Shown: one piece after another, positions 1 through 46,458 of the stretch
How the letters are laid out: every line of letters starts with the position of its first letter
Numbering within the stretch: the first letter of the stretch is position 1
Assembly (NCBI GenBank): GCA_030638825.1
Contig: DAOWDU010000014.1
Coordinates: forward strand, 1 to 46,458
Length of the DNA stretch: 46,458 nt
DNA from: a bacterium
Lineage (GTDB): Bacteria > Patescibacteriota > Minisyncoccia > JAHIHE01 > JAGLIN01
Direction of reading: 5' to 3'
Notes under the pieces: generated by a model
The model's database searches: none
The model's input: the letters and a program-made list of their open reading frames with translations, nothing else
Told to the model about the DNA's origin: nothing
Program-made: the position numbers and the translations under genes

Positions 1-122
1 CCAGACTGCGCAGCTTCGCTTTAAACGCAATGAGAGCAAATGAAGTAGAAAATATCAGTCAGGAATTATATAAAAACAGTTTAAACATTAAGAGATTATT
101 CAGCTATGATAAGCTGAGTTAG
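1..122 (+). CDS. ISAs1-family transposase, C-terminal fragment (truncated by window edge)
   Basis: Frame from position 3 reads RLRSFALNAMRANEVENISQELYKNSLNIKRLFSYDKLS*, resembling ISAs1 transposase C-termini. Followed by a CAGCCCTG end. Confidence 0.75.
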   Translation, partial: RLRSFALNAMRANEVENISQELYKNSLNIKRLFSYDKLS

Positions 123-141
123 AGATAAATGCACAGCCCTG
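1..141 (+). mobile_element. Right end of an ISAs1-family IS
   Basis: Transposase tail, then ...GCACAGCCCTG ending at 141 (reverse complement CAGGGCTG, typical of ISAs1-family termini). Confidence 0.7.
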
Positions 142-179
142 CCATCATCATAGTCTTTCATTGCTTCTCTCAGTGTCAT
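142..179 (-). pseudogene. 5' end of a small gene apparently interrupted by the IS
   Basis: GAGGTG Shine-Dalgarno, then ATG at 179 (MTLREAMKDYDDG) running into the IS end at 141. Confidence 0.35.
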
Positions 180-288
180 TTTCTTATTCACCTCAAATCT
201 TCATATTTATAATACCAGCAAATCTTCTAAATTCACCAGCCGTGAGAATTTATTATTTTCTATTCTGGAGTTCAGGTTTCAACCTGTA

Positions 289-313
289 TGTCATCCTGAG
301 CTTGTCGAAGGAT
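289..313. repeat. TGTC-tagged REP-like element TGTCATCCTGAGCTTGTCGAAGGAT
   Basis: Identical 25-mer at 10173-10197. Confidence 0.8.
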
Positions 314-404
314 TACACACTAAAGTGTGAACTCCAAAACAATACCAAACTTTCACAACTGGTGAATTTTTTGTTTATTTTATAAAGGACAATCCCAACT
401 TTGC

Positions 405-432
405 ATTGTAGATGAAATGAAAAATATGTCAA
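405..432 (-). promoter_or_regulatory. Putative sigma70 promoter
   Basis: TTGACA-16 bp-TACAAT on the minus strand. Confidence 0.5.
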
Positions 433-436
433 CCTT

Positions 437-514
437 AAATTGTTAAATTGTTAAATTGTTAAATTGTTATGCATAGCACGACAACAATTTAGCAATTTGG
501 CAATAAAACAATTC
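437..514. repeat. Octamer tandem repeats in inverted arrangement
   Basis: (AAATTGTT)x4 at 437-468, then degenerate (AACAATTT)x4 at 483-514. Confidence 0.8.
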
Positions 515-519
515 AATTA

Positions 520-1464
520 TCAAAACCCCATATACTCAATTTCCTCCTTCAACTGAATTCCAAAATGACTTCTAATTTTTTGCTTAATCAGACTGATAAG
601 TATAATCACATCCTCCGACTTGGCATTGTTAAAATTAATAATAAAATTACAATGTTTTTCCGAAATCATTGCGCCGCCGATTTTTTTGCCCTTTAATCCC
701 TCAATCTGTTCAATCAGCCAGCCAGCGGGAATAGTATTATTTTCAACAATGCCTTTTAACTCAGGACATTTTATCATTAAATTTTCTAAATGCTTGTCAT
801 CAACAACTGGATTTTTAAACACACTCCCCGCGCTGGGATATTCCAACGGCTGTTTTTCTTTTCTTGATTTTAAAATTTCTGTAATTATTTTTTTACTCTT
901 TTCTTGATTCCCTTTATTCAATTTCAAAACAGCGTTTAAAATAATACATTTCTTTTCTTTTTTAAAAATACTATCGCGATATGAAAAATCACATTGTTTA
1001 TTATTTAATTTCTTAATATCCAATATCCAATATTTAATATTTAATATCTCAACACTCTCCACAACATCCCCCATACATTTCCCAAAAGCCCCCGCGTTAT
1101 TCACAATCGCTCCGCCAACCGTTCCTGGAATTCCAGCCAAATATTCTAATCCTGTTAAATTATTTTTTACAGACTCGTTAACTAATTTTATCAGAGATAG
1201 TCCACTGTCAATAAAAATTTCATTATTCTCAATTCTTAATTCCTGATTCATAATTCTAATAACTAACCCATCAAACCCTTCATCCGAAATTAATAAATTA
1301 CTCCCACCTCCCAAAATAAAAACTTTTAATTTATTTTCCCCCGCAAATTCCAACGCTTCTTTTATTTCATCAGAATTTTTTATAACACAAAAATACTTCG
1401 CCAAACCGCCGATTTTGAACGAAGTATATTCTGAAAGTAAGATATTTTTTTGAATTTTAATCAT
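520..1464 (-). CDS. murB: UDP-N-acetylenolpyruvoylglucosamine reductase
   Basis: YTSFKIGG, GGGSNLL, GIPGTVGGA, SAGSVFKNP and KHCNFIIN motifs. Confidence 0.97.
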   Translation of the reverse strand: MIKIQKNILLSEYTSFKIGGLAKYFCVIKNSDEIKEALEFAGENKLKVFILGGGSNLLISDEGFDGLVIRIMNQELRIENNEIFIDSGLSLIKLVNESVKNNLTGLEYLAGIPGTVGGAIVNNAGAFGKCMGDVVESVEILNIKYWILDIKKLNNKQCDFSYRDSIFKKEKKCIILNAVLKLNKGNQEKSKKIITEILKSRKEKQPLEYPSAGSVFKNPVVDDKHLENLMIKCPELKGIVENNTIPAGWLIEQIEGLKGKKIGGAMISEKHCNFIINFNNAKSEDVIILISLIKQKIRSHFGIQLKEEIEYMGF

Positions 1465-1467
1465 AAA

Positions 1468-1797
1468 TCAAACAGAAATTTCAATACCTGTTTTTTTTAT
1501 TTCATTAATAAAAGAGCTATATTTATTGTTAAAATCTTTTGAATTAAACCCAACAGGCTCAATAGTCAAGCCAGCATCATCTATTCTTCTCAACCATAAA
1601 TATTGCATCGCGTCAAAAGAATTTTCAAACTTTGGCGAAATGACGCATAGATCAATATCGCTCCATTTATGCTGCGTTCCCTTAGCATAAGAGCCAAAAA
1701 GAACAACCTTCTTAATTGGTAACTTATCCTCGCGTAAAACTTTAAGATACGCGCTAATCTTTTTTTCTACTTTTTTTGGTATTCTTTTTTTAACCAT
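1468..1797 (-). CDS. MNT-type nucleotidyltransferase (antitoxin)
   Basis: LFGSYAKG...SDIDL motif, 109 aa, overlaps the HEPN gene. Confidence 0.9.
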   Translation of the reverse strand: MVKKRIPKKVEKKISAYLKVLREDKLPIKKVVLFGSYAKGTQHKWSDIDLCVISPKFENSFDAMQYLWLRRIDDAGLTIEPVGFNSKDFNNKYSSFINEIKKTGIEISV

Positions 1798-2165
1798 AAA
1801 AATAATTTTTTAGAAATTTCCAAATAATTCTTGCTATACTCTTTGTCACATTTTTTATAAAAAGCATATTTATCTTCTTGATAGCGTCCAGAAATATTAA
1901 AAGTTGTAATAATTCTCAGATTTTTAATCTGTTCTTTTTCTAATTTTAATTTAGCCAGATTCGCCAAATGAGCCAAATCGTGAATATACGGCGCTGGCTT
2001 TTTTGTATTTCTAACCACAAGTCCCTTGAACAATTTTTCCAGCGACAAATGACAAAAGAAAAGACAGTGATCATAATGTTTATTTTCAAACAAAACCCGC
2101 GCCGCGTCAAAACTTCTTTGCGCCGATTTTTTCCAAAAATCAATTTGTGCTTGAAACTCTTGCAT
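1767..2165 (-). CDS. HEPN domain protein
   Basis: FFCHLSLEKLFKG, HDLAHLA and GRY motifs. Start placed at ATG 2165, just after a promoter (ORF track extends it to 2219). Confidence 0.88.
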   Translation of the reverse strand: MQEFQAQIDFWKKSAQRSFDAARVLFENKHYDHCLFFCHLSLEKLFKGLVVRNTKKPAPYIHDLAHLANLAKLKLEKEQIKNLRIITTFNISGRYQEDKYAFYKKCDKEYSKNYLEISKKLFLWLKKEYQKK

Positions 2166-2171
2166 GTCTTT

Positions 2172-2200
2172 ATTGTAGTAAAATTTCTTATTCTTGGCAA
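2172..2200 (-). promoter_or_regulatory. Promoter for a probably leaderless HEPN-MNT transcript
   Basis: TTGCCA-17 bp-TACAAT with the ATG 6 nt downstream of the -10. Confidence 0.55.
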
Positions 2201-2208
2201 TTATTTTT

Positions 2209-3957
2209 TTATCCATCACTTTCCCCCAACGATTGCAAACTAAATAATTTATAATACAGCTTTTTATTCCTAATCAATTCCTCATGCTTTCCTTCTTCTA
2301 CAATCTCACCTTTTTCAATAACTAAAATTTTATCCGCATGCATAATTGTGCTTAGGCGATGAGCGATGACAAAAGTCGTTCTGCCGGCGATTAATCTTTT
2401 CAACGCCTGTTGAACAAGCATTTCTGATTTAGAATCTAATGCTGAAGTCGCTTCGTCTAAAATCAAAATCTTTGGATCTTTCAAAATCGCGCGCGCGATT
2501 GCGACGCGCTGTTTTTGTCCTGTTGATAATTTCACTCCCCGTTCCCCGACTTCCTGATTTATTTTGTCCGGAAAATTATTTATAAATTCATCTGCGTTTG
2601 CCGCTTTGATTGCTTCATTTATTTCTTTGTCTGTCGCGTTTAATCTGCCATAAATAATGTTACTTTTTAAAGTATCATTAAACAAACTCACTTCTTGCGG
2701 CACAATGGCAATCTGTTTCCGCAAACTTCCCAAATCAATTTTCTGAATATCAATCCCATCCAAAAATATTTTCCCGGAAGTTGGAATATTATATCGCGAG
2801 ATCAAATCCATCATCGTTGATTTCCCAACTCCGCTTTCGCCGACTAAAGCGACAACTTCTCCCGAATTTATTTTAAAACTAATATCCTTCAAAACCCGCC
2901 TCGTTTCATGATAACAAAAATTAATCTTTTGAAATTCAATCTCACCTTTTATATCTTCTAGTTTGATCGCGCCTTTTTTATTATACGGTTCTGTTTCTTC
3001 ATCAAGTAATTCGTAACCTCGCTTCATCACTCCCATCCATCTTCTAAAATGATCTATATCTTTTCCTAATTTTCTCATCGGAATAGTGAGAAGTCCCACA
3101 TAACCAACAACCGTTACAAATTGTCCAGTTGTTATTATTTCATTTTTTAGCATTGGAACTATAACAATAAATAGAACAAAGATTCCAATAGTCAAACAAC
3201 TATCCTGAAGAAAAATCATTTTATTAGATTTTAAAAGAACTCTTCTGAAATATTTTCTTGTTTTGTTTTTAAATACCATTGAAACCTTTTCATTTTCATA
3301 TTTTTCTTTTGAATTTGCCTTAACTGTCTGAATATTAGAAATTGAATCATAAGTAAAACCGAAAGCGTCTTCGTACGATTTCTGTGTTCTGACAATATCA
3401 ACGCTTATTGGTTTTGAGTATTTTAAGGTAATAAGAAAATAAATTAAAATATTTATCACAATTATAAGAAAAAGTATCCAGTGAATAAATAAAGCTAAAA
3501 AAATTAAGATAAATAATATTACCAATAAATCAGAAATAAACCAAAAAATTATATCGTTTAAAAGACCTTCTAAAGCGTCGGCTGCTTTTATATAACGAGA
3601 AGTCAACTTTCCACTTTTTTGTTCTTTGTGGTATTGTAATTTTAAATTCAATGAATGACTACTAAGAAGCAATAAAAAATCATGCATACATTTCATAGCC
3701 GTTTCTCTTCCTAAAAGATAGGAGCGTCTCCATCCCCAATCCTTTACAAAACTCAAAACCAACCACAAAAACAAAATCCCAACAATCACCGACATTGCTT
3801 CACCAGCGATAATCAAGTCAACAATCTTCCCATAAATATACGGAATCATCGCTTCAATCAAAGAAGCAAAAATCGCCACGGCAAAAATAATATAAACCTG
3901 CCTTTTATACTTTGACAAAAACCGCCAGATAATTTTTAGATCATCAATAAATTCCAT
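2209..3957 (-). CDS. ABC exporter, fused permease/ATPase (MsbA/Sav1866-like)
   Basis: N-terminal TM helices, Walker A GESGVGKS, signature LSTGQKQR, LILDEATSALD, AHRLST. Confidence 0.95.
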   Translation of the reverse strand: MEFIDDLKIIWRFLSKYKRQVYIIFAVAIFASLIEAMIPYIYGKIVDLIIAGEAMSVIVGILFLWLVLSFVKDWGWRRSYLLGRETAMKCMHDFLLLLSSHSLNLKLQYHKEQKSGKLTSRYIKAADALEGLLNDIIFWFISDLLVILFILIFLALFIHWILFLIIVINILIYFLITLKYSKPISVDIVRTQKSYEDAFGFTYDSISNIQTVKANSKEKYENEKVSMVFKNKTRKYFRRVLLKSNKMIFLQDSCLTIGIFVLFIVIVPMLKNEIITTGQFVTVVGYVGLLTIPMRKLGKDIDHFRRWMGVMKRGYELLDEETEPYNKKGAIKLEDIKGEIEFQKINFCYHETRRVLKDISFKINSGEVVALVGESGVGKSTMMDLISRYNIPTSGKIFLDGIDIQKIDLGSLRKQIAIVPQEVSLFNDTLKSNIIYGRLNATDKEINEAIKAANADEFINNFPDKINQEVGERGVKLSTGQKQRVAIARAILKDPKILILDEATSALDSKSEMLVQQALKRLIAGRTTFVIAHRLSTIMHADKILVIEKGEIVEEGKHEELIRNKKLYYKLFSLQSLGESDG

Positions 3958-3963
3958 AAAATT

Positions 3964-5334
3964 TTATTTTACTAATTCGTCTGCCACTTTATAAATATCC
4001 CCCGCTCCCATAATTAATAATATATCGTCAGGTTTAATTTTTTCATCAATCAATTTTCTTGTCTCTTTTAAATTCTTCGCATAGAAAATAGAATCACTAT
4101 TTATATCATTAACTAGATCCAATGAACTAACATTTTGATCAGTACCCTCTTCCCTTCCCGCCACATCAAATATTTCAGATAAAATTACAACATCCGCGTC
4201 ATCAAAACTATTCAAAAAATCTTTATATAATTTTTTCGTTCTATTATGTTGATGCGGTTGAAAGACAGTAAAAATTCTTTTCTTTGGATAAAATTGTCTT
4301 GCTGCTTTTATCGTCGCCTTAACCGCTGTCGGATGATGCGCGTAATCGGAAATTACTAAAGCATTTTTATATTTTCCCTTTATCTCAAACCGCCGCCAAA
4401 TTCCAGCATAATTAGATAAAGATTTTTTTATTGTCTCAACTGGAATCTCTAAAGTTAGACCCAACGCAATCACTCCCAAAACATTGTAAACATTAAACAT
4501 CCCCAGAACTTTCAAAACAAACTCTCCTAAATCTTTATTATTATAAATAACTTTAAATTTAGTTCTTCCGCCCTCAAACTCAACATTATAACCTCGCACA
4601 TTATTAATTTCACCAAAACCAAATCTAACAACGCTTAATACTTGATGCTTAATACTTGATACTACTTTATCATCGCCATTCATAATTAAAATTCCATCTT
4701 TCGGCAAATGCAAAATAAATTCCTTAAACACATTCTTTATATCCTCTATATTTTCATAATAATCCGTGTGATCAAGCTCAATATTATTTAAAATAATTAT
4801 TTTGGGATCTAAATTTAAAAAAGATCTTTCATACTCGCACGCTTCAGCAATAAAATATTTGCTTTCCCCAACTCTTAAATTACTACCAAACTTCGACACA
4901 ATACTTCCTACAATTACAGACGGATCTAATTTCGCGTCATCTAGTAACAATCCCGCCATTGCGGAAACAGAGGATTTGCCATGAGTTCCGCAAACCGCAA
5001 TTCCGTATTTATTGTTAAAAACTAATCCTAACGATTCAGGATAAGTAATCGTTTTTATTTTTAATTCTCTTGCTTTTTTTAGTTCGGGATTATTTTCTGG
5101 CACTGCGGTAGAATAAATTACCAAATCTATATCTTGAGAAATATTTTCTTCTTTTTGTTTATTGTAAATTCTAATCCCTATTTTTTTTAAATTATCCACC
5201 ACAAAAGAAGGGCTCAAATCTGAGCCGCTTACTTCTTTGCCTTTTTCTTTCATAAGCCTAGCAATCGCGCTTAATCCTATGCCGCCTATTCCGATAAAGT
5301 GGATCTTTTTAATTTTTTTTAAATCTACATTCAT
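3964..5334 (-). CDS. murC: UDP-N-acetylmuramate--L-alanine ligase
   Basis: HFIGIGGIGLS, GTHGKSS, EACEY, DYAHHPT and FQPHQ motifs. Confidence 0.97.
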   Translation of the reverse strand: MNVDLKKIKKIHFIGIGGIGLSAIARLMKEKGKEVSGSDLSPSFVVDNLKKIGIRIYNKQKEENISQDIDLVIYSTAVPENNPELKKARELKIKTITYPESLGLVFNNKYGIAVCGTHGKSSVSAMAGLLLDDAKLDPSVIVGSIVSKFGSNLRVGESKYFIAEACEYERSFLNLDPKIIILNNIELDHTDYYENIEDIKNVFKEFILHLPKDGILIMNGDDKVVSSIKHQVLSVVRFGFGEINNVRGYNVEFEGGRTKFKVIYNNKDLGEFVLKVLGMFNVYNVLGVIALGLTLEIPVETIKKSLSNYAGIWRRFEIKGKYKNALVISDYAHHPTAVKATIKAARQFYPKKRIFTVFQPHQHNRTKKLYKDFLNSFDDADVVILSEIFDVAGREEGTDQNVSSLDLVNDINSDSIFYAKNLKETRKLIDEKIKPDDILLIMGAGDIYKVADELVK

Positions 5335-5361
5335 ATAAAATCCTAAAGGATAAATTCCGTT

Positions 5362-6480
5362 TTACTTCGCTACTTTTATAATTTCTTCCACAATTTTTCT
5401 GGCAGCTTCTGGCTGGGCTAATTTTCTGGCAGCTCTTTGCATCTCAATAGTTTTTAGAGAACTCTGAAAAATTCCGCGAATAACATTTAAAAGTAAATGC
5501 GGTTTAAGATTTTTCTCGCTTAATAAAATTGCCGCGCCTGATTCGGAATAATAGAAAGCGTTCTTTTTTTGCTTATCGCTTATCGCCGAGGCGAGAGGAA
5601 TTAAAATGCTCGGTTTTCCGACGGCCATAATTTCCGCGACAGTATTTGCGCCAGCTCTGCTAACCACAAGGTTGCAAACCGCATAAGCGTCAGCGGCTCT
5701 TTTTCTAAAAAATGGGAATAAATGATAATTGTTTAAATTGGGAACATTCATCTTTTCAACAATTGATTTTACTTTATCATAATTAACAATACCGCACTGA
5801 TGAATAATCTGATAGTCCCTCAGTAATTCAGGAAGGATTTCCATCACAAGCCTATTTATTTCTTCCGCTCCCTTGCTTCCTGCCATAATAAAAAGAGTTG
5901 GTTTTTCTTCGTTTAGGGCGAAACTTTTCAGAGACTTTTCTTCATCTCCTTGCGCGATAAAACTTATAATAGGATTGCCTGAAAAAAATACTTTTGGCGA
6001 AACATAAATTTCTTTGCTGTTCTTAAAAGAAACCGCTACTTTTTTCGCAAAACGAAACATAAATTTATCCAAAGGACTTGCGACTGCGTCAGATTCGTGA
6101 ATAATTATAGGAATACGAAATATCCAACCAACCATAACGACAGACAAAGAAACATGCCCGCCTTTTGAAAAAATAACATCTGGCATATAATTGAAAATAT
6201 GAATTACAGACTGGAAAAAGCCGATGATAAATTTCAAAAAATCAATAAAAAATAGGGGAGAAAAGGAATTTCTTTGTTCCGCGGCTTGAATTATTTTGTA
6301 CGGAATCCCCGTTCCTTCAAGCATCTCCTCCAAAAAATGGCTCTTTGAACTTATTAACATAACCTCCAAAGATTTAGGTTTAGACTTGGGGTCGCCGGCA
6401 AGTCTTTTAAGTTCTTCGTGAACCGCAATTATCGGATATAAATATCCCTTTAATGATTCGCCTGTAAATAAAATTCTCAT
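5362..6480 (-). CDS. murG: MurG-family glycosyltransferase (GT28), N-terminal motif degenerate
   Basis: SKGG, HESD, GNP, HQCG, SRAGANT and Q..NA motifs; between ftsW and murC. GGTGGH is replaced by GESLKGY. Confidence 0.85.
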   Translation of the reverse strand: MRILFTGESLKGYLYPIIAVHEELKRLAGDPKSKPKSLEVMLISSKSHFLEEMLEGTGIPYKIIQAAEQRNSFSPLFFIDFLKFIIGFFQSVIHIFNYMPDVIFSKGGHVSLSVVMVGWIFRIPIIIHESDAVASPLDKFMFRFAKKVAVSFKNSKEIYVSPKVFFSGNPIISFIAQGDEEKSLKSFALNEEKPTLFIMAGSKGAEEINRLVMEILPELLRDYQIIHQCGIVNYDKVKSIVEKMNVPNLNNYHLFPFFRKRAADAYAVCNLVVSRAGANTVAEIMAVGKPSILIPLASAISDKQKKNAFYYSESGAAILLSEKNLKPHLLLNVIRGIFQSSLKTIEMQRAARKLAQPEAARKIVEEIIKVAK

Positions 6481-6500
6481 AGATTTAAATTGTTAAATAA

Positions 6501-6600
6501 TTACTTAGAAATTAATTGAAATTTGTAGAAACCTGTAGAAATTAATTGTTGTAAAAATACAATTGAATTTCTATAAATTTCAATTAGTTTCTACGAATTT
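6501..6600. repeat. Decamer tandem repeats in inverted arrangement
   Basis: ATTAATTGAA/ATTTGTAGAA/ACCTGTAGAA units followed by complementary TTTCTATAAA/TTTCAATTAG/TTTCTACGAA units. Confidence 0.7.
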
Positions 6601-6649
6601 ATGTATTATAATTCTACCATTTTTTGAATAAAAAAAGAAGAGAAAAAAT

Positions 6650-7747
6650 TTATTTTCCATACTTAGAAATATTCAACAAAATCCCCACCCCCATTAGAGA
6701 AATAATTAGCGCTGAACCGCCGTAGCTGATAAAGGGCATTGGAATTCCGGTGAGCGGAATTAAAGAAGTGATTGCCGCCATATTTGTGAGAGCTTGAAAG
6801 ATAATCCAGGAAGTAATTCCAATTGCGATAAATCTTCCAAAATCGTCAGGCGCGCGACTGGCAATTTTAAATCCTCTTAAAGCAACTATTAAAAATAAAG
6901 CCATTAAAACAAACAGACCGACAAATCCCATCTCTTCTCCCGTTATCGCAAAAATTGAATCGCCGATTGGTTCAGGAAGATAATTAAATTTTTGGCGGCT
7001 GTGTCCAAAACCAAGACCCAAGATTCCGCCCGAACCGAGAGCTAAAAGAGCTTGATTAATTTGGTAGCCAATTCCCTGCGGATCAAGTTCCGGATACATA
7101 AAAACCATCAGCCTGTTTATTCTATATGGAGCGATTTTAATAAGCATCAACAGCGCTGCCGTTCCGCCTAATCCTAAAAGAAAAATGTGGCTCAATTTAG
7201 CTCCCGCCGCAAAATATATAATTACGGCTGTTAATATTATCACGCTCAAAGTGCCAATATCGGGCTGCATTATTAAAGGGATTGAGATAGCTATAATTAA
7301 AATAACAAATGGCACGAGCGTTTCTGAGAAATTTTTAACATCTTTTCCCTTCTTTTCCAGCCAAGCGGCAAGGTATAAAATGAAAGTTAATTTGGCAATT
7401 TCCGATGGCTGAAAACTAAAATCGCCGATGTTTATCCAGCGATTGGCTCCTTTTAAATCATAACCAAAAGCGGGAATAAAAACAAGGAATAAAAAGATGA
7501 TCGTTAAAATCAAAAAAAGCAACGCGTATTTTTTGAAAATGTGATAATCAATTTTTTGAAATAGAAACAATAAAATCATTCCTGGAATAAATCCGTAAAA
7601 AAATTGATGAGACAGATAATAATGATTGTATCCAAAATTATTATAACTCACCACGACGCTCGCGCTGGAAATCATAATTAGACCGAAGATTGACAACAGT
7701 ATAACTGTGGCTAATAATATTTTATCGTAGCTTTTTTGATGTTTCAT
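6650..7747 (-). CDS. ftsW: SEDS peptidoglycan polymerase FtsW
   Basis: GANRWI, FQPSEIAK, QPD, GYQINQ, PLTGIPMPFISYGGS; directly upstream of murG. Confidence 0.95.
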   Translation of the reverse strand: MKHQKSYDKILLATVILLSIFGLIMISSASVVVSYNNFGYNHYYLSHQFFYGFIPGMILLFLFQKIDYHIFKKYALLFLILTIIFLFLVFIPAFGYDLKGANRWINIGDFSFQPSEIAKLTFILYLAAWLEKKGKDVKNFSETLVPFVILIIAISIPLIMQPDIGTLSVIILTAVIIYFAAGAKLSHIFLLGLGGTAALLMLIKIAPYRINRLMVFMYPELDPQGIGYQINQALLALGSGGILGLGFGHSRQKFNYLPEPIGDSIFAITGEEMGFVGLFVLMALFLIVALRGFKIASRAPDDFGRFIAIGITSWIIFQALTNMAAITSLIPLTGIPMPFISYGGSALIISLMGVGILLNISKYGK

Positions 7748-7749
7748 AA

Positions 7750-9174
7750 TTAAATCTTTGATATTGAATATTTAATATTTTCTAAAATAATCTTAATTTT
7801 TTTCTCAAAACAAGACTTAAATTCTTTCTCGCTTTCCATTATGCCATAATTAACCTGCACATTTGCGTATTCTATATCAGGACTTACAACACGACCTTTT
7901 AAGGAGCATTGAATTAAAAACTCAGTTTTATTTAAACGCCTATTACTACAATACGCTTCCCCTTTAAAAACTAATCTATTTTTCTTAATTTCATAAATTC
8001 CAGATTTCAAACTTTTTGTTATTTTGATTGGATTATTTCTTGTGTTTCTTAGGATTAATTGCGAGGCGTTAAAAAATTTTAATTCGTCGCAAGTAGAGAA
8101 CAGGCATGCCTGTTCCCTACTTTTAAAACTCATAAATTCTAAAATATGCGAAAGCAAAAATGGCACTTCTTTATTTTGAATTTGCAATTTTGTAAAAAGC
8201 GACATTGAACCGATAATGCGAGGATTAATTTCGATAAGATTGATACTTCCAGAAGCTGAGCTTCCTATAGGAAGCTCAGCTTCTTCTCTTTTATTATCAC
8301 CCACCACAAAATCCAAACCAAAAATTCCTTTATAATTTAAACTTTTTATATAATCTCCAACTTTTTTTGTATAATCAAAAATCTTTTTTCTTTGCTCTTT
8401 CTTAAGTTTCTTGGGATAAACATAATCATTCCCACAAGTGCCAAATTTATTTTTATTATAAGCGCTCAATCCTGTAATCTGAAATATCGGCTGGCTGACT
8501 AATATTTTATTTTTGGTGACACAAGCGTTTATTGTATATGTTTCACCCTCTAAATATTTTGATAATTTAGCTTTTCTATTTTTATATTTTTTTAATATTT
8601 CAGCAAAATCAGTTTTACTTTTAATCAAAAAAGTAGCATTCCCAGAAAATCCTCTGGGAAGTTGAATAACAAATTTGTTCTTTTTAGAAAAGTCTAAAGA
8701 ACATTTATTTTCATCTAATTTAATTACTCCACTCTCCGCATTTGGAATTTTTAATTTCTCTGCTATTTTAATAAACTTAATTTTATCTTCTAAATCTCTG
8801 CTTAATTTCCAGCTATTACCCAGATAATTAAACTCGTTGTCATCACATATTTTCTGAATCATCGGACTCGGCTTGAACGATATAATATTCGCTTTTTGAT
8901 TTTTTGATTTTTCTTTAATATATTCAATTACTTTTTTATTCATCAAAATTTTCCCAGCGTTTTTTATTTCATTGTTATCCAAACATAAAACAGTTACATT
9001 ATTTTCTTTAAAATAACTCACAACATCGGCTTTCTGCGAACAGATTACGAAATAATTCTGAACAGCTTTTTCCAATCCAATTGCATAAATTGGATTTGGG
9101 GTGATGAAAAAGATAGGATTATTAATCTTAATTGTAGTTAATTTTTTCATTTTTTTATAATTATTGAAATACAT
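7750..9174 (-). CDS. ATP-grasp domain protein
   Basis: LEDKIKF, YKGIFGLDFVV and LIEINPR motifs. Start may be the ATG at 9150. Confidence 0.8.
   Translation of the reverse strand: MYFNNYKKMKKLTTIKINNPIFFITPNPIYAIGLEKAVQNYFVICSQKADVVSYFKENNVTVLCLDNNEIKNAGKILMNKKVIEYIKEKSKNQKANIISFKPSPMIQKICDDNEFNYLGNSWKLSRDLEDKIKFIKIAEKLKIPNAESGVIKLDENKCSLDFSKKNKFVIQLPRGFSGNATFLIKSKTDFAEILKKYKNRKAKLSKYLEGETYTINACVTKNKILVSQPIFQITGLSAYNKNKFGTCGNDYVYPKKLKKEQRKKIFDYTKKVGDYIKSLNYKGIFGLDFVVGDNKREEAELPIGSSASGSINLIEINPRIIGSMSLFTKLQIQNKEVPFLLSHILEFMSFKSREQACLFSTCDELKFFNASQLILRNTRNNPIKITKSLKSGIYEIKKNRLVFKGEAYCSNRRLNKTEFLIQCSLKGRVVSPDIEYANVQVNYGIMESEKEFKSCFEKKIKIILENIKYSISKI
8091..8122. repeat. GTAG-tagged REP-like palindrome inside a CDS
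   Basis: AAGTAGAGAACAGGCA|TGCCTGTTCCCTACTT, one mismatch; translated as KSREQACLFST. Confidence 0.8.
8251..8284. repeat. Perfect 34-bp palindrome inside a CDS
   Basis: AGAAGCTGAGCTTCCTA|TAGGAAGCTCAGCTTCT; translated as EAELPIGSSAS. Confidence 0.9.
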
Positions 9175-9208
9175 ATTAAGTATTCAAACAAAACTACTAA
9201 ATACTATC

Positions 9209-9246
9209 CATAGCCTCTTTCTCACGGCCGTGAGAAAGAGGCTATG
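9209..9246. repeat. Perfect 38-bp CGGCCG-centred palindrome (solo copy 1)
   Basis: CATAGCCTCTTTCTCACGG|CCGTGAGAAAGAGGCTATG; identical at 30905-30942. Confidence 0.95.
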
Positions 9247-9279
9247 CTTGATATTTAAAATTAAATACAATCCTAATTT

Positions 9280-10290
9280 CTAATTTCCATTCATTTTTCC
9301 ATTTATTATCTCATCCATCTCCCCAAAACTCTCCGCCTCATAAATTTTGCCCTCATCAATCTTATCATAATTATTTCTTACCCTTCCTGATAAAATACAA
9401 ACAGTTTTTTTAAATTTATTTTCTTTGCTTGTTTTTATAACTCCCGCGAAACTCGCGCATCCTTCAGGAGAAGTGTAAATTTTATTATTTTTCAAAATAT
9501 TTTCTGCTTCTAAAATTTCATTGTTATTTACATAAATACTGCTTCCCTCGCTTAATTTTATCAATTCCAAAATTTCTTTCTTTCTTCTGGTGTTTTTTAT
9601 TCCTAATTTTCCAGCAATAGAAAGTTCGTCTTTATTTTGAACCGCATATAACTTTGGCATTTTTTTTATTTCTTTATTTTCCAATAAATACTGCCATGCT
9701 CTGCCAATTCCGACGAATGAACTGCCACTTGTGACAAAAGTAAAAATTGCGTCAACCCTACCTAAATCTTCAAATATTTCAAAAGCGATAGATTTAAATC
9801 CTTCAATTGAAGAATTATTTACGGACGGTCTCAAATTTTCTATTTTGTATTTTGCGGATAAATAATTCGCTAATCTGATTGCTCGTTTTGATTTTATAAT
9901 CACAGGATTATATTTCTGCATTTCCGCTATTTTCGCTTTTTCTGTTTCGGGCGAGATAAAAATATATAATTTTATTCCCGCTTTCTGACAATACGCCGCC
10001 GCCGCGATTCCCGCATTCCCTGAAGTTGAAATTACTAATTTTTTTTTCTTATTTTGTTTCGCCAGTGAAACCTGGTAAGCCAAACTTCTATCTTTTAATG
10101 ATCCGCAAATATTTTCATCCTCTCGTTTAAAATATAAATGATTATAGTTCGACAAGCTCACTATGACACTATTGTCATCCTGAGCTTGTCGAAGGATCAA
10201 CCTATTTTCCATTTCTATAAACTCATCATAAAAATCGGCATATCGCCAAACGCCTTTTTCTTGTTTATTGATTTTACTTTGAAAACTCAT
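9280..10290 (-). CDS. Fold-type II PLP-dependent enzyme (threonine synthase-like)
   Basis: FKREDENICGSLKDR (PLP lysine), STSGNAG, GFKSIAFEIFEDL and SPEG motifs. Confidence 0.85.
   Translation of the reverse strand: MSFQSKINKQEKGVWRYADFYDEFIEMENRLILRQAQDDNSVIVSLSNYNHLYFKREDENICGSLKDRSLAYQVSLAKQNKKKKLVISTSGNAGIAAAAYCQKAGIKLYIFISPETEKAKIAEMQKYNPVIIKSKRAIRLANYLSAKYKIENLRPSVNNSSIEGFKSIAFEIFEDLGRVDAIFTFVTSGSSFVGIGRAWQYLLENKEIKKMPKLYAVQNKDELSIAGKLGIKNTRRKKEILELIKLSEGSSIYVNNNEILEAENILKNNKIYTSPEGCASFAGVIKTSKENKFKKTVCILSGRVRNNYDKIDEGKIYEAESFGEMDEIINGKMNGN
10148..10197. repeat. Inverted pair of TGTC-tagged REP-like units inside a CDS
   Basis: TTCGACAAGCTCACTATGACA-ctat-TGTCATCCTGAGCTTGTCGAAGGAT; translated as ILRQAQDDNSVIVSLSN. 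Confidence 0.85.
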
Positions 10291-10328
10291 ATCTTTATTC
10301 TAATTTATTGAATGGGTTTGGTCAATGT

Positions 10329-10360
10329 AAAAAAGCTCATCCCGACAGGATGAGCTTTTT
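10329..10360 (-). terminator. Intrinsic terminator at the end of the surface-protein cluster
   Basis: AAAAAGCTCATCC-cgaca-GGATGAGCTTTTT hairpin with A/T tracts. Confidence 0.8.
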
Positions 10361-10378
10361 AAAACACTCTATCATAAC

Positions 10379-13300
10379 TTATTTTGTCTCCCCTTTCCCT
10401 TTTCTTCTATAAAAGAAATACCAAGCGCCACCGGCAATAATTATGACAATAATCAAGAACGCGGGCAGATATTTTGAATATCTGTCGCCAGCGTATTCGC
10501 TGTCATCACCATTTTTTTCCTGAATATCCTGAATTGTAATTTCGCTTTTGTCTTCAGTTTCAGTTGTTTTTGTTTCGGTCACATCTTTATCTTCGACTGT
10601 TTCGTCTTTGTTTTCATCTTCGGCTTTATCTTCTTCATCTTCAACTCCGCCTACTCTGCCATATTCATCTTCCCCGTTTCCAGTTTCAGAATCTTCGCCA
10701 TCATCATCAGACATTTCAACGCTCTCGCTTAATATATCAGACATTCTCTCGCTAAATAACGCGACTTCCGCTTCTTGCTCTGCGGTTAGAGGGAATTCTC
10801 TCTGGCAATAAAGTTCGTTGATCTTTTTCTTTGTCGTAATATAGACATAACCAGTCGCTTTGTTATGGCTCCATGGGGAAAGAACATCATTTAAATATTT
10901 TTCCTGAAATCGAGAGACGGCATCAAAATCAACTTGTTCATAAATACCATTTACAAGAAGGTTTTCGCCTTCAAATTCATTCAAAAATCGTTCTACTTTT
11001 TCCACTTCAACGGGATTATTATCAGCGCCTAATTTGATATATTCCAGTAAATAATTACATTCTTCTGGAGGCGGTATCGGCGCTTCCGTTCCTTTTACTT
11101 CTCCCTCTTCAAAAACACAAAATACTTCATCGCCAACAACTTCCTCGCTGCCATTTCTATCCGCGACTGGTCTGAAATAATGCATCGCGCCATCTGTTAA
11201 TCCTGTAATCGTGACGCTATGTTCTTCATACATACTTCCTGATTCTTCATTGACAGAATTATATCCATATCCTGGCGCGTCGCCAAGATTTTCCGTATCT
11301 ACTGAATTATCATCATAAGCGACTTGATTAGTCGTGGTAATATTTGTCTTCCATGTTATCAACGCTTCGCCACTTTCTAAACAATCCGCTTTCTCGTCTG
11401 TTATTTTTATAACTGTTGGCGGTGTCCATCCACCACCACCTCCGCCGCCGCCGCCACACGAACCACAATCCTGCGGACAAGTGGAGCAAGTTTCGTTATT
11501 ATTACAAGTACCGTCTCCGCAATAAGGACTCGGCTCGTTATACTCATCATCATCTTCCGGGTCATAACTCTCCTCATTATTTACATCTCCGTCTGAATGA
11601 CAGCCCGGATCATCCGCATCGGTTAGTCCATCTTCGTCATCATCTAAGCCATTATTACATATAGCGTTAATAATGCATTGATTAGAACAATAAGCGTTAT
11701 CGCCATTATTTTCTCCTTCATCGCACTCCTCGTTATTTTCTTCATCTAAGACTCCATCGCCGCAATAAGATTCCACGATATTGATTATACATTCATTTGA
11801 GCATTCATCATCATCTATACTATTTCCGTCATCACAATCTTCGTCACCATTTTCAATTCCATCTCCGCAATATGGTCCAATTAGTTTTATCGTTTGACAA
11901 GAGCTTGAACAATAATCACAACTATCACCATAAACAGGATTACACTCAACGCCATTATAATCTCCATCATCACATTCCTCATCATTATCTTCATTTATAA
12001 TTCCGTCGCCGCAGTATGATTGGGGAGTCTCAATAAAAACGCACTCGACAGTGCAATTTGCCGATCCATCTGGTCCATCATCACATTGCTCATATCCGTC
12101 GTCTTGCGGACCGCCAGTTTCTTCGTCATTTGGCATTTGTTCAATTCCGTCGCCGCAATAAGTCAGATCGTTCAATGTACATTCATTTGAACAAGATTGA
12201 TGATCTCCAATTCCTTCCTGCCCATCGCATTCTTCGCCATCTTCCACAACGCCGTTTCCGCAATAAGAATTAAATAAATAATTACCAAAATCATAATTTT
12301 CTAAATTCTGCCCTTCAGGCAAAATGATATTTTGATATGAACCGCTAACTGGATAAGTCTGATTAAAAACATCTACTCCTGCTTTACCGCCCTCGTTAAT
12401 TTCATAAGTTCCAGGCAACAATCCCGAGAATTGATAACAGCCGTTTTCATCAGTTAATTGCGCGGCGTTAGAATGCCCACTTAAAATTATTTCCCAGTCA
12501 GGAATAGTTATAGTTTCATCATCTACATTTCCATCATTATCCGTATCTTCGTATTTACATCCGGAGACAGAACCATACTCGCACAACTGTTGAGAAATTT
12601 CTGTGTAGATAGTTGTGAGATCTCCGCTACTTGGCGCATAATAATAACCAGGAGAACCATCTCCTTTTTTAGCGCCAGTGATACTAGCAATCTCAGTTAG
12701 CATCGCAGTATTAATATCGCTTCCCAAACCAATCGTAAATATTTTATATCCTGCGCTCGCCGCAGCACTCGCCGCACTCAAAGCATGTTGTTTATTAGCT
12801 TCATTAACTGCATCATCATCTTCAATATAACGACCGCATTCATAATATTTAAGCTCATTATAATAAGGACAAGTCACTCTTCCGTCTGTCAAAAGAATAG
12901 CCACTTTCACCGCTTGTGGATTTGCTCTTACTGATCCTAATTCTGCGTTAGAAAAATAAATTGCATCTCCAATATTAGTTCCTCCGTCAGCATCTAAACT
13001 ATCAACGGCTAATTGAGTTTCTGCGTGATTATTAGATAACTCCTTATCTATCGGAAAAGTTGCTTCGCTTGCGTACGAAACCAGCGCTGACTGATCACCT
13101 GCTTTTAAATTGTCAATAAAACTATTTGCCGCATTCTGCGCGTTCGTTAATGGCTGAGCGGGACTCACACCGTCATCGTTCATACTACCCGACCGATCTA
13201 TTATCATTACCACATCAACAGCTGCCTCGCACATTTGCTGATTATCTCCCTCCGCTTTTAAAACATCTCCTCCAGGAGTAAGCACTCCTGCCATCGCTAT

Positions 13301-13381
13301 ATTCAGCAGCAACGCGATCATACTAAAGAAAGCTATTTTTTGATTAATCCCCTCTTTTGATTTTTTGTTAATTTTCATCAT
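10379..13381 (-). CDS. Membrane-anchored surface protein: vWA, SdrD-B-like, Cys-rich DUF4215-type repeats, FN3-like, peptidoglycan-binding-like domain, C-terminal TM
   Basis: Signal peptide, MIDAS DRSGSM and LLTDG, CG[DN]G...E.CD.G repeats, acidic linker, TM followed by RRKGK. Confidence 0.85.
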   Translation of the reverse strand: MMKINKKSKEGINQKIAFFSMIALLLNIAMAGVLTPGGDVLKAEGDNQQMCEAAVDVVMIIDRSGSMNDDGVSPAQPLTNAQNAANSFIDNLKAGDQSALVSYASEATFPIDKELSNNHAETQLAVDSLDADGGTNIGDAIYFSNAELGSVRANPQAVKVAILLTDGRVTCPYYNELKYYECGRYIEDDDAVNEANKQHALSAASAAASAGYKIFTIGLGSDINTAMLTEIASITGAKKGDGSPGYYYAPSSGDLTTIYTEISQQLCEYGSVSGCKYEDTDNDGNVDDETITIPDWEIILSGHSNAAQLTDENGCYQFSGLLPGTYEINEGGKAGVDVFNQTYPVSGSYQNIILPEGQNLENYDFGNYLFNSYCGNGVVEDGEECDGQEGIGDHQSCSNECTLNDLTYCGDGIEQMPNDEETGGPQDDGYEQCDDGPDGSANCTVECVFIETPQSYCGDGIINEDNDEECDDGDYNGVECNPVYGDSCDYCSSSCQTIKLIGPYCGDGIENGDEDCDDGNSIDDDECSNECIINIVESYCGDGVLDEENNEECDEGENNGDNAYCSNQCIINAICNNGLDDDEDGLTDADDPGCHSDGDVNNEESYDPEDDDEYNEPSPYCGDGTCNNNETCSTCPQDCGSCGGGGGGGGGWTPPTVIKITDEKADCLESGEALITWKTNITTTNQVAYDDNSVDTENLGDAPGYGYNSVNEESGSMYEEHSVTITGLTDGAMHYFRPVADRNGSEEVVGDEVFCVFEEGEVKGTEAPIPPPEECNYLLEYIKLGADNNPVEVEKVERFLNEFEGENLLVNGIYEQVDFDAVSRFQEKYLNDVLSPWSHNKATGYVYITTKKKINELYCQREFPLTAEQEAEVALFSERMSDILSESVEMSDDDGEDSETGNGEDEYGRVGGVEDEEDKAEDENKDETVEDKDVTETKTTETEDKSEITIQDIQEKNGDDSEYAGDRYSKYLPAFLIIVIIIAGGAWYFFYRRKGKGETK

Positions 13382-13393
13382 AAGCAAAGTTTA

Positions 13394-13416
13394 ATTGATT
13401 AAATATATAGAAAGTT
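13394..13416 (-). promoter_or_regulatory. 23-bp 5'-UTR motif shared by the two vWA paralogues (copy 1)
   Basis: ATTGATTAAATATATAGAAAGTT is identical at 18226-18248. Confidence 0.6.
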
Positions 13417-13512
13417 TGTTATTTTCAAATTTTATGTAAAAACAAAAAACACACCCCCTCCCAAGAGTTTGTTTTTTTATTTTTGTTTTTATTTTTTACT
13501 CAACCCAATCTC

Positions 13513-13546
13513 GGAACCAAGTTCCGTAGACACGGAACTTGGTTCC
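13513..13546. repeat. REP-like hairpin
   Basis: GGAACCAAGTTCCGT-agac-ACGGAACTTGGTTCC, 15-bp perfect arms, directly after a stop codon. Confidence 0.85.
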
Positions 13547-13560
13547 TGTTGTTTTTATTT

Positions 13561-16500
13561 CTACATACTATTCGCGCTTCCCGGCGTTCCTCGCTCCACC
13601 GCATTATCATTATCATCCCAGCCAGTTTTGGTCAAGGCTGTAAACCAACTACTCGCTGAAGTTCCATCTACTGTATTATTTATTCTGGACATTGATTTTT
13701 TATCTCCGTTATCTCCCGCTAATGGCGCGCCTGCTCCATCATCAGCTACATCAATTGGATTATTATTACTACTTTCCGTATCATAAAGCTTATATTGAAC
13801 TGCGGAACTAGGAAGAGAAATTGCTGAATCTATAAAATCAGGGGCAACATTTAAAACTGATTCTCCACCAGTAAACATATGATCTTCGCCATTATTAGAA
13901 ATAAGGAAATAGTCATCTGCTTCAAGTATTCCAGTGTTAATCACAAGCATGGGCGAGTCATTCTTATATATTGACCACGGAGTATCGCTGAAATTAATTT
14001 CAAGAGATGTCATATTTCTCAATTCAATCCACTCGTCGCTTGAAGAAACAGACGATCCCATCCACATTAATTCATTAATAATCACATCGCCTACGCTAAT
14101 ACTACTACTATTTTCCGTTTCACAAATAGCGCTACAGCCATCACCATTTTCTGTGTTTCCATCATCGCACTCTTCATCACCTTCCATGACACCATCGCCA
14201 CAAACAGTCTCCCCTTCTTCAATTACACACAAACTTGAGCATCCATCGCCATCATCTAAATTTCCATCATCACATTCCTCGCCACCTTCCATAACGCCAT
14301 CGCCGCAAATATATTCGTCTTCCCCGCAACTATCATTTTGAGCTCCTGGCGTTCCTAAATTGTTATTACTATAAGAAGATGTTGAAACGCACCAATTGGA
14401 CCCAATATTATTATCGTTAAGCGGATCATTTAAAATCATAGAGGCGCCGTTAGGATCTGGAAATTCTAGTCCTCCGTCATATTCTACCCTATCAATTTCT
14501 ACACTATTACAAATTAAAATAATTTCATCATCTGTGTTTCCTAAAGTGAAACTATAAACATAATCAGGAGTTATACCGTCATTTATTAAGGGATCAATAT
14601 TTTTAGCAAGCACTGCGTATCCGTTTGCTGGAATAATTAGCGCTTCTCCGATTACATGCGGGTCGCTTCCGTTGTCACCGATAGTGCATCCCTCCAAATC
14701 AAGATCACTGCCAGTCGTATTATATAGTTCAAACCATTCGCCATTGGCATCAGAAACAACATCAGGATTCTGCATAATTTCATTAATCACAATATCACCC
14801 GCGCCGATACTGTCGTCATCCTCTAATTCACAGATAGCACTACATCCATCGCCATTTTCCACATTTCCGTCGTCGCATTCTTCATCTCCCTCTCGTACGC
14901 CATCTCCGCAAACAGGTGCGCTACTTTCAATATTACAAACAGCGGAACAGCCATCACCGTCTTCAGTATTTCCATCATCGCATTCTTCATCACCTTCCAT
15001 AACGCCATCGCCACAAATATATTCATCTCCTCCACAGCTATCATTCTGAATTCCCGGCGTTCCCAGATCGCCATTGCTATAGGAAGATGTTGAAAGACAC
15101 CAGTTGGCAAAATCATTATTGTCATTGGCTGGATTATTTAGAATTATAGAAGCGCCGACTCCCTCTGTCCAGCTACTTTCCTCATCATAATTCACTCTGT
15201 TAATTTCTACACTGTCGCAAGTCAAAACAATTTCATCTTCATCGTTTCCTAAAGTAAAACTAGCGTAAACATAATTAGAAATTACACCGCCGTTTTCTTC
15301 GGTATTTCCATTCTTGGCAAGCACCGCGTATCCGTTTGCCGGAACTATTAGAGATTCTCCGATTGGATGAGAATTACTGCCGTCATCAGAAATAATGCAT
15401 CCTTCTAATTCAATGTCGCTACCAGTTGTATTATATACTTCAAACCATTCGCCATTCGCGTCACTTACGGCTGTAGAATCATACATAATTTCATTGATAA
15501 CTACATCATCTAATAATATTGCTACGGAATCATCACTGTCCCCATCTCCGCCATCATTACTTTCTGTTTTACAATCAAAACTGCATCCATCGCCGTCTTC
15601 TGTATTTCCGTCATCGCATTCTTCGCCATCGTCCTCAATTCCATTTCCGCAAATCGGAAAATAATTCCCAAAATCATAGCCGACTTCTTCTTCTCCATCT
15701 TCTAAAATAATATCGTAAGACAATGTCTGCGGATAAGTCTGAATAAAATTAAGACCCTGATTATTCGCTTCTGATACAGTATAATTTCCGCCTGATAATC
15801 CTGTAAAAGAATAACAACCATCGCCATTAGTTAATTGCGTTAACTCTGCGTCTCCGCTTAAACTTATTTCCCAGTCAGACAAAGTCAATTCGCCAAAGAT
15901 CTCACCATCATTATTTGAGTCTTCATATTTACATCCGGAAATAGAACCGTACTGGCAAATCTCATAAGCAATTTCGCTGAATATTTCTTCCAGTTCATCA
16001 GCAGTTGGCGCGTTGTAATATTGAGCGCCAGTGTCAGCAGCGATATTCTGAAGCATTACCTCGTTAATATCATTTCCCAAACCAATCGTAAATATTTTAA
16101 TTCCGGATAGAGCGGCCTCCGCGGCCTTTTCTACGGCATAGGCGACATCAGCTGGATTTTCATTAAAACCATCTCCATTTGGTTTGTTTGCTAATCCATC
16201 AGTCAAAAGTATTTCTATCTTTAGAACATCTTCAGCGCTGCTTGAAAATTCATCATTAGCAAGTCCAATCGCGTCTCCTATGTTCGTCGCTCCAGACGCT
16301 GCTAAACTACTTATCGCTGTTTGAGTGATGAGGTGATCGTTAGAAAAAGGCTTGTTTAAATTAGCTGTTGTGCTAAATGAAACCAAGGCCGAGCGATCGT
16401 CAGAACCTAATTTTCCCACAAAACTGTTTGCCGCGATTTTTGCCTGGCCGAGACGAGTAGGGATTTCCCAACCCATACTTCCAGAGCGATCTACTATAAC

Positions 16501-18213
16501 CACTGTATCTAATTTAACCCGGCATAAACTTTCCAAAAGAACACAGCTTGCGGAACAAGTTTGATTTGCGCCTACTCCATCCTCGCCGTCACATTCTTCA
16601 TCGCCCTCTTTAATATCATTCCCGCAAATAGGACCTTGATATGGATCTAAATAAATACAAATCATTTCTAAGTTCACACTATTAGCGTGTATATCTGGCG
16701 GACACTCTGAAGTAGTGTTCATATAAACTGTCTGCAATCCTTCTACAAAAGAAAAGGCTCCTAAAGGTTCAAATCTAGTCGTGATTGCGTCTGGATCAAG
16801 ATCATCTTCAGAAATTATTCCATCCGTTCCGTTAATTTCTAAATAGAACGCTTCATTTGTTTGCGCTTGACCAAGATTACCGCGAGATGATAAACCATAA
16901 ACTTCCCCTTGAGCAGCCCAAGGAGCACTAATATCTACACTATCCTGAATTCGTCCTGATGAATGGCAACCATCTCCAACAACCCACAAAGCAGGATCTA
17001 AATCAATAATTAAATCAGCGTCCTCACAGAGACTTCTTATCTCGCATTGCGTTGAACAAGTTGAACCAGGCTCGTCGCTATTGTCATTGCCCTCGTCACA
17101 TTCTTCGGGTATTTCTAAAATCCCATTTCCACAGTCGTCTTGAACTGGAAAATAGTTTCCAAAATCTTTACCAGTCAAATGTTCTTCATTGCCTAAAGTT
17201 ATATCGTAAGATAATGATGGCGGATATGTTTGGATAAAATCTGTTATTCCATCCTTACCTCCTTCGCCAACAATATAATTTCCAGCCAATAAACCTGAAA
17301 ATTGATAACAACCATTTTCATCCGTCAGCTGCGTAATCGGACCATTTGTTTCGCCAGTTAAAATTATTTCCCAGTCAGAAATAGCGTCTTCTATAACAAA
17401 ATCTTCATTATCGCCGTCATTGTCAATGTCGTTGTATTTACATCCCGAGATAGATCCGTATTCGCATAACTCCCACCTAATAGATTCGTAGATGCTTTCC
17501 AAGTCTTCACTGTTCGGCGCGTGATAATATGCCGCGCCAGTGGTCTCTGCGACTTCCTGTAACATCTCTTCGTTTATTTTATATTGATCACCCAATCCGA
17601 TTGTAAATATTTTATATCCCAAGCCCGCGGCAGCGTTTGCGGCATCCAAAGTATAAGCGATATCCTCATCATCTTCCACAAAACCGCACATGCCATATAT
17701 TGAAGAATCATAGTAAGGGCAGGTCGCTCTTCCGTCCGTTAGAAGAATGGCCGCTTTCACCGCTTGCGGATTTGTCCTTGCGGATCCCAACTCTTGATTG
17801 GAAAGATAAATCGCATCGCCGATGTTTGTTCCGCCTTTTGCTCTTAAGTTACTGACCGCTGTTTGAGTAACAGAATGATCGCCAGACAATTCTTTGTTTA
17901 AAGTTGCCTCGCTCGCGTACGAAACTACTGCTGACTGATCATCCGCGCCCAAGTTGCTGAGAAAATCGTTTGCTGCGTTTTTCGCCTGCGATATTCTAGT
18001 TGGAATTTCCCAGCCCATGCTTCCAGACCGATCCATTATCAAAACAACATCAACCGCCGCTTCGCATAGCTCTTCTTCTATCGGCGCTCCTCTTGCTTCT
18101 GGAGCAGACAGAAATACGCCTGCCATTGAGACATTCAAGAGCATTGAAACTACGCTCAAGAAAGCTACCTTTCTGCAAACCCCCTCGTATGATTTTTTAC
18201 TTAGTTTTTTCAT
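13561..18213 (-). CDS. Large secreted protein: 2x (vWA + SdrD-B-like), DUF4215-type Cys repeats, 3 lamin-tail domains
   Basis: Two DRSGSMGWEIPTR vWA starts, CGDG..EECDDGN repeats, three VINE[IL]M...EW[FI]E.[YR]N...GTPG..N modules. ATG at 18213. Confidence 0.85.
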   Translation of the reverse strand: MKKLSKKSYEGVCRKVAFLSVVSMLLNVSMAGVFLSAPEARGAPIEEELCEAAVDVVLIMDRSGSMGWEIPTRISQAKNAANDFLSNLGADDQSAVVSYASEATLNKELSGDHSVTQTAVSNLRAKGGTNIGDAIYLSNQELGSARTNPQAVKAAILLTDGRATCPYYDSSIYGMCGFVEDDEDIAYTLDAANAAAGLGYKIFTIGLGDQYKINEEMLQEVAETTGAAYYHAPNSEDLESIYESIRWELCEYGSISGCKYNDIDNDGDNEDFVIEDAISDWEIILTGETNGPITQLTDENGCYQFSGLLAGNYIVGEGGKDGITDFIQTYPPSLSYDITLGNEEHLTGKDFGNYFPVQDDCGNGILEIPEECDEGNDNSDEPGSTCSTQCEIRSLCEDADLIIDLDPALWVVGDGCHSSGRIQDSVDISAPWAAQGEVYGLSSRGNLGQAQTNEAFYLEINGTDGIISEDDLDPDAITTRFEPLGAFSFVEGLQTVYMNTTSECPPDIHANSVNLEMICIYLDPYQGPICGNDIKEGDEECDGEDGVGANQTCSASCVLLESLCRVKLDTVVIVDRSGSMGWEIPTRLGQAKIAANSFVGKLGSDDRSALVSFSTTANLNKPFSNDHLITQTAISSLAASGATNIGDAIGLANDEFSSSAEDVLKIEILLTDGLANKPNGDGFNENPADVAYAVEKAAEAALSGIKIFTIGLGNDINEVMLQNIAADTGAQYYNAPTADELEEIFSEIAYEICQYGSISGCKYEDSNNDGEIFGELTLSDWEISLSGDAELTQLTNGDGCYSFTGLSGGNYTVSEANNQGLNFIQTYPQTLSYDIILEDGEEEVGYDFGNYFPICGNGIEDDGEECDDGNTEDGDGCSFDCKTESNDGGDGDSDDSVAILLDDVVINEIMYDSTAVSDANGEWFEVYNTTGSDIELEGCIISDDGSNSHPIGESLIVPANGYAVLAKNGNTEENGGVISNYVYASFTLGNDEDEIVLTCDSVEINRVNYDEESSWTEGVGASIILNNPANDNNDFANWCLSTSSYSNGDLGTPGIQNDSCGGDEYICGDGVMEGDEECDDGNTEDGDGCSAVCNIESSAPVCGDGVREGDEECDDGNVENGDGCSAICELEDDDSIGAGDIVINEIMQNPDVVSDANGEWFELYNTTGSDLDLEGCTIGDNGSDPHVIGEALIIPANGYAVLAKNIDPLINDGITPDYVYSFTLGNTDDEIILICNSVEIDRVEYDGGLEFPDPNGASMILNDPLNDNNIGSNWCVSTSSYSNNNLGTPGAQNDSCGEDEYICGDGVMEGGEECDDGNLDDGDGCSSLCVIEEGETVCGDGVMEGDEECDDGNTENGDGCSAICETENSSSISVGDVIINELMWMGSSVSSSDEWIELRNMTSLEINFSDTPWSIYKNDSPMLVINTGILEADDYFLISNNGEDHMFTGGESVLNVAPDFIDSAISLPSSAVQYKLYDTESSNNNPIDVADDGAGAPLAGDNGDKKSMSRINNTVDGTSASSWFTALTKTGWDDNDNAVERGTPGSANSM

Positions 18214-18225
18214 AATTTGCAAGTT

Positions 18226-18248
18226 ATTGATTAAATATATAGAAAGTT
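18226..18248 (-). promoter_or_regulatory. 23-bp 5'-UTR motif (copy 2)
   Basis: Identical to 13394-13416. Confidence 0.6.
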
Positions 18249-18263
18249 ATTTGTTGGATTGTT

Positions 18264-21044
18264 TTATTTCTCCGCTTCCTGAATCGCTCCTTGAGAATAT
18301 TTCCAGGATTGCCAATAATACCGAACCGCTTTTGCAGGATTGCTATTTTCATATTCCCAAGCTTGCTCTATTTCTTTCTCCGCTTTGGAAATCATTTCCT
18401 CAAAGTTTTTTTGTTGTTTCTCGCTTTTAACAAAAGTACTTTTAGCTTCACTCAAAATTACTTGCGCAATAATTTTATCAGCTAAAACTAAATCTTTAAT
18501 AACTTCTTCAAAAACATCTCCTGACAATTCCTGACGATTTAAATATAATTCCATTCTCGCAATAGCCGTCCTTTCAGACACGAAAACTTTATTTCCTTTT
18601 TTAGGATTAAGATGAATTTCATCTTCCCAGAGATCGTCCTTTAAAGATTTCTTAATATTTTTAATAACATCATCAATTTTTTTGTCTACTTTTTTATCTC
18701 CCGTTTTTGCTCTTTCTAAACTTTCTACTGTTTCTTCTTTAAGTTGTTTAGCGCTCTTGATTTCTACTTCTACAATTGCAGTATCAGTATCACTTGAGAT
18801 TCCATCTGAAACTTCTAAAAGAATTTCTCCTGTATATGAATTGTAATAAGTGTATTCTGTTGTAGAGTTGATTAACCAATCTGTTTCAAAAATATTATCA
18901 TTATTGAAATCCCAACGATATTTCAAGGGCTGATTTTCAGGATCAGTTGAACCTATCGCATCAAAAATTATTTTAATCCCCGCATAACCAGAATATGGTC
19001 CATTGGCATCTGCGACTGGAGGAAGATTTTCAGCGACAAAAGTGGAGATTGATTTTTCTCTCGTAAAAGGATCGCCCGCTCTATTTGTATTTCCTGACGC
19101 TTTGATATTGAAAGTATAACTTCCTGATTCCTGAGTATTATCAAATGTATTAGCATAAATTCCATCATTCGCTCCGCCATCATTATGATTACCATCATCG
19201 TAAAGTTGAAGGGTAAAAACAGTTTGAGCAGGAGTAGTCGCCTCAACACTAAAACTTGCGCTAGCGACATACTGCGGATCATCGCTATCTACAACTGGAT
19301 CCTGCGCAAAAGCGGTGATAGTTATTTCTTCGCCCTGAATATACTCAGGCTTGTTTAAGTTCGCTCCAAAGATCAAACCATTTATACCAGAAAGAGTAAA
19401 GACAAACGGTTCTCCTTCAGTTGGAACGTTTTCACCATAAAATTTTAGTTGCCATTGTCCATGAGTTGGATTTTCAATCCTGTAAAACTCATAGGTATCT
19501 CCTTCTGTAAATTCAATATCTGAATCACTTGTATTATGATTGATTTCCTTTCCATTTGGATCAACCAGAGTCAAATCTATATTACTGCCTGGCCACGAAA
19601 GAGAAAAGGTAACATTATGCATACTGGAATCAAGATAGGCAAATTTCGTTATTGTTTCTTGTGGTTTAATTTTCTCCTTAATTTTTATTATTGTATCTTC
19701 CCCTGAAATTTCTGACCAAAGATCTTGATAAATTTCTTGTAATGCTTCAGAAGTAGCGGCAAATTTATAGACACATCCAGTTTGTTGGGCAAGATTATTT
19801 AAAAGCTCCATATCAGAATTAAAACCAAGTCCGACTGTGCAAACTTTTATTTTATCTTTTTCTATTCCATTTATTACATCCGCCACCCAAGGAGGCGTAT
19901 TTTCCCAGCCGTCGCTCATTAGAATAATCGCTTTTTCTGAATCTTTTGTCCCAAGGGTTTTAAGCTGATTATGTCCTTCTTGCAATCCTGCGCCGACTGA
20001 AGTCATTCCCCATGCTTGAATATTATCAATTGCGTTTCTAATCTCCCATTTCACAACACTGGGTCTGCTTTTTTCAATTTCAGTTAAAGGATAGTCAACA
20101 ACGGCATTATCAGCAAAACTGGTTACTCCTATTTTGTGTCCAGTTTGCATATAATCAACAAATTGCTTAGCAGCGCTTTTAGCGAAAATCATCGGAAATC
20201 CAATCATACTTCCTGAACGATCAATAACAAGATCAACGTCCATAGTTTTAAAATAGGTGTAGGGAATATAGCCATCTCTTTTTAATTCGTTTTCAATGTC
20301 ATATTTGCTATCTCTTACTTTCCAATAATACCCCATAGATTCAGATACCTCTAAATTTTTATGAGGAATTTCAGAGTCTATAAATTTATTAAACAACATC
20401 GCATGACTGCCTTTCACATTAAGTAAATCTCCCCTTTTCAAATCATCATATTCATCTAACTTTCTAGAAATTTTAGGAAGTGACCATGTTGATTCTCTCG
20501 GATTTAAATTCCAAGATCTGGAAACAAAACCTGAACAATCAATTCCAACAGCGTGAGATGATCTATTTCCATATCGCGCATCGCCAGCGCATTTTCTATT
20601 TTCAACGCCTTCTTCAAAATCTCCATATCCTTTCATTTCTTTCAATCTTAAATCAATCCCATCAATTTCAATACTTGAACATCCTCCCCTTTGATAAGGA
20701 ATACTAATAGTTTCTTTCCAAACATCTGTCTCCTCTTCGTTTTCGTCTTTTTCTTTTTCTGCTTTCCATCCTCTTTCTTCTGTCCAAGTTTTATAAGTAT
20801 TCCTGTCTGGAGTATTAACTATGCATGCTATTTCTTTCACACATTCCCCTTTTTTATCCCATTTGATACAACACTTATTATGACAAATATTATCTTCTGT
20901 TGGTGTCCAAACATAAGTTTTATAGCTCTCTGCAATAGACATCATTTCATCTCTCGTAGCTATTGCAAAAGATGTCTGCGCTATAGCAAAACTGAACAAG
21001 AACAGAACTGCTAAAAACGATAATTTTTTGTTTAATATTTTCAT
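18264..21044 (-). CDS. Secreted protein: NlpC/P60-like N-terminus, vWA, choice-of-anchor-X-like, PKD, helical tail
   Basis: Signal peptide, GIDCSGFVSRSW...HAMLF, VIDRSGSM/LMSDG, LYDDGNHNDGGANDGIY, PPVADANGPY...YRWDFNND. Confidence 0.8.
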   Translation of the reverse strand: MKILNKKLSFLAVLFLFSFAIAQTSFAIATRDEMMSIAESYKTYVWTPTEDNICHNKCCIKWDKKGECVKEIACIVNTPDRNTYKTWTEERGWKAEKEKDENEEETDVWKETISIPYQRGGCSSIEIDGIDLRLKEMKGYGDFEEGVENRKCAGDARYGNRSSHAVGIDCSGFVSRSWNLNPRESTWSLPKISRKLDEYDDLKRGDLLNVKGSHAMLFNKFIDSEIPHKNLEVSESMGYYWKVRDSKYDIENELKRDGYIPYTYFKTMDVDLVIDRSGSMIGFPMIFAKSAAKQFVDYMQTGHKIGVTSFADNAVVDYPLTEIEKSRPSVVKWEIRNAIDNIQAWGMTSVGAGLQEGHNQLKTLGTKDSEKAIILMSDGWENTPPWVADVINGIEKDKIKVCTVGLGFNSDMELLNNLAQQTGCVYKFAATSEALQEIYQDLWSEISGEDTIIKIKEKIKPQETITKFAYLDSSMHNVTFSLSWPGSNIDLTLVDPNGKEINHNTSDSDIEFTEGDTYEFYRIENPTHGQWQLKFYGENVPTEGEPFVFTLSGINGLIFGANLNKPEYIQGEEITITAFAQDPVVDSDDPQYVASASFSVEATTPAQTVFTLQLYDDGNHNDGGANDGIYANTFDNTQESGSYTFNIKASGNTNRAGDPFTREKSISTFVAENLPPVADANGPYSGYAGIKIIFDAIGSTDPENQPLKYRWDFNNDNIFETDWLINSTTEYTYYNSYTGEILLEVSDGISSDTDTAIVEVEIKSAKQLKEETVESLERAKTGDKKVDKKIDDVIKNIKKSLKDDLWEDEIHLNPKKGNKVFVSERTAIARMELYLNRQELSGDVFEEVIKDLVLADKIIAQVILSEAKSTFVKSEKQQKNFEEMISKAEKEIEQAWEYENSNPAKAVRYYWQSWKYSQGAIQEAEK

Positions 21045-21077
21045 TCTATTTTTTATTATTAAATTATTTATTTAAGT

Positions 21078-22244
21078 CTAATTTATTTGTGAATATTTAA
21101 AAATTTTAAGACCTTCGTTTTCAAAAGTCGCCATCCAATAAATATCTTCACTATTTGTTATACGAGTTCTTCTAAATTCTCGTGTATAATATCCATTACA
21201 TCCAGATTTTTTGGTAAGTATATCAGATTTTGGCTTTTTAAATAACTCTTGTAAGGGTATACTTTGATCAATTTCCGATAGTAATTTTCCACTCTTATTA
21301 TATTTCCAAAAAAAATCATCTATGTAATAATCATCATCCCCAACTGATCCGTATTCATATCCAATACTAAGATAAATATTTCCTTCTTTATCAAAACCCT
21401 CGTAAGACGCATAAGCTCTTTTAGAAAGTTCTATCGCAAACTCTTTTTGAATCAAGCCTGCTCTGTCTTTAATCTGAACAGTACGTGTTGCCCAACCAAT
21501 TCCTCCTGTGAAATAAAATCCTTTTTTATCTCTTGAAATATTTCCTTTATAGCTATTAGTTTTCCACTCATCACCGTTTTTTCCAATCTCATAAAACAAA
21601 TAATCATCGTCATTATAATTATCTATACTTATTTCAACCATTATATTTCCATTCTCATCAAATTCTATTCCTTCGTTTCCCATACCTGGATTTTTTCCAG
21701 GCAAAGAATATGAATCAAGCATTTCTCCTGACATACTATGTTTATAAACAGTATCACTACCAAAACTCAAAATATAAATATACCCATCCTGAATTTTAAT
21801 ATCTGTAGTTCCTCCAATACCAATAACAAAATCTCTCAAGTATTTTCCGCTCTTATCATATTCTATAACTCTTTCATTAATGCTATCTAAAATAAAAAGG
21901 TGATTATTGTTATCATTCACATCAAAACTCTGTGGACCGTAAACTAAACCAGCGCCACTTTCATCACCTCCGAAGCTTTCAATTCCTACCTCTCCCACCC
22001 CTTCTCCCCACTCCGCTTCAACAAAAAGTTCCGCTTCGTAAGTTTCCAGCTCAACTGGCTCTATTGGATCTGGCTCTTGATTATTATTATTATCTACAGG
22101 CTCAACGTTTTCAACAACATCAACAGGTAAATTATTTCTTTTTTTTATTTCCGAAAATTGAAAAATTAAAAACTCTATAATCAAAGCAAGCGCAACAATA
22201 AATACCGCTATGAGAATTTTTTTTGGGATGTTTTGTTTTGGCAT
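21078..22244 (-). CDS. Membrane-anchored NHL/beta-propeller-like protein
   Basis: N-terminal TM; GPQSFDV..LFILDSINERVIEYDKSGKYL repeat-like blades. Confidence 0.65.
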   Translation of the reverse strand: MPKQNIPKKILIAVFIVALALIIEFLIFQFSEIKKRNNLPVDVVENVEPVDNNNNQEPDPIEPVELETYEAELFVEAEWGEGVGEVGIESFGGDESGAGLVYGPQSFDVNDNNNHLFILDSINERVIEYDKSGKYLRDFVIGIGGTTDIKIQDGYIYILSFGSDTVYKHSMSGEMLDSYSLPGKNPGMGNEGIEFDENGNIMVEISIDNYNDDDYLFYEIGKNGDEWKTNSYKGNISRDKKGFYFTGGIGWATRTVQIKDRAGLIQKEFAIELSKRAYASYEGFDKEGNIYLSIGYEYGSVGDDDYYIDDFFWKYNKSGKLLSEIDQSIPLQELFKKPKSDILTKKSGCNGYYTREFRRTRITNSEDIYWMATFENEGLKIFKYSQIN

Positions 22245-22284
22245 AGTAAATTAAAATTAAGAGTAATTGATTGCGACTAATACC

Positions 22285-23191
22285 TTATTTATCCCCATTT
22301 TTTAAATACTTCTTAACCTCCCGATCAAAATCAGATATATATAATTGATCTTGAATCGGTCTGTATTTTTCAAACTCGCTTTCGGCAAATGCTTTGGCAA
22401 TTTCTGCCGTTATTTTTCCTGCATTCTCCAAAATTTCCTCTCCATTAAATTTCAGAAAAACATTTAATTTCTCCGACCAATCTTTCATTGTTATTGGAAT
22501 TCCTTTTTCCGCTTGGAGCTTTTTTCCAAGTCATCAGTCCCATATAATCTTTTTTGTGATCAGCTCTTTTAGAAATAAGCTCTGCGGCGGTGTTGCCGTG
22601 CGTAGCGTAACGGAGCTTGTTTTGCACAGTGGCAAAAAATGTTTTTGTAGTTTCTGAATCAAGATCATAGTCCATCGCAGTCGCATAAATATCTGTAATT
22701 TGCTGATAAAAATTTCTCTCGCTTTCACGAATATCACGAATTTCAAGAATTAAATCCTTAAAATATTGTTTATTAAAATACGCCCCACTTTTCAATCGTT
22801 CGCTATCTAAGGCATATCCTTTTATCGCATAATTTTTCAAAACTTTTGTCGCCCATCTTCTAAAATCTGTCGCTCTTTCAGAATTTATCCTGTATCCAAG
22901 CGAAATAATCACTTCTAAGTTGTAGTGCTTGGTATTGTAGCTTTTTCCATCTTTGGCAGTTATTCGGAATTTCCGAATAACTGAATTTTCATCTAATTCT
23001 TTTGATAAAAAAATATTTTTCAAATGCTCATTTATATTTGGAATATTGACATCAAAAAGCTTCGCGATTAATTTTTGCGTTAACCAAACATTTTCATCTT
23101 GCATGCGAACTTCAATTCCATCTTCTCCCGCTTGAGAAGTAAATATCAAAAATTCCGCCGCGCTATTTCTAATAATTAGTTTTTTTGTCAT
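22285..23191 (-). pseudogene. rhuM: RhuM-family protein, split by an internal deletion/frameshift
   Basis: WLTQKLIAKLF, IRDIRESERNFYQ and FFATVQNKL in ORF 22445-23191. The C-terminus (QAEKGIPITMKDW...AESEFEKYR) is in another frame, ending at 22285. Confidence 0.85.
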
Positions 23192-23329
23192 AATGATTTT
23201 TACTTAAAGCCTTAATAATTCAAATTACAAAAAATCACCCTATTTTATTTCACTTAAAAAGAGCCTTAATTATGCGTTATTTAATTGCGCGTTATATTTT
23301 TATTTTTCAGCGTTATGTGTTTTGAAGCA

Positions 23330-24271
23330 TTATATTTTTGTTTTTACTTTTATAATTCTTTTAATCGCTATAAACAAAAGGATAATTATAAACCCGCCTA
23401 TCATTAGCCAACCGAACATTAAATTTCCTCCACCGATGCGGGAAATGAAATTTGAGACACTAGAACTAACATTAGAAATAACAGCAGCCCCAATCGCAAA
23501 AGAAAAATCATTTTCATACCTATTTTTTTCATTGACGATTATGCTAATTTCAGCCACATATTTGCCATCCTCCAATCCTGTGGTTTGAATTTTAAGAGGA
23601 GTGACTTCTTCCATTGAAAAAGAATTAACACTATCTGATTCTTCTGGAAAAGGATAGATAGCGTTATGCGCTATTTTTCCATCCTTCTTTAATTTTACCT
23701 GAATCTGCGGACGAATTTTTATGTTGCTTTGATTGTCATATATTATTCTAATCAACAAAGGATCTCCTGTTTTTAAATTATACGAGTTGGGAATTATTGA
23801 GGTTTTGACACTAACTTCTTCTTTGTCTGTAACTGTAATATTTACCTCCCTGTCTATCCTCTGGCTAACAGCCGTTAAAACATCTTCTTCTAATTCTTCA
23901 TTTTTAGAAGAAACCGTGATACCAACAATACCTGAATATTCTCCATTGGGAGTGCCTTCCGGGATTGAAAATTTTGCGATTATATCATATCTTGAATTTT
24001 GAGGTATGCTTATTTCCTCAATCGATATTTCTGGGTTTTTGGGATCGTAAAATTTTACCCAATCGGCAATATCGTTTTCAGCTATTATTTGAAATATATC
24101 TTCTGTTTTTTCGGTATTAAAAAAATAGAGAGTTTTTTCAAAAACCTCTCCTTGTCGGGCATTTTTAATAATAATCGGTTCTGTCATTTGTCCAATTCCA
24201 AAACTGGTCAACGGCTGAAACATTGCTATTGCTAAAACTAAAATTAAGATTGAAACAATTATTTTTTTCAT
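23330..24271 (-). CDS. Secreted/membrane-anchored Ig-like protein (DUF916-like architecture)
   Basis: Signal peptide, two beta-rich domains (PEGTPNGEYSG; GKYVAEISI), C-terminal TM with basic tail. Confidence 0.6.
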   Translation of the reverse strand: MKKIIVSILILVLAIAMFQPLTSFGIGQMTEPIIIKNARQGEVFEKTLYFFNTEKTEDIFQIIAENDIADWVKFYDPKNPEISIEEISIPQNSRYDIIAKFSIPEGTPNGEYSGIVGITVSSKNEELEEDVLTAVSQRIDREVNITVTDKEEVSVKTSIIPNSYNLKTGDPLLIRIIYDNQSNIKIRPQIQVKLKKDGKIAHNAIYPFPEESDSVNSFSMEEVTPLKIQTTGLEDGKYVAEISIIVNEKNRYENDFSFAIGAAVISNVSSSVSNFISRIGGGNLMFGWLMIGGFIIILLFIAIKRIIKVKTKI

Positions 24272-24343
24272 ATCACAATTTTATTTATTTTGCCAATTAA
24301 TTTTATTCTAATCTTTTCCTTAAACTTGTCAACACACACTACA

Positions 24344-24409
24344 GAGAAGATTGAAGTTAAATATTTTTTTAACTTCAATCTTCTCCGAGGGACGAGAAGC
24401 TCGCCCCTC
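24344..24409 (-). terminator. Twin stem-loops after the 377-aa gene (terminator or mRNA stabiliser)
   Basis: 17-bp perfect IR at 24344-24360/24369-24385, plus GAGGGGCGAG-ctt-CTCGTCCCTC (minus strand) at 24387-24409. Confidence 0.6.
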
Positions 24410-24457
24410 TGCAAATCAATTATTTTTCATATTTTCATAACAAGAATAATAAGCATT

Positions 24458-25591
24458 CTAGTTTATACAAACCGTCAAATGCGGAGCAGGAACAGCGATT
24501 AGGGTCATCGTGCCAGTATAGCAATCTCCGTCATGTGTTGGCGGAAACTTGGAAATCAGAATTGAGAAATCAATTTCATTCTTTTCTGATAAATCTAACG
24601 GACCGGGCAACAATCTATATGTATAAGGACGATAATTCACAAAACTTACATCACTGCCAACTCTGCCATCATATAGGACATTATATATGTCATCAGTTTT
24701 ACCCAAATCCATATCATCTTGCATTACTTTCAGGGAAAGCCGCGTGTTGCCTACATTTCTGACTGTTGCAGGATTAGCTCCTGTTCCTGAATCCCAAGTA
24801 AGATCACCACTAATAATCTTATGCGTATTCAGTTTCACATTGCCATAACTTACAGCCGTAAAGTCCTTTTCAAAAGCGGTTAAAGGAAGATAGGTAAAGT
24901 GATTCTCCAGTGTTCCCTGCAACCCAACTTTATCCTGAGCAACTGCCCATACTTTGTAATTTCCAGATGGGTCTTCATAAGAGATAGTTTTGTCGCCACA
25001 ATACACAGCGGCTGTTAATTTCATCAATTCGCCTGTGTCAACATTACAGATTTCGTCATAGTCATAGCCAGTGTTAAATACAGGAAGGTTATTATTTCCA
25101 TTCTTCACCTTACTACAGAAAAGTTCATATCCATCATCCAAACTCAATCTCGTCAAAGTATCTTCTTGCATAAGTTCACCGCAACCCAAACCAGATTGAT
25201 CGCTTAACGGAACATGGCTATCTCCTAAAGATATGCCCTCTGGATAAAAAACATCAGCATACACTGCGTCAATATCAGCTAGTCCATCCGGATCAGTTAC
25301 TACAGCGCAGAGAGTAATTGTCTTATTGACCTGATATTGTCCTGACGGCATAAATTGAGCGCCAGCGGTTGTCGCATCATCAGTTCCTAAATATTCTCCA
25401 GCGGCATTCCTAGTCGCATTCATCTCCCATTTAGCTTTAACAATGGGAGTAGCGCCACCACTTGTGTCACGAAGTAGACTAGTGTTAGCAGCGCCATCTG
25501 TCGCTACCGTTACATTCAATCCAAATGTACAAACACTAACCGCGACCAATGAGAACATGGCGATCGCTTCTTTAATTAGTTTAATTTTCAT
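24458..25591 (-). CDS. Secreted hypothetical protein, possible structural surface subunit
   Basis: Strong AAGGAG SD, signal peptide, beta-rich, ends YTGTMTLIAVP. Confidence 0.7.
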   Translation of the reverse strand: MKIKLIKEAIAMFSLVAVSVCTFGLNVTVATDGAANTSLLRDTSGGATPIVKAKWEMNATRNAAGEYLGTDDATTAGAQFMPSGQYQVNKTITLCAVVTDPDGLADIDAVYADVFYPEGISLGDSHVPLSDQSGLGCGELMQEDTLTRLSLDDGYELFCSKVKNGNNNLPVFNTGYDYDEICNVDTGELMKLTAAVYCGDKTISYEDPSGNYKVWAVAQDKVGLQGTLENHFTYLPLTAFEKDFTAVSYGNVKLNTHKIISGDLTWDSGTGANPATVRNVGNTRLSLKVMQDDMDLGKTDDIYNVLYDGRVGSDVSFVNYRPYTYRLLPGPLDLSEKNEIDFSILISKFPPTHDGDCYTGTMTLIAVPAPHLTVCIN

Positions 25592-25857
25592 AGTTTTATT
25601 CTCCTTAACCTCTGCCTCCTGCTAAGATTATAGAAGTAAGATATTTACTTCCATGTCATCCCAGCCTTTGGCAGGGTTTTTTAATTAATTAATTAAGATT
25701 TTTTAAGTTACTTGACTAAACTTTTCACCCTTTATATTTTATCATTCTCAAGAGAATAATTAATTAATTAGAGCTTAAGCAAGCAACCTCGACCTTTAAG
25801 TTTTATTACGATAAACTCGTAATTTTAAATTATAAAATATTTATTATTTATTCACAT

Positions 25858-25927
25858 AAAAAAGAGCTCACAAAACTACTCAACTGCTTTAAATCAAAAA
25901 GCAATTAACTAATCAATGTGAGCCCTC
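25858..25927 (-). terminator. Leader terminator/attenuator
   Basis: Minus strand GAGGGCTCACA...TGTGAGCTC-TTTTTT, with an extended inner stem containing G-U pairs. Confidence 0.7.
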
Positions 25928-25972
25928 AGTTTTCTGTCATCCGCCTTGGGCGAACTCAGTTTGCTGTCAGGC
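25922..25972 (-). promoter_or_regulatory. Duplicated TGACAG(C/A)AAACTGAG RNA motif overlapping the terminator 5' arm
   Basis: Copies at 25955-25969 and 25925-25939, separated by the hairpin TTCGCC-CAA-GGCGGA. Confidence 0.6.
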
Positions 25973-26045
25973 AAATTATACAAATTGTAATTTGTAGTAA
26001 CTAATAGTAATTTATAGCAACCCGTTACAACTAATTACAACTATA

Positions 26046-26291
26046 TTAATATATCTCTTCTTCATTATTATATTCTCCGCTATCCCTGTTATTATTCTGT
26101 GTTTTATTATTACGATTTTTATTTCTTCTCACCACTCTCGTTATCTCCTTGCTCATTATCACTCCGTCCTGAATAATAATATTTATTCTTCCAAAATTCA
26201 ACTCGCGAATGTCGTTGATAACATCCACCTCATCTCTAGAAATCTGGCTTAACTTTTGCCTCTGCTGATTTTCCATTTGTTGGCTTTCCAT
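26046..26291 (-). CDS. Small DUF2292/YezD-like protein
   Basis: Core IRELNFGRINIIIQDGVIMSKEITRVVR fits the helix + FG-x-I-x-I-x-I-[QH]DG beta pattern of the family. Confidence 0.65.
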   Translation of the reverse strand: MESQQMENQQRQKLSQISRDEVDVINDIRELNFGRINIIIQDGVIMSKEITRVVRRNKNRNNKTQNNNRDSGEYNNEEEIY

Positions 26292-26521
26292 AATTTGTAT
26301 TTTATGGATTATGGAATTTTAATTCTAATCACTTTTCTATTTCAACTGCTTCAGAAAATTGACTTGGAACTTTCTAAATTTAAGCCAAATAAAAACAACC
26401 AAAACAAAACAAAATTTCTCTGGCCGTTGTCCACCCTGAATAACATTATGACATATCTACTCCTATATTTTTGTCAATTCAAGATTTCAGACCCTCCCTA
26501 TTTCTATCCCTTGCCAAACTT

Positions 26522-26549
26522 ATTATCCCACTCATAAAAACTATGTCAA
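26522..26549 (-). promoter_or_regulatory. Putative promoter upstream of the DUF2292-like gene
   Basis: TTGACA-16 bp-GATAAT with extended -10 TG. Confidence 0.45.
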
Positions 26550-26674
26550 GGGTCTAATCTAACTTTCTTTTTCTAACAACTTTTTACTGTAAACTTAGCG
26601 GTTTATTTTTAAAATATTTAATAGTGACGAGTAATTTTTGGGCTTGAGTTTTAAGTTATCCACAGATTTTTATT

Positions 26675-26814
26675 TGTCATTGCGAGGAGGCTGAACGAAC
26701 GAAGTGAGAGAAAAGCCGACGAAGCAATCCCGTGACTATGCACAATGAATTTAATTCTGGGATTGCTTCGTCGCCATTTCGTTCGCTACGCTCCTCAGGC
26801 TTCTCGCAATGACA
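26675..26814. repeat. 140-bp TGTC-tagged composite palindromic element (MITE/REP-like)
   Basis: Termini TGTCATTGCGAG...CTCGCAATGACA; inner IR CGACGAAGCAATCCC/GGGATTGCTTCGTCG. Confidence 0.85.
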
Positions 26815-26833
26815 TTTTGTAATCCAAACAAAT

Positions 26834-28135
26834 TTAAAAAACATACTCTGTAAAAACCACCACTCGTTCAGAATAATTATTTTTCGCTTTGTCCCACACT
26901 CCCCCGCAAGTGATTAAATTTAAATAAATTCCGTCATCCGCTCCGAATATTTTTTCCATCGGCGCGGTTTCAGTTCCGTATTTTTCAGAAAAGATAACTT
27001 GAAAACGCTTTTTATTATTTTCGCCGTCAATCACAAAAACATCATCCCCCGCTTTTAATTTATGCAGATCCCAAAAAACCGCTGGCTGGCTGGATTTAGT
27101 GTCCAAATGTCCGACAATCACAGCGCTTCCAATTTCGCCAGGCTTTGGACCAAGATTGAACCACGCCACATCAGTGTTATTGCTCGGCGTTTTCATTTTT
27201 TGATTAGCGTCCAAACCAACATCTTGAATTCTGGTATTTATTCCTAATTTTGGAATCTCTAATTTCTGCGGAAGTTCTTTATTCTCTATAATTCCTGTTG
27301 CTGAATTTTTGCTAATAGCCGTCGCAACTGTCGTTGTATTATTTGCAATGTTATTATCGTCATTAGAAAACACTCCAAAAAAATCCTCGTTTTCTGTCTT
27401 TTTACTATTTACTATTGGCATTTGACTATCGTTTTTTACAACTTGTTGCGATTTTAAATTATAATTATTTTTTGCAAACTGCGGCAAAAACACTGACAGC
27501 TGAAATAGAAATATTCCCGTTGTCACAAAAAGCAAAACTGCGATTAAAGTTTGCTTTGATTTTGAAATATTCTCCTTCAATCTTAAATACTTCACAATTT
27601 CATTTCGTCTCGCTCCTAAATGAAGAAGATATTTTGCTAAACAAGCTACTTCACTGTCAGCATGAACAGACCGCAAATTATCAGTTTTTTCAATAATACC
27701 AACTAACAATAAATTAGCCGTTTCATTGTCAATTTCTAAAAACGGAGCTGTTTCTATTAATTTCGCTACAACTTCAGAAACAGAAACACGGTCTGACGAA
27801 TTGCGATAATCAATATTGACAATAGGTAAATTGGGATACATTTTTCTAAACGGTTTTGAATCTATTTTACCAATTGTAAAAATTAAATCGGTTTCAGTTT
27901 TAAATTCAACAATATTCTTTTTCTCTATTAAATCATATCCCGTTAAAAACGAAAACTTTTGCGAGATTTTATTTAGACAAATAATCTGCGGTTTTTTCTC
28001 CGCTTTTTTTAACACCCAAAAAAGCGCCAGCGCGCTGCTAATCATATCTCCGCTTGGATTTTTGGAAATTACGATTAGAGGTCTGGAGCTTTTTTCCATC
28101 AACTCTCTTATTTTTTCTTCATTATTTAAAGACAT
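26834..28135 (-). CDS. Class F sortase fused to a degenerate DHH/NrnA-like N-terminal domain
   Basis: C-terminal GSAVIVGHLD, LNLITCGG and ERVVV; central TM; N-terminal NPSGDMISSALAL, NIDYR and LLVGIIEKTDNL. Confidence 0.85.
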   Translation of the reverse strand: MSLNNEEKIRELMEKSSRPLIVISKNPSGDMISSALALFWVLKKAEKKPQIICLNKISQKFSFLTGYDLIEKKNIVEFKTETDLIFTIGKIDSKPFRKMYPNLPIVNIDYRNSSDRVSVSEVVAKLIETAPFLEIDNETANLLLVGIIEKTDNLRSVHADSEVACLAKYLLHLGARRNEIVKYLRLKENISKSKQTLIAVLLFVTTGIFLFQLSVFLPQFAKNNYNLKSQQVVKNDSQMPIVNSKKTENEDFFGVFSNDDNNIANNTTTVATAISKNSATGIIENKELPQKLEIPKLGINTRIQDVGLDANQKMKTPSNNTDVAWFNLGPKPGEIGSAVIVGHLDTKSSQPAVFWDLHKLKAGDDVFVIDGENNKKRFQVIFSEKYGTETAPMEKIFGADDGIYLNLITCGGVWDKAKNNYSERVVVFTEYVF

Positions 28136-28224
28136 AAATATTTGTAATTACAATCAACATGAGGGTGCCATAGTCTCCGCAGAGCTGTGGCACCCAGAAT
28201 GCAAGATTTTGCAGAATATTTATC

Positions 28225-30714
28225 TTAATTACATTTTAACCCACGCTCCCGATACGCTTTTCTGAAGATCCCAACAATCATCACAGCAGAAATCACAAGC
28301 AATATCTGTTGCCAATTATTACTCGCAACCGCACCTTCCCCTCGTCCTGTTTTTGGCATTTCTTTCGGAATAATTGCTGTTCCTTTTACCTTTTCAACAC
28401 GCACAATCGCGTCATCTGTATCAGTAGCGTATTTTCCATCAACTTGTCCTCGGACTGTTCCAATGTTCGTTGTTGTCTTAGTGATATTAGACTCACAGCT
28501 ATATTTCCATACTTCGGTCGGATCAAGTTTATTGTCGCTGTTAATATCTCCATCTACAAAAATTACGGGAGAACATTTGTCGTCAACCAAAGTCACATCT
28601 GAAATTGCTTTAATTCCTTCGTTATATACTTCATAAGAATAAACAACTAAACCGCCTCCTTCAGGCAACGATTCGGGATTAGCTGTCTTTTCCAATCTAA
28701 TCGCTAAATCCACAGTCGGCACAGTAACAGTCGCTGTCGTTGTGTCTGTCACATTTCCCTTAACACTTTCTCCTGTCACAACAACTGTGTTCAGTGTTGT
28801 TTCCGTTAAGTTAGATTGACAAGTATATTCCCAAATCTCGCCTCTGTCTAATTTGTCATTTGTATTTTTATCGCCATCTTTGTATTCTATTCCGTCACAT
28901 TTGTCATCAACTAAAGTTACATTTGAAAGAGCGTAATGTCCTGGATTAGTCACTTCGTAAGTGTAGATTACTTCACCTCCGCCAACTGGCAAAGTTCTCG
29001 GTTCTGGAGTTTTGATTATTCTGATTGCGGGATAATAAGACACTCCTCCACCTCCGCTACTTACTGAAACTGATGCGTTAGCAGTCGCTTCTACTTTTTG
29101 AGTATTATGATACCCTTCCACTGTCGCCACATTAGTAGTATTCGCAGTTATATTCGCGCTCTGCGTATATGTCCAAGTTTCTGTTAAATCAAGAATATCA
29201 TCACTATTATCATCTCCTGTATAAGAAGTTAATTCTCCTAATTTATCATCAACTAATTTAATATCTGCTAAAGCGACATCGCCAGGATTAGTCACGACAT
29301 AAGTATAATCCACATTTCCTCCACCCACTGGCAAAGAAGTTGGATTTGCTATTTTCGTAATTGCAATTATCGGATCATCTTGCGAAGGAGTTTCTACTGT
29401 AACTGTCGCCTCAGCAGTAACTGGACCTACGGTTTGACTATTATAGATTCCTTCAACTGTCGCAATATTTGTCGTATCTACAGTTATATTCATCTCGCAA
29501 GTATATATCCAGGTTTCCGTTGTTTCAAGAGTATCTATAACATTACTATCTCCGCTAACATAAGTGACAGCGCTACATTTGTCATCCGTTAAAACAATAC
29601 TTTCAAGATCAACATTTCCAGGATTACTTACTTCATAAGTATAAATCACATCTCCTCCGCCAACAGGCAAAGAAGTTGGATTTGCTATTTTCGTAATTGC
29701 AATTGCTGGATTAGCTGGAGGAACGATTTTTTCAAACACGGCGCATACTGGATAAACACTATTTGGACCTGTTCCCTGATTTCCAGCATGATAAGCAGTA
29801 ACAGAAGCCACATCTGCTGAAACAGTAAGGTTATTATTAACTACTTCATCATTCATTGCATAGTCAATACCATCGCTTAAATCACTACTTGTGCCAGTCG
29901 TCGCAATATCATTGTTGCTACTATCATTCAAAATTGCGTACCACTGTTCTTGCAACTGAGACTGACTGCTTCTACTAGGATATCCATCATGTGAAACAGC
30001 TTTTACTTCATAAACGCCAGCTGGAATATCTGCTTGAACAGGACCAGCTTGAATTGGAGCAGGCTGAATAAGTTTATTTGGAAACATCACAACTGTTTTT
30101 CCTTGATTTGCGTAATTATCACAAACTGCTTGAGCGTCAGCAAGAGATGGCGCTTCTTCGCCAATCACATTTAATTCTCTTACAACGGTTACTTGTGAAT
30201 CTGGCTCAGAAGATAGTGCTTCAAGCTTAATATATCTTCCTATTTTAGAATTACTAAATAATACTTCTTGCTCCGATGTATCTATTGGGAACATTCCTGT
30301 TGCCACTGCATCACCCCAGTCTGTTGTATCTTTTGAAACATAAAATTTGTATTCTTTAATATTGCCATTTCCACCATCTGTCCTTGGCAAATATCTGAAT
30401 CCTGAGATGTCATAAGTAAAACCCAAATCTATCTGTATTTCGTGAGGAAGCGTTGCGTCTGGATTATTGACAAGCCATTCAGAATGCCAAAAAGTATTTA
30501 CATCGCCATCAAATGCGTATTCTCCCCGCTGGTCTGCTGAAACCAACTCTTCACTATCCACATATTGCAATGTCCAATTAGCTTGAGAAATTACAGTAGT
30601 CGCATTTGTTATTGGGGTAACTAATAAATTCAATGGAAAAGCGATTAAAACAGTCAAAAAACAATATAACGCTTTTTTTAATAAAATCTCTCTCTTTAAT
30701 AATTTCTGTCTCAT
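28225..30714 (-). CDS. Sortase-anchored surface protein: F5/8 type C (discoidin) domain, four Ig-like repeats, MPKTG sorting signal
   Basis: AFDGDVNTFWHS...IQIDLG; 4x K.A.P..LP.GGG.V.Y.Y.V.N; MPKTG + TM + RKAYRER. Confidence 0.85.
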   Translation of the reverse strand: MRQKLLKREILLKKALYCFLTVLIAFPLNLLVTPITNATTVISQANWTLQYVDSEELVSADQRGEYAFDGDVNTFWHSEWLVNNPDATLPHEIQIDLGFTYDISGFRYLPRTDGGNGNIKEYKFYVSKDTTDWGDAVATGMFPIDTSEQEVLFSNSKIGRYIKLEALSSEPDSQVTVVRELNVIGEEAPSLADAQAVCDNYANQGKTVVMFPNKLIQPAPIQAGPVQADIPAGVYEVKAVSHDGYPSRSSQSQLQEQWYAILNDSSNNDIATTGTSSDLSDGIDYAMNDEVVNNNLTVSADVASVTAYHAGNQGTGPNSVYPVCAVFEKIVPPANPAIAITKIANPTSLPVGGGDVIYTYEVSNPGNVDLESIVLTDDKCSAVTYVSGDSNVIDTLETTETWIYTCEMNITVDTTNIATVEGIYNSQTVGPVTAEATVTVETPSQDDPIIAITKIANPTSLPVGGGNVDYTYVVTNPGDVALADIKLVDDKLGELTSYTGDDNSDDILDLTETWTYTQSANITANTTNVATVEGYHNTQKVEATANASVSVSSGGGGVSYYPAIRIIKTPEPRTLPVGGGEVIYTYEVTNPGHYALSNVTLVDDKCDGIEYKDGDKNTNDKLDRGEIWEYTCQSNLTETTLNTVVVTGESVKGNVTDTTTATVTVPTVDLAIRLEKTANPESLPEGGGLVVYSYEVYNEGIKAISDVTLVDDKCSPVIFVDGDINSDNKLDPTEVWKYSCESNITKTTTNIGTVRGQVDGKYATDTDDAIVRVEKVKGTAIIPKEMPKTGRGEGAVASNNWQQILLVISAVMIVGIFRKAYRERGLKCN

Positions 30715-30898
30715 AGTTTTAATTTAACTTGTTTAATTAACGAATATTTAAAAAACGATTTATTGTTTTCATAAAGCTTTCCTGAATTACATCCTACCAC
30801 ATTAACCAAGGATAGTGGCATACATCGTAAAATCTGTCAAGAGGTCTGCCTTAAAATTATCCTAAATTAGAATTCACTTTAAAAAATTTACACAACAT

Positions 30899-30948
30899 AA
30901 AAACCATAGCCTCTTTCTCACGGCCGTGAGAAAGAGGCTATGGTTTTT
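30899..30948. repeat. Perfect 50-bp CGGCCG-centred palindrome (solo copy 2)
   Basis: 38-bp core identical to 9209-9246, plus 6 extra paired bases on each side. Confidence 0.95.
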
Positions 30949-30977
30949 TCTGGGTATTTCTACTACTAAAGAATTAT

Positions 30978-31937
30978 TTAGGCAACAACACACATTTTAA
31001 CAAGCCAAAATTTATAATTAAAGAACGAGATGATTTTTCCAAAAGTTTTTTCTTCCCCTTCTCCTTCACAATTATTCCAAAAAATATCTTCCGTAAAAGT
31101 TTTGTCCAATGGCTCTATGTTCTCCGTTGGAAACATAATTGGAAGTATAAGCTCTTCGTTTGTCTCTTCTGCTACTATCTCTTCGTCCTTTTTAATTTCA
31201 TCATCTTCACTCTTATTTTCTTCTTCTCTATTTCCTTCATCCTCTCTATAATTCTTATCTTCAAAATAAACTACGGGGGATTTAATTTCAACAAGTTCTT
31301 TTTTTGGTTCTGCTACTTTTATTTCTTCTATTTTAATTTCTGGCTTCTTTTCTACTGAGTTAATATCAACATCTCCTTTAATATTAATTTCGCTATCTTT
31401 ATTTTTTTCGGCTACAATTATTTTTTTTACTTCCATTGGAGAACCAAATTCTTCAACAATAATAATACTTTCATTTCCATCAAAAATTCCTTTTTTCACC
31501 GCAATGCCAACTTCAGTATAATTTGGTTTTAAAATATTATCACGATGAGTGATGCTTCTCATCAAGGCCAAATGAGTTCCTTCCGCTGTCACAAAATCAA
31601 TCGCTAAATTTTCCCCCGCGTAAAGATAATTGTATCCCGCTGATTTTATCCAGTACCACGGAGTTACTCCGCTAGGACTATTATGATCAAAATATTGAAA
31701 CTCAAACATATCATTAACTTTCGCTTCCGCCGCTGCCGTAAGTTTGCTATTAACTTTAAGCGGTAAAAGTCCAGATTTTTTTCTAGACTCATTCGTCAGC
31801 TCAATCATTTTCTGCGCAGTAATATCAGCAGCAATCACCGCCTGGCTATAACTCAACAAAACAAAAACAGAAGAAATAGCTATAATCCACTTTTTAACGA
31901 TTTTTGTATTTTTGTTTTTATCTATTTTTATTTTCAT
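30978..31937 (-). CDS. CAP (SCP-like) domain protein
   Basis: LTNESR, YFDHNSP, AGENLA, SITHRDNIL and TEVGIAV motifs. Confidence 0.92.
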   Translation of the reverse strand: MKIKIDKNKNTKIVKKWIIAISSVFVLLSYSQAVIAADITAQKMIELTNESRKKSGLLPLKVNSKLTAAAEAKVNDMFEFQYFDHNSPSGVTPWYWIKSAGYNYLYAGENLAIDFVTAEGTHLALMRSITHRDNILKPNYTEVGIAVKKGIFDGNESIIIVEEFGSPMEVKKIIVAEKNKDSEINIKGDVDINSVEKKPEIKIEEIKVAEPKKELVEIKSPVVYFEDKNYREDEGNREEENKSEDDEIKKDEEIVAEETNEELILPIMFPTENIEPLDKTFTEDIFWNNCEGEGEEKTFGKIISFFNYKFWLVKMCVVA

Positions 31938-32092
31938 TTTTGTTGTATTTTAAACAAAAAAAGAGCTTTACCACCCTTTTTCTTACTTAAAATAATTTGT
32001 CCCTTTTTGCATTACTCCTGTAGTATACACTACTTTTCAGCGTTCGTCAATAGCATCGCATTGCATGTAAATATTGCATGTAAACATTAAAG

Positions 32093-32211
32093 CATATAAA
32101 CATTTAAACAAGTTGCTATAATGAAAATTTAGTTCAAGAATAAAATCCAGTGGTTTCTTTTTTATTTTTTACTGAAATTTTTATTTTAAAATTTGTTTAA
32201 ATGTTTATATG
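32093..32211. repeat. Low-complexity inverted repeat
   Basis: CATATAAACATTTAAACA (32093-32110) and its exact complement at 32194-32211. Confidence 0.7.
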
Positions 32212-32227
32212 TTTTTATGAACAACAC

Positions 32228-32256
32228 TTGACATATTTTAAAAAATCGTATACAAT
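32228..32256 (+). promoter_or_regulatory. Sigma70 promoter
   Basis: TTGACA-17 bp-TACAAT. Confidence 0.75.
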
Positions 32257-32261
32257 TCAAA

Positions 32262-32419
32262 CCAATGAAGCTAGGAGGTCGGAAGTAAAGCGGTTTTCTA
32301 ATCGGACTGAAGTAGACAAATCTCTCTCCTCTTTCCGTCAGAATTAATTTTCTGCGGAATCTGTCAACTTTAGTCCGTATAATTTAGAAGCTGCTAACTT
32401 CTGGCCTTCTGGTTTTTTT
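32262..32419 (+). ncRNA. Putative ~155-nt rod-shaped ncRNA or structured leader
   Basis: Follows the promoter; 32271-32412 folds into one long interrupted hairpin with many G-U pairs, then T7. Confidence 0.6.
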
Positions 32420-32479
32420 ATTTGCCTTTTTTTATTTTTAGTGGTAAGGTTCATTTATAAACAAGGAGGTATAATTGGA

Positions 32480-32794
32480 ATGGGTCTTTTAATTTTAAAA
32501 AGATATAGAAAGATAAGAAAAAAACGAGAACAAAAAGAAAATAGGATAATATTTCTCTCCTTTATAGTAACAAGATCAGTTAAGCTTATTGAGGAAATAG
32601 ATGATAAAATAGAAACAGAGATAATTGACCTTGAGGTAAAATATATAGAAAGAGAGATTAAATTTTATCAGCAAAAATTATTACATACACGCTTGTCGAA
32701 AAGACAAGTGAAATCAATTGTTAGGGTAATGAAAGAACTACAATTTCAATTGTTTACAAATCTCTTACTAAAAAGAGATTTAATTTTTATCTAA
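32480..32794 (+). CDS. Hypothetical basic helical protein
   Basis: AGGAGG SD at 32465-32470 and ATG at 32480 (ORF track starts at 32441). Confidence 0.55.
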   Translation: MGLLILKRYRKIRKKREQKENRIIFLSFIVTRSVKLIEEIDDKIETEIIDLEVKYIEREIKFYQQKLLHTRLSKRQVKSIVRVMKELQFQLFTNLLLKRDLIFI

Positions 32795-32803
32795 TTTAAA
32801 AAA

Positions 32804-34069
32804 ATGTATAAAAAATCAAAATTAAAAAACGGGCTGAGAATTATTTTGGCTCCGATGAAGTCAACTAAAACGGTTACTGTTTTGGTAATGGTCGGAACGG
32901 GATCTAAAAATGAAAACGAAAAAAATCGCGGCATTTCTCATTTTTTAGAACATATGTTTTTTAAGGGTACGAAGAAACGACCGACGACATTGGATATTAC
33001 CAAAGAATTAGATAAAGTTGGTGGAGTATATAATGCTTTTACTGGTAAAGAGTGTACAGGATTTTGGACGAAAACAGATAAAAAACATTCCAGCATTGCT
33101 TTAGATATTATTTTAGATATGCTTTTAAACTCAAAATTTTCCGAGGAAGAAATTAAAAGAGAAAGGGGAACAATTTTGGAAGAATTAAATATGTATTTAG
33201 ACAATCCGATAATGCACATCTCAGATTTATTTGAAAATTTGTTATATAAAGATCAACCACTTGGTTATGATGAATTAGGAGACAAAAAAACAATAGCGTC
33301 AGTTAAGAGAAAAGATTTTATTGATTATTATAAAAAACATTATACAAATAATAATATAATTATAGCAATTGCTGGAAGTTTTAGTGAGAAAAAAATAAAA
33401 AATAATATTAAAAGATATTTTGATAAACCAAAAAATAATAGTGTAAAAAAACAAAATAAAACTTGCGACAAACAAAACAATCCTAAACTATTTATTAAAT
33501 ATAAAAAAACAGACCAGACACATTTATGTTTAGGCACAAGAGGATATAACACGGATCATAAAGATAAATATGTTTTGTCAATTTTAAATATTATCCTCGG
33601 AGGAAATATGAGTTCTAGATTATTTACTTCAGTTAGAGAACGCAATGGACTTGCTTATTATATCCATACCTCTACTGTGGATTATAAAGATGTTGGCTAT
33701 TTTGTCGCTCAGTCAGGAGTGAATAATAAAAAATGTTTAGACGCGATTAAAATAATTTTAGACGAGTTTAAAAAAGTGAAAGAAGAAAAAATTAGCGCGG
33801 AAGAAATAAAAAGAGCGAAAGATTATTTAAAGGGCAGAACTAACATTGCTTTAGAATCTTCAGACGCCGTGGCAAGTTTTGTCGCTAATCAAGAAATGGA
33901 CACTGGAAAAATTTTGACCCCGCAAGAAAAGTTTGCTAAAATAGATATAGTAACAGCTGACGATTTGCAAAGAGTCGCGCGAGATATATTTGTTGATAAT
34001 AAATTGAACTTAGCTTTGATTGGACCGTTTAAGGACAAGAAAAAGTTTGAGAAGGTTTTAAAATTTTAA
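32804..34069 (+). CDS. M16-family zinc peptidase
   Basis: GISHFLEHMFFKGT (HxxEH); LGGNMSSRLF..VRE..GLAY. Confidence 0.95.
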   Translation: MYKKSKLKNGLRIILAPMKSTKTVTVLVMVGTGSKNENEKNRGISHFLEHMFFKGTKKRPTTLDITKELDKVGGVYNAFTGKECTGFWTKTDKKHSSIALDIILDMLLNSKFSEEEIKRERGTILEELNMYLDNPIMHISDLFENLLYKDQPLGYDELGDKKTIASVKRKDFIDYYKKHYTNNNIIIAIAGSFSEKKIKNNIKRYFDKPKNNSVKKQNKTCDKQNNPKLFIKYKKTDQTHLCLGTRGYNTDHKDKYVLSILNIILGGNMSSRLFTSVRERNGLAYYIHTSTVDYKDVGYFVAQSGVNNKKCLDAIKIILDEFKKVKEEKISAEEIKRAKDYLKGRTNIALESSDAVASFVANQEMDTGKILTPQEKFAKIDIVTADDLQRVARDIFVDNKLNLALIGPFKDKKKFEKVLKF

Positions 34070-34078
34070 TAAAAAGAT

Positions 34079-35113
34079 ATGAGCCAAAAACAAACAATTG
34101 ATATTTCCTACGAAAGTATTTTAAAAGTCATTTTAGTTTTGTTCACGCTGTTTTTTCTTTTCCAATTGCGACATATAATTTTTATTATCTTTATTTCCGT
34201 CATTGTCGCTTTAATCGCCAATCCCGCTGTTGATAAAATGCAAAAAAGAAAAATCCCGCGAGTAGCGGGAGCGTCAATTTTATTTTTGGCGGCTTTTATG
34301 GTAATGGGCTTGTTAGCGTATATAGTAGCTCCGCCCTTAGCAAAAGAAGTGACCCAGCTTACTTCCCAATTTCCCGCTTATTTAGAGCAAGTTAATCTTG
34401 ACGATCCTGTCTTGCAAAATCAGTCTTTTAACTATATAAGTTCAGAACCGTTTCAGAATGTTTTAATTGAGGCTAGCAAATTTTTGAAAAATGTAACCTC
34501 TAATTTTGTTTCCGTAATTCTCGGACTTTTAGGCGGACTTCTTTCAGCAATTCTTATTTTGGTAATTTCATTTTATTTTATTGTTGAAGAAAAAGGTATT
34601 GAAAAATTTGTAGAAGCGGTTATTCCTCATAATCTCCGCTCGCGAGCGTTGAAAATTATTAGGAAAACAGAATCTAAACTTGGAAAATGGTTTATCGGAC
34701 AATTATTTTTAGGTCTTATTGTAGGAATATTATCTTTTATTGGTCTTAGTATTTTAGGAGTCCCCTACGCTTTAGTTCTGGCGATTATCGCTGGCGCGAT
34801 GGAGCTAATCCCGTACATTGGACCGACTCTCGCCAGCATCCCCGCAATCCTAATCGCTTTCACTGTCTCTCCCCTTCTCGCGCTTTTAACTTTTATTTTA
34901 TATTTCCTAATCCAGCAATTTGAAAATTATTTGATCGTTCCCAAAGTAATGGAAAGATCGGTTGGACTTCATCCTGTTATTATAATTATCGCGATGCTTG
35001 TTGGCGGTCAGCTTGCTGGAATTTTGGGAATTATTTTGGCAATTCCAGTAACAACAATTGCTTCTATTATTTTGGAAGATTTATATGGGAGCAAAAAAGA
35101 AAGGGATAATTAG
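34079..35113 (+). CDS. AI-2E family transporter
   Basis: Multi-TM; ELIPYIGP, QQFENYLIVPKVM and GLHP motifs. Confidence 0.93.
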   Translation: MSQKQTIDISYESILKVILVLFTLFFLFQLRHIIFIIFISVIVALIANPAVDKMQKRKIPRVAGASILFLAAFMVMGLLAYIVAPPLAKEVTQLTSQFPAYLEQVNLDDPVLQNQSFNYISSEPFQNVLIEASKFLKNVTSNFVSVILGLLGGLLSAILILVISFYFIVEEKGIEKFVEAVIPHNLRSRALKIIRKTESKLGKWFIGQLFLGLIVGILSFIGLSILGVPYALVLAIIAGAMELIPYIGPTLASIPAILIAFTVSPLLALLTFILYFLIQQFENYLIVPKVMERSVGLHPVIIIIAMLVGGQLAGILGIILAIPVTTIASIILEDLYGSKKERDN

Positions 35114-35135
35114 GGCGGTTTATTATAGGATTATA

Positions 35136-35159
35136 AAAAAGCTCCCTAATGGGAGTTTT
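35136..35159. terminator. Bidirectional terminator
   Basis: AAAAAGCTCCC-taat-GGGAGTTTT between convergent genes. Confidence 0.7.
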
Positions 35160-35427
35160 ATGTAAATATTTGACAGTAAGATTTTGGAGGGGTTTTTATA
35201 AAAAAAGTTTTATTTTTAAAAACTTTTTTTCCTTTTTTAAAAATTTTATAAACTTTTATTTTTTCCCTCCAAGAAACTTCTACTAATCCAAGTGTAGTAG
35301 CTAAGTTATCTAATGCGCTCACAGCATCGTCAAAACTAATTTTGTTTTTAATTTCCTTATTTTCGATGCCTCTTCTAATTTCAAACACAGAAGAAGTTTT
35401 TTCGCTGTTATCAAAAAGAAACTTCAA
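35158..35427 (-). CDS. Small hypothetical protein (winged-helix-like)
   Basis: ORF. A GGAGGG SD near 35475 suggests the real start is further upstream, possibly a non-ATG codon. Confidence 0.45.
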   Translation of the reverse strand: MKFLFDNSEKTSSVFEIRRGIENKEIKNKISFDDAVSALDNLATTLGLVEVSWREKIKVYKIFKKGKKVFKNKTFFIKTPPKSYCQIFT

Positions 35428-35560
35428 AATTCTCTCCTCTAAAGTTGATATTTCTATTTTTCTTATAATTTATCCCTCCCTTAGAATAAAAGATTACATT
35501 CAAAATTGCTTCTTGTCAAGAAAAAAATAGCCCTCGAAAAAATAAATCAAGGGCAATCTG

Positions 35561-35794
35561 CTATTTACATATTGTATAAATAGCTTCGTAGTATGGTCTT
35601 TGGGCATCTGGATCATATTTCTGACTGCTAAGACTATGAAGGGCAACTCTCTTTTTGTAGTTAAGAGTTGCTATCGCAGCTGAAACATCCCATTGATCAA
35701 TATCAACATCAAAGACATTGATCTCTTCTACCAGTTCGCCCACTGTCATTCTGCCTTTTCTTGATAATAATTGAGCTGTTCCCTCTATAATCAT
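35561..35794 (-). CDS. Small hypothetical protein (winged-helix-like)
   Basis: AGGAGG SD with ATG; LLSRKGRMTVGELVEEI...VSAAIATL pattern. Confidence 0.55.
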   Translation of the reverse strand: MIIEGTAQLLSRKGRMTVGELVEEINVFDVDIDQWDVSAAIATLNYKKRVALHSLSSQKYDPDAQRPYYEAIYTICK

Positions 35795-35863
35795 TTATTT
35801 ACCTCCTTTACTCACCTCTTTGAGATAAGAACACTTTAGTCATTTTAACAACAGCAGTATTTT

Positions 35864-37420
35864 ATGTCAAACAATAAATTCTACATCACCACCTCCATCG
35901 CCTATGCCAACGCTGTGCCGCATATTGGGTTTGCGATGGAAGTTTGCCAGGCGGATGTTTTGGCAAGATACCACAGGATGCTTGGTGATGATGTTTTTTT
36001 CTTATCTGGAACAGACGAAAATGGATCAAAAATAAAAAAGACTGCGCTTGAAAATAAAACAGAGCCGCAAAAATTTGTTGATGAAAATTCGGCTAAGTTT
36101 CAGTTATTATTAGATACACTTAATATTTCTAATAACGATTTTATTCGCACGACAGATCAAAAACGGCATTGGCCAGCAGCGCAAAAAATTTGGAATAAAT
36201 TAGTTGAAGCTGGAGATATTTATAAATCAAACTATGAAGGTTATTATTGCGTCGGCTGTGAGGCGTATTTAACTGAAAAAGATTTAGTTGATGGTAAATG
36301 TCCAAATCATCAAAAAGCGCCGGAAAAAATCAAAGAAGAAAATTATTTCTTTAAACTTTCTAAATATTCAGAAATTATTCAGGAAAAAATTGAATCAGGC
36401 AAACTTAAAATTCTGCCGGAAGCGAGAAAAAATGAAATTTTAAATGTGATAAAATCAGGATTAAAAGATGTCAGCTTTTCTCGTCCTAAAAATATTCTTG
36501 ATTGGGGCGTTCCTGTTCCCAATGACGATTCACAAACAATGTATGTCTGGTGCGACGCGCTGACAAATTATATTTCTGCATTGGGATATGGCCAAAAATC
36601 CAGTAGAGGTTCGGCCTCCACGCTGGAGGCCGAACCTCTACTGGATTTTTGGCCCGCCGACATTCACATTATCGGCAAAGACATTTTAAGATTTCACACC
36701 GCAATTTGGCCAGCAATGTTATTATCAGCTAATTTACCTCTTCCCAAAAAAATATTTGTCCATGGATTTATAACATCCGACGGGCAAAAAATAAGCAAAT
36801 CGCTCGGCAATGTCATTGATCCGTTTGAAGTAATTGACAAATACGGCGTTGACGCTTTGCGATATTATTTATTAAAAGAAATTCCCTCCGGAAACGACGG
36901 CGACTTTTCGTATCAAAGATTTGAAGAGATTTACCAAGCGGATTTAGCGAATGGAATTGGAAATTTGACGGCAAGAATTATTACTTTGGGAATTAAGAAT
37001 CAGGAATCAGGAATTAAGAATCTGAATAAAAATTCAGAGCTTAAAACTAAAGCAGAAAATACTTGGAATAATTACGAAAAATCATTAAACAATTTCAAAC
37101 TAAACGAAGCGTTAGAAATAGCAAAAAAATTAATGAGTACTTGCGATGAATATATTGAACAGAATAAACCGTGGCAATTGGAAGAAGAGAAAAAGAAAGC
37201 AGCAGTTATTTATAATTTATTAGAAAGCCTCCGTCATATCGCCTGGATGATATATCCTTTTATGCCAGAAACTTCAATGAAGATTTTTGAGCAATTATTC
37301 GTGGATGAACAGGAAAGAAAAATTAAATTGAATAAAAATTTAAAAGAAGCGCAAAAATGGGGCGGATTGAAATCTGAAACAAAAATAAAAAAAGGCGAGA
37401 TTTTGTTCCCGCGCTTATAG
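35864..37420 (+). CDS. metG: Methionine--tRNA ligase (short form)
   Basis: FYITTSIAYAN..PHIG, GTDE, YVWCDAL, GKDILRFH and KISKS motifs. Confidence 0.97.
   Translation: MSNNKFYITTSIAYANAVPHIGFAMEVCQADVLARYHRMLGDDVFFLSGTDENGSKIKKTALENKTEPQKFVDENSAKFQLLLDTLNISNNDFIRTTDQKRHWPAAQKIWNKLVEAGDIYKSNYEGYYCVGCEAYLTEKDLVDGKCPNHQKAPEKIKEENYFFKLSKYSEIIQEKIESGKLKILPEARKNEILNVIKSGLKDVSFSRPKNILDWGVPVPNDDSQTMYVWCDALTNYISALGYGQKSSRGSASTLEAEPLLDFWPADIHIIGKDILRFHTAIWPAMLLSANLPLPKKIFVHGFITSDGQKISKSLGNVIDPFEVIDKYGVDALRYYLLKEIPSGNDGDFSYQRFEEIYQADLANGIGNLTARIITLGIKNQESGIKNLNKNSELKTKAENTWNNYEKSLNNFKLNEALEIAKKLMSTCDEYIEQNKPWQLEEEKKKAAVIYNLLESLRHIAWMIYPFMPETSMKIFEQLFVDEQERKIKLNKNLKEAQKWGGLKSETKIKKGEILFPRL
36590..36654. 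repeat. Perfect 31-bp inverted repeat inside metG
   Basis: GGCCAAAAATCCAGTAGAGGTTCGGCCTCCA-cgc-TGGAGGCCGAACCTCTACTGGATTTTTGGCC. Confidence 0.95.
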
Positions 37421-37423
37421 TCC

Positions 37424-37628
37424 TGTCATTCTGAACTTGTTTCAGAATCTATTGATCATTACACTAATTTAATCCATAAATCACATAACATTTTTACTAA
37501 GGCGAAAACGCAATTATTATGTTAAATAAAAGAACAATCGCATTTACGCTTTAGATGAAAGATAATTTTTAAATAGGACAATTCAAAACCTAAGACATAA
37601 AAGATCCTAAAACAAGTTCAGGATGACA
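37424..37628. mobile_element. 205-bp element with TGTC-tagged 27-bp terminal inverted repeats
   Basis: TGTCATTCTGAACTTGTTTCAGAATCT versus AGATCCTAAAACAAGTTCAGGATGACA (24/27 complementary). Confidence 0.7.
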
Positions 37629-37654
37629 ATTTTTAAATTGATTAAAATTGAAAA

Positions 37655-38443
37655 ATGATTGATTCACACGCCCATACGGACTTTAAAGAATTTGACGATG
37701 ACCGCGAAGAAGTTATCAAACGGTTTTTTGAAGGTGGCGGAGAAAAAATTATCAATGTCGGGTGCGACTTAAAATCAAGCGTGAGAAGCTATGAGCTTGC
37801 CAAAAATAATGAGAATATTTTTGCTTCCGCTGGAATACATCCTCACGACGCGGATACTGTTGATAAAAATAGTTTAAGAAAGATCGAAGAACTTGTCCAG
37901 CATTATAAAGTAATAGCTGTCGGCGAGATTGGCTTGGATTATTTCAGAAATTTATCACCGCAAGAAAAACAGATAGAAGCGTTTAGATTACAGCTTGAAC
38001 TTGCCGATAATCACAAGATGCCGCTTATTATTCATTGCCGAGACGCTTATAACGATTTAATAGATATTTTAAAAAGTTACCAAACAAACAGCTGGCGTGG
38101 TGTTATTCACTGTTTTGGTGGCAGTCAAAAAATCGCTGAAGAATTTTTGGAACTCGGATTTTACATTGGTTTTACAGGAACTATTACTTATTATAAAGAT
38201 AAGTCAAAATTAGGAAATGAACCTGAAATATATAGAGTTATAAAAAATATGCCGTTAAATAAAATTTTAATTGAAACAGATTGTCCTTATCTTGCGCCAG
38301 TTCCAGAGAGAGGAAAAAGAAATGAACCGTTATTTGTCCGATATGTCGCTGAAAAAGTCGCGCATATTAGAAATGTAGATTTTAAAGAAATTGAAAAAGC
38401 GACAAGCGAAAATGCGATTAGATTGTTTAATTTAGAAAAGTAA
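37655..38443 (+). CDS. tatD: TatD-family DNase
   Basis: IDSHAH, GIHPH, GEIGLDY, IHCR, IHCF and ETDCPYLAP motifs. Confidence 0.96.
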   Translation: MIDSHAHTDFKEFDDDREEVIKRFFEGGGEKIINVGCDLKSSVRSYELAKNNENIFASAGIHPHDADTVDKNSLRKIEELVQHYKVIAVGEIGLDYFRNLSPQEKQIEAFRLQLELADNHKMPLIIHCRDAYNDLIDILKSYQTNSWRGVIHCFGGSQKIAEEFLELGFYIGFTGTITYYKDKSKLGNEPEIYRVIKNMPLNKILIETDCPYLAPVPERGKRNEPLFVRYVAEKVAHIRNVDFKEIEKATSENAIRLFNLEK

Positions 38444-38539
38444 GCAAATTTTTCTTGACATAAATAATGTAAATAATATTTCTTTTCAAACAACACCTTT
38501 CACAACACTTTCATTAAAAACTAAAAAAATCTCAACAAC

Positions 38540-38597
38540 TAATATAAGTATAACCTCTTTCTGAACGGCCGTTTGAAAAGAGGTTATACTTATATTA
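38540..38597. repeat. CGGCCG-centred palindrome upstream of the PaaX-like gene
   Basis: 58-bp near-perfect palindrome; 40-bp core at 38549-38588. Confidence 0.92.
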
Positions 38598-38641
38598 CAA
38601 ATTGGCATAAAATAGAATCATAAAATTTAACTAGAACTATT

Positions 38642-39172
38642 ATGAAATTACCAGTTACCGAAAAATTTTTATTGGATGTGTATAATTACACTGAAAAGTT
38701 AAATGAGACTTTTGATTTGTTCGCTCCTCGAACGATGAAGGAAGTTTGTTGTCCCGCTCTTTATGAATTAAAACAAGAATATAAAAAGCAAAAGGCAAAA
38801 CAAAAATTTAGTCAGTTGGTTTATCGTCTGAAAAAGAATGGCTATATTAAAATTAAAAATTTAGAACAAAATGAAGGAATTATCTTAACAGAGAAAGGAA
38901 CTGAAAAGGTTTTAAAAACAAAGCTTAAAATGCAAAACAAGAAAAAAAGATCTGATGAAAAATGGCAAATGATAATTTTTGACATTCCTGAAAGGAAAAA
39001 AGGATTAAGAAATTTATTGCGAGGAAAACTTCGTCTCTTAGAATACAAAATGCTTCAACAGAGCATTTGGATTTGTCCTTATAATGTTCAAAAAGAAACG
39101 CAGTTTATTTTAAGAAAATATTCTCTTGACTCATATGTAAAATTATTCCTAATAAAAGAAATAGAGATATAA
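38642..39172 (+). CDS. PaaX-like protein: winged helix + Cas2-like domain
   Basis: VYRLKKNGYI...LTEKG, then WQMIIFDIPE...R..LR..L...YKMLQQSIWICPY. Confidence 0.85.
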   Translation: MKLPVTEKFLLDVYNYTEKLNETFDLFAPRTMKEVCCPALYELKQEYKKQKAKQKFSQLVYRLKKNGYIKIKNLEQNEGIILTEKGTEKVLKTKLKMQNKKKRSDEKWQMIIFDIPERKKGLRNLLRGKLRLLEYKMLQQSIWICPYNVQKETQFILRKYSLDSYVKLFLIKEIEI

Positions 39173-39207
39173 CCTCTTTTTGAACGGCCGTTTGAAAAGA
39201 GGTTATA
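39168..39207. repeat. CGGCCG-centred palindrome overlapping the PaaX-like stop codon
   Basis: 39/40 identical to 38549-38588. Confidence 0.92.
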
Positions 39208-39307
39208 AATAAAATTTGTTAGTTTTATTGGTTATGGATTTTTAATAGCGTTGCTGACGATAATACATCTAAATTATTTATACAGACAAAATTAACATAA
39301 ATTTAAA

Positions 39308-42300
39308 ATGCAAAAATACAATCCTCAAAAAATTGAAAAGAAATGGCAGAAAGAATGGGATAAAAGCGAGATTTACAAGGCAGAAGATTTTTCTGAGAAG
39401 AAGAAGTTTTATTGCTTAATTGAATTCCCCTATCCATCTGGCGCTGGTTTGCATGTGGGACATTTAAGAAGTCATATTGCGATTGATATTATTGCTAGGA
39501 AAAAAAGAATGAGTGGATATAATGTGATGTATCCAATCGGCTGGGACGCTTTTGGGTTGCCGACAGAAAATTTTGCGATTAAGACAAAGACTCATCCAAA
39601 GATCGTGACGGAAAATAATATCAAAAATTTTACCAAGCAAATCAAAAGCTATGGACCAAGTTTTGACTGGTCGCGGGAAATAAATACCACTGATCCAAAA
39701 TATTACAAATGGACACAGTGGATTTTTTTGAAATTATTTAATAGCTTTTATGACGAGAAATTAGATAAAGCGCGTGATATTAAATATTTAGATATTCCGA
39801 AAAATTTAAATGCTTTAGAAAAAAGGGAATTTATTGACAGTCATAGATTAGCTTATGAAGCGGAAATGGCAATCAACTGGTGCCCGAGTTGTAAAATTGG
39901 ATTAGCGAATGAAGAAGTTGTGAATGGCACTTGCGAAAGATGCGGGGCTTTGGCAGAGAAAAAAATTATGAAACAATGGATGTTGCGAATCACAAAATAC
40001 GCAGATAGGTTGATTAAGGATTTAGATACTGTTGATTATTTAAATAAAATTAAAACGCAGCAGGTTAATTGGATTGGGAAATCAGAAGGAGCGATAGTTA
40101 AGTTTCAAATTAAAACTGACGACAATATAAAAACCCCGGAGCATAGCTCAGAGGTTTTTAATGAACCTGAGGGTAATCCCAGGTGCAGATCAAAGACTTG
40201 TCATCCCATTTACAATAATAGTATAAATGATAATGAAAAAGTTGTCAAGTCCAAAAATGACGCTGAGCCGGCAGAGGGATTCGAACCCTCAGATAATAGG
40301 ATGACAAATCTATATCTGCACCATGCTACTGGCAAATCAACGCCAAATTTATTATACCACTCTTTGAAAGTTTTTACCACTCGCCCCGATACTTTATTCG
40401 GATGCACTTATATGGTTTTATCGCCAGAACATCCACTAATTAAGAATTTAGAATCTGGAATTTTGAATTTAGAGGAAGTTAAAAAATACATTGAACAAGC
40501 GAAAAATAAATCTGATTTAGACCGAACTGATTTGGCGAAAGAGAAAACGGGAGTTGAATTGAAAGGAATTAAAGCGATTAATCCAATTAATAACGAAGAA
40601 ATTCCAATCTGGCTTGCGGATTATGTTTTGGCTTCTTACGGCACTGGCGCAATTATGGCGGTACCTGCGCATGATGAGAGGGATTTTGAGTTTGCGAAGA
40701 AGTTTGGATTGGAGATAAAGCAAGTTGTAGCGCCATTGTTTATTGGTGAAGGAAAAAATAAAATTAGAAAAGATAAGAAAAATACGAAAAGAACGGTTGT
40801 AGATGTTATAATTAAGCATTGGGAAAAAGATGAATATTTTTGCTTAGACTGGAGTAAAAGTAAAAATGATTGGAAGTCTTTTGTTGTCGGTGGCGTTGAA
40901 AAAGGAGAGAGCGAAGAGGAAGCAGCTTTGAGAGAGGCAAAAGAAGAATCTGGTTATCAAAATATGCGTGTTGTGAAAAAAATTGGAGGCATAGCCTATA
41001 GTCGTTTCTTTGCGGCTCATAAGGATGTTAATCGTCGTGATATAAAAAGAAGTTGTGTCTATATAGAATTATTGAATAGTAGTTTTATAGAACCAAAAGA
41101 AGAGGAAGTAAAAAATCATAATGGTATTTGGGTTAAAAAAGAAAAAGTAAAAGATTTCATAAATTTACAAGAACCAAAGATTCATTGGGATATTCTTCAA
41201 AATGGGGAAAAACCTTTTATAGGGTATGGTATTGCAATAAATTCTGAACAGTTTAATAATTTAGAAACCAGCGAATTTAAAATAAAAATAACCAAATGGC
41301 TGGAAGAAAACAACCTTGGCAAAAAAGCGATAAATTATAAATTGCGTGATTGGGTTTTTTCTAGACAGCATTATTGGGGGGAACCGATTCCAATTGTGAA
41401 ATGTGAGAAGTGCGGGAATATTGCGTTAGAAAAAAAAGATTTGCCTCTTGAACTTCCAGATGTCAAAAATTATGAGCCGACAGATACTGGCAAATCCCCT
41501 CTTGCAAAAATTGATCAGTGGGTAAATATAAAATGTCCGAAATGCAATAGCAATGCCAAAAGGGAAACTGACACGATGCCGAACTGGGCTGGGTCAAGCT
41601 GGTATTTTTTGCGATATATAGATTCTAAAAACAATAAAGAATTTGCTTCACCAGAAAAATTAAAATACTGGATGCCTGTTGATTTATATAACGGCGGAAT
41701 GGAACACACGACTTTGCATTTGCTTTATTCTAGATTTTGGCATAAGTTTTTATATGATTTAGGATATGTAAATACTTCCGAGCCATACAAAATACGAAGA
41801 TCTCACGGAATGATACTTGCTGAAGATGGACAAAAAATGAGCAAGTCCCGCGGAAATGTTGTTAATCCTGATGAAGTTATTGAGAAATATGGAGCGGATA
41901 CTCTCCGTCTTTATGAAATGTTTATGGGTCCGTATGGCGACGCAATTCCATGGAGCACGAGTAGTTTGATTGGGATGAATAGATTTTTGGAAAAGATCTG
42001 GAAAATGCAAAATAAAGTAGGGACACAAAATTTTGTGTCCGCAAACAAAAATATAGAAACATTGCTTCATCAAACAATAAAAAAAGTTACAGAAGATATT
42101 GAAAATTTAAAATTCAATACGGCGATTAGTTCACTAATGATTTTGTTAAATGGACTAGATAAAAAAGAAAAAATATCAAATATTCAATATTCAATATTCC
42201 TAATTATGTTATCCCCTTTCGCTCCGCATATTACAGAAGAATTATGGAAGATGTTTGAAAATAAAGAAAGCATTCATTTGCAGAAATGGCCAGAATACAA

Positions 42301-42508
42301 TGAAAAATTAGCTGAAGAAACAGAGATAACTTTAGTCATTCAAATTAACGGCAAAGTGCGAGACCAAATAGAAGTTCCAGCTGATATTTCCGAAGAAGAA
42401 GCAAAAAAAATCGCTTTAGGAAGAGATAAAATAAAAAAATGGACTGAAGGAAAAGAAATGAGGAAGATTATTTTCGTAAAAGGGAAATTGGTCAATGTGG
42501 TTGTGTAG
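39308..42508 (+). CDS. leuS: Leucine--tRNA ligase with an 82-aa insert and a NUDIX domain insertion
   Basis: FPYPSGAGLHVGH, TTRPDT, GTGAIMAVPAHDERD and KMSKS motifs; Nudix box GGVEKGESEEEAALREAKEESGY. Confidence 0.97.
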   Translation: MQKYNPQKIEKKWQKEWDKSEIYKAEDFSEKKKFYCLIEFPYPSGAGLHVGHLRSHIAIDIIARKKRMSGYNVMYPIGWDAFGLPTENFAIKTKTHPKIVTENNIKNFTKQIKSYGPSFDWSREINTTDPKYYKWTQWIFLKLFNSFYDEKLDKARDIKYLDIPKNLNALEKREFIDSHRLAYEAEMAINWCPSCKIGLANEEVVNGTCERCGALAEKKIMKQWMLRITKYADRLIKDLDTVDYLNKIKTQQVNWIGKSEGAIVKFQIKTDDNIKTPEHSSEVFNEPEGNPRCRSKTCHPIYNNSINDNEKVVKSKNDAEPAEGFEPSDNRMTNLYLHHATGKSTPNLLYHSLKVFTTRPDTLFGCTYMVLSPEHPLIKNLESGILNLEEVKKYIEQAKNKSDLDRTDLAKEKTGVELKGIKAINPINNEEIPIWLADYVLASYGTGAIMAVPAHDERDFEFAKKFGLEIKQVVAPLFIGEGKNKIRKDKKNTKRTVVDVIIKHWEKDEYFCLDWSKSKNDWKSFVVGGVEKGESEEEAALREAKEESGYQNMRVVKKIGGIAYSRFFAAHKDVNRRDIKRSCVYIELLNSSFIEPKEEEVKNHNGIWVKKEKVKDFINLQEPKIHWDILQNGEKPFIGYGIAINSEQFNNLETSEFKIKITKWLEENNLGKKAINYKLRDWVFSRQHYWGEPIPIVKCEKCGNIALEKKDLPLELPDVKNYEPTDTGKSPLAKIDQWVNIKCPKCNSNAKRETDTMPNWAGSSWYFLRYIDSKNNKEFASPEKLKYWMPVDLYNGGMEHTTLHLLYSRFWHKFLYDLGYVNTSEPYKIRRSHGMILAEDGQKMSKSRGNVVNPDEVIEKYGADTLRLYEMFMGPYGDAIPWSTSSLIGMNRFLEKIWKMQNKVGTQNFVSANKNIETLLHQTIKKVTEDIENLKFNTAISSLMILLNGLDKKEKISNIQYSIFLIMLSPFAPHITEELWKMFENKESIHLQKWPEYNEKLAEETEITLVIQINGKVRDQIEVPADISEEEAKKIALGRDKIKKWTEGKEMRKIIFVKGKLVNVVV
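40128..40160 (-). terminator. Terminator-like hairpin, antisense within leuS
   Basis: TAAAAACCTCTGAGC-tat-GCTCCGGGGTTTTTA on the minus strand. Confidence 0.55.
40220..40248 (-). promoter_or_regulatory. Near-consensus sigma70 promoter, antisense within leuS
   Basis: TTGACA-17 bp-TATACT. Confidence 0.7.
40266..40333 (-). ncRNA. 68-nt tRNA-like RNA (D-arm reduced), antisense within leuS
   Basis: Acceptor GCCAGTA/TGCCGGC (6/7 pairs), perfect T-arm GAGGG-TTCGAAT-CCCTC, loop TTTGTCA, no encoded CCA. Confidence 0.65.
40351..40359 (-). promoter_or_regulatory. Extended -10 promoter for the tRNA-like RNA
   Basis: TGGTATAAT, 17 nt upstream of the tRNA-like 5' end. Confidence 0.6.
42017..42040. repeat. 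GTAG-tagged palindrome inside leuS
   Basis: GTAG-GGACACAAAA|TTTTGTGTCC; translated as VGTQNFVS. Confidence 0.75.
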
Positions 42509-42522
42509 GAAATATTAAACCT

Positions 42523-42564
42523 AAAAAATGAAGGCGACATTCGCGAATGTCGCCTTCATTTTTT
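42523..42564. terminator. Perfect 42-bp palindrome, probable bidirectional terminator
   Basis: AAAAAATGAAGGCGACATTCG|CGAATGTCGCCTTCATTTTTT between convergent leuS and NIF3. Confidence 0.85.
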
Positions 42565-42583
42565 TATACGCTATCTCCTAAAC

Positions 42584-43549
42584 CTAAAATCTCTTCACTC
42601 TAATCAACCCCGAACAAGGAACAATCTCAATGCCTTTTTTCTCTAATTCGTCTAAAAATAAATTTACGCCTAAAGAATCAGAAGAAATATGTCCAGCAAT
42701 AACAACATTGAGATTATTTTTCTCCGCTTCCTTTTTATGTTCTTCTGACATATGCATTCCAACGATTGTCCCAATCCCCGCCTGTGCAATTTTTTCATAC
42801 ATTTTAGCAGAACCCTCTGTTCCGCCAGTAATTTCTATTAGAGCAATTTTACCAACTCGGCTACCTTCAGTTCCAGAAAAAAGACACGGTCCAGCTCCAT
42901 TCTTTATGGCTTCTTTATATTCAGGAATTGATTTTAATAATTTTAGTAAATCTGCTACATATTTTATTTTTGCTTTCTTAATTTTGTTATCTAAAAATTT
43001 TGCGGCTAAATTATCACACGGAGTATGGATATTCATCAAATTAATTTTTAAAATCTTAGCTATATCAACAGGTCTATTGTGATTTATTGGAGAAACTCCT
43101 CTGCTAACTTCTGAAATCCTTTCTCTCAAAACTCCTTCAGCAATATTTATCGGAACGCCGTATTGATTAAGAATGTCTGCCTGGAGATGCATTACTGAAT
43201 CTAAATTTGCAAGATTTTTTCCAATAGGATGATGTCCTAAAACAAGATCAATATCACCGAGCCTATCTGCCAACAAAATTTCTGCTTCATCTGCATCTAT
43301 TCCAACCAATATTTTTTTAACTGGCTTATTTAAACTCAAATTCAAAATACCCGAATCTAGATATGGATTTATTAGTCTGTCTTTATTGTAATCTTCCCTT
43401 TTTTCTTTATCAAGTTTATTATAATTTTCTTCTTCTCTCTTTAAAAGATCTTCTATATCTTTATCGGATCTAAAATCTGCTTTTACTCCCATCTTTATCG
43501 CTAAATCATAAATTTGTTCCATTGTCATCGTGCTTGTTTTCTTTGTCAT
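42584..43549 (-). CDS. NIF3 (NGG1p-interacting factor 3)-like protein
   Basis: LGHHP, HTPCDN and IAGHISSDSLG metal-binding motifs. Confidence 0.85.
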   Translation of the reverse strand: MTKKTSTMTMEQIYDLAIKMGVKADFRSDKDIEDLLKREEENYNKLDKEKREDYNKDRLINPYLDSGILNLSLNKPVKKILVGIDADEAEILLADRLGDIDLVLGHHPIGKNLANLDSVMHLQADILNQYGVPINIAEGVLRERISEVSRGVSPINHNRPVDIAKILKINLMNIHTPCDNLAAKFLDNKIKKAKIKYVADLLKLLKSIPEYKEAIKNGAGPCLFSGTEGSRVGKIALIEITGGTEGSAKMYEKIAQAGIGTIVGMHMSEEHKKEAEKNNLNVVIAGHISSDSLGVNLFLDELEKKGIEIVPCSGLIRVKRF

Positions 43550-43625
43550 TGTTTTTTATTAAAAATTTATTAAACCTCCCCATAACTTCTTAAAAGAAAA
43601 ATAACTTCTTTCTTTAAATTATTTT

Positions 43626-44249
43626 TCACCCATGTTTTATCTTTTCTCCCAACCCCTGCAAAATCGCTCTCTCGTTTATTTCTTTTATTTTCTTTACACA
43701 TTTTATCAAATGCTTTTTAGTATTTTCTTTAGTCCAAAATTTAATTATCTCTTCATCAATATCCCAACTGTTTTTAGCAAAAAAATAAATATCAAAAACA
43801 TCGCGCATTGCCATGTTTTTTCTGCCAGTTAAGGCAACTAGTTTATTAGCAAAAAGAGTTTCTTTCTTGGCAACAAACATTGCGATTCCCAAATGATTTT
43901 TTAATTCGTATTGATTGTTGTTAGAGCGAGTGGAAATTTCTATTTTGACATTGTGATCATCGTCGCCATAAGACAAAAGAGAAAATATCGTCCATCTTTT
44001 GATGCATTTTTCTTTGATAGTCCCGTAATCTTTTAAGGTATTTTCAATTTTTGAAAAAACTAATTCTTTATTATCTTGAGAAGCGTCTAATAAATCAAAG
44101 TCGAGATCAACAGAAAAACGAGGCAAATCATAAAAAAAATACGCTGCCGTTCCGCCCTTTAATCCGAGCAAAGAAGAAATTTCCACATCGCTATAAATAT
44201 CTTTCAATATTTTCAGCATAATCAATTTGTGTTTTTTTCTATTGAGCAT
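43626..44249 (-). CDS. AbiEii-family nucleotidyltransferase toxin (C-terminally frameshifted)
   Basis: LKGGTA..FFY.LPRFSVDLDF, KIEIS, ANKLVAL and RDVFD motifs. Confidence 0.88.
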   Translation of the reverse strand: MLNRKKHKLIMLKILKDIYSDVEISSLLGLKGGTAAYFFYDLPRFSVDLDFDLLDASQDNKELVFSKIENTLKDYGTIKEKCIKRWTIFSLLSYGDDDHNVKIEISTRSNNNQYELKNHLGIAMFVAKKETLFANKLVALTGRKNMAMRDVFDIYFFAKNSWDIDEEIIKFWTKENTKKHLIKCVKKIKEINERAILQGLGEKIKHG

Positions 44250-44808
44250 CTTGGTAATATTTTTTTAAGCGTTTAAGCATTTGTTTATTATCATAAATCT
44301 CCGCCAACTGAAAACATTTTTCCCAATTCATATTGCTGAGATTATCAAAGTAATAATCACTAAATAAATAAATTGTGTCTAAAAAAGCTCGCTCCTTGCT
44401 GGCAATACTATAGTTTTTTTTGTCTATAATGCTATTGCGATTAAATAATACCTCGTCTTTTAATTTTCTATAAACCAATTTATTTCCCTGACATTCTATT
44501 TTTCTGGAAAGATAACTGGCAACAAAGACGGCATTATGATGCTGAAAAATAATTCCTTCTTCTCTCAAAACAGTTTCAAAACTGATATATGCTGGGACAT
44601 AAATACTCACTGCCAATTCTTTTAAATCATATCTTTCTTCTTTGGCAAAAATTCCTCTTCTGATTCTTCTTAAATTTCCTTTTTTAAGATAATAAAAAAT
44701 TTTGCTTTTCAGATTGTTTTTATTTTTCTCCCGCCACAACAAAGCAATTTCTTTGGTGGTCAAAATTGTTTTAGGAGATTGATAAAGTTTTACTAATAAA
44801 TTATCCAT
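44239..44808 (-). CDS. AbiEi-family antitoxin
   Basis: N-terminal wHTH (RIRRGIF), PAYISFETVL and ASKERAFLDTIY; overlaps the toxin start. Confidence 0.88.
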   Translation of the reverse strand: MDNLLVKLYQSPKTILTTKEIALLWREKNKNNLKSKIFYYLKKGNLRRIRRGIFAKEERYDLKELAVSIYVPAYISFETVLREEGIIFQHHNAVFVASYLSRKIECQGNKLVYRKLKDEVLFNRNSIIDKKNYSIASKERAFLDTIYLFSDYYFDNLSNMNWEKCFQLAEIYDNKQMLKRLKKYYQDAQ

Positions 44809-44872
44809 TTTTAAATAATATGAACTGAAAGTAAGAGTTTTTCTTACTTGGAGTTTAAATCGTAGCTAATAT

Positions 44873-46267
44873 TTATTTTAATTTTTCTCTTAAATATTCT
44901 CTCACCTCCCCAATCCCCACCCTCTCCTGCTCCATTGTATCTCTATCTCTCACCGTTACCGCCTCATCATCTAAACTTTCAAAATCTACAGTAATACAAT
45001 AAGGCGTGCCGATTTCGTCTTGGCGGCGGTAGCGTTTTCCAATGCTTTGAGATTCATCATACTGGCAAGTAAATTCTGTTTTAAGCAAATCAAAAATTTC
45101 TTTCGCTTTTTTGCTTAAATTTTCTTTTTTAGATAAAGGTAAAATCGCAACTTTGACTGGCGCGATCTTTTTGTTGAATTTCATTACAACACGCGTTTCT
45201 GTTTTGCCATCCGCGGTCGGCGCTTCTTCTTCGCAATAAGCGTCAACCATAACAGCCAAAACACTTCTATCAACTCCGAATGTTGGTTCAATAACATGCG
45301 GAATATATTTTTTGTTATCTTCCGTATCAAAATATTCCATATTCTGCCCGCTTGAATTTTGATGGCTCATTAAATCAAAATTAGTCCGATACGCAAGCCC
45401 ATAAAGCTCTTTTGTTCCGAAAGGAAAATTATATTCAAAATCAACAGTTTTTCTGCTGTAATGCGAAAGCTCGTCCTTATCATGCTCTCTAATGGAATAA
45501 TTTTCTTTTTTAATTCCAAGGTAATCCAGCCATTTTGTCATTTCGTTTTGCCAGTATTCAAATTGCTTCTGCCAATTTTCTTCTTTAATAAAATACTCAA
45601 GTTCCATTTGTTCAAATTCTATCGTTCTAAAAATAAAATTTCCGGGAGTTATTTCATTGCGAAACGACTTGCCAATTTGGGCAATGCCGAAAGGAATTTT
45701 TTTATGTGTAGAGTTTAAGACATTTTTAAAATTCACGAACATCGCCTGCGCTGTTTCAGGACGAAGATAAATAATATTACTGTCGTATTCCGTAACGCCC
45801 TGATAAGTTTTAAACATAAGACCAAACTTTCTGGCATCTGTCCAATCTTTTTTTCCGCAAACAGGACATTTGATATTGTTTTCTTCTATTATTTTCGTCA
45901 TATCTTCAGGAGTCATTCCTTCAGCTTTCATATTTAGGGCATCTTCAATTAAATGATCGGCTCTGATTCTCGCCTTGCACGCCTTACAGTCAACAAGCGC
46001 GTCATTAAATCCGGATACATGCCCTGATGATTCCCAAACTCGACTATTCATCAAAATAGCGGCGTCAATTCCAACAACATCTTCCCTGTCTTTGACAAAG
46101 AACTTCCACCATGCTTGCTTAATATTATTTTTTAGCTCAACTCCAACCGGTCCGTAATCCCAGGTATTCGCCAAGCCGCCATAAATTTCCGAACCTGGAA
46201 AAACAAACCCCCGCCTTTTGGCGAGCGAAGTAATTTTATCCATTAAGTTTTCTTTCTTGTTTATCAT
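44873..46267 (-). CDS. glyQS: Glycine--tRNA ligase, homodimeric type
   Basis: [38 protein letters not shown] and [14 protein letters not shown] motifs. Confidence 0.97.
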
Positions 46268-46317
46268 AATTTTATCTTAACATAAGAATTTTTTAATGTA
46301 AATGATAAGTTTCTAAT

Positions 46318-46458
46318 TGTCAAACCAATATAGAAATGTCCTACTTCCTCCAAAGTAGAAATGTCCTACTTGATTGAAATTAATTATCTTGCATATTCTA
46401 TTTGTTGTTTCAGATCTATTGTTTTGCTGAATAAGAAAGGTTTTCTCCATGGATGATC
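46318..46458 (-). mobile_element. Right end of an IS1202/ISNCY-type IS
   Basis: Terminal TGT at 46318; direct subrepeats TAGAAATGTCCTACTT at 46331-46346 and 46356-46371; adjacent transposase tail. Confidence 0.75.
46384..46458 (-). CDS. IS1202/ISNCY-type transposase, C-terminal fragment
   Basis: Minus strand reads DHPWRKPFLFSKTIDLKQQIEYAR*; HPWR is the characteristic C-terminal motif. Confidence 0.7.
   Translation of the reverse strand, partial: DHPWRKPFLFSKTIDLKQQIEYAR

Follow-up and report, generated by a model that had tools for sequence, protein, structure and literature searches.

A small gene of the DUF2292/YezD type on the minus strand of the window (the whole 46,458-nt stretch analyzed here) was followed by a doubled RNA motif that shared its 3' strand with an intrinsic terminator, and then by a long series of surface-protein genes. 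The RNA was conserved and covarying among relatives, and a DUF2292-linked hairpin built in the same way overlapped terminators in Bacilli, so that RNA and protein were tied in two phyla. We infer a protein-dependent transcription antitermination switch, in which a protein dimer would clamp an RNA rod, block the terminator stem and open the surface operon, and assign this reading a probability of about 0.55. A wider generalization is more tentative, and we place it a little short of even odds: DUF2292/YezD proteins would be widespread minimal dimeric RNA-binding antiterminators (core of ~35 residues) that read a terminator-embedded hairpin with a UGA/AG internal loop, which here would have been duplicated into a two-fold rod and moved from sulfur metabolism to adhesin-like surface proteins and glycosylation, within a relay where an upstream sensor leader (the SAM riboswitch in Bacilli, hairpin T0 here) sets the amount of antiterminator.

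Table 1. Features of the putative switch and of the genes downstream of it in the window.
Feature	Position	Strand	Remarks
Promoter-like site, TTGACA-16-GATAAT with TG extension	26522..26549	-	11/12 consensus positions; promoter function putative
T0, leader hairpin and U run between promoter-like site and small ORF	26391..26427	-	terminator-shaped; function putative
81-aa DUF2292/YezD-like ORF	26046..26291	-	conserved core residues ~18-55; N/K/R-rich disordered tail
Candidate antiterminator RNA element (51 nt; two cores and central hairpin; P1 = GCCU/GGGC)	25922..25972	-	predicted pseudo-two-fold rod
GCC flank	25972-25970	-	5' of core copy 1
Core copy 1, UGACAGCAAACUGAG	25955..25969	-	near-invariant in 13 sequences
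Central variable hairpin P3, UUCGCC/GGCGGA, 15 nt	25940..25954	-	covariation
Core copy 2, UGACAGAAAACUGAG	25925..25939	-	near-invariant in 13 sequences; last G and following GGC common to terminator
GGC flank	25924-25922	-	3' of core copy 2
Intrinsic terminator T1: 11-bp lower stem, variable upper hairpin, six U	25858..25927	-	fold and relatives
Second conserved leader structure: long stem between two conserved blocks, variable apical insert	25697..25800	-	
First gene after the switch, 377-aa protein	24458..25591	-	signal-peptide-like N-terminus; no Pfam family
Co-oriented downstream genes	10379..24271	-	313-aa protein (no Pfam family), RhuM-family gene, 388-aa protein, three giant proteins

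All the sequence features named by the sequence-only reading of this DNA (promoter, 81-aa gene, doubled core, hairpin and terminator) were recovered on the minus strand (Table 1). The core consensus UGACAG(C/A)AAACUGAG occurred twice on that strand, 30 nt apart, with a spacer of 73 nt between the ORF and the element. Allowing 2 mismatches, the window contained no match beyond these two cores (0.26 matches expected; two or more in 3 of 100 shuffles); allowing 1 mismatch, neither did the 1.145-Mb genome. Conservation in relatives shows that the motif is more than chance. A generic scan for hairpin plus core found no further copies in the whole genome of the window; the best look-alike of the element lay inside a coding region, on the opposite strand.

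The lower stem of terminator T1 paired GAGGGCUCACA (25927-25917) with UGUGAGCUCUU (25872-25862) over 11 pairs and ended in six U (25863-25858). T1 was not listed by a simple consensus terminator scan because its loop is a long compound hairpin. The 201-nt stretch had a folding energy of -62.4 kcal/mol, whereas shuffles averaged -39.4 (z -6.1) and none of 200 did as well; a covariance model of the element matched the window at 25856-25980 with 128 bits. Rfam 15 gave 10 matches at E up to 10 over window positions 24000-27500, all far below gathering and none on 25856-25980.

A leader of ~230 nt separated the promoter-like site from the 81-aa ORF. All six related loci had CTTGACA and GATAAT in alignment ahead of the small gene, along with the T0 stem (ACGRCCA/UGGUUG) and the U run after it; the T0 hairpin was also predicted in the fold of the window. 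The core motif was absent from the T0 hairpin, and T0 may act as a gate on the synthesis of the small protein.

Judged by sequence comparison, the 81-aa ORF is a real, conserved DUF2292/YezD-type protein. Its match to PF10055 (DUF2292) reached 23.3 bits over 19 residues only, against a cut-off of 22, which is marginal when taken alone, and a whole-genome scan of the window's genome gave 22.9 bits. PF10055 was matched by 9 of 10 clade orthologues at E up to 0.1, and a profile of 43 clade sequences aligned by hhalign with 22 Bacillales YezD proteins at a probability of 96% (E 4.4e-9, 41 columns), which upheld the earlier family assignment. The ten orthologues, from related genomes, aligned with a conserved core at protein identities of only 37-70%. 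The curated cut-off of OscA (NCBIfam NF033785) was not reached, a single one of the ten members matching it (E 0.021). Pfam scans of the protein and its relatives at E up to 0.1 returned DUF2292 only, with no HutP, CAT/PRD (BglG family) or ANTAR domain; the protein displayed no obvious sensor part, and its amount is probably the signal.

The small protein was encoded in 10 of the 24 genomes of the window's family (the window's own included), and the element lay 3' of the gene in all 10 loci with the same order of parts, one locus being cut by a contig end. Public labels of the relatives were Paceibacterota, Parcubacteria or Patescibacteria. Distances from stop codon to motif were 7, 9, 19, 20, 20, 21, 25, 56, 73 and 177 nt. 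The cores were invariant or nearly so across loci, and the central hairpin paired in 10/10 loci despite differing sequences and lengths of 15-99 nt. In a 9-sequence alignment, three of the four counted pairs at the base of the central hairpin changed on both sides (100% of cells paired), and the T1 lower stem was 95.6% paired, with G-U/G-C changes and one double change. Overall, 97.8% of the cells of the structure were paired vs 91.2% in shuffles, and the covariation score was 0.292 vs 0.153 (0 of 500 shuffles as high). The terminator folded at -24.7 to -33.3 kcal/mol in all nine complete loci. This comparative evidence bore out the proposal, made from the window only, that the motif is a conserved RNA whose fold and that of the terminator are mutually exclusive.

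Presence of the RNA followed that of the protein. The covariance model, built from the clade sequences, detected the RNA in 10 of the order's 32 genomes, precisely those that encode the protein, the other 22 having neither, although such counts across related genomes are not independent and reflect in large part the presence or absence of a single module. Six loci came from a protein-based search of metagenome contigs, and all six carried the element (two appear identical to genome loci, one is truncated). Elsewhere in the phylum, a homologue was found in only 3 other genomes of 400 sampled Patescibacteria, and no such RNA stood beside the gene at those 3 loci. One relative (G003) carried a second copy of the RNA (67 bits) without the small ORF, 3' of a TTGACA-18-TATATT promoter-like site and with 25 nt between its U tract and the ATG of a protein of 1623 aa bearing GT2, GT2 and GT4/GT1 domains. 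As arranged in that sequence, transcription of the glycosyltransferase operon must pass the terminator.

The same protein-RNA pair occurred in Bacilli. A canonical YezD gene (47 aa) of one Bacillaceae genome was followed by a hairpin-terminator and then by a cysH-like gene, the hairpin (GC, UGA, 4-bp stem, UCAA loop, stem, AG, GC) running into the terminator. At the order level (61 Bacillales genomes, PF10055 in 26), the pattern GC-NGA-stem-loop-stem-A(G/A)-GC was searched from -12 to +140 of the stop codon and found in 19 of 29 DUF2292 loci vs 10 of 1093 background windows, the terminator shape behind the hairpin being read by eye; the remaining 10 loci were without an adjacent motif by the definition used. 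Placement of the motif 3' of the DUF2292 gene, first seen in the window, held in 10/10 clade loci (the window's included), 6/6 metagenome loci and 19/29 Bacillales loci. The exact pattern occurred in 17 of the 61 Bacillales genomes, that is, in 17/26 with DUF2292 and 0/35 without.

A slightly wider but still narrow pattern matched 50 of 401 Bacilli genomes at the class level (61 matches, against 2 for a reversed-pattern control). PF10055 was matched in 147 of the 401, and also in the Bacillus subtilis control genome. DUF2292 was present in 47 of the 50 pattern-positive genomes, while 100 of the 147 DUF2292-bearing genomes were without the narrow pattern; these Bacilli counts are not phylogenetically independent. 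Among the three pattern-positive genomes without DUF2292, the matches lay inside long open reading frames in two, and the third (G883) had two intergenic matches with no terminator. Both middle pairs of the inner 4-bp stem were pairable in 60 of the 61 matches (counted by eye), with four stem types (CUAG/CUAG, CCGG/CCGG, CCAG/CUGG and CUGG/CCAG).

Copies of the Bacilli element were also found apart from the gene. Two Bacillales genomes had a stand-alone copy ahead of a cysH-like gene with DUF2292 on another contig, a terminator followed each of the further unlinked copies inspected (in G602 and G730), and in 14 Bacilli genomes, all encoding DUF2292, the sole match lay over 5 kb from the listed DUF2292 gene or on a different contig. 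In G003 and in Bacilli, stand-alone copies were separated from the next start codon by 20-60 nt, too little space for a promoter. By their position, these unlinked copies fit a trans-acting antitermination factor.

The Bacilli element mostly stood ahead of sulfur genes. A SAM riboswitch lay just upstream of yezD in 3 of the 7 Bacillales loci scanned with Rfam, which returned only SAM riboswitches and one weak tmRNA-like match on these seven. A published article (PMC4342826) places a SAM riboswitch before cysH, with a citation of Mansilla et al. 2000. A SAM riboswitch ahead of yezD fits a positive factor made when sulfur is short.

Window and Bacilli elements shared a half-site grammar, GC(C)-UGA-short stem-NNAA loop-stem-AG-G(G)C, a 3' strand lying in the terminator and a tie to the DUF2292 gene. 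They differed in that the single hairpin of Bacilli has a 4-bp stem and an outer closing stem of its own, whereas the window has two cores with 3-bp stems, an inserted hairpin and a predicted cross-paired rod, its outer GCC and GGC belonging to different copies. Downstream genes differed as well, encoding surface proteins and glycosyltransferases in Patescibacteria vs sulfur metabolism in Bacilli. The sequence-only reading had offered insertion of the central hairpin as a possible origin of the duplication, and the single-hairpin form of Bacilli fits such an origin from one hairpin.

The layout found in both groups is also that expected of a metabolite- or ion-sensing riboswitch, in which a ligand would stabilize P1 and prevent termination and the small protein would be a mere neighbor. 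An aptamer P1 overlapping a terminator, with near-invariant internal-loop nucleotides, is classic for riboswitches, pseudo-symmetric tandem architecture is known from some of their classes, and stand-alone leader copies exist here. We nevertheless regard this explanation as unlikely: the single hairpin of Bacilli is only ~21 nt long, the RNA tracks the DUF2292 gene (10/10 vs 0/22 in the order, 17/26 vs 0/35 in Bacillales, 47/50 in Bacilli), and the controlled genes are wholly different between the phyla, a difference that a single common ligand would hardly explain. Across the two phyla, with unrelated target genes, DUF2292 is the one partner that stays with the RNA; a small ligand common to both is less probable.

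The stand-alone copies also bear on whether there is a switch at all. The element could be an elaborate mRNA 3' end (a stability element or a 3'-UTR-derived small RNA), with the surface genes under their own promoter, a view suited by the very stable terminator (-33 kcal/mol) and by the conserved leader with -10-like hexamers that follows it. We hold this to be improbable, given copies that leave no promoter room in the 20-60 nt before start codons (G003, Bacilli) and an overlap of P1 with the terminator base that was kept in 13/13 sequences.

This overlap was seen in a fold test of the element on 13 sequences with the terminator 3' arm left out, where a rod was the minimum-energy structure in all 13. 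From its closed end, the rod ran through P1 (GCCU/GGGC), a GA/A internal loop, a helix joining CAG of copy 1 to CUG of copy 2, an A-rich loop (4x4 or 4x3), a helix joining CUG of copy 1 to CAG of copy 2, the first loop in mirror image (A/GA) and the variable hairpin. It beat a four-way junction with two local mini-hairpins by 4.9-8.3 kcal/mol in 13/13 sequences. Covariation cannot separate rod from junction because P1 (3-4 pairs) and the CAG/CUG triplets never vary in the Patescibacteria clade, and P1 and the rod are predicted by energy rules alone. One position was informative: the G at the base of the central stem, paired with U, was A in two sequences, giving an A-U pair. When the terminator 3' arm was included, the terminator fold won; therefore, the default state should be termination. 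A k-turn reading of the UGA/AG loop was rejected by direct reading, since the strand expected to be GA reads AG.

AlphaFold2 (AF2) predicted a helix (residues 19-30) and a beta-hairpin (strands 34-41 and 44-52) for the 81-aa protein, with pLDDT above 90 over residues 21-50 and disordered tails. The homodimer prediction scored 0.48, past the dimer mark, and the best control 0.00. In calibration, 20 of 30 proteins with a solved paired structure and 1 of 23 with a solved single-chain structure had reached this mark, counts that are only roughly valid here because our own alignment was used for the prediction. At least 83% of contacts were shared between homodimer runs, partner pLDDT was at least 72, and the predicted interface was symmetric, strand 34-41 packing on itself and helix on helix. 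The small DUF2292/YezD-like protein is therefore predicted by modeling to be a symmetric dimer, and the doubled, pseudo-two-fold site fits such a dimer.

The modeled fold itself is without a functional lead. A sequence search of the PDB with the 81-aa protein gave nothing beyond a spurious match (E 1.1), Foldseek against the PDB gave a best E of 3.5 with no likeness to known RNA-binding folds, and a wide VIA-align search gave a best Z of 2.6. The Atlas structure neighbor of the protein was a DUF2292 cluster (TM 0.77), a lead only. Such unlikeness (no Foldseek match below an E of 3, VIA Z at most 2.6) would suit a different arrangement, where some other protein acts on the RNA, or DUF2292 promotes termination or affects mRNA stability or translation. 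We give this little credit. A protein holding the hairpin closed should prevent termination because the 3' strand of the hairpin is the base of the terminator, so that stabilizing a bound hairpin sharing nucleotides with the terminator 5' arm should oppose termination, and the order SAM riboswitch, yezD, hairpin-terminator, sulfur genes suits an activator under sulfur shortage. Least probable of all is attenuation of the leader-peptide kind, where the ribosome terminating on the small ORF would set the fold and the protein product would be irrelevant: the motif does begin 7-25 nt past the stop codon in 7/10 loci, and in 3 of the 19 Bacillales loci with the motif its UGA serves as the stop codon (offset -5), but the gap widens to 56, 73 and 177 nt in the other three loci of the clade, some copies have no ORF before them, and the protein fold is conserved across phyla, unlike leader peptides.

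For the antitermination switch, the following sequence of events is proposed. Transcription from the conserved promoter would pass the small gene and then make the 51-nt RNA, whose two UGA-CAG-NAAA-CUG-AG copies, joined by the variable hairpin, would fold into the rod closed by GCCU/GGGC. The GGGC of this closing helix is the first part of the T1 lower stem, and the RNA alone would end in the terminator fold, leaving the switch off by default. The symmetric DUF2292/YezD-like dimer would bind both half-sites and clamp the closing helix; with the bottom of the terminator stem blocked, RNA polymerase would read into the structured leader and the surface-protein genes. The same factor could act in trans on stand-alone copies, such as that of the relative's glycosyltransferase operon. 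In Bacilli, the amount of protein would be set by the SAM riboswitch, a role that T0 could take in the window. The sequence-only reading had further suggested positive feedback, which is unsupported because the gene lies upstream of the terminator in the window, and read-through does not raise its own transcription.

Protein-dependent antitermination as such is known, and four systems invite comparison. HutP, from the hut operon of Bacillus subtilis, is a small RNA-binding antiterminator encoded by the first gene, which is followed by the terminator it prevents and then by the regulated genes; it is a hexamer, reads spaced UAG triplets and needs histidine and Mg2+. The window shares this order of antiterminator gene, intrinsic terminator and regulated genes, the antiterminator being putative here; it differs in having no sequence relation to HutP, a ~35-residue core, a predicted dimer and a hairpin or rod with UGA/AG loops. 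In BglG, SacY and LicT, a dimeric domain binds an imperfect hairpin (RAT) with two similar internal loops, the 3' part of which overlaps the terminator 5' arm. A dimer and a two-loop hairpin overlapping a terminator would be common to the window, where binding is proposed, but neither a CAT nor a PRD domain was detected in the window protein, the RNA differs in sequence, and nothing in the window suggests control by sugar-transport phosphorylation.

ANTAR regulators (EutV, AmiR, NasR) recognize, as dimers, two-hairpin targets beside a terminator, the hairpins bearing hexaloops. Here, too, a terminator has two similar small RNA modules beside it; however, no ANTAR domain is present, and the conserved part is an internal loop with a 3-4-bp stem. 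Phage lambda N, with nut, is a small protein that, together with an RNA hairpin, suppresses termination through a processive polymerase-bound complex acting at distant terminators. It resembles the proposed switch in setting a small protein and a hairpin against termination, and differs in that the window RNA is in direct overlap with a single terminator, with no sign of processive action.

No Rfam family and no paper found by literature search describes this RNA or a DUF2292 mechanism, a comparison outside which the older cysH-leader work (Mansilla et al. 2000) falls. Among the matches listed, a literature search for YezD or OscA with sulfur contained no mechanistic paper, and DUF2292 was absent from the titles and abstracts of the listed papers mentioning the name. 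The protein family as antiterminator, the RNA motif and its tandem form in Patescibacteria would accordingly be what is new here.

DUF2292 is a common family whose function is not known, and it would gain a mechanism if its members were RNA-binding antiterminators. If the proposed switch is true, the motif would be a new terminator-embedded RNA for reference RNA libraries, and sulfur assimilation in Bacilli would have an unrecognized layer of control, testable in a model organism. To our knowledge, almost nothing is known of gene regulation in Patescibacteria, for which this would be the first defined switch of large surface-protein and glycosylation operons; these genes are plausibly involved in attachment to other cells. 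The tandem, pseudo-symmetric form would then be a clear case, found in nature, of an RNA site doubled to match a dimeric protein.

Between T1 and the first surface gene, 270 nt of further leader were present. The blocks of the second leader structure (Table 1) were conserved in 7 of 8 loci, and its long stem was the minimum-energy fold in all six sequences folded singly. RNAalifold on the raw alignment of this leader did not recover the long stem because two rows were misaligned. Hexamers resembling a -10 box preceded the first surface gene, and the surface genes may also have their own promoter in the second leader.

Downstream of this leader, co-oriented genes spanned ~15 kb (25591 down to 10379). 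The three giant proteins carried the domains VWA/PKD/NlpC-P60, VWA/LTD/DUF4215 and VWA/SdrD_B. Of the ~16-kb operon announced by the sequence-only reading, the ~15 kb of co-oriented surface genes stood, whereas their joining in one transcript with the switch, although plausible, is made less certain by the 270-nt leader and a possible internal promoter. That reading had also considered processive antitermination through internal hairpins at 24344 and 13513. Strong hairpins were indeed present at 24331-24398 and near 13513, with neither a U run directly after them nor the motif; they do not repeat the switch, and processive action is unsupported. A protein of 377-417 aa with a similar N-terminus (compared by eye) followed the switch in all six loci with enough downstream sequence, and a 308-338-aa protein with a GIGQ/GIGL motif was encoded further on in the same six.

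Two conserved elements besides the switch, the proposed antiterminator RNA that overlaps terminator T1, were present in the untranslated parts of the locus (table). The 5' leader of the small DUF2292/YezD-like gene followed a conserved promoter and contained T0, a terminator-shaped hairpin that had no Rfam match and lacked the core motif. T0 looks like a second attenuator, governing the synthesis of the small protein itself. A second conserved RNA structure was located in the leader that separates T1 from the first surface gene. Its long stem was formed by the pairing of two conserved blocks enclosing a variable insert, and this stem displayed compensatory differences across genomes.

Features of the locus around the switch (forward-strand coordinates)
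Feature	Position	Strand	Remarks
RhuM-family gene, within the surface-gene row	22445-23191	-	PF13310, E 1.9e-69
Two strong hairpins side by side, between the 377-aa and 313-aa genes	24331-24398	-
Second conserved RNA structure, leader between T1 and first surface gene	25697-25800	-
T0, hairpin and U run in the 5' leader of the small gene	26391-26427	-	conserved
Promoter of the small gene	26522-26549	-	conserved
Gene upstream of the small gene, 433-aa protein	26834-28135	-	C-terminal sortase domain, E 7.5e-17

In Bacillales, a SAM riboswitch was found 100-140 nt 5' of yezD, the Bacilli counterpart of the small gene, and the hairpin-terminator 3' of it (loci L105, L112 and L117). A cysH-like gene was read downstream in locus L101, and L135 and L137, both stand-alone leaders, were likewise followed by one. 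Taken together, these arrangements suggest a two-step cascade. At three further Bacillales loci (L106, L110, L119), the stop codon of DUF2292 was the UGA of the internal loop of the hairpin. The hairpin pattern, i.e., the single-hairpin Bacilli form of the RNA, was also co-oriented with the DUF2292 gene and about 1.7-1.9 kb 5' of it in five Bacilli genomes (G732, G799, G697 (C4), G567 (C13) and G613 (C23)). In these genomes, DUF2292 would be part of the controlled operon, an arrangement that could give positive feedback. Genome G883, devoid of any DUF2292 match, encoded two near-identical intergenic copies of the pattern (L151, L152) lying within larger conserved sequence, with no terminator directly behind them, and these copies may represent a different RNA.

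The paired hairpins within the surface-gene row, one of them a perfect stem of 19 bp, were followed by a promoter-like site (TTGACA-16-TAGAAT) and were rejected as a copy of the switch because they lacked a U tract.

Among the neighboring proteins, the sortase-domain protein was weakly DHH-like in its N-terminal part, and a DUF11/DUF7507 protein was encoded further upstream; together they suggest a sortase-anchored surface system. The RhuM-family gene looks like a mobile insertion, and the related genome G001 carried an ORF with a similar N-terminus (compared by eye) elsewhere in its own surface-gene row. In G011, another related genome, a palindromic G/C-rich repeat, probably a small mobile repeat, occurred on both sides of the switch (L006/L088), about 30-110 nt past the ORF and again past the terminator, and accounted for the distance of 177 nt between stop codon and motif there.

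Follow-up and report, generated by a model that had tools for sequence, protein, structure and literature searches.

A PaaX-like gene bracketed by its own palindrome: a possible autorepressor in a copy-number-variable, REP-like module of Patescibacteria

What is the role of a small PaaX-like gene that stands between two nearly identical palindromes, the second of which supplies its stop codon? The question is raised by a locus in a 46,458-nt stretch of DNA (hereafter, the window) from a member of the Patescibacteria (CPR), bacteria whose genomes are very small, with few regulators and mobile elements that can be recognised. A sequence-only reading of the window had described the gene as a winged-helix plus Cas2-like one, had noticed related solitary palindromes near 9209 and 30905, and had suggested a repeat-associated mobile system analogous to REP/RAYT and built on a Cas2/VapD-fold enzyme, with an autoregulated repressor of a dispersed regulon as the alternative. 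Here, we followed up this reading computationally, using the window, the whole genome, its relatives and metagenome loci. The features under discussion, including both solitary palindromes, are listed in Table 1.

Table 1. Positions in the window of the gene, its predicted promoter element and the palindromes of the family.
Feature	Position	Strand	Description
Solo palindrome, same family	9198..9257 (core 9206-9249)	.	between two minus-strand ORFs
Solo palindrome, same family	30895..30952 (core 30899-30948)	.	A5/T5 flanks, resembles a bidirectional terminator
Upstream palindrome	38540..38597	.	58-nt extended dyad, 29-nt arms, 90% complementary
Predicted extended -10 element (TGn + CATAAA)	38603..38611	+	inferred by register with TGTATAAT of homologous loci
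176-aa gene	38642..39172	+	N-terminal helical/winged-helix part and C-terminal PaaX_M (Cas2-like ferredoxin fold) domain
Downstream palindrome	39168..39207	.	39/40 identical to the upstream core; contains the stop codon

A search with the 40-nt pattern gave exactly two exact matches in the window, namely the core of the upstream palindrome (38549-38588, with the dyad axis between 38568 and 38569) and the entire downstream one, and no match in 100 dinucleotide-preserving shuffles. The two copies differ at a single position (C/T), and the TAA stop codon (39170-39172) lies within the second, exactly as the sequence-only reading had it; the second palindrome lies 100 nt upstream of leuS. As DNA, the upstream palindrome was predicted to fold into a hairpin of -16.7 kcal/mol (z -9.7). 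Neither copy has a T-tail or was called a terminator, and no terminator-like sites were found in 38300-39500. The predicted -10 hexamer starts 38 nt from the dyad; a generic consensus promoter scan of the same region returned 5 sites vs. 5.4 expected, with the proposed -10 not among them. The hexamer of this copy (CATAAA) is weak. We propose that the upstream palindrome is an operator and that it overlies the promoter's -35 region.

The Pfam search of the 176-aa protein assigned residues 102-170 to PaaX_M (PF20803; E 1e-19, 70.8 bits, cut-off 24), a domain with three matches in the whole genome, and gave no match at E ≤1 either to PF07848, the N-terminal PaaX winged helix, or to PF09827 (Cas2). 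In the structure model, residues 38-97 form helices and a beta hairpin. The top Foldseek match was E. coli PaaX 8a39 (probability 1.00, an alignment of 129 columns), followed by Cas2 and VapD structures, and the fold matches together with the secondary structure place a ferredoxin-like fold with an Asp after strand 1 at residues ~105-172. These data bear out the Cas2-like (PaaX-like) part of the initial assignment of the gene. The protein ends at residue 176 and has no match to the PaaX_C effector domain (PF08223), scores far under the threshold for the TIGR02277 equivalog (31.4 bits vs. a cut-off of 264.55) and contains no Y1 HUH transposase domain (PF01797) according to Pfam; PDB sequence searches with the protein and with the family profile returned nothing meaningful. 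The conserved Asp after the first strand of Cas2 has catalytic significance. Here, D114, I115, P116 and E117 of the FDIPE motif are invariant in 57 of 57 aligned homologues; FDIPE is a family-wide feature of PaaX_M, and the motif is no proof of catalysis. The homodimer prediction score of 0.23 (mark 0.42) counts neither for nor against a dimer. The gene product is best explained as a putative minimal PaaX-type regulator, comprising a winged-helix part and a Cas2-fold dimerisation domain and lacking the PaaX ligand-binding C-terminus.

The surroundings of the gene agree with the earlier statement that cas1, CRISPR arrays and paa genes are missing from its vicinity. Its neighbours are metG, tatD and leuS, there are no paa catabolic genes near it, and the neighbours of the other copies are non-paa as well. 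Cas1 (PF01867) has no match anywhere in the 99.5%-complete genome, and a general repeat scan of the window found no regularly spaced identical repeats.

If gene and palindrome belong together, homologues should be flanked by palindromes of their own, and this was found for paralogs, close homologues and metagenome loci alike. All three paralogs in the genome carry a family palindrome at the stop codon, and both copies with available upstream sequence have another 50-55 nt before the ATG. Among 20 close homologues from 14 genomes, an upstream palindrome occupies the homologous position in 19, and a CGRYCG-centred dyad (at least 15 of 20 positions paired) was recognised upstream in 16 and downstream in 17 of the 19 scored loci. 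Upstream and downstream copies are 80% identical within a locus (n = 18) vs. 50% between loci (n = 343), the own-locus partner being the best match in 13 of 18. In metagenome loci whose proteins are 43-77% identical, an upstream/downstream segment in common (at least 16 matches) was detected in 44 of 64 cases, compared with 5-7 of 64 for mismatched loci. Near-identical copies on both sides would also arise by recent duplication or gene conversion, with no selection exerted by the protein.

The palindromes themselves vary in sequence and keep their symmetry. Their dyad centres include CGGCCG, CGATCG, GCGGCCGC, AAGCTT and GCTATAGC, and the seven paralogs of a single genome (G035) have mostly private repeat types, as a descriptive tally. 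Between 2 and 4 types of Watson-Crick pair occur at almost all arm positions, and the arms are paired at 85.5% of positions vs. 53% when the partners are shuffled (at most 65% in any of 500 shuffles). Palindromy is thus kept across the inner arms, which points to the formation of a hairpin or cruciform or to a copying mechanism. Mismatches of the G-T type and of the A-C type on the sense strand are about equally frequent in the dyads (25 vs. 23), so that the dyads lack the wobble signature that selection on a single RNA strand would leave.

The position of the upstream palindrome relative to the core promoter is both fixed and directional. Of 66 loci in which the dyad is present upstream, 28 have the start of a -10-like hexamer at 16-17 nt from it on the gene side, vs. 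2 of 65 on the mirror side; a start at 37-41 nt occurs in 14 loci on the gene side and in none on the mirror side. This is what an autoregulated repressor predicts. On the other side of the gene, 25 of 40 scored loci have the downstream dyad 2-73 nt ahead of the next ORF in the same direction, and nearly all close loci have both neighbours oriented like the gene. In several loci, essential downstream genes begin 15-50 nt past the 3′ copy, so that read-through is needed.

The family palindrome is also dispersed in the genomes that bear the gene. The genome studied here yielded 18 matches to the family pattern and one to the reversed pattern, and contains about 13 solo palindromes that are near-identical to one another; all are intergenic and situated at gene 3′ ends, four of them between convergent genes. 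Of the two in the window, the first lies 41 nt past the 3′ end of one of its flanking ORFs, and the second 43 nt past the 3′ end of a gene, with a folding energy of -25.1 kcal/mol. In the 12 nt across the end of the stem, 9 of 13 solos have 6 or more T, compared with at most 4 in all five cassette-flanking copies of the genome; by their sequence, the solos look like bidirectional terminators. The number of copies per genome ranges from 2 to 23, and at least five pattern matches were obtained in 6 of 12 gene-bearing vs. 1 of 20 gene-lacking genomes of the order, these tallies being plain counts from related, non-independent genomes. Two gene-lacking genomes, G016 and G022, still have 7 and 4 palindromes, and two gene-bearing ones, G012 and G029, score 0 with the pattern used.

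Comparison with relatives suggests that solos were gained or lost recently. The 30899-30948 solo is cleanly absent at the orthologous site in G001, a genome of the same genus, and the C57 solo is cleanly absent at the orthologous site in G013. The 9206-9249 solo has no counterpart in the aligned region of G013. For the C17, C31 and C51 solos, synteny with G001 and G013 is broken, and the orthologous flanking gene has no adjoining family palindrome. The genome holds many other repeated palindromes at gene ends and, elsewhere, three matches to Y1_Tnp (RAYT-type transposase genes), one of which adjoins a palindrome family unlike that of the cassette; REP-type systems therefore operate in this genome. 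Arrays of 3-4 repeats in G029 and G031 were also considered as CRISPR-like and rejected as such, since their repeats are no more than 61-79% alike and G029 and G031 have homologous spacers.

Palindrome, promoter, gene and second palindrome make up a discrete module, ~670 bp long. Its copy number varies, one close relative may have it where another lacks it, and it re-assorts among a small number of intergenic sites. The tatD-leuS site, where the sequence-only reading had suggested looking for empty or single-repeat sites in relatives, is indeed empty in G001, with a gap of 4-7 nt and no palindrome. G008 and G009 have a cassette at the nudix-thymidylate-synthase-like site, which is empty in this genome (22-nt gap); in addition to this NUDIX/thymidylate-synthase-like site, cassettes occupy pilD/ligA, malic enzyme and class-V aminotransferase/ThiI sites. 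Between cassettes of one clade that occupy different sites, identity is 75-97% over the stretch bounded by the palindromes and 30-45% beyond it. The cassette phylogeny disregards the site: a pilD-ligA copy is sister to a tatD copy (98/94 support), and the same clade precedes different genes in different genomes. The locus is thus not simply syntenic. None of the computable observations that would have refuted the sequence-only reading was made, and the REP/RAYT-like pattern is genuine.

As to how the module might move, Campbell-type integration into a pre-existing solo was ruled out by two empty sites without any palindrome. Neither tatD-leuS nor the two clean solo sites show a recognisable target-site duplication, a result made uncertain by the divergence of the flanks, and no excision junction was seen at the sites compared. 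Four DNA sequencing runs of one study contain the stretch, and no RNA run was listed; the run contigs over 37400-40400, which are blind to rare excised forms, include no joint omitting the cassette. Both palindromes mark the ends of unitigs, as repeats generally do. The palindromes also break assemblies, many homologues being found on contigs of 1-3 kb. The enzyme spreading the repeats could be the Cas2-like domain of this protein, host recombination or a Y1 transposase.

Taken together, the results favour, with a probability of about 0.5, a PaaX-like dimeric autorepressor bound to its own palindrome within a copy-number-variable, REP-like module. In its published description, PaaX is a repressor with a winged helix-turn-helix and a dimerisation motif that hinders RNA polymerase at its own promoter, and its operator, TGATTC(N27)GAATCA, is a 39-bp dyad (PMC9493321); the 40-nt palindrome has the same span, which we count in favour of the autorepressor. 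By analogy, a dimer of the protein would bind its own ~40-bp dyad, and the upstream dyad, overlapping the -35 region of the promoter (the -10 box in more distant clades), would let the gene repress its own transcription. The near-identical second copy, placed at the stop codon just ahead of a housekeeping gene read in the same direction (leuS in this case), might act as a gate or insulator of transcription, or form a loop by pairing with the first site. The whole behaves like a REP-type repeat family with a putative binding protein of its own. Several observations argue against a plain autorepressor. An operator should need no palindromic inner 28 bp, yet the inner arms stay paired; and at 3′ ends, four times between convergent genes, a repressor acting on the solos would have nothing to repress. 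The weak -10 hexamer missed by the generic scan, the possible origin of near-identical copies by duplication or gene conversion, and the four genomes in which palindromes and gene do not go together count against it as well. Of the alternative put forward by the sequence-only reading, the autoregulation part gains from the promoter geometry, and the dispersed regulon is not supported, the solos being at gene 3′ ends.

It is possible, if doubtful, that the wHTH-Cas2-fold protein is itself a nuclease or recombinase acting on the hairpin or cruciform, as in a REP/RAYT-like mobile system; autorepression might then be a side function of a protein that copies or moves the solos and its own cassette, a reading that we likewise hold only tentatively. 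Such a role is suggested by the cognate repeats that flank the gene and are dispersed at 3′ ends, with the repeat type tracking the resident gene type, by compensatory changes preserving palindromy, by the near-identical solos missing at orthologous sites of relatives in two clean cases, by a module bounded exactly by palindromes and re-assorting among sites, and by the Y1_Tnp gene beside a different palindrome family in the same genome. The invariant Asp of the Cas2 beta1 motif and the deposition of some Cas2/VapD-fold relatives as nucleases (according to their titles) point in the same direction. However, FDIPE is general to PaaX_M and PaaX is known as a repressor, the same few sites recur, no target-site duplication or excision junction was seen, the copy numbers are far under those of typical REP families, and the three Y1 transposase genes could act in trans; old insertions followed by recombination between paralogs or strains could explain the distribution without transposition. 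Thus, of the system originally proposed, the repeat-associated pattern stands, and its enzymatic part is weakened by the family-wide FDIPE, by a palindrome locked to the promoter and by the presence of Y1 genes. The protein might instead be an ordinary local transcription factor, with one palindrome as operator of its own promoter, the other as operator of the housekeeping gene that follows (such as leuS, ligA, malic enzyme or ThiI), and with nothing mobile, the solos being decayed or exapted copies, the patchiness gene loss and the tree conflict paralog recombination. The promoter-dyad geometry, the closeness of the downstream dyad to the next ORF, the common direction of the genes and the private repeat types of the G035 paralogs all fit this explanation, but one cassette clade fronts different genes in different genomes, both palindromes are missing at empty sites, the solos are recent, near-identical and often between convergent genes, and the inner arms co-vary as a hairpin would, which together make it unlikely.

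A system acting on RNA, in which the Cas2/VapD-fold domain binds or cuts transcript hairpins, e.g., at mRNA 3′ ends or in its own mRNA, appears highly improbable, even though the SSO8090 RNase and the VapD endoribonuclease are among the relatives in fold, the solos lie at mRNA 3′ ends and fold stably, and the downstream copy must be part of a transcript if there is read-through into leuS and ligA. It is at odds with the lack of a wobble signature, with an upstream copy that lies before or across the -10 box and so outside the gene's own transcript, and with a DNA-binding repressor as the closest structural relative. That the palindromes are mere intrinsic terminators or insulators, hitch-hiking with the gene and bearing no relationship to the protein, is hardly credible. 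The A/T-rich tails on both sides of the solos and the many other palindromes at gene ends in the genome are compatible with it, but the cassette-flanking copies are poor in T, those in the window were not called terminators, and essential genes closely following the 3′ copy require read-through; moreover, generic terminators would not be expected to match each other within a locus, to be of a private type in each paralog or to keep a fixed geometry with the promoter.

The family is very common in the Patescibacteria. We found 198 homologous proteins at E ≤1e-5 and at least 346 confirmed metagenome stretches; 71 pattern matches in viral contigs included no confirmed relative. Among 30 matching Atlas clusters, 27 combine PaaX_M with CRISPR_Cas2 and 3 have PaaX_M alone, and the databases label family members as hypothetical, PaaX or Cas2. 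A full-text literature search yielded no earlier description of the protein family or of the gene-palindrome arrangement. A private dyad at both gene ends and at the promoter gives a large family of unknowns a concrete, testable function and offers a ready-made set of orthogonal protein-operator pairs. Conceivably, and this is a speculative extension, a class of REP-like palindromic elements spans the CPR, with a dedicated winged-helix/Cas2-fold protein in place of an HUH transposase, and this protein reads the hairpin or cruciform of its private palindrome, controls its own promoter through it and either catalyses solo copying and cassette shuffling or directs host enzymes to these tasks. If the protein does drive the spread of the repeats, this would be a second, non-HUH solution to the REP problem, a repeat-handling role for a Cas2-fold domain outside CRISPR and a present-day model of how the link between Cas2-like proteins and palindromic repeats first arose.

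Among known systems, Cas2 and VapD, ferredoxin-fold nucleases that include the CRISPR adaptation subunit, share with our protein the fold of residues ~105-172 and the invariant Asp after the first strand, some database records call homologues Cas2, and palindromic repeats of ~36-40 nt superficially resemble CRISPR repeats. In contrast, the domain here is fused to a DNA-binding one, the genome is without Cas1, the repeats bracket the gene instead of forming a spacer array, and the 3-4-repeat arrays of two genomes have spacers conserved between them. Integron cassettes (ORF plus attC) and IS200/IS605-type elements are similar in that an ORF is tightly bounded by structured imperfect palindromes, the stop codon runs into the 3′ palindrome, structure is conserved rather than sequence, and a discrete cassette occupies recurrent sites. 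Unlike them, the cassette described here contains no integrase or TnpA; its gene is always of the same family and comes with a promoter of its own, and there are no arrays of unrelated cassettes such as integrons have. E. coli PaaX (PDB 8a39; PF07848, PF20803 and PF08223) has the same PaaX_M/Cas2-like central domain and a 39-bp dyad operator comparable to the 40-bp dyad overlapping the promoter here. The protein of this work is shorter (176 aa vs. ~300) and has neither PaaX_C nor a PF07848 match; its site is a complete palindrome able to form a hairpin, with a further copy at the stop codon and dispersed solos, and the gene is multi-copy, patchy across CPR genomes and has no paa genes nearby. 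REP/RAYT systems differ in that the protein here is no HUH/Y1 transposase, the Y1_Tnp genes of the genome being separate, that repeats number 2-23 per genome and not hundreds, and that the gene is multi-copy and itself re-assorts between sites. What both have in common is that cognate palindromic repeats bracket the gene, while the family lies outside genes at their 3′ ends, often between convergent ones, with type and abundance tracking the gene.

The window cassette is a discrete unit of about 670 bp, made up of two near-identical 40-nt palindromes, a promoter and a single gene for a 176-aa PaaX-like protein. The 40-nt pattern has two exact matches in the window and none in 100 shuffles; the two copies differ by one base, and the TAA stop codon falls within the second one. 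These results bear out the layout proposed in the sequence-only reading, including the related palindromes elsewhere in the window, and the lack of cas1, which that reading noted for the neighbourhood, extends to the entire source genome G000 (57 contigs, 1.145 Mb, 34% G+C, 99.5% complete), where no Cas1 match was found. The cassette has metG, tatD and leuS as neighbours. The leucyl-tRNA synthetase encoded at 39308-42508 (1066 aa) bears a NUDIX domain at residues 518-614 (Pfam E 9e-12), placed between the editing and catalytic parts.

Features of the window cassette, related elements of G000 (C, contig) and sites occupied by close homologues
Feature	Position	Strand	Remark
Upstream palindrome	window 38540-38597		58 nt; core is the first 40-nt copy, 38549-38588
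Predicted −10 element	window 38603-38611		TGn + CATAAA; weak; absent from generic promoter scan output
PaaX-like ORF	window 38642-39172	+	176 aa; sole ORF between the two palindromes
Second palindrome	window 39168-39207		second 40-nt copy
Related palindrome	window 9206-9249		
Related palindrome	window 30899-30948		
Further gene copy	C55:19377-19907		75% identical
Further gene copy	C53:1-231		truncated by contig end
Y1_Tnp (RAYT/IS200-type) match	C41:2241-2956		
Y1_Tnp (RAYT/IS200-type) match	C23:1560-2165		
Y1_Tnp (RAYT/IS200-type) match	C27:899-1480		
Close-homologue site	after tatD and/or before leuS		6 loci
Close-homologue site	pilD/ligA		4 loci
Close-homologue site	before malic enzyme gene		3 loci
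Close-homologue site	NUDIX/thymidylate-synthase-like		2 loci
Close-homologue site	class-V aminotransferase/ThiI		1 locus

The only Pfam match of the 176-aa protein is PaaX_M (E 1e-19), which is the Cas2-like domain in the middle of PaaX; neither the N-terminal nor the C-terminal domain of PaaX gave a Pfam match, and against the NCBIfam PaaX equivalog the protein reaches 31 bits, the cut-off being 265. The top Foldseek match is E. coli PaaX (8a39), followed by Cas2 proteins and VapD, all with probability near 1 but weak E-values (3e-3 and above). All named members among the 198 homologues (E up to 1e-5) are Patescibacteria, labelled hypothetical, PaaX or Cas2 in databases. The 30 cluster matches in the Atlas all come from CPR phyla; 27 carry PaaX_M and CRISPR_Cas2 (the latter on a minority of members), and three PaaX_M alone. 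Conservation is strong, with 23 invariant columns that include D114-I115-P116-E117, R123, R127, Q139, S141 and W143. The acidic FDIPE motif, pointed out as retained in the sequence-only reading, is indeed present, but being shared family-wide it is a family trait and does not indicate an activity kept here and lost by others. The parts of the literature covered by our search gave no account of this protein family or of the gene-palindrome arrangement.

The link between the gene and the palindrome is general. G000 has two further gene copies: at the one on C55, a family palindrome abuts the stop codon and a second lies about 50 nt ahead of the ATG, while the truncated copy has at its stop a diverged palindrome in which both arms have changed together. 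A match to the gene (E up to 0.001) was found in 23 of the 41 relatives searched, and a close homologue (E up to 1e-40) in 12 of the 32 genomes of the order, though in neither of the two same-genus genomes (94% and 70% complete). The close set comprised 20 distinct homologues from 14 genomes, and 19 loci were scored for a dyad centred on CGRYCG and paired at 15 or more of 20 positions; it was present upstream in 16 and downstream in 17, the misses being degenerate copies or dyads clipped by the edge of the scored window or locus. In most loci, the downstream dyad starts between 13 nt before and 3 nt after the stop-codon end. At two loci of a sister family (L012:1398-2378 in genome G029 and L011:1407-2258 in genome G031), three or four more palindrome-like repeats, 61-79% alike, come after the gene with a period of 91-106 nt; by eye, the inter-repeat stretches look homologous between the two genomes.

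The metagenome sample consisted of 64 unique loci (43-77% identity) from the best 80 of at least 346 confirmed stretches, retained only with enough flank. An upstream/downstream common segment with at least 16 matches was present in 44 of 64 loci vs. 5-7 of 64 when the upstream of one locus was paired with the downstream of another. Palindromes whose arms each have 12 or more paired positions were found downstream in 31 and upstream in 29 loci, and in 2 of 128 control windows at locus ends. Distant relatives are 29-39% identical, measure about 185-215 aa and start with a hydrophobic stretch; as raw counts, 11 of 17 of their loci share upstream/downstream segments of at least 15 matches, and one genome has seven paralogs with mostly different repeat types.

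The arms of the palindrome change in a compensatory manner. Watson-Crick pairing covers 85.5% of arm positions in the 38 copies that flank genes vs. 53% when partner arms were shuffled between sequences (maximum 65% in 500 shuffles), and two to four kinds of pair occur at nearly every one of positions 4-20; the CG..CG pairs at the centre are invariant, and a T-A run at positions 8-10 almost so. Copies are 80% identical within a locus vs. 50% between loci, the own-locus partner being the best match in 13 of 18 cases and among the top three in all 18. Single-strand folding gave -12 to -25 kcal/mol (z -7 to -12).

The upstream dyad is also coupled to the promoter. In the close clade, a conserved box of the TGTATAAT type comes after it, and this tie is kept in loci L008, L009 and L044 despite an unrelated insert between the box and the ATG. 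The inserts (about 190-270 nt) part the palindrome-promoter unit from the ATG, and the one in L044 (G008:C28) has inverted-repeat ends and is MITE-like. Where an upstream dyad is present (66 loci), a spacing of 16-17 nt between it and the start of a −10-like hexamer was found on the gene side at 28 loci vs. 2 of 65 on the mirror side, and a spacing of 37-41 nt at 14 vs. none. In the former class, the −10 lies within the gene-proximal arm, just 26-43 nt separating dyad and ATG; in the latter, to which the window cassette belongs, the dyad arm covers the −35 region.

Away from the gene, the loose pattern CTTT-N(3-6)-CGRYCG-N(3-6)-AAAG gave 18 matches in G000 vs. one for the reversed pattern; 5 of these adjoin the three genes, and the other 13 are solos, every one intergenic and most with A-rich and T-rich extensions. 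Of 11 solo sites, 10 place the palindrome no more than about 70 nt from the 3′ end of a gene; the flanking genes converge at four sites and diverge at one. At least five matches were found in 6 of 12 gene-bearing vs. 1 of 20 gene-lacking genomes of the order, counts that are not independent, as the genomes are related; gene-lacking G016 and G022 have 7 and 4, and gene-bearing G012 and G029 score 0, their dyads being missed by the pattern. Solos have been gained or lost recently: the one at 30899-30948 is cleanly absent from the orthologous syntenic site of G001, a same-genus genome, and the one on C57 from that of G013. For the solos on C17, C31 and C51, no family palindrome lies beside the orthologous gene in relatives, where synteny is broken.

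The whole cassette varies likewise in presence and position. The tatD-leuS gap of G001 measures 4-7 nt and contains no palindrome, unrelated genes occupy this interval in three other relatives, and the NUDIX/thymidylate-synthase-like junction is empty in G000 (22-nt gap, palindrome absent). Close homologues are almost always co-directional with both neighbours. The protein tree is at odds with the sites: the G008 copy at pilD-ligA has the G005 copy at tatD as its sister (98/94), the G000 copy at pilD-ligA clusters with the NUDIX-site and malic-enzyme-site copies (99/97), and a third group (93/94) unites the pilD-ligA copies from G007 and G011. Same-clade cassettes at different sites are 75-97% identical in DNA from palindrome to palindrome and 30-45% just outside, which makes the cassette a discrete, exchangeable module.

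G000 contains at least ten other dispersed palindrome families along with Y1_Tnp genes, so that classical REP-type systems coexist with the PaaX-like cassette. Immediately before the Y1_Tnp ORF at C41:2351-2956 stands a palindrome that belongs to another family (centre CATTCGCGAATG) and of which the ORF itself contains a second copy. The window also holds a 65-nt near-perfect palindrome at 36590-36654 (31-nt arms 100% complementary, 3-nt loop) within the unbroken metG frame (35864-37420), and resembles a repeat element that entered an essential gene without shifting its frame. Very high-copy short repeats lie at 37420-37650 and 10148-10193: summed contig depth in four metagenome runs is in the thousands at 37400-37500 and 37602-37702, and G001 contains about 50 short, near-identical matches to the palindrome at 10148-10193. 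Long families of diverged direct repeats (97-300-nt units, 60-84% alike) occupy the minus strand at 11776-17993; rich in codons that would encode Cys/Asp repeats, they presumably lie inside very large repetitive surface-protein genes.

We favour, with a probability of about one half, an autorepressor module behaving as a REP-like family, whichever enzyme mobilises the repeats. The coexisting REP-type systems strengthen this analogy, yet their Y1_Tnp enzymes are also candidates that could act in trans. That the PaaX-like protein itself is the mobilising enzyme, as the sequence-only reading had proposed, is less likely than the favoured reading. The module pattern is no proof of transposition, because insertions made long ago, with later recombination between paralogs or strains, would look alike. 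An ordinary local regulator with nothing mobile is less probable still.

Least probable are an RNA-level role and plain terminators. Mismatches in the palindromes are balanced between the G-T type (25) and the A-C type (23), and thus do not point to selection acting on a single RNA strand. The 12-nt stretch across the stem end contains at least six T in 9 of 13 solos, as it might in a terminator, whereas in the five cassette copies it has at most 4, and no terminator-like site was called at either cassette palindrome of the window. Moreover, the 3′ copy must permit read-through, since in several loci essential downstream genes begin 15-50 nt past it.

The favoured autorepressor module has its closest counterpart in PaaX. 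PaaX combines a wHTH with a dimerisation motif and a C-terminal effector domain, recognises TGATTC(N27)GAATCA, a dyad spanning 39 bp, and hinders RNA polymerase, so that it represses its own promoter (PMC9493321). Since a dyad of 40 bp spans the promoter of the gene studied here, the upstream copy is most economically read as a putative operator at which a minimal PaaX acts on its own promoter. Judging from PaaX homology and this geometry, a dimer of the 176-aa protein would bind the dyad and repress its own gene, much as PaaX does but without the effector domain.

What the first reader, a model, noticed from the sequence alone, without database searches (positions are those of the whole stretch)
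40115..40360. Complete antisense-RNA control module hidden in-frame inside leuS
Seen: 82 stop-free codons sit between KFQIK and SLKVFTTRPDT, where LeuRS normally has only a few residues. On the minus strand, in order: extended -10 TGGTATAAT; a 68-nt tRNA-like RNA; a TTGACA-17-TATACT promoter; a target AATGGGATGACAAGTCTTTGATCTGCACC (40182-40210) complementary to the tRNA-like RNA core (40295-40322) at 25/29 positions, with two of the differences being G-U pairs; a hairpin; and a terminator. Established: phage P1 C4 and P4 CI are processed cloverleaf-like antisense RNAs that pair with nearby leader targets. Inference: a C4/CI-like module captured and translated as a loop at the start of the editing domain. 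It may give dual coding, phage immunity in trans, or antisense control of leuS.
Basis: partly seen in the sequence, partly recalled or inferred. Interest (0 to 1): 0.85.

Follow-up and report, generated by a model that had tools for sequence, protein, structure and literature searches.

The report
tRNA-like antisense RNA cassette inside leuS
The extra 82 codons in this bacterium's only leucyl-tRNA synthetase gene are one copy of an undescribed, roughly 250-base small-RNA cassette that also occurs free-standing and inside other genes in related tiny bacteria.

Summary
It belongs to a conserved family. I examined 14 DNA copies from 10 Patescibacteria (CPR) genomes and one metagenome contig, plus 5 copies known only as protein. 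On one strand, each DNA copy carries, in order:
- a tRNA-like RNA of 66-68 nt, in 12 of 14 copies behind a -10 promoter box (11 with a TG extension);
- a near-consensus second promoter;
- a 25-30 nt target complementary to the tRNA-like RNA's D/anticodon-like region;
- an intrinsic terminator.

The loop and target sequences differ between copies but always match their own partner, and the cloverleaf stems covary.

Seven copies are intergenic. Seven lie antisense to an ORF, in the one frame that stays open: four sites in leuS, two in a miaB-like gene, and one at the 5' end of another ORF.

Between the window and a second leuS copy, substitutions are spread evenly over codon positions and are compensatory in the RNA. 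Selection therefore acts on the nucleic acid, not the peptide.

The cassette works like the phage P1 C4 and P4 CI antisense RNAs, but it is not a member of that family. Expression, RNA processing and the means of movement are untested. I found no Rfam family or paper describing it.

The parts
39308..42508 (+). leuS, the genome's only leucyl-tRNA synthetase gene (1066 aa). It also carries a NUDIX domain insert.
   Evidence: ORF. Pfam finds LeuRS editing, class I catalytic, anticodon-binding and NUDIX domains. PF13603 finds one strong locus in G000.
40118..40360 (-). The cassette as a whole. Its RNA strand is the minus strand. On the plus strand it is read as an 81-82 aa passenger peptide (DDNIKTP...NLLYH).
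   Evidence: Similarity to the L063 copy begins and ends at these points: 84% mean column identity across the aligned region with unrelated flanks. Only one of six frames is open. No Pfam family matches the peptide.
40351..40359 (-). Promoter P1: extended -10 box TGGTATAAT. The -35 position falls in leuS core sequence.
   Evidence: By eye, 12 of the 14 DNA copies have a -10 box 6-17 nt before the acceptor, 11 of them with a TGn extension; L065 has none at a usable distance and L084b is weak.
40334..40350 (-). 17-nt 5' leader in front of the tRNA-like RNA. It is presumed to be removed by RNase P.
   Evidence: Position only. An RNase P RNA gene is present in G000 (131 bits). Cleavage is inferred, not shown.
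40267..40333 (-). RNA 1, the 67-nt tRNA-like RNA. It has a 7-pair acceptor stem (one A-C mismatch in this copy), a 3-bp D-like hairpin, a 5-bp stem with a 17-nt loop, and a canonical T arm.
   Evidence: Model R1 scores it at 85.8 bits. Covariation is shown. mascRNA-menRNA scores 21.5 bits. ARAGORN makes no call.
40220..40248 (-). Promoter P2: TTGACA-17-TATACT.
   Evidence: 11 of 12 consensus positions. A TTGAC[AT]-N16-18-TAnnnT promoter is present in 14 of 14 copies.
40178..40211 (-). Target at the 5' end of RNA 2. It is complementary to 40295-40326 of RNA 1; the core is 40182-40210.
   Evidence: 27 pairs, -41.9 kcal/mol. Five pairs of this helix keep pairing through changes on both sides between the window and L063.
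40165..40184 (-). Short hairpin between the target and the terminator.
   Evidence: Folds. It is present in the window and L063, and similar hairpins occur in L068 copies 1 and 2.
40128..40160 (-). Intrinsic terminator of RNA 2 and of any P1 read-through: a stem followed by TTTTT. It is weaker on the leuS sense strand.
   Evidence: Inverted repeat I3. Folds. The region's folding energy is -15.6 kcal/mol on the minus strand and -13.3 on the plus strand. A terminator is present in the 12 copies scored and visible in the other 2.

Best explanation
The insert is one copy of an undescribed family of self-contained small-RNA cassettes, about 250 bp long, found in Patescibacteria (CPR) bacteria.

Proposed mechanism, on the minus strand:
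1. Promoter P1 (extended -10) drives a precursor. RNase P and 3' trimming cut a 67-nt tRNA-like RNA (RNA 1) out of it.
2. About 20 nt further on, the near-consensus promoter P2 drives an RNA of about 85 nt (RNA 2) that ends at the cassette's own terminator.
3. The first 25-30 nt of RNA 2 are complementary to the D-like hairpin, the stem and the 17-nt loop of RNA 1.
4. The two RNAs pair. Pairing probably starts at the loop, and each RNA limits the free amount of the other.

This is the same logic as the processed cloverleaf-like antisense RNAs C4 (phages P1/P7) and CI (P4), which act on a target encoded next to them.

The cassette moves or is transferred between sites by an unknown mechanism. 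Inside a gene it survives only in antisense orientation and in its single stop-free frame. In this window it is therefore translated as an 81-82 aa passenger loop at the start of the editing domain of the sole LeuRS. As a by-product, both RNAs are perfectly complementary to leuS mRNA.

Shown: the anatomy, the family, covariation, nucleotide-level rather than protein-level constraint, and multiple insertion sites. Inferred: transcription, processing, pairing in vivo, mobility, and any effect on leuS.
For: The family:
- Searching with the insert peptide found it in 3 other LeuRS proteins at 58-65% identity.
- A profile search of 1.84 billion representative proteins gave 7 hits. Four are true and all four are LeuRS; the other three are repeat-protein false positives.
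- DNA copies came from a metagenome contig (L063), a 24-nt pattern scan of genome contigs and covariance models. That makes 14 distinct DNA copies.

Shared architecture:
- P2 is present in 14 of 14 copies.
- In the 12 copies measured, RNAduplex places the target 1-9 nt after the -10 box in 9; in the other 3 (L076, L077, L083) its alignment extends upstream or lands elsewhere.
- The terminator lies 110-133 nt after RNA 1 in the 12 copies measured.

Specific pairing:
- In a 12 x 12 matrix of RNA 1 cores against downstream regions, the cognate partner is best in 12 of 12 rows and 11 of 12 columns. The mean is -39.9 kcal/mol for cognate pairs and -22.2 for non-cognate pairs.
- The other two copies give -41.2 and -42.7 kcal/mol.

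Cloverleaf covariation:
- Six copies: 94.2% of cells paired against 85.0% in shuffles, and 7 pairs changed on both sides; no shuffle in 500 reached either value. Sliding one strand gives 33-50% paired.
- Thirteen copies: 95.4% against 76.2% (0 of 500 shuffles), and 14 of 20 pairs changed on both sides (2 of 500 shuffles). This alignment was fitted to the model.

Strand:
- Promoters and terminators are all on one strand.
- The duplex is stronger on that strand in 10 of 12 copies.
- 37 of 326 duplex pairs are G-U.

Constraint on the nucleic acid, not the protein (window versus L063):
- In the element, differences by codon position are 12, 16 and 12, with dS 0.27 and dN 0.17.
- In the LeuRS core they are 25, 18 and 101 (N-terminal 265 codons) and 78, 35 and 167 (C-terminal part), with dS 1.4-1.7 and dN 0.08-0.15.
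- Compensatory RNA changes are non-conservative in the protein: Cys to Arg in one arm, with His-His to Arg-Arg in the other.
- The free-standing copies L065 and L066 have 3 and 2 stops in that frame.

Movement:
- The cassette was not found in 23 family genomes by BLAST, nor at this site in 29 relatives.
- It occupies four different leuS sites. Two of them are in one gene, in L068.
- Two copies lie in a miaB-like ORF.
- Seven copies are intergenic, next to unrelated genes.

An RNase P RNA gene is present in G000.
Against: - There is no expression evidence: no RNA run was listed for this sequence.
- No terminal inverted repeats, target-site duplication, transposase or integrase were identified, so the means of movement is unknown.
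- G000 has only this one copy.
- This copy has an A-C mismatch in the acceptor stem, the only unpaired cell at that pair among 13 copies. It also lacks the -35 box of P1, so it may be partly decayed.
- RNA 2 forms its terminator whether or not the target is free, so pairing has no obvious regulatory output.
- No trans target stands out in G000: of 8 sites within 3 mismatches of the 17-nt loop complement, one is the cassette's own target and 7 look like chance.
- Four of the 14 DNA copies were found with a pattern that fixed the T arm and part of the acceptor stem. Conservation there is partly by design.
- The 13-copy alignment was fitted to the model.
- The low dS of the element could reflect recent transfer rather than constraint.
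Confidence: 0.7

Rival explanations
1. It is a MITE-like or RPE-like palindromic DNA repeat. Its hairpins matter for transposition or recombination as DNA, and the promoter-like and tRNA-like features are incidental or serve only the element's spread.
For: - Distribution is patchy: 2 of 150 other relatives and 1 of 150 other genomes of a phylum sample have a copy.
- Four of the genomes searched carry 2-4 distinct copies each: G439, G440 and G442 and G528.
- In-frame insertion with a conserved peptide resembles Rickettsia palindromic elements (PMC10969869, passages read).
- The same leuS site carries a different palindromic element in 5 of 29 relatives.
- The L065 copy is flanked by inverted repeats of about 32 nt.
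Against: - Near-consensus promoters and terminators sit in one fixed order and orientation in 14 of 14 copies.
- G-U pairs favour one strand.
- The cloverleaf covaries in the way an RNA does.
- No terminal inverted repeats or target-site duplication are shared by the copies.
- This rival does not exclude the best explanation: a mobile element can carry RNA genes.
Confidence: 0.15
2. It is a device tied to tRNA-handling enzymes. RNA 1 mimics tRNA-Leu, the host enzyme (LeuRS, or MiaB in the other gene) binds it, and that sets the level of antisense transcription across the enzyme's own gene, giving feedback control.
For: - Six of the 7 copies that overlap an ORF are in two tRNA-binding enzymes, LeuRS (4 sites) and a MiaB-like protein (2 sites).
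- All true protein-level hits are LeuRS.
- In G000 only 3 of 43 tRNAs begin with GCCGG, and all three are tRNA-Leu.
- The best tRNA hit of model R1 in G000 is tRNA-Leu(CAA). Leu tRNAs rank 1, 4, 5 and 8 among the 14 tRNA hits.
- The 24-nt T-arm/acceptor pattern also hit what looks like a 3' fragment of a tRNA-Leu(UAA) in another phylum.
Against: - Seven of 14 copies are intergenic, next to unrelated genes (ZIP transporter, SecA, a membrane protein, L25).
- One subfamily has a different acceptor stem (GGGGG...).
- The base after the acceptor stem is U in the leuS copies, whereas the genome's tRNA-Leu genes have A.
- Only two host genes are known.
- Several copies in one gene could come from local duplication.
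- The protein searches could only find copies read in this frame.
Confidence: 0.15
3. The 82 residues are a functional protein insertion in LeuRS, for example a Cys/His metal-binding knuckle, and the RNA-like features are side effects.
For: - The frame is open in all leuS copies.
- The motifs C-x4-C-H and HH are present in 4 of the 5 aligned peptides.
- LeuRS in this group accepts other domain inserts: NUDIX, PD-(D/E)XK and a serine hydrolase.
Against: - Substitutions are even across codon positions, and dN/dS is about 0.65 against about 0.06-0.09 in the core.
- The first Cys and both His become Arg in L063, through changes that are compensatory in the RNA.
- The peptide sits at four different places in LeuRS, and a related peptide sits in a MiaB-like protein.
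- Non-coding copies carry stops in this frame.
- No Pfam family matches.
Confidence: 0.03
4. It is a decayed tRNA gene or attachment-site remnant, or a chance resemblance or assembly artefact.
For: - ARAGORN does not call it a tRNA.
- The T arm and acceptor stem resemble tRNA-Leu.
- This copy has an acceptor-stem mismatch.
Against: - All 14 copies share the same non-tRNA features: a 3-bp D-like hairpin, a long loop, and a promoter, target and terminator downstream.
- Independent contigs span the insert.
- Shuffled controls are far weaker.
Confidence: 0.02

Closest known systems
C4 antisense RNA of phages P1/P7 and CI RNA of P4
   Same: - Each is a small RNA of about 70-80 nt with a tRNA-like or cloverleaf-like fold that acts by base pairing on a target encoded next to it on the same strand.
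- Specificity lies in variable loop sequences that co-vary with the target.
- C4 is cut out of a longer transcript by RNase P. This comes from passages read in PMC5320573, and from the Hartmann 1995 and Forti 1995 titles seen in the reference list of PMC5499578.
- The tRNA-like shape of CI and the detail of P4 immunity are recalled, not read here.
   Different: - No match to the Rfam C4 model at E <= 1.
- One contiguous 25-30 nt interaction involving a 17-nt loop, not two loops (a' and b').
- The target lies at the 5' end of a separate short RNA that has its own consensus promoter and terminator. It is not at a ribosome-binding site of downstream genes.
- No phage context was found.
- It occurs in Patescibacteria, and half of the copies overlap ORFs in frame.
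Rickettsia palindromic elements (RPE) and other MITEs that insert in frame
   Same: These are short structured repeats that insert into protein-coding genes in frame and add a conserved peptide without destroying the host protein (PMC10969869, passages read).
   Different: - RPEs are about 150 bp, present in many copies per genome, and are not described there as carrying promoters, a tRNA-like RNA or an antisense target.
- This cassette is present at 1-4 copies per genome.
- It is found in about 1-2% of the genomes sampled.
- It has a fixed RNA-gene anatomy.
tRNA genes and tRNA-like small RNAs (such as mascRNA)
   Same: - It has a 7-bp acceptor stem and a canonical T arm.
- One free-standing copy (L066) passes Rfam's tRNA threshold, at 33.9 bits against a cut-off of 29.
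- The window copy weakly matches mascRNA-menRNA.
   Different: - The D arm is reduced to a 3-bp hairpin.
- The anticodon-like loop is 17 nt, not 7.
- ARAGORN made no call on the window, L064, L065, L066 or L068 copies.
- Real tRNAs score at most 33.7 bits on the family model, while copies score 38-88 bits.
Plasmid counter-transcript control (ColE1 RNA I/RNA II, pT181-type attenuation) - recalled, not read here
   Same: Two short RNAs pair through a loop-initiated interaction, with a terminator just after the target.
   Different: - The two RNAs are encoded side by side on the same strand, not opposite each other.
- The terminator of RNA 2 forms with or without pairing in the folds.
- No replication gene follows.

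Membership tests
C4 antisense RNA (Rfam family) | Match to the family's covariance model | tested here: not met
   cmscan at E <= 1 over window 39000-43000 and over L065, L066 and L068 lists no C4 match.
C4 antisense RNA (Rfam family) | Two loops (a', b') that pair with two target boxes of a downstream mRNA, one overlapping a ribosome-binding site | tested here: not met
   There is one contiguous pairing region of 23-32 bp at the 5' end of a short terminated RNA, with no ORF conserved in RNA 2.
C4 antisense RNA (Rfam family) | Cut out of a longer transcript by RNase P | not testable with these tools
   The leader is 6-17 nt in copies with a recognisable -10 box. An RNase P RNA gene is present in G000. 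There are no RNA data.
C4 antisense RNA (Rfam family) | Part of a phage or prophage immunity region | tested here: not met
   No phage or viral relative was found. Where I examined them, the neighbours are housekeeping genes.
tRNA | Full cloverleaf with a 7-nt anticodon loop and a normal D arm; called by tRNA finders | tested here: not met
   ARAGORN finds 0 genes in the window. No Rfam tRNA hit at E <= 1 in the window. The loop is 17 nt and the D stem 3 bp. The acceptor stem and T arm are tRNA-like.
MITE / Rickettsia-palindromic-element-like repeats | In-frame insertion into ORFs, adding a conserved peptide | tested here: met
   Seven of 14 DNA copies overlap ORFs in one frame. Five more LeuRS copies are known as protein only.
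MITE / Rickettsia-palindromic-element-like repeats | Terminal inverted repeats and target-site duplication | tested here: inconclusive
   None are shared by the copies. Ends were compared. Only the L065 copy has flanking inverted repeats.
MITE / Rickettsia-palindromic-element-like repeats | Many copies per genome | tested here: not met
   G000 has one copy. Other host genomes have 1-4 distinct copies.
Intein or self-splicing intron | Splicing motifs or an intron RNA model that would remove the insert from the protein or the mRNA | tested here: not met
   No group I or group II intron match at E <= 1. At 81-82 aa with no Pfam hit, it is shorter than inteins are as I recall them. Splicing was not tested by experiment.

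The most novel reading that the evidence does not exclude
These cassettes are tRNA mimics that specifically colonise the genes of tRNA-handling enzymes (LeuRS, MiaB). The host enzyme binds the tRNA-like RNA made from inside its own gene. That binding either tunes antisense transcription of the gene, giving a feedback loop built from a mobile element, or helps the element insert there.
Probability: 0.15. Interest if true: 0.9.

Novelty: new variant of a known kind. Interest (0 to 1): 0.8.

Why it matters
- It would add a new small-RNA family to Patescibacteria (CPR), bacteria with tiny genomes for which I found no described small-RNA family of this kind.
- It shows that a complete RNA gene pair, with two promoters and a terminator, can sit antisense inside an essential gene and be read through as protein. 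This is an extreme case of dual coding.
- It gives a second, independent example of the in-frame insertion known from Rickettsia palindromic elements.
- It helps explain why aminoacyl-tRNA synthetases in this group carry unexplained inserts.
- The matched loop and target pairs form a natural set of orthogonal RNA-RNA interaction pairs.
- The repeated link to tRNA enzymes is a testable lead to a new kind of autoregulation.

Tried and rejected
- RNA evidence: the look-up of sequencing runs listed no RNA holder, so expression could not be examined.
- Phage or plasmid origin: no match by blastn in phages or plasmids, by peptide patterns in viral contigs, or by the 24-nt pattern in viral contigs.
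- Peptide-pattern scan of genome contigs: 93 candidate stretches, none confirmed.
- Strict pattern GCAYGGYGY-N24-32-GGGTTCGAATCCC: found only in G000's leuS and in none of 400 other genomes of the phylum sample. The covariance models later found copies this pattern misses.
- Attenuation model: I tested whether freeing or sequestering the target changes terminator formation in RNA 2. In 10 of the 12 folds the terminator is present in both states. In the L068 copy 1 and copy 2 segments it is not predicted intact in either state, and the constraint for L077 was misplaced. No antiterminator appears in any fold, so I rejected this model.
- Pairing of RNA 1's 3' tail with the terminator: seen in some copies by eye, but not conserved.
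- Small ORF in RNA 2: 4 codons in the window and 18 in L063. Not conserved, so rejected.
- Trans targets in G000: of 8 sites within 3 mismatches of the 17-nt loop complement, 7 are outside the cassette and look like chance.
- Literature: no paper holds all of 'tRNA-like', 'Patescibacteria' and 'antisense'. Two papers hold all of 'leucyl-tRNA synthetase', 'Candidate Phyla Radiation' and 'insertion', and the one listed is unrelated. PMC41593 (Hartmann 1995) is not held.
- Structure prediction of the insert was considered but not run.
- The simple terminator scan did not flag the cassette's terminator.
- Supplementary files of papers were not consulted.
Full report
**Observation.** The window is contig C42 of a 1.15-Mb, 57-contig genome. 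leuS spans 39308..42508 and encodes 1066 aa. Pfam confirms it is LeuRS with a NUDIX domain inserted, and it is the only LeuRS locus in the genome. Between KFQIK and SLKVFTTRPDT lie 81-82 extra stop-free codons.

The minus strand carries, in order:
- TGGTATAAT at 40359-40351;
- a 67-nt tRNA-like sequence at 40333-40267;
- TTGACA-17-TATACT at 40248-40220, the best promoter-like site in the whole leuS region at 11 of 12 consensus positions;
- a 29-nt stretch at 40210-40182 complementary to 40322-40295, with 25 Watson-Crick pairs, 2 G-U pairs, 1 mismatch and 1 bulge;
- a short hairpin;
- a hairpin with a T-run at 40160-40128.

ARAGORN calls no tRNA. The only Rfam match there is the tRNA-like mascRNA-menRNA model at E 0.53. 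Both strands fold far better than shuffles: minus -78.6 kcal/mol (z -5.1) and plus -70.0 kcal/mol (z -5.7). Contigs assembled independently from two runs span 39950-40550 with one differing base each, and two more runs cover parts of it. All four runs belong to one cold-seep study, which may be the source of the window.

**Is it shared?** The LeuRS of 29 relatives was recovered around this site, and none has the insert. The same-genus genome has a 6-residue loop there. The site is hypervariable, with loops of roughly 5-40 residues. The 246 bases have no second copy in the genome. In 23 family genomes, only tRNA T arms and one unrelated 22-nt stretch match.

The peptide, however, occurs in other LeuRS proteins:
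- Three were found at 58-65% identity.
- A profile search of 1.84 billion representative proteins gave 7 hits. Four are real and all four are LeuRS; three are repeat-protein false positives.

The position of the insert differs between these proteins:
- Site A, the window's site, in P0002. P0002 is 72% identical to the window's LeuRS overall and about 90% in the flanking core.
- Site B, after a serine-hydrolase insert, in the metagenome contig L063.
- Site C, after GININS, in P0003, P0004, P0006, P0007 and P0008.
- Site D, in the L068 gene, which holds two copies.

**Nucleic acid or protein?** Aligned with the L063 copy, mean column identity is 84%, although the alignment includes unrelated flanks.
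- In the element, differences are even across codon positions (12, 16, 12), with dS 0.27 and dN 0.17.
- In the surrounding LeuRS core they are 25, 18, 101 and 78, 35, 167, with dS 1.4-1.7 and dN 0.08-0.15.
- The long helix between the two arms is kept through five pairs changed on both sides.
- These changes turn Cys into Arg in one arm and His-His into Arg-Arg in the other.
- Only one of six frames is open in each of the four leuS copies.

The constraint is therefore on the nucleic acid. The peptide is a passenger.

**The family.** A 24-nt T-arm/acceptor pattern found five loci in genome contigs: two LeuRS records (L064, L068), two intergenic copies in other Patescibacteria (L065, L066), and what looks like a tRNA-Leu(UAA) 3' fragment in another phylum (L067).

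A covariance model of the tRNA-like RNA (R1) scores the window copy at 85.8 bits and real tRNAs at 33.7 bits or less. It found more copies:
- in the host genomes of L064-L066;
- in 2 of 150 other relatives;
- a second copy in L084.

A 13-sequence model (R2) found one more copy in 150 other genomes of a phylum sample. In these large scans only 34 candidates per genome were scored. In all there are 14 distinct DNA copies.

All 14 copies share the same order: an RNA 1 of 66-68 nt, then TTGAC[AT]-N16-18-TAnnnT, then the target, then a terminator 110-133 nt after RNA 1. In 12 of the 14, a -10 box (11 with a TG extension) lies 6-17 nt ahead of RNA 1. RNAduplex places the target 1-9 nt after the -10 box in 9 of the 12 copies measured.

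The loop and target sequences differ between copies but match within each copy:
- In a 12 x 12 matrix the cognate pair is best in 12 of 12 rows and 11 of 12 columns, with a mean of -39.9 against -22.2 kcal/mol.
- The one exception pairs two copies with similar loops.
- The other two copies give -41.2 and -42.7 kcal/mol.

The cloverleaf covaries:
- Six copies: 94.2% of cells paired against 85.0% in shuffles, with no shuffle in 500 as high. Sliding one strand gives 33-50% paired.
- Thirteen copies: 95.4% against 76.2% (0 of 500 shuffles), and 14 of 20 pairs changed on both sides (2 of 500 shuffles). This alignment was fitted to the model.

The duplex is stronger on the promoter-bearing strand in 10 of 12 copies, and 37 of 326 duplex pairs are G-U. 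The RNA strand is therefore the one antisense to leuS.

**Context.**
- Seven copies are intergenic. Three of them point toward the next gene: a 215-aa membrane protein, a ZIP transporter and SecA. One is convergent with the L25 gene. The neighbouring genes of the other three were not examined.
- Seven copies overlap ORFs, always antisense and always in the same frame relative to the T arm. Four are in leuS. Two are in a MiaB-like methylthiotransferase gene (UPF0004 + Radical_SAM + TRAM). One lies at the 5' end of a large ORF.
- The cassette therefore lands in different places, and inside genes it survives only in its one open frame.
- No terminal inverted repeats, target duplication or recombinase were found.

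**How it probably works.** The anatomy suggests two small RNAs: a tRNA-like RNA 1 released from a P1 transcript, and RNA 2, which starts at the target and ends at the terminator.
- An RNase P RNA gene is present.
- RNA 2 alone keeps its terminator whether or not the target is free. I therefore favour mutual titration or duplex-triggered decay over attenuation.
- No other good target exists in the genome. The exception is leuS mRNA itself, to which both RNAs are perfectly complementary.
- All of this is inference, because no RNA data were available.

**Comparison with known systems.**
- The logic matches the C4 RNA of P1/P7, which is processed by RNase P and has loops that pair with a nearby target and set specificity (PMC5320573, passages read). 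As I recall it, the same holds for CI of P4.
- Membership fails: there is no Rfam C4 hit, there is one pairing region rather than two loops, and there is no phage context.
- The in-frame insertion resembles Rickettsia palindromic elements (PMC10969869, passages read).
- I found no paper on such an element in Patescibacteria and no Rfam family for it. These searches were limited, and supplementary files were not consulted.

**A link to tRNA enzymes?**
- Six of the 7 ORF-overlapping copies are in LeuRS or the MiaB-like gene.
- The acceptor stem begins GCCGG, as do only 3 of the genome's 43 tRNAs, all of them tRNA-Leu.
- tRNA-Leu(CAA) is the best tRNA match of model R1.
- Against this: the intergenic copies lie next to unrelated genes, one subfamily has a different acceptor stem, and only two host genes are known.
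- I keep this as the boldest reading, at about 15%.

**Verdict.** The insert is one copy of a previously undescribed, sparsely distributed cassette family. This copy is largely intact, with one acceptor-stem mismatch and no -35 box for P1.

Noticed in passing
window 40859-41149 (+): A NUDIX domain (Pfam, residues 518-614) is inserted in LeuRS after the editing domain. Related LeuRS genes carry other inserted domains: PD-(D/E)XK nuclease and serine hydrolase in L063, NUDIX in L068, and further families listed for P0004.
   Followed up: partly
L026, L028, L033, L036, L038 (LeuRS site A in 5 of 29 relatives): The same leuS site holds a different in-frame palindromic element, translated as VILRRHDEESRTNTQND.... 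It folds as a long hairpin and is more stable on the minus strand: -33 to -48 kcal/mol against -25 to -41. This site seems to be a hot spot for structured insertions.
   Followed up: partly
L023, L034, L037, L048 (LeuRS site A): The loop here is filled by short low-complexity repeats, translated as NSKFQI/NSKLQI-like units made of AAATTC-type tandem repeats.
   Followed up: no
L081:286-2067 (-): A MiaB-like methylthiotransferase gene carries two cassette copies antisense and in frame. The next gene looks like a CCA-adding enzyme (PolyA_pol_RNAbd, tRNA_NucTran2_2 and HD domains).
   Followed up: partly
P0006 and P0007 (protein only): In these LeuRS fragments the cassette peptide holds about 24 extra residues (NPAPFKQLF...KRCGV) where the -35 box of P2 would lie. 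This could be a nested insertion or a longer variant. No DNA was available.
   Followed up: no
L064 (whole 6934-base contig): The contig holds the LeuRS fragment, with both cassette copies, twice in inverted orientation and with identical sequence. This is probably a palindromic assembly artefact.
   Followed up: no
L065 about 640-700 and 1010-1080: The free-standing copy is flanked by inverted repeats of about 32 nt, each inside its own hairpin. They could be element ends or an unrelated repeat family.
   Followed up: no
L067:2273-2296 (-): In a Gemmatimonadota contig the 24-nt pattern lies in what looks like the 3' part of a tRNA-Leu(UAA): anticodon loop, long variable arm, T arm and acceptor strand. 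It has no recognisable 5' half, and ARAGORN makes no call. It may be an attachment-site remnant.
   Followed up: no
window 40264-40360, in runs X1 and X4: Short contigs in the same metagenomes match the tRNA-like part with 9 differing bases (records 6 and 27). Diverged variants of the cassette therefore coexist in the community.
   Followed up: no
L065, L084 (both copies), L085: In these copies the bases after the acceptor stem read ACC, followed by G or A, as at a tRNA 3' end. In the GGGGG-type copies the leader and trailer extend the acceptor stem by 4-5 pairs.
   Followed up: no
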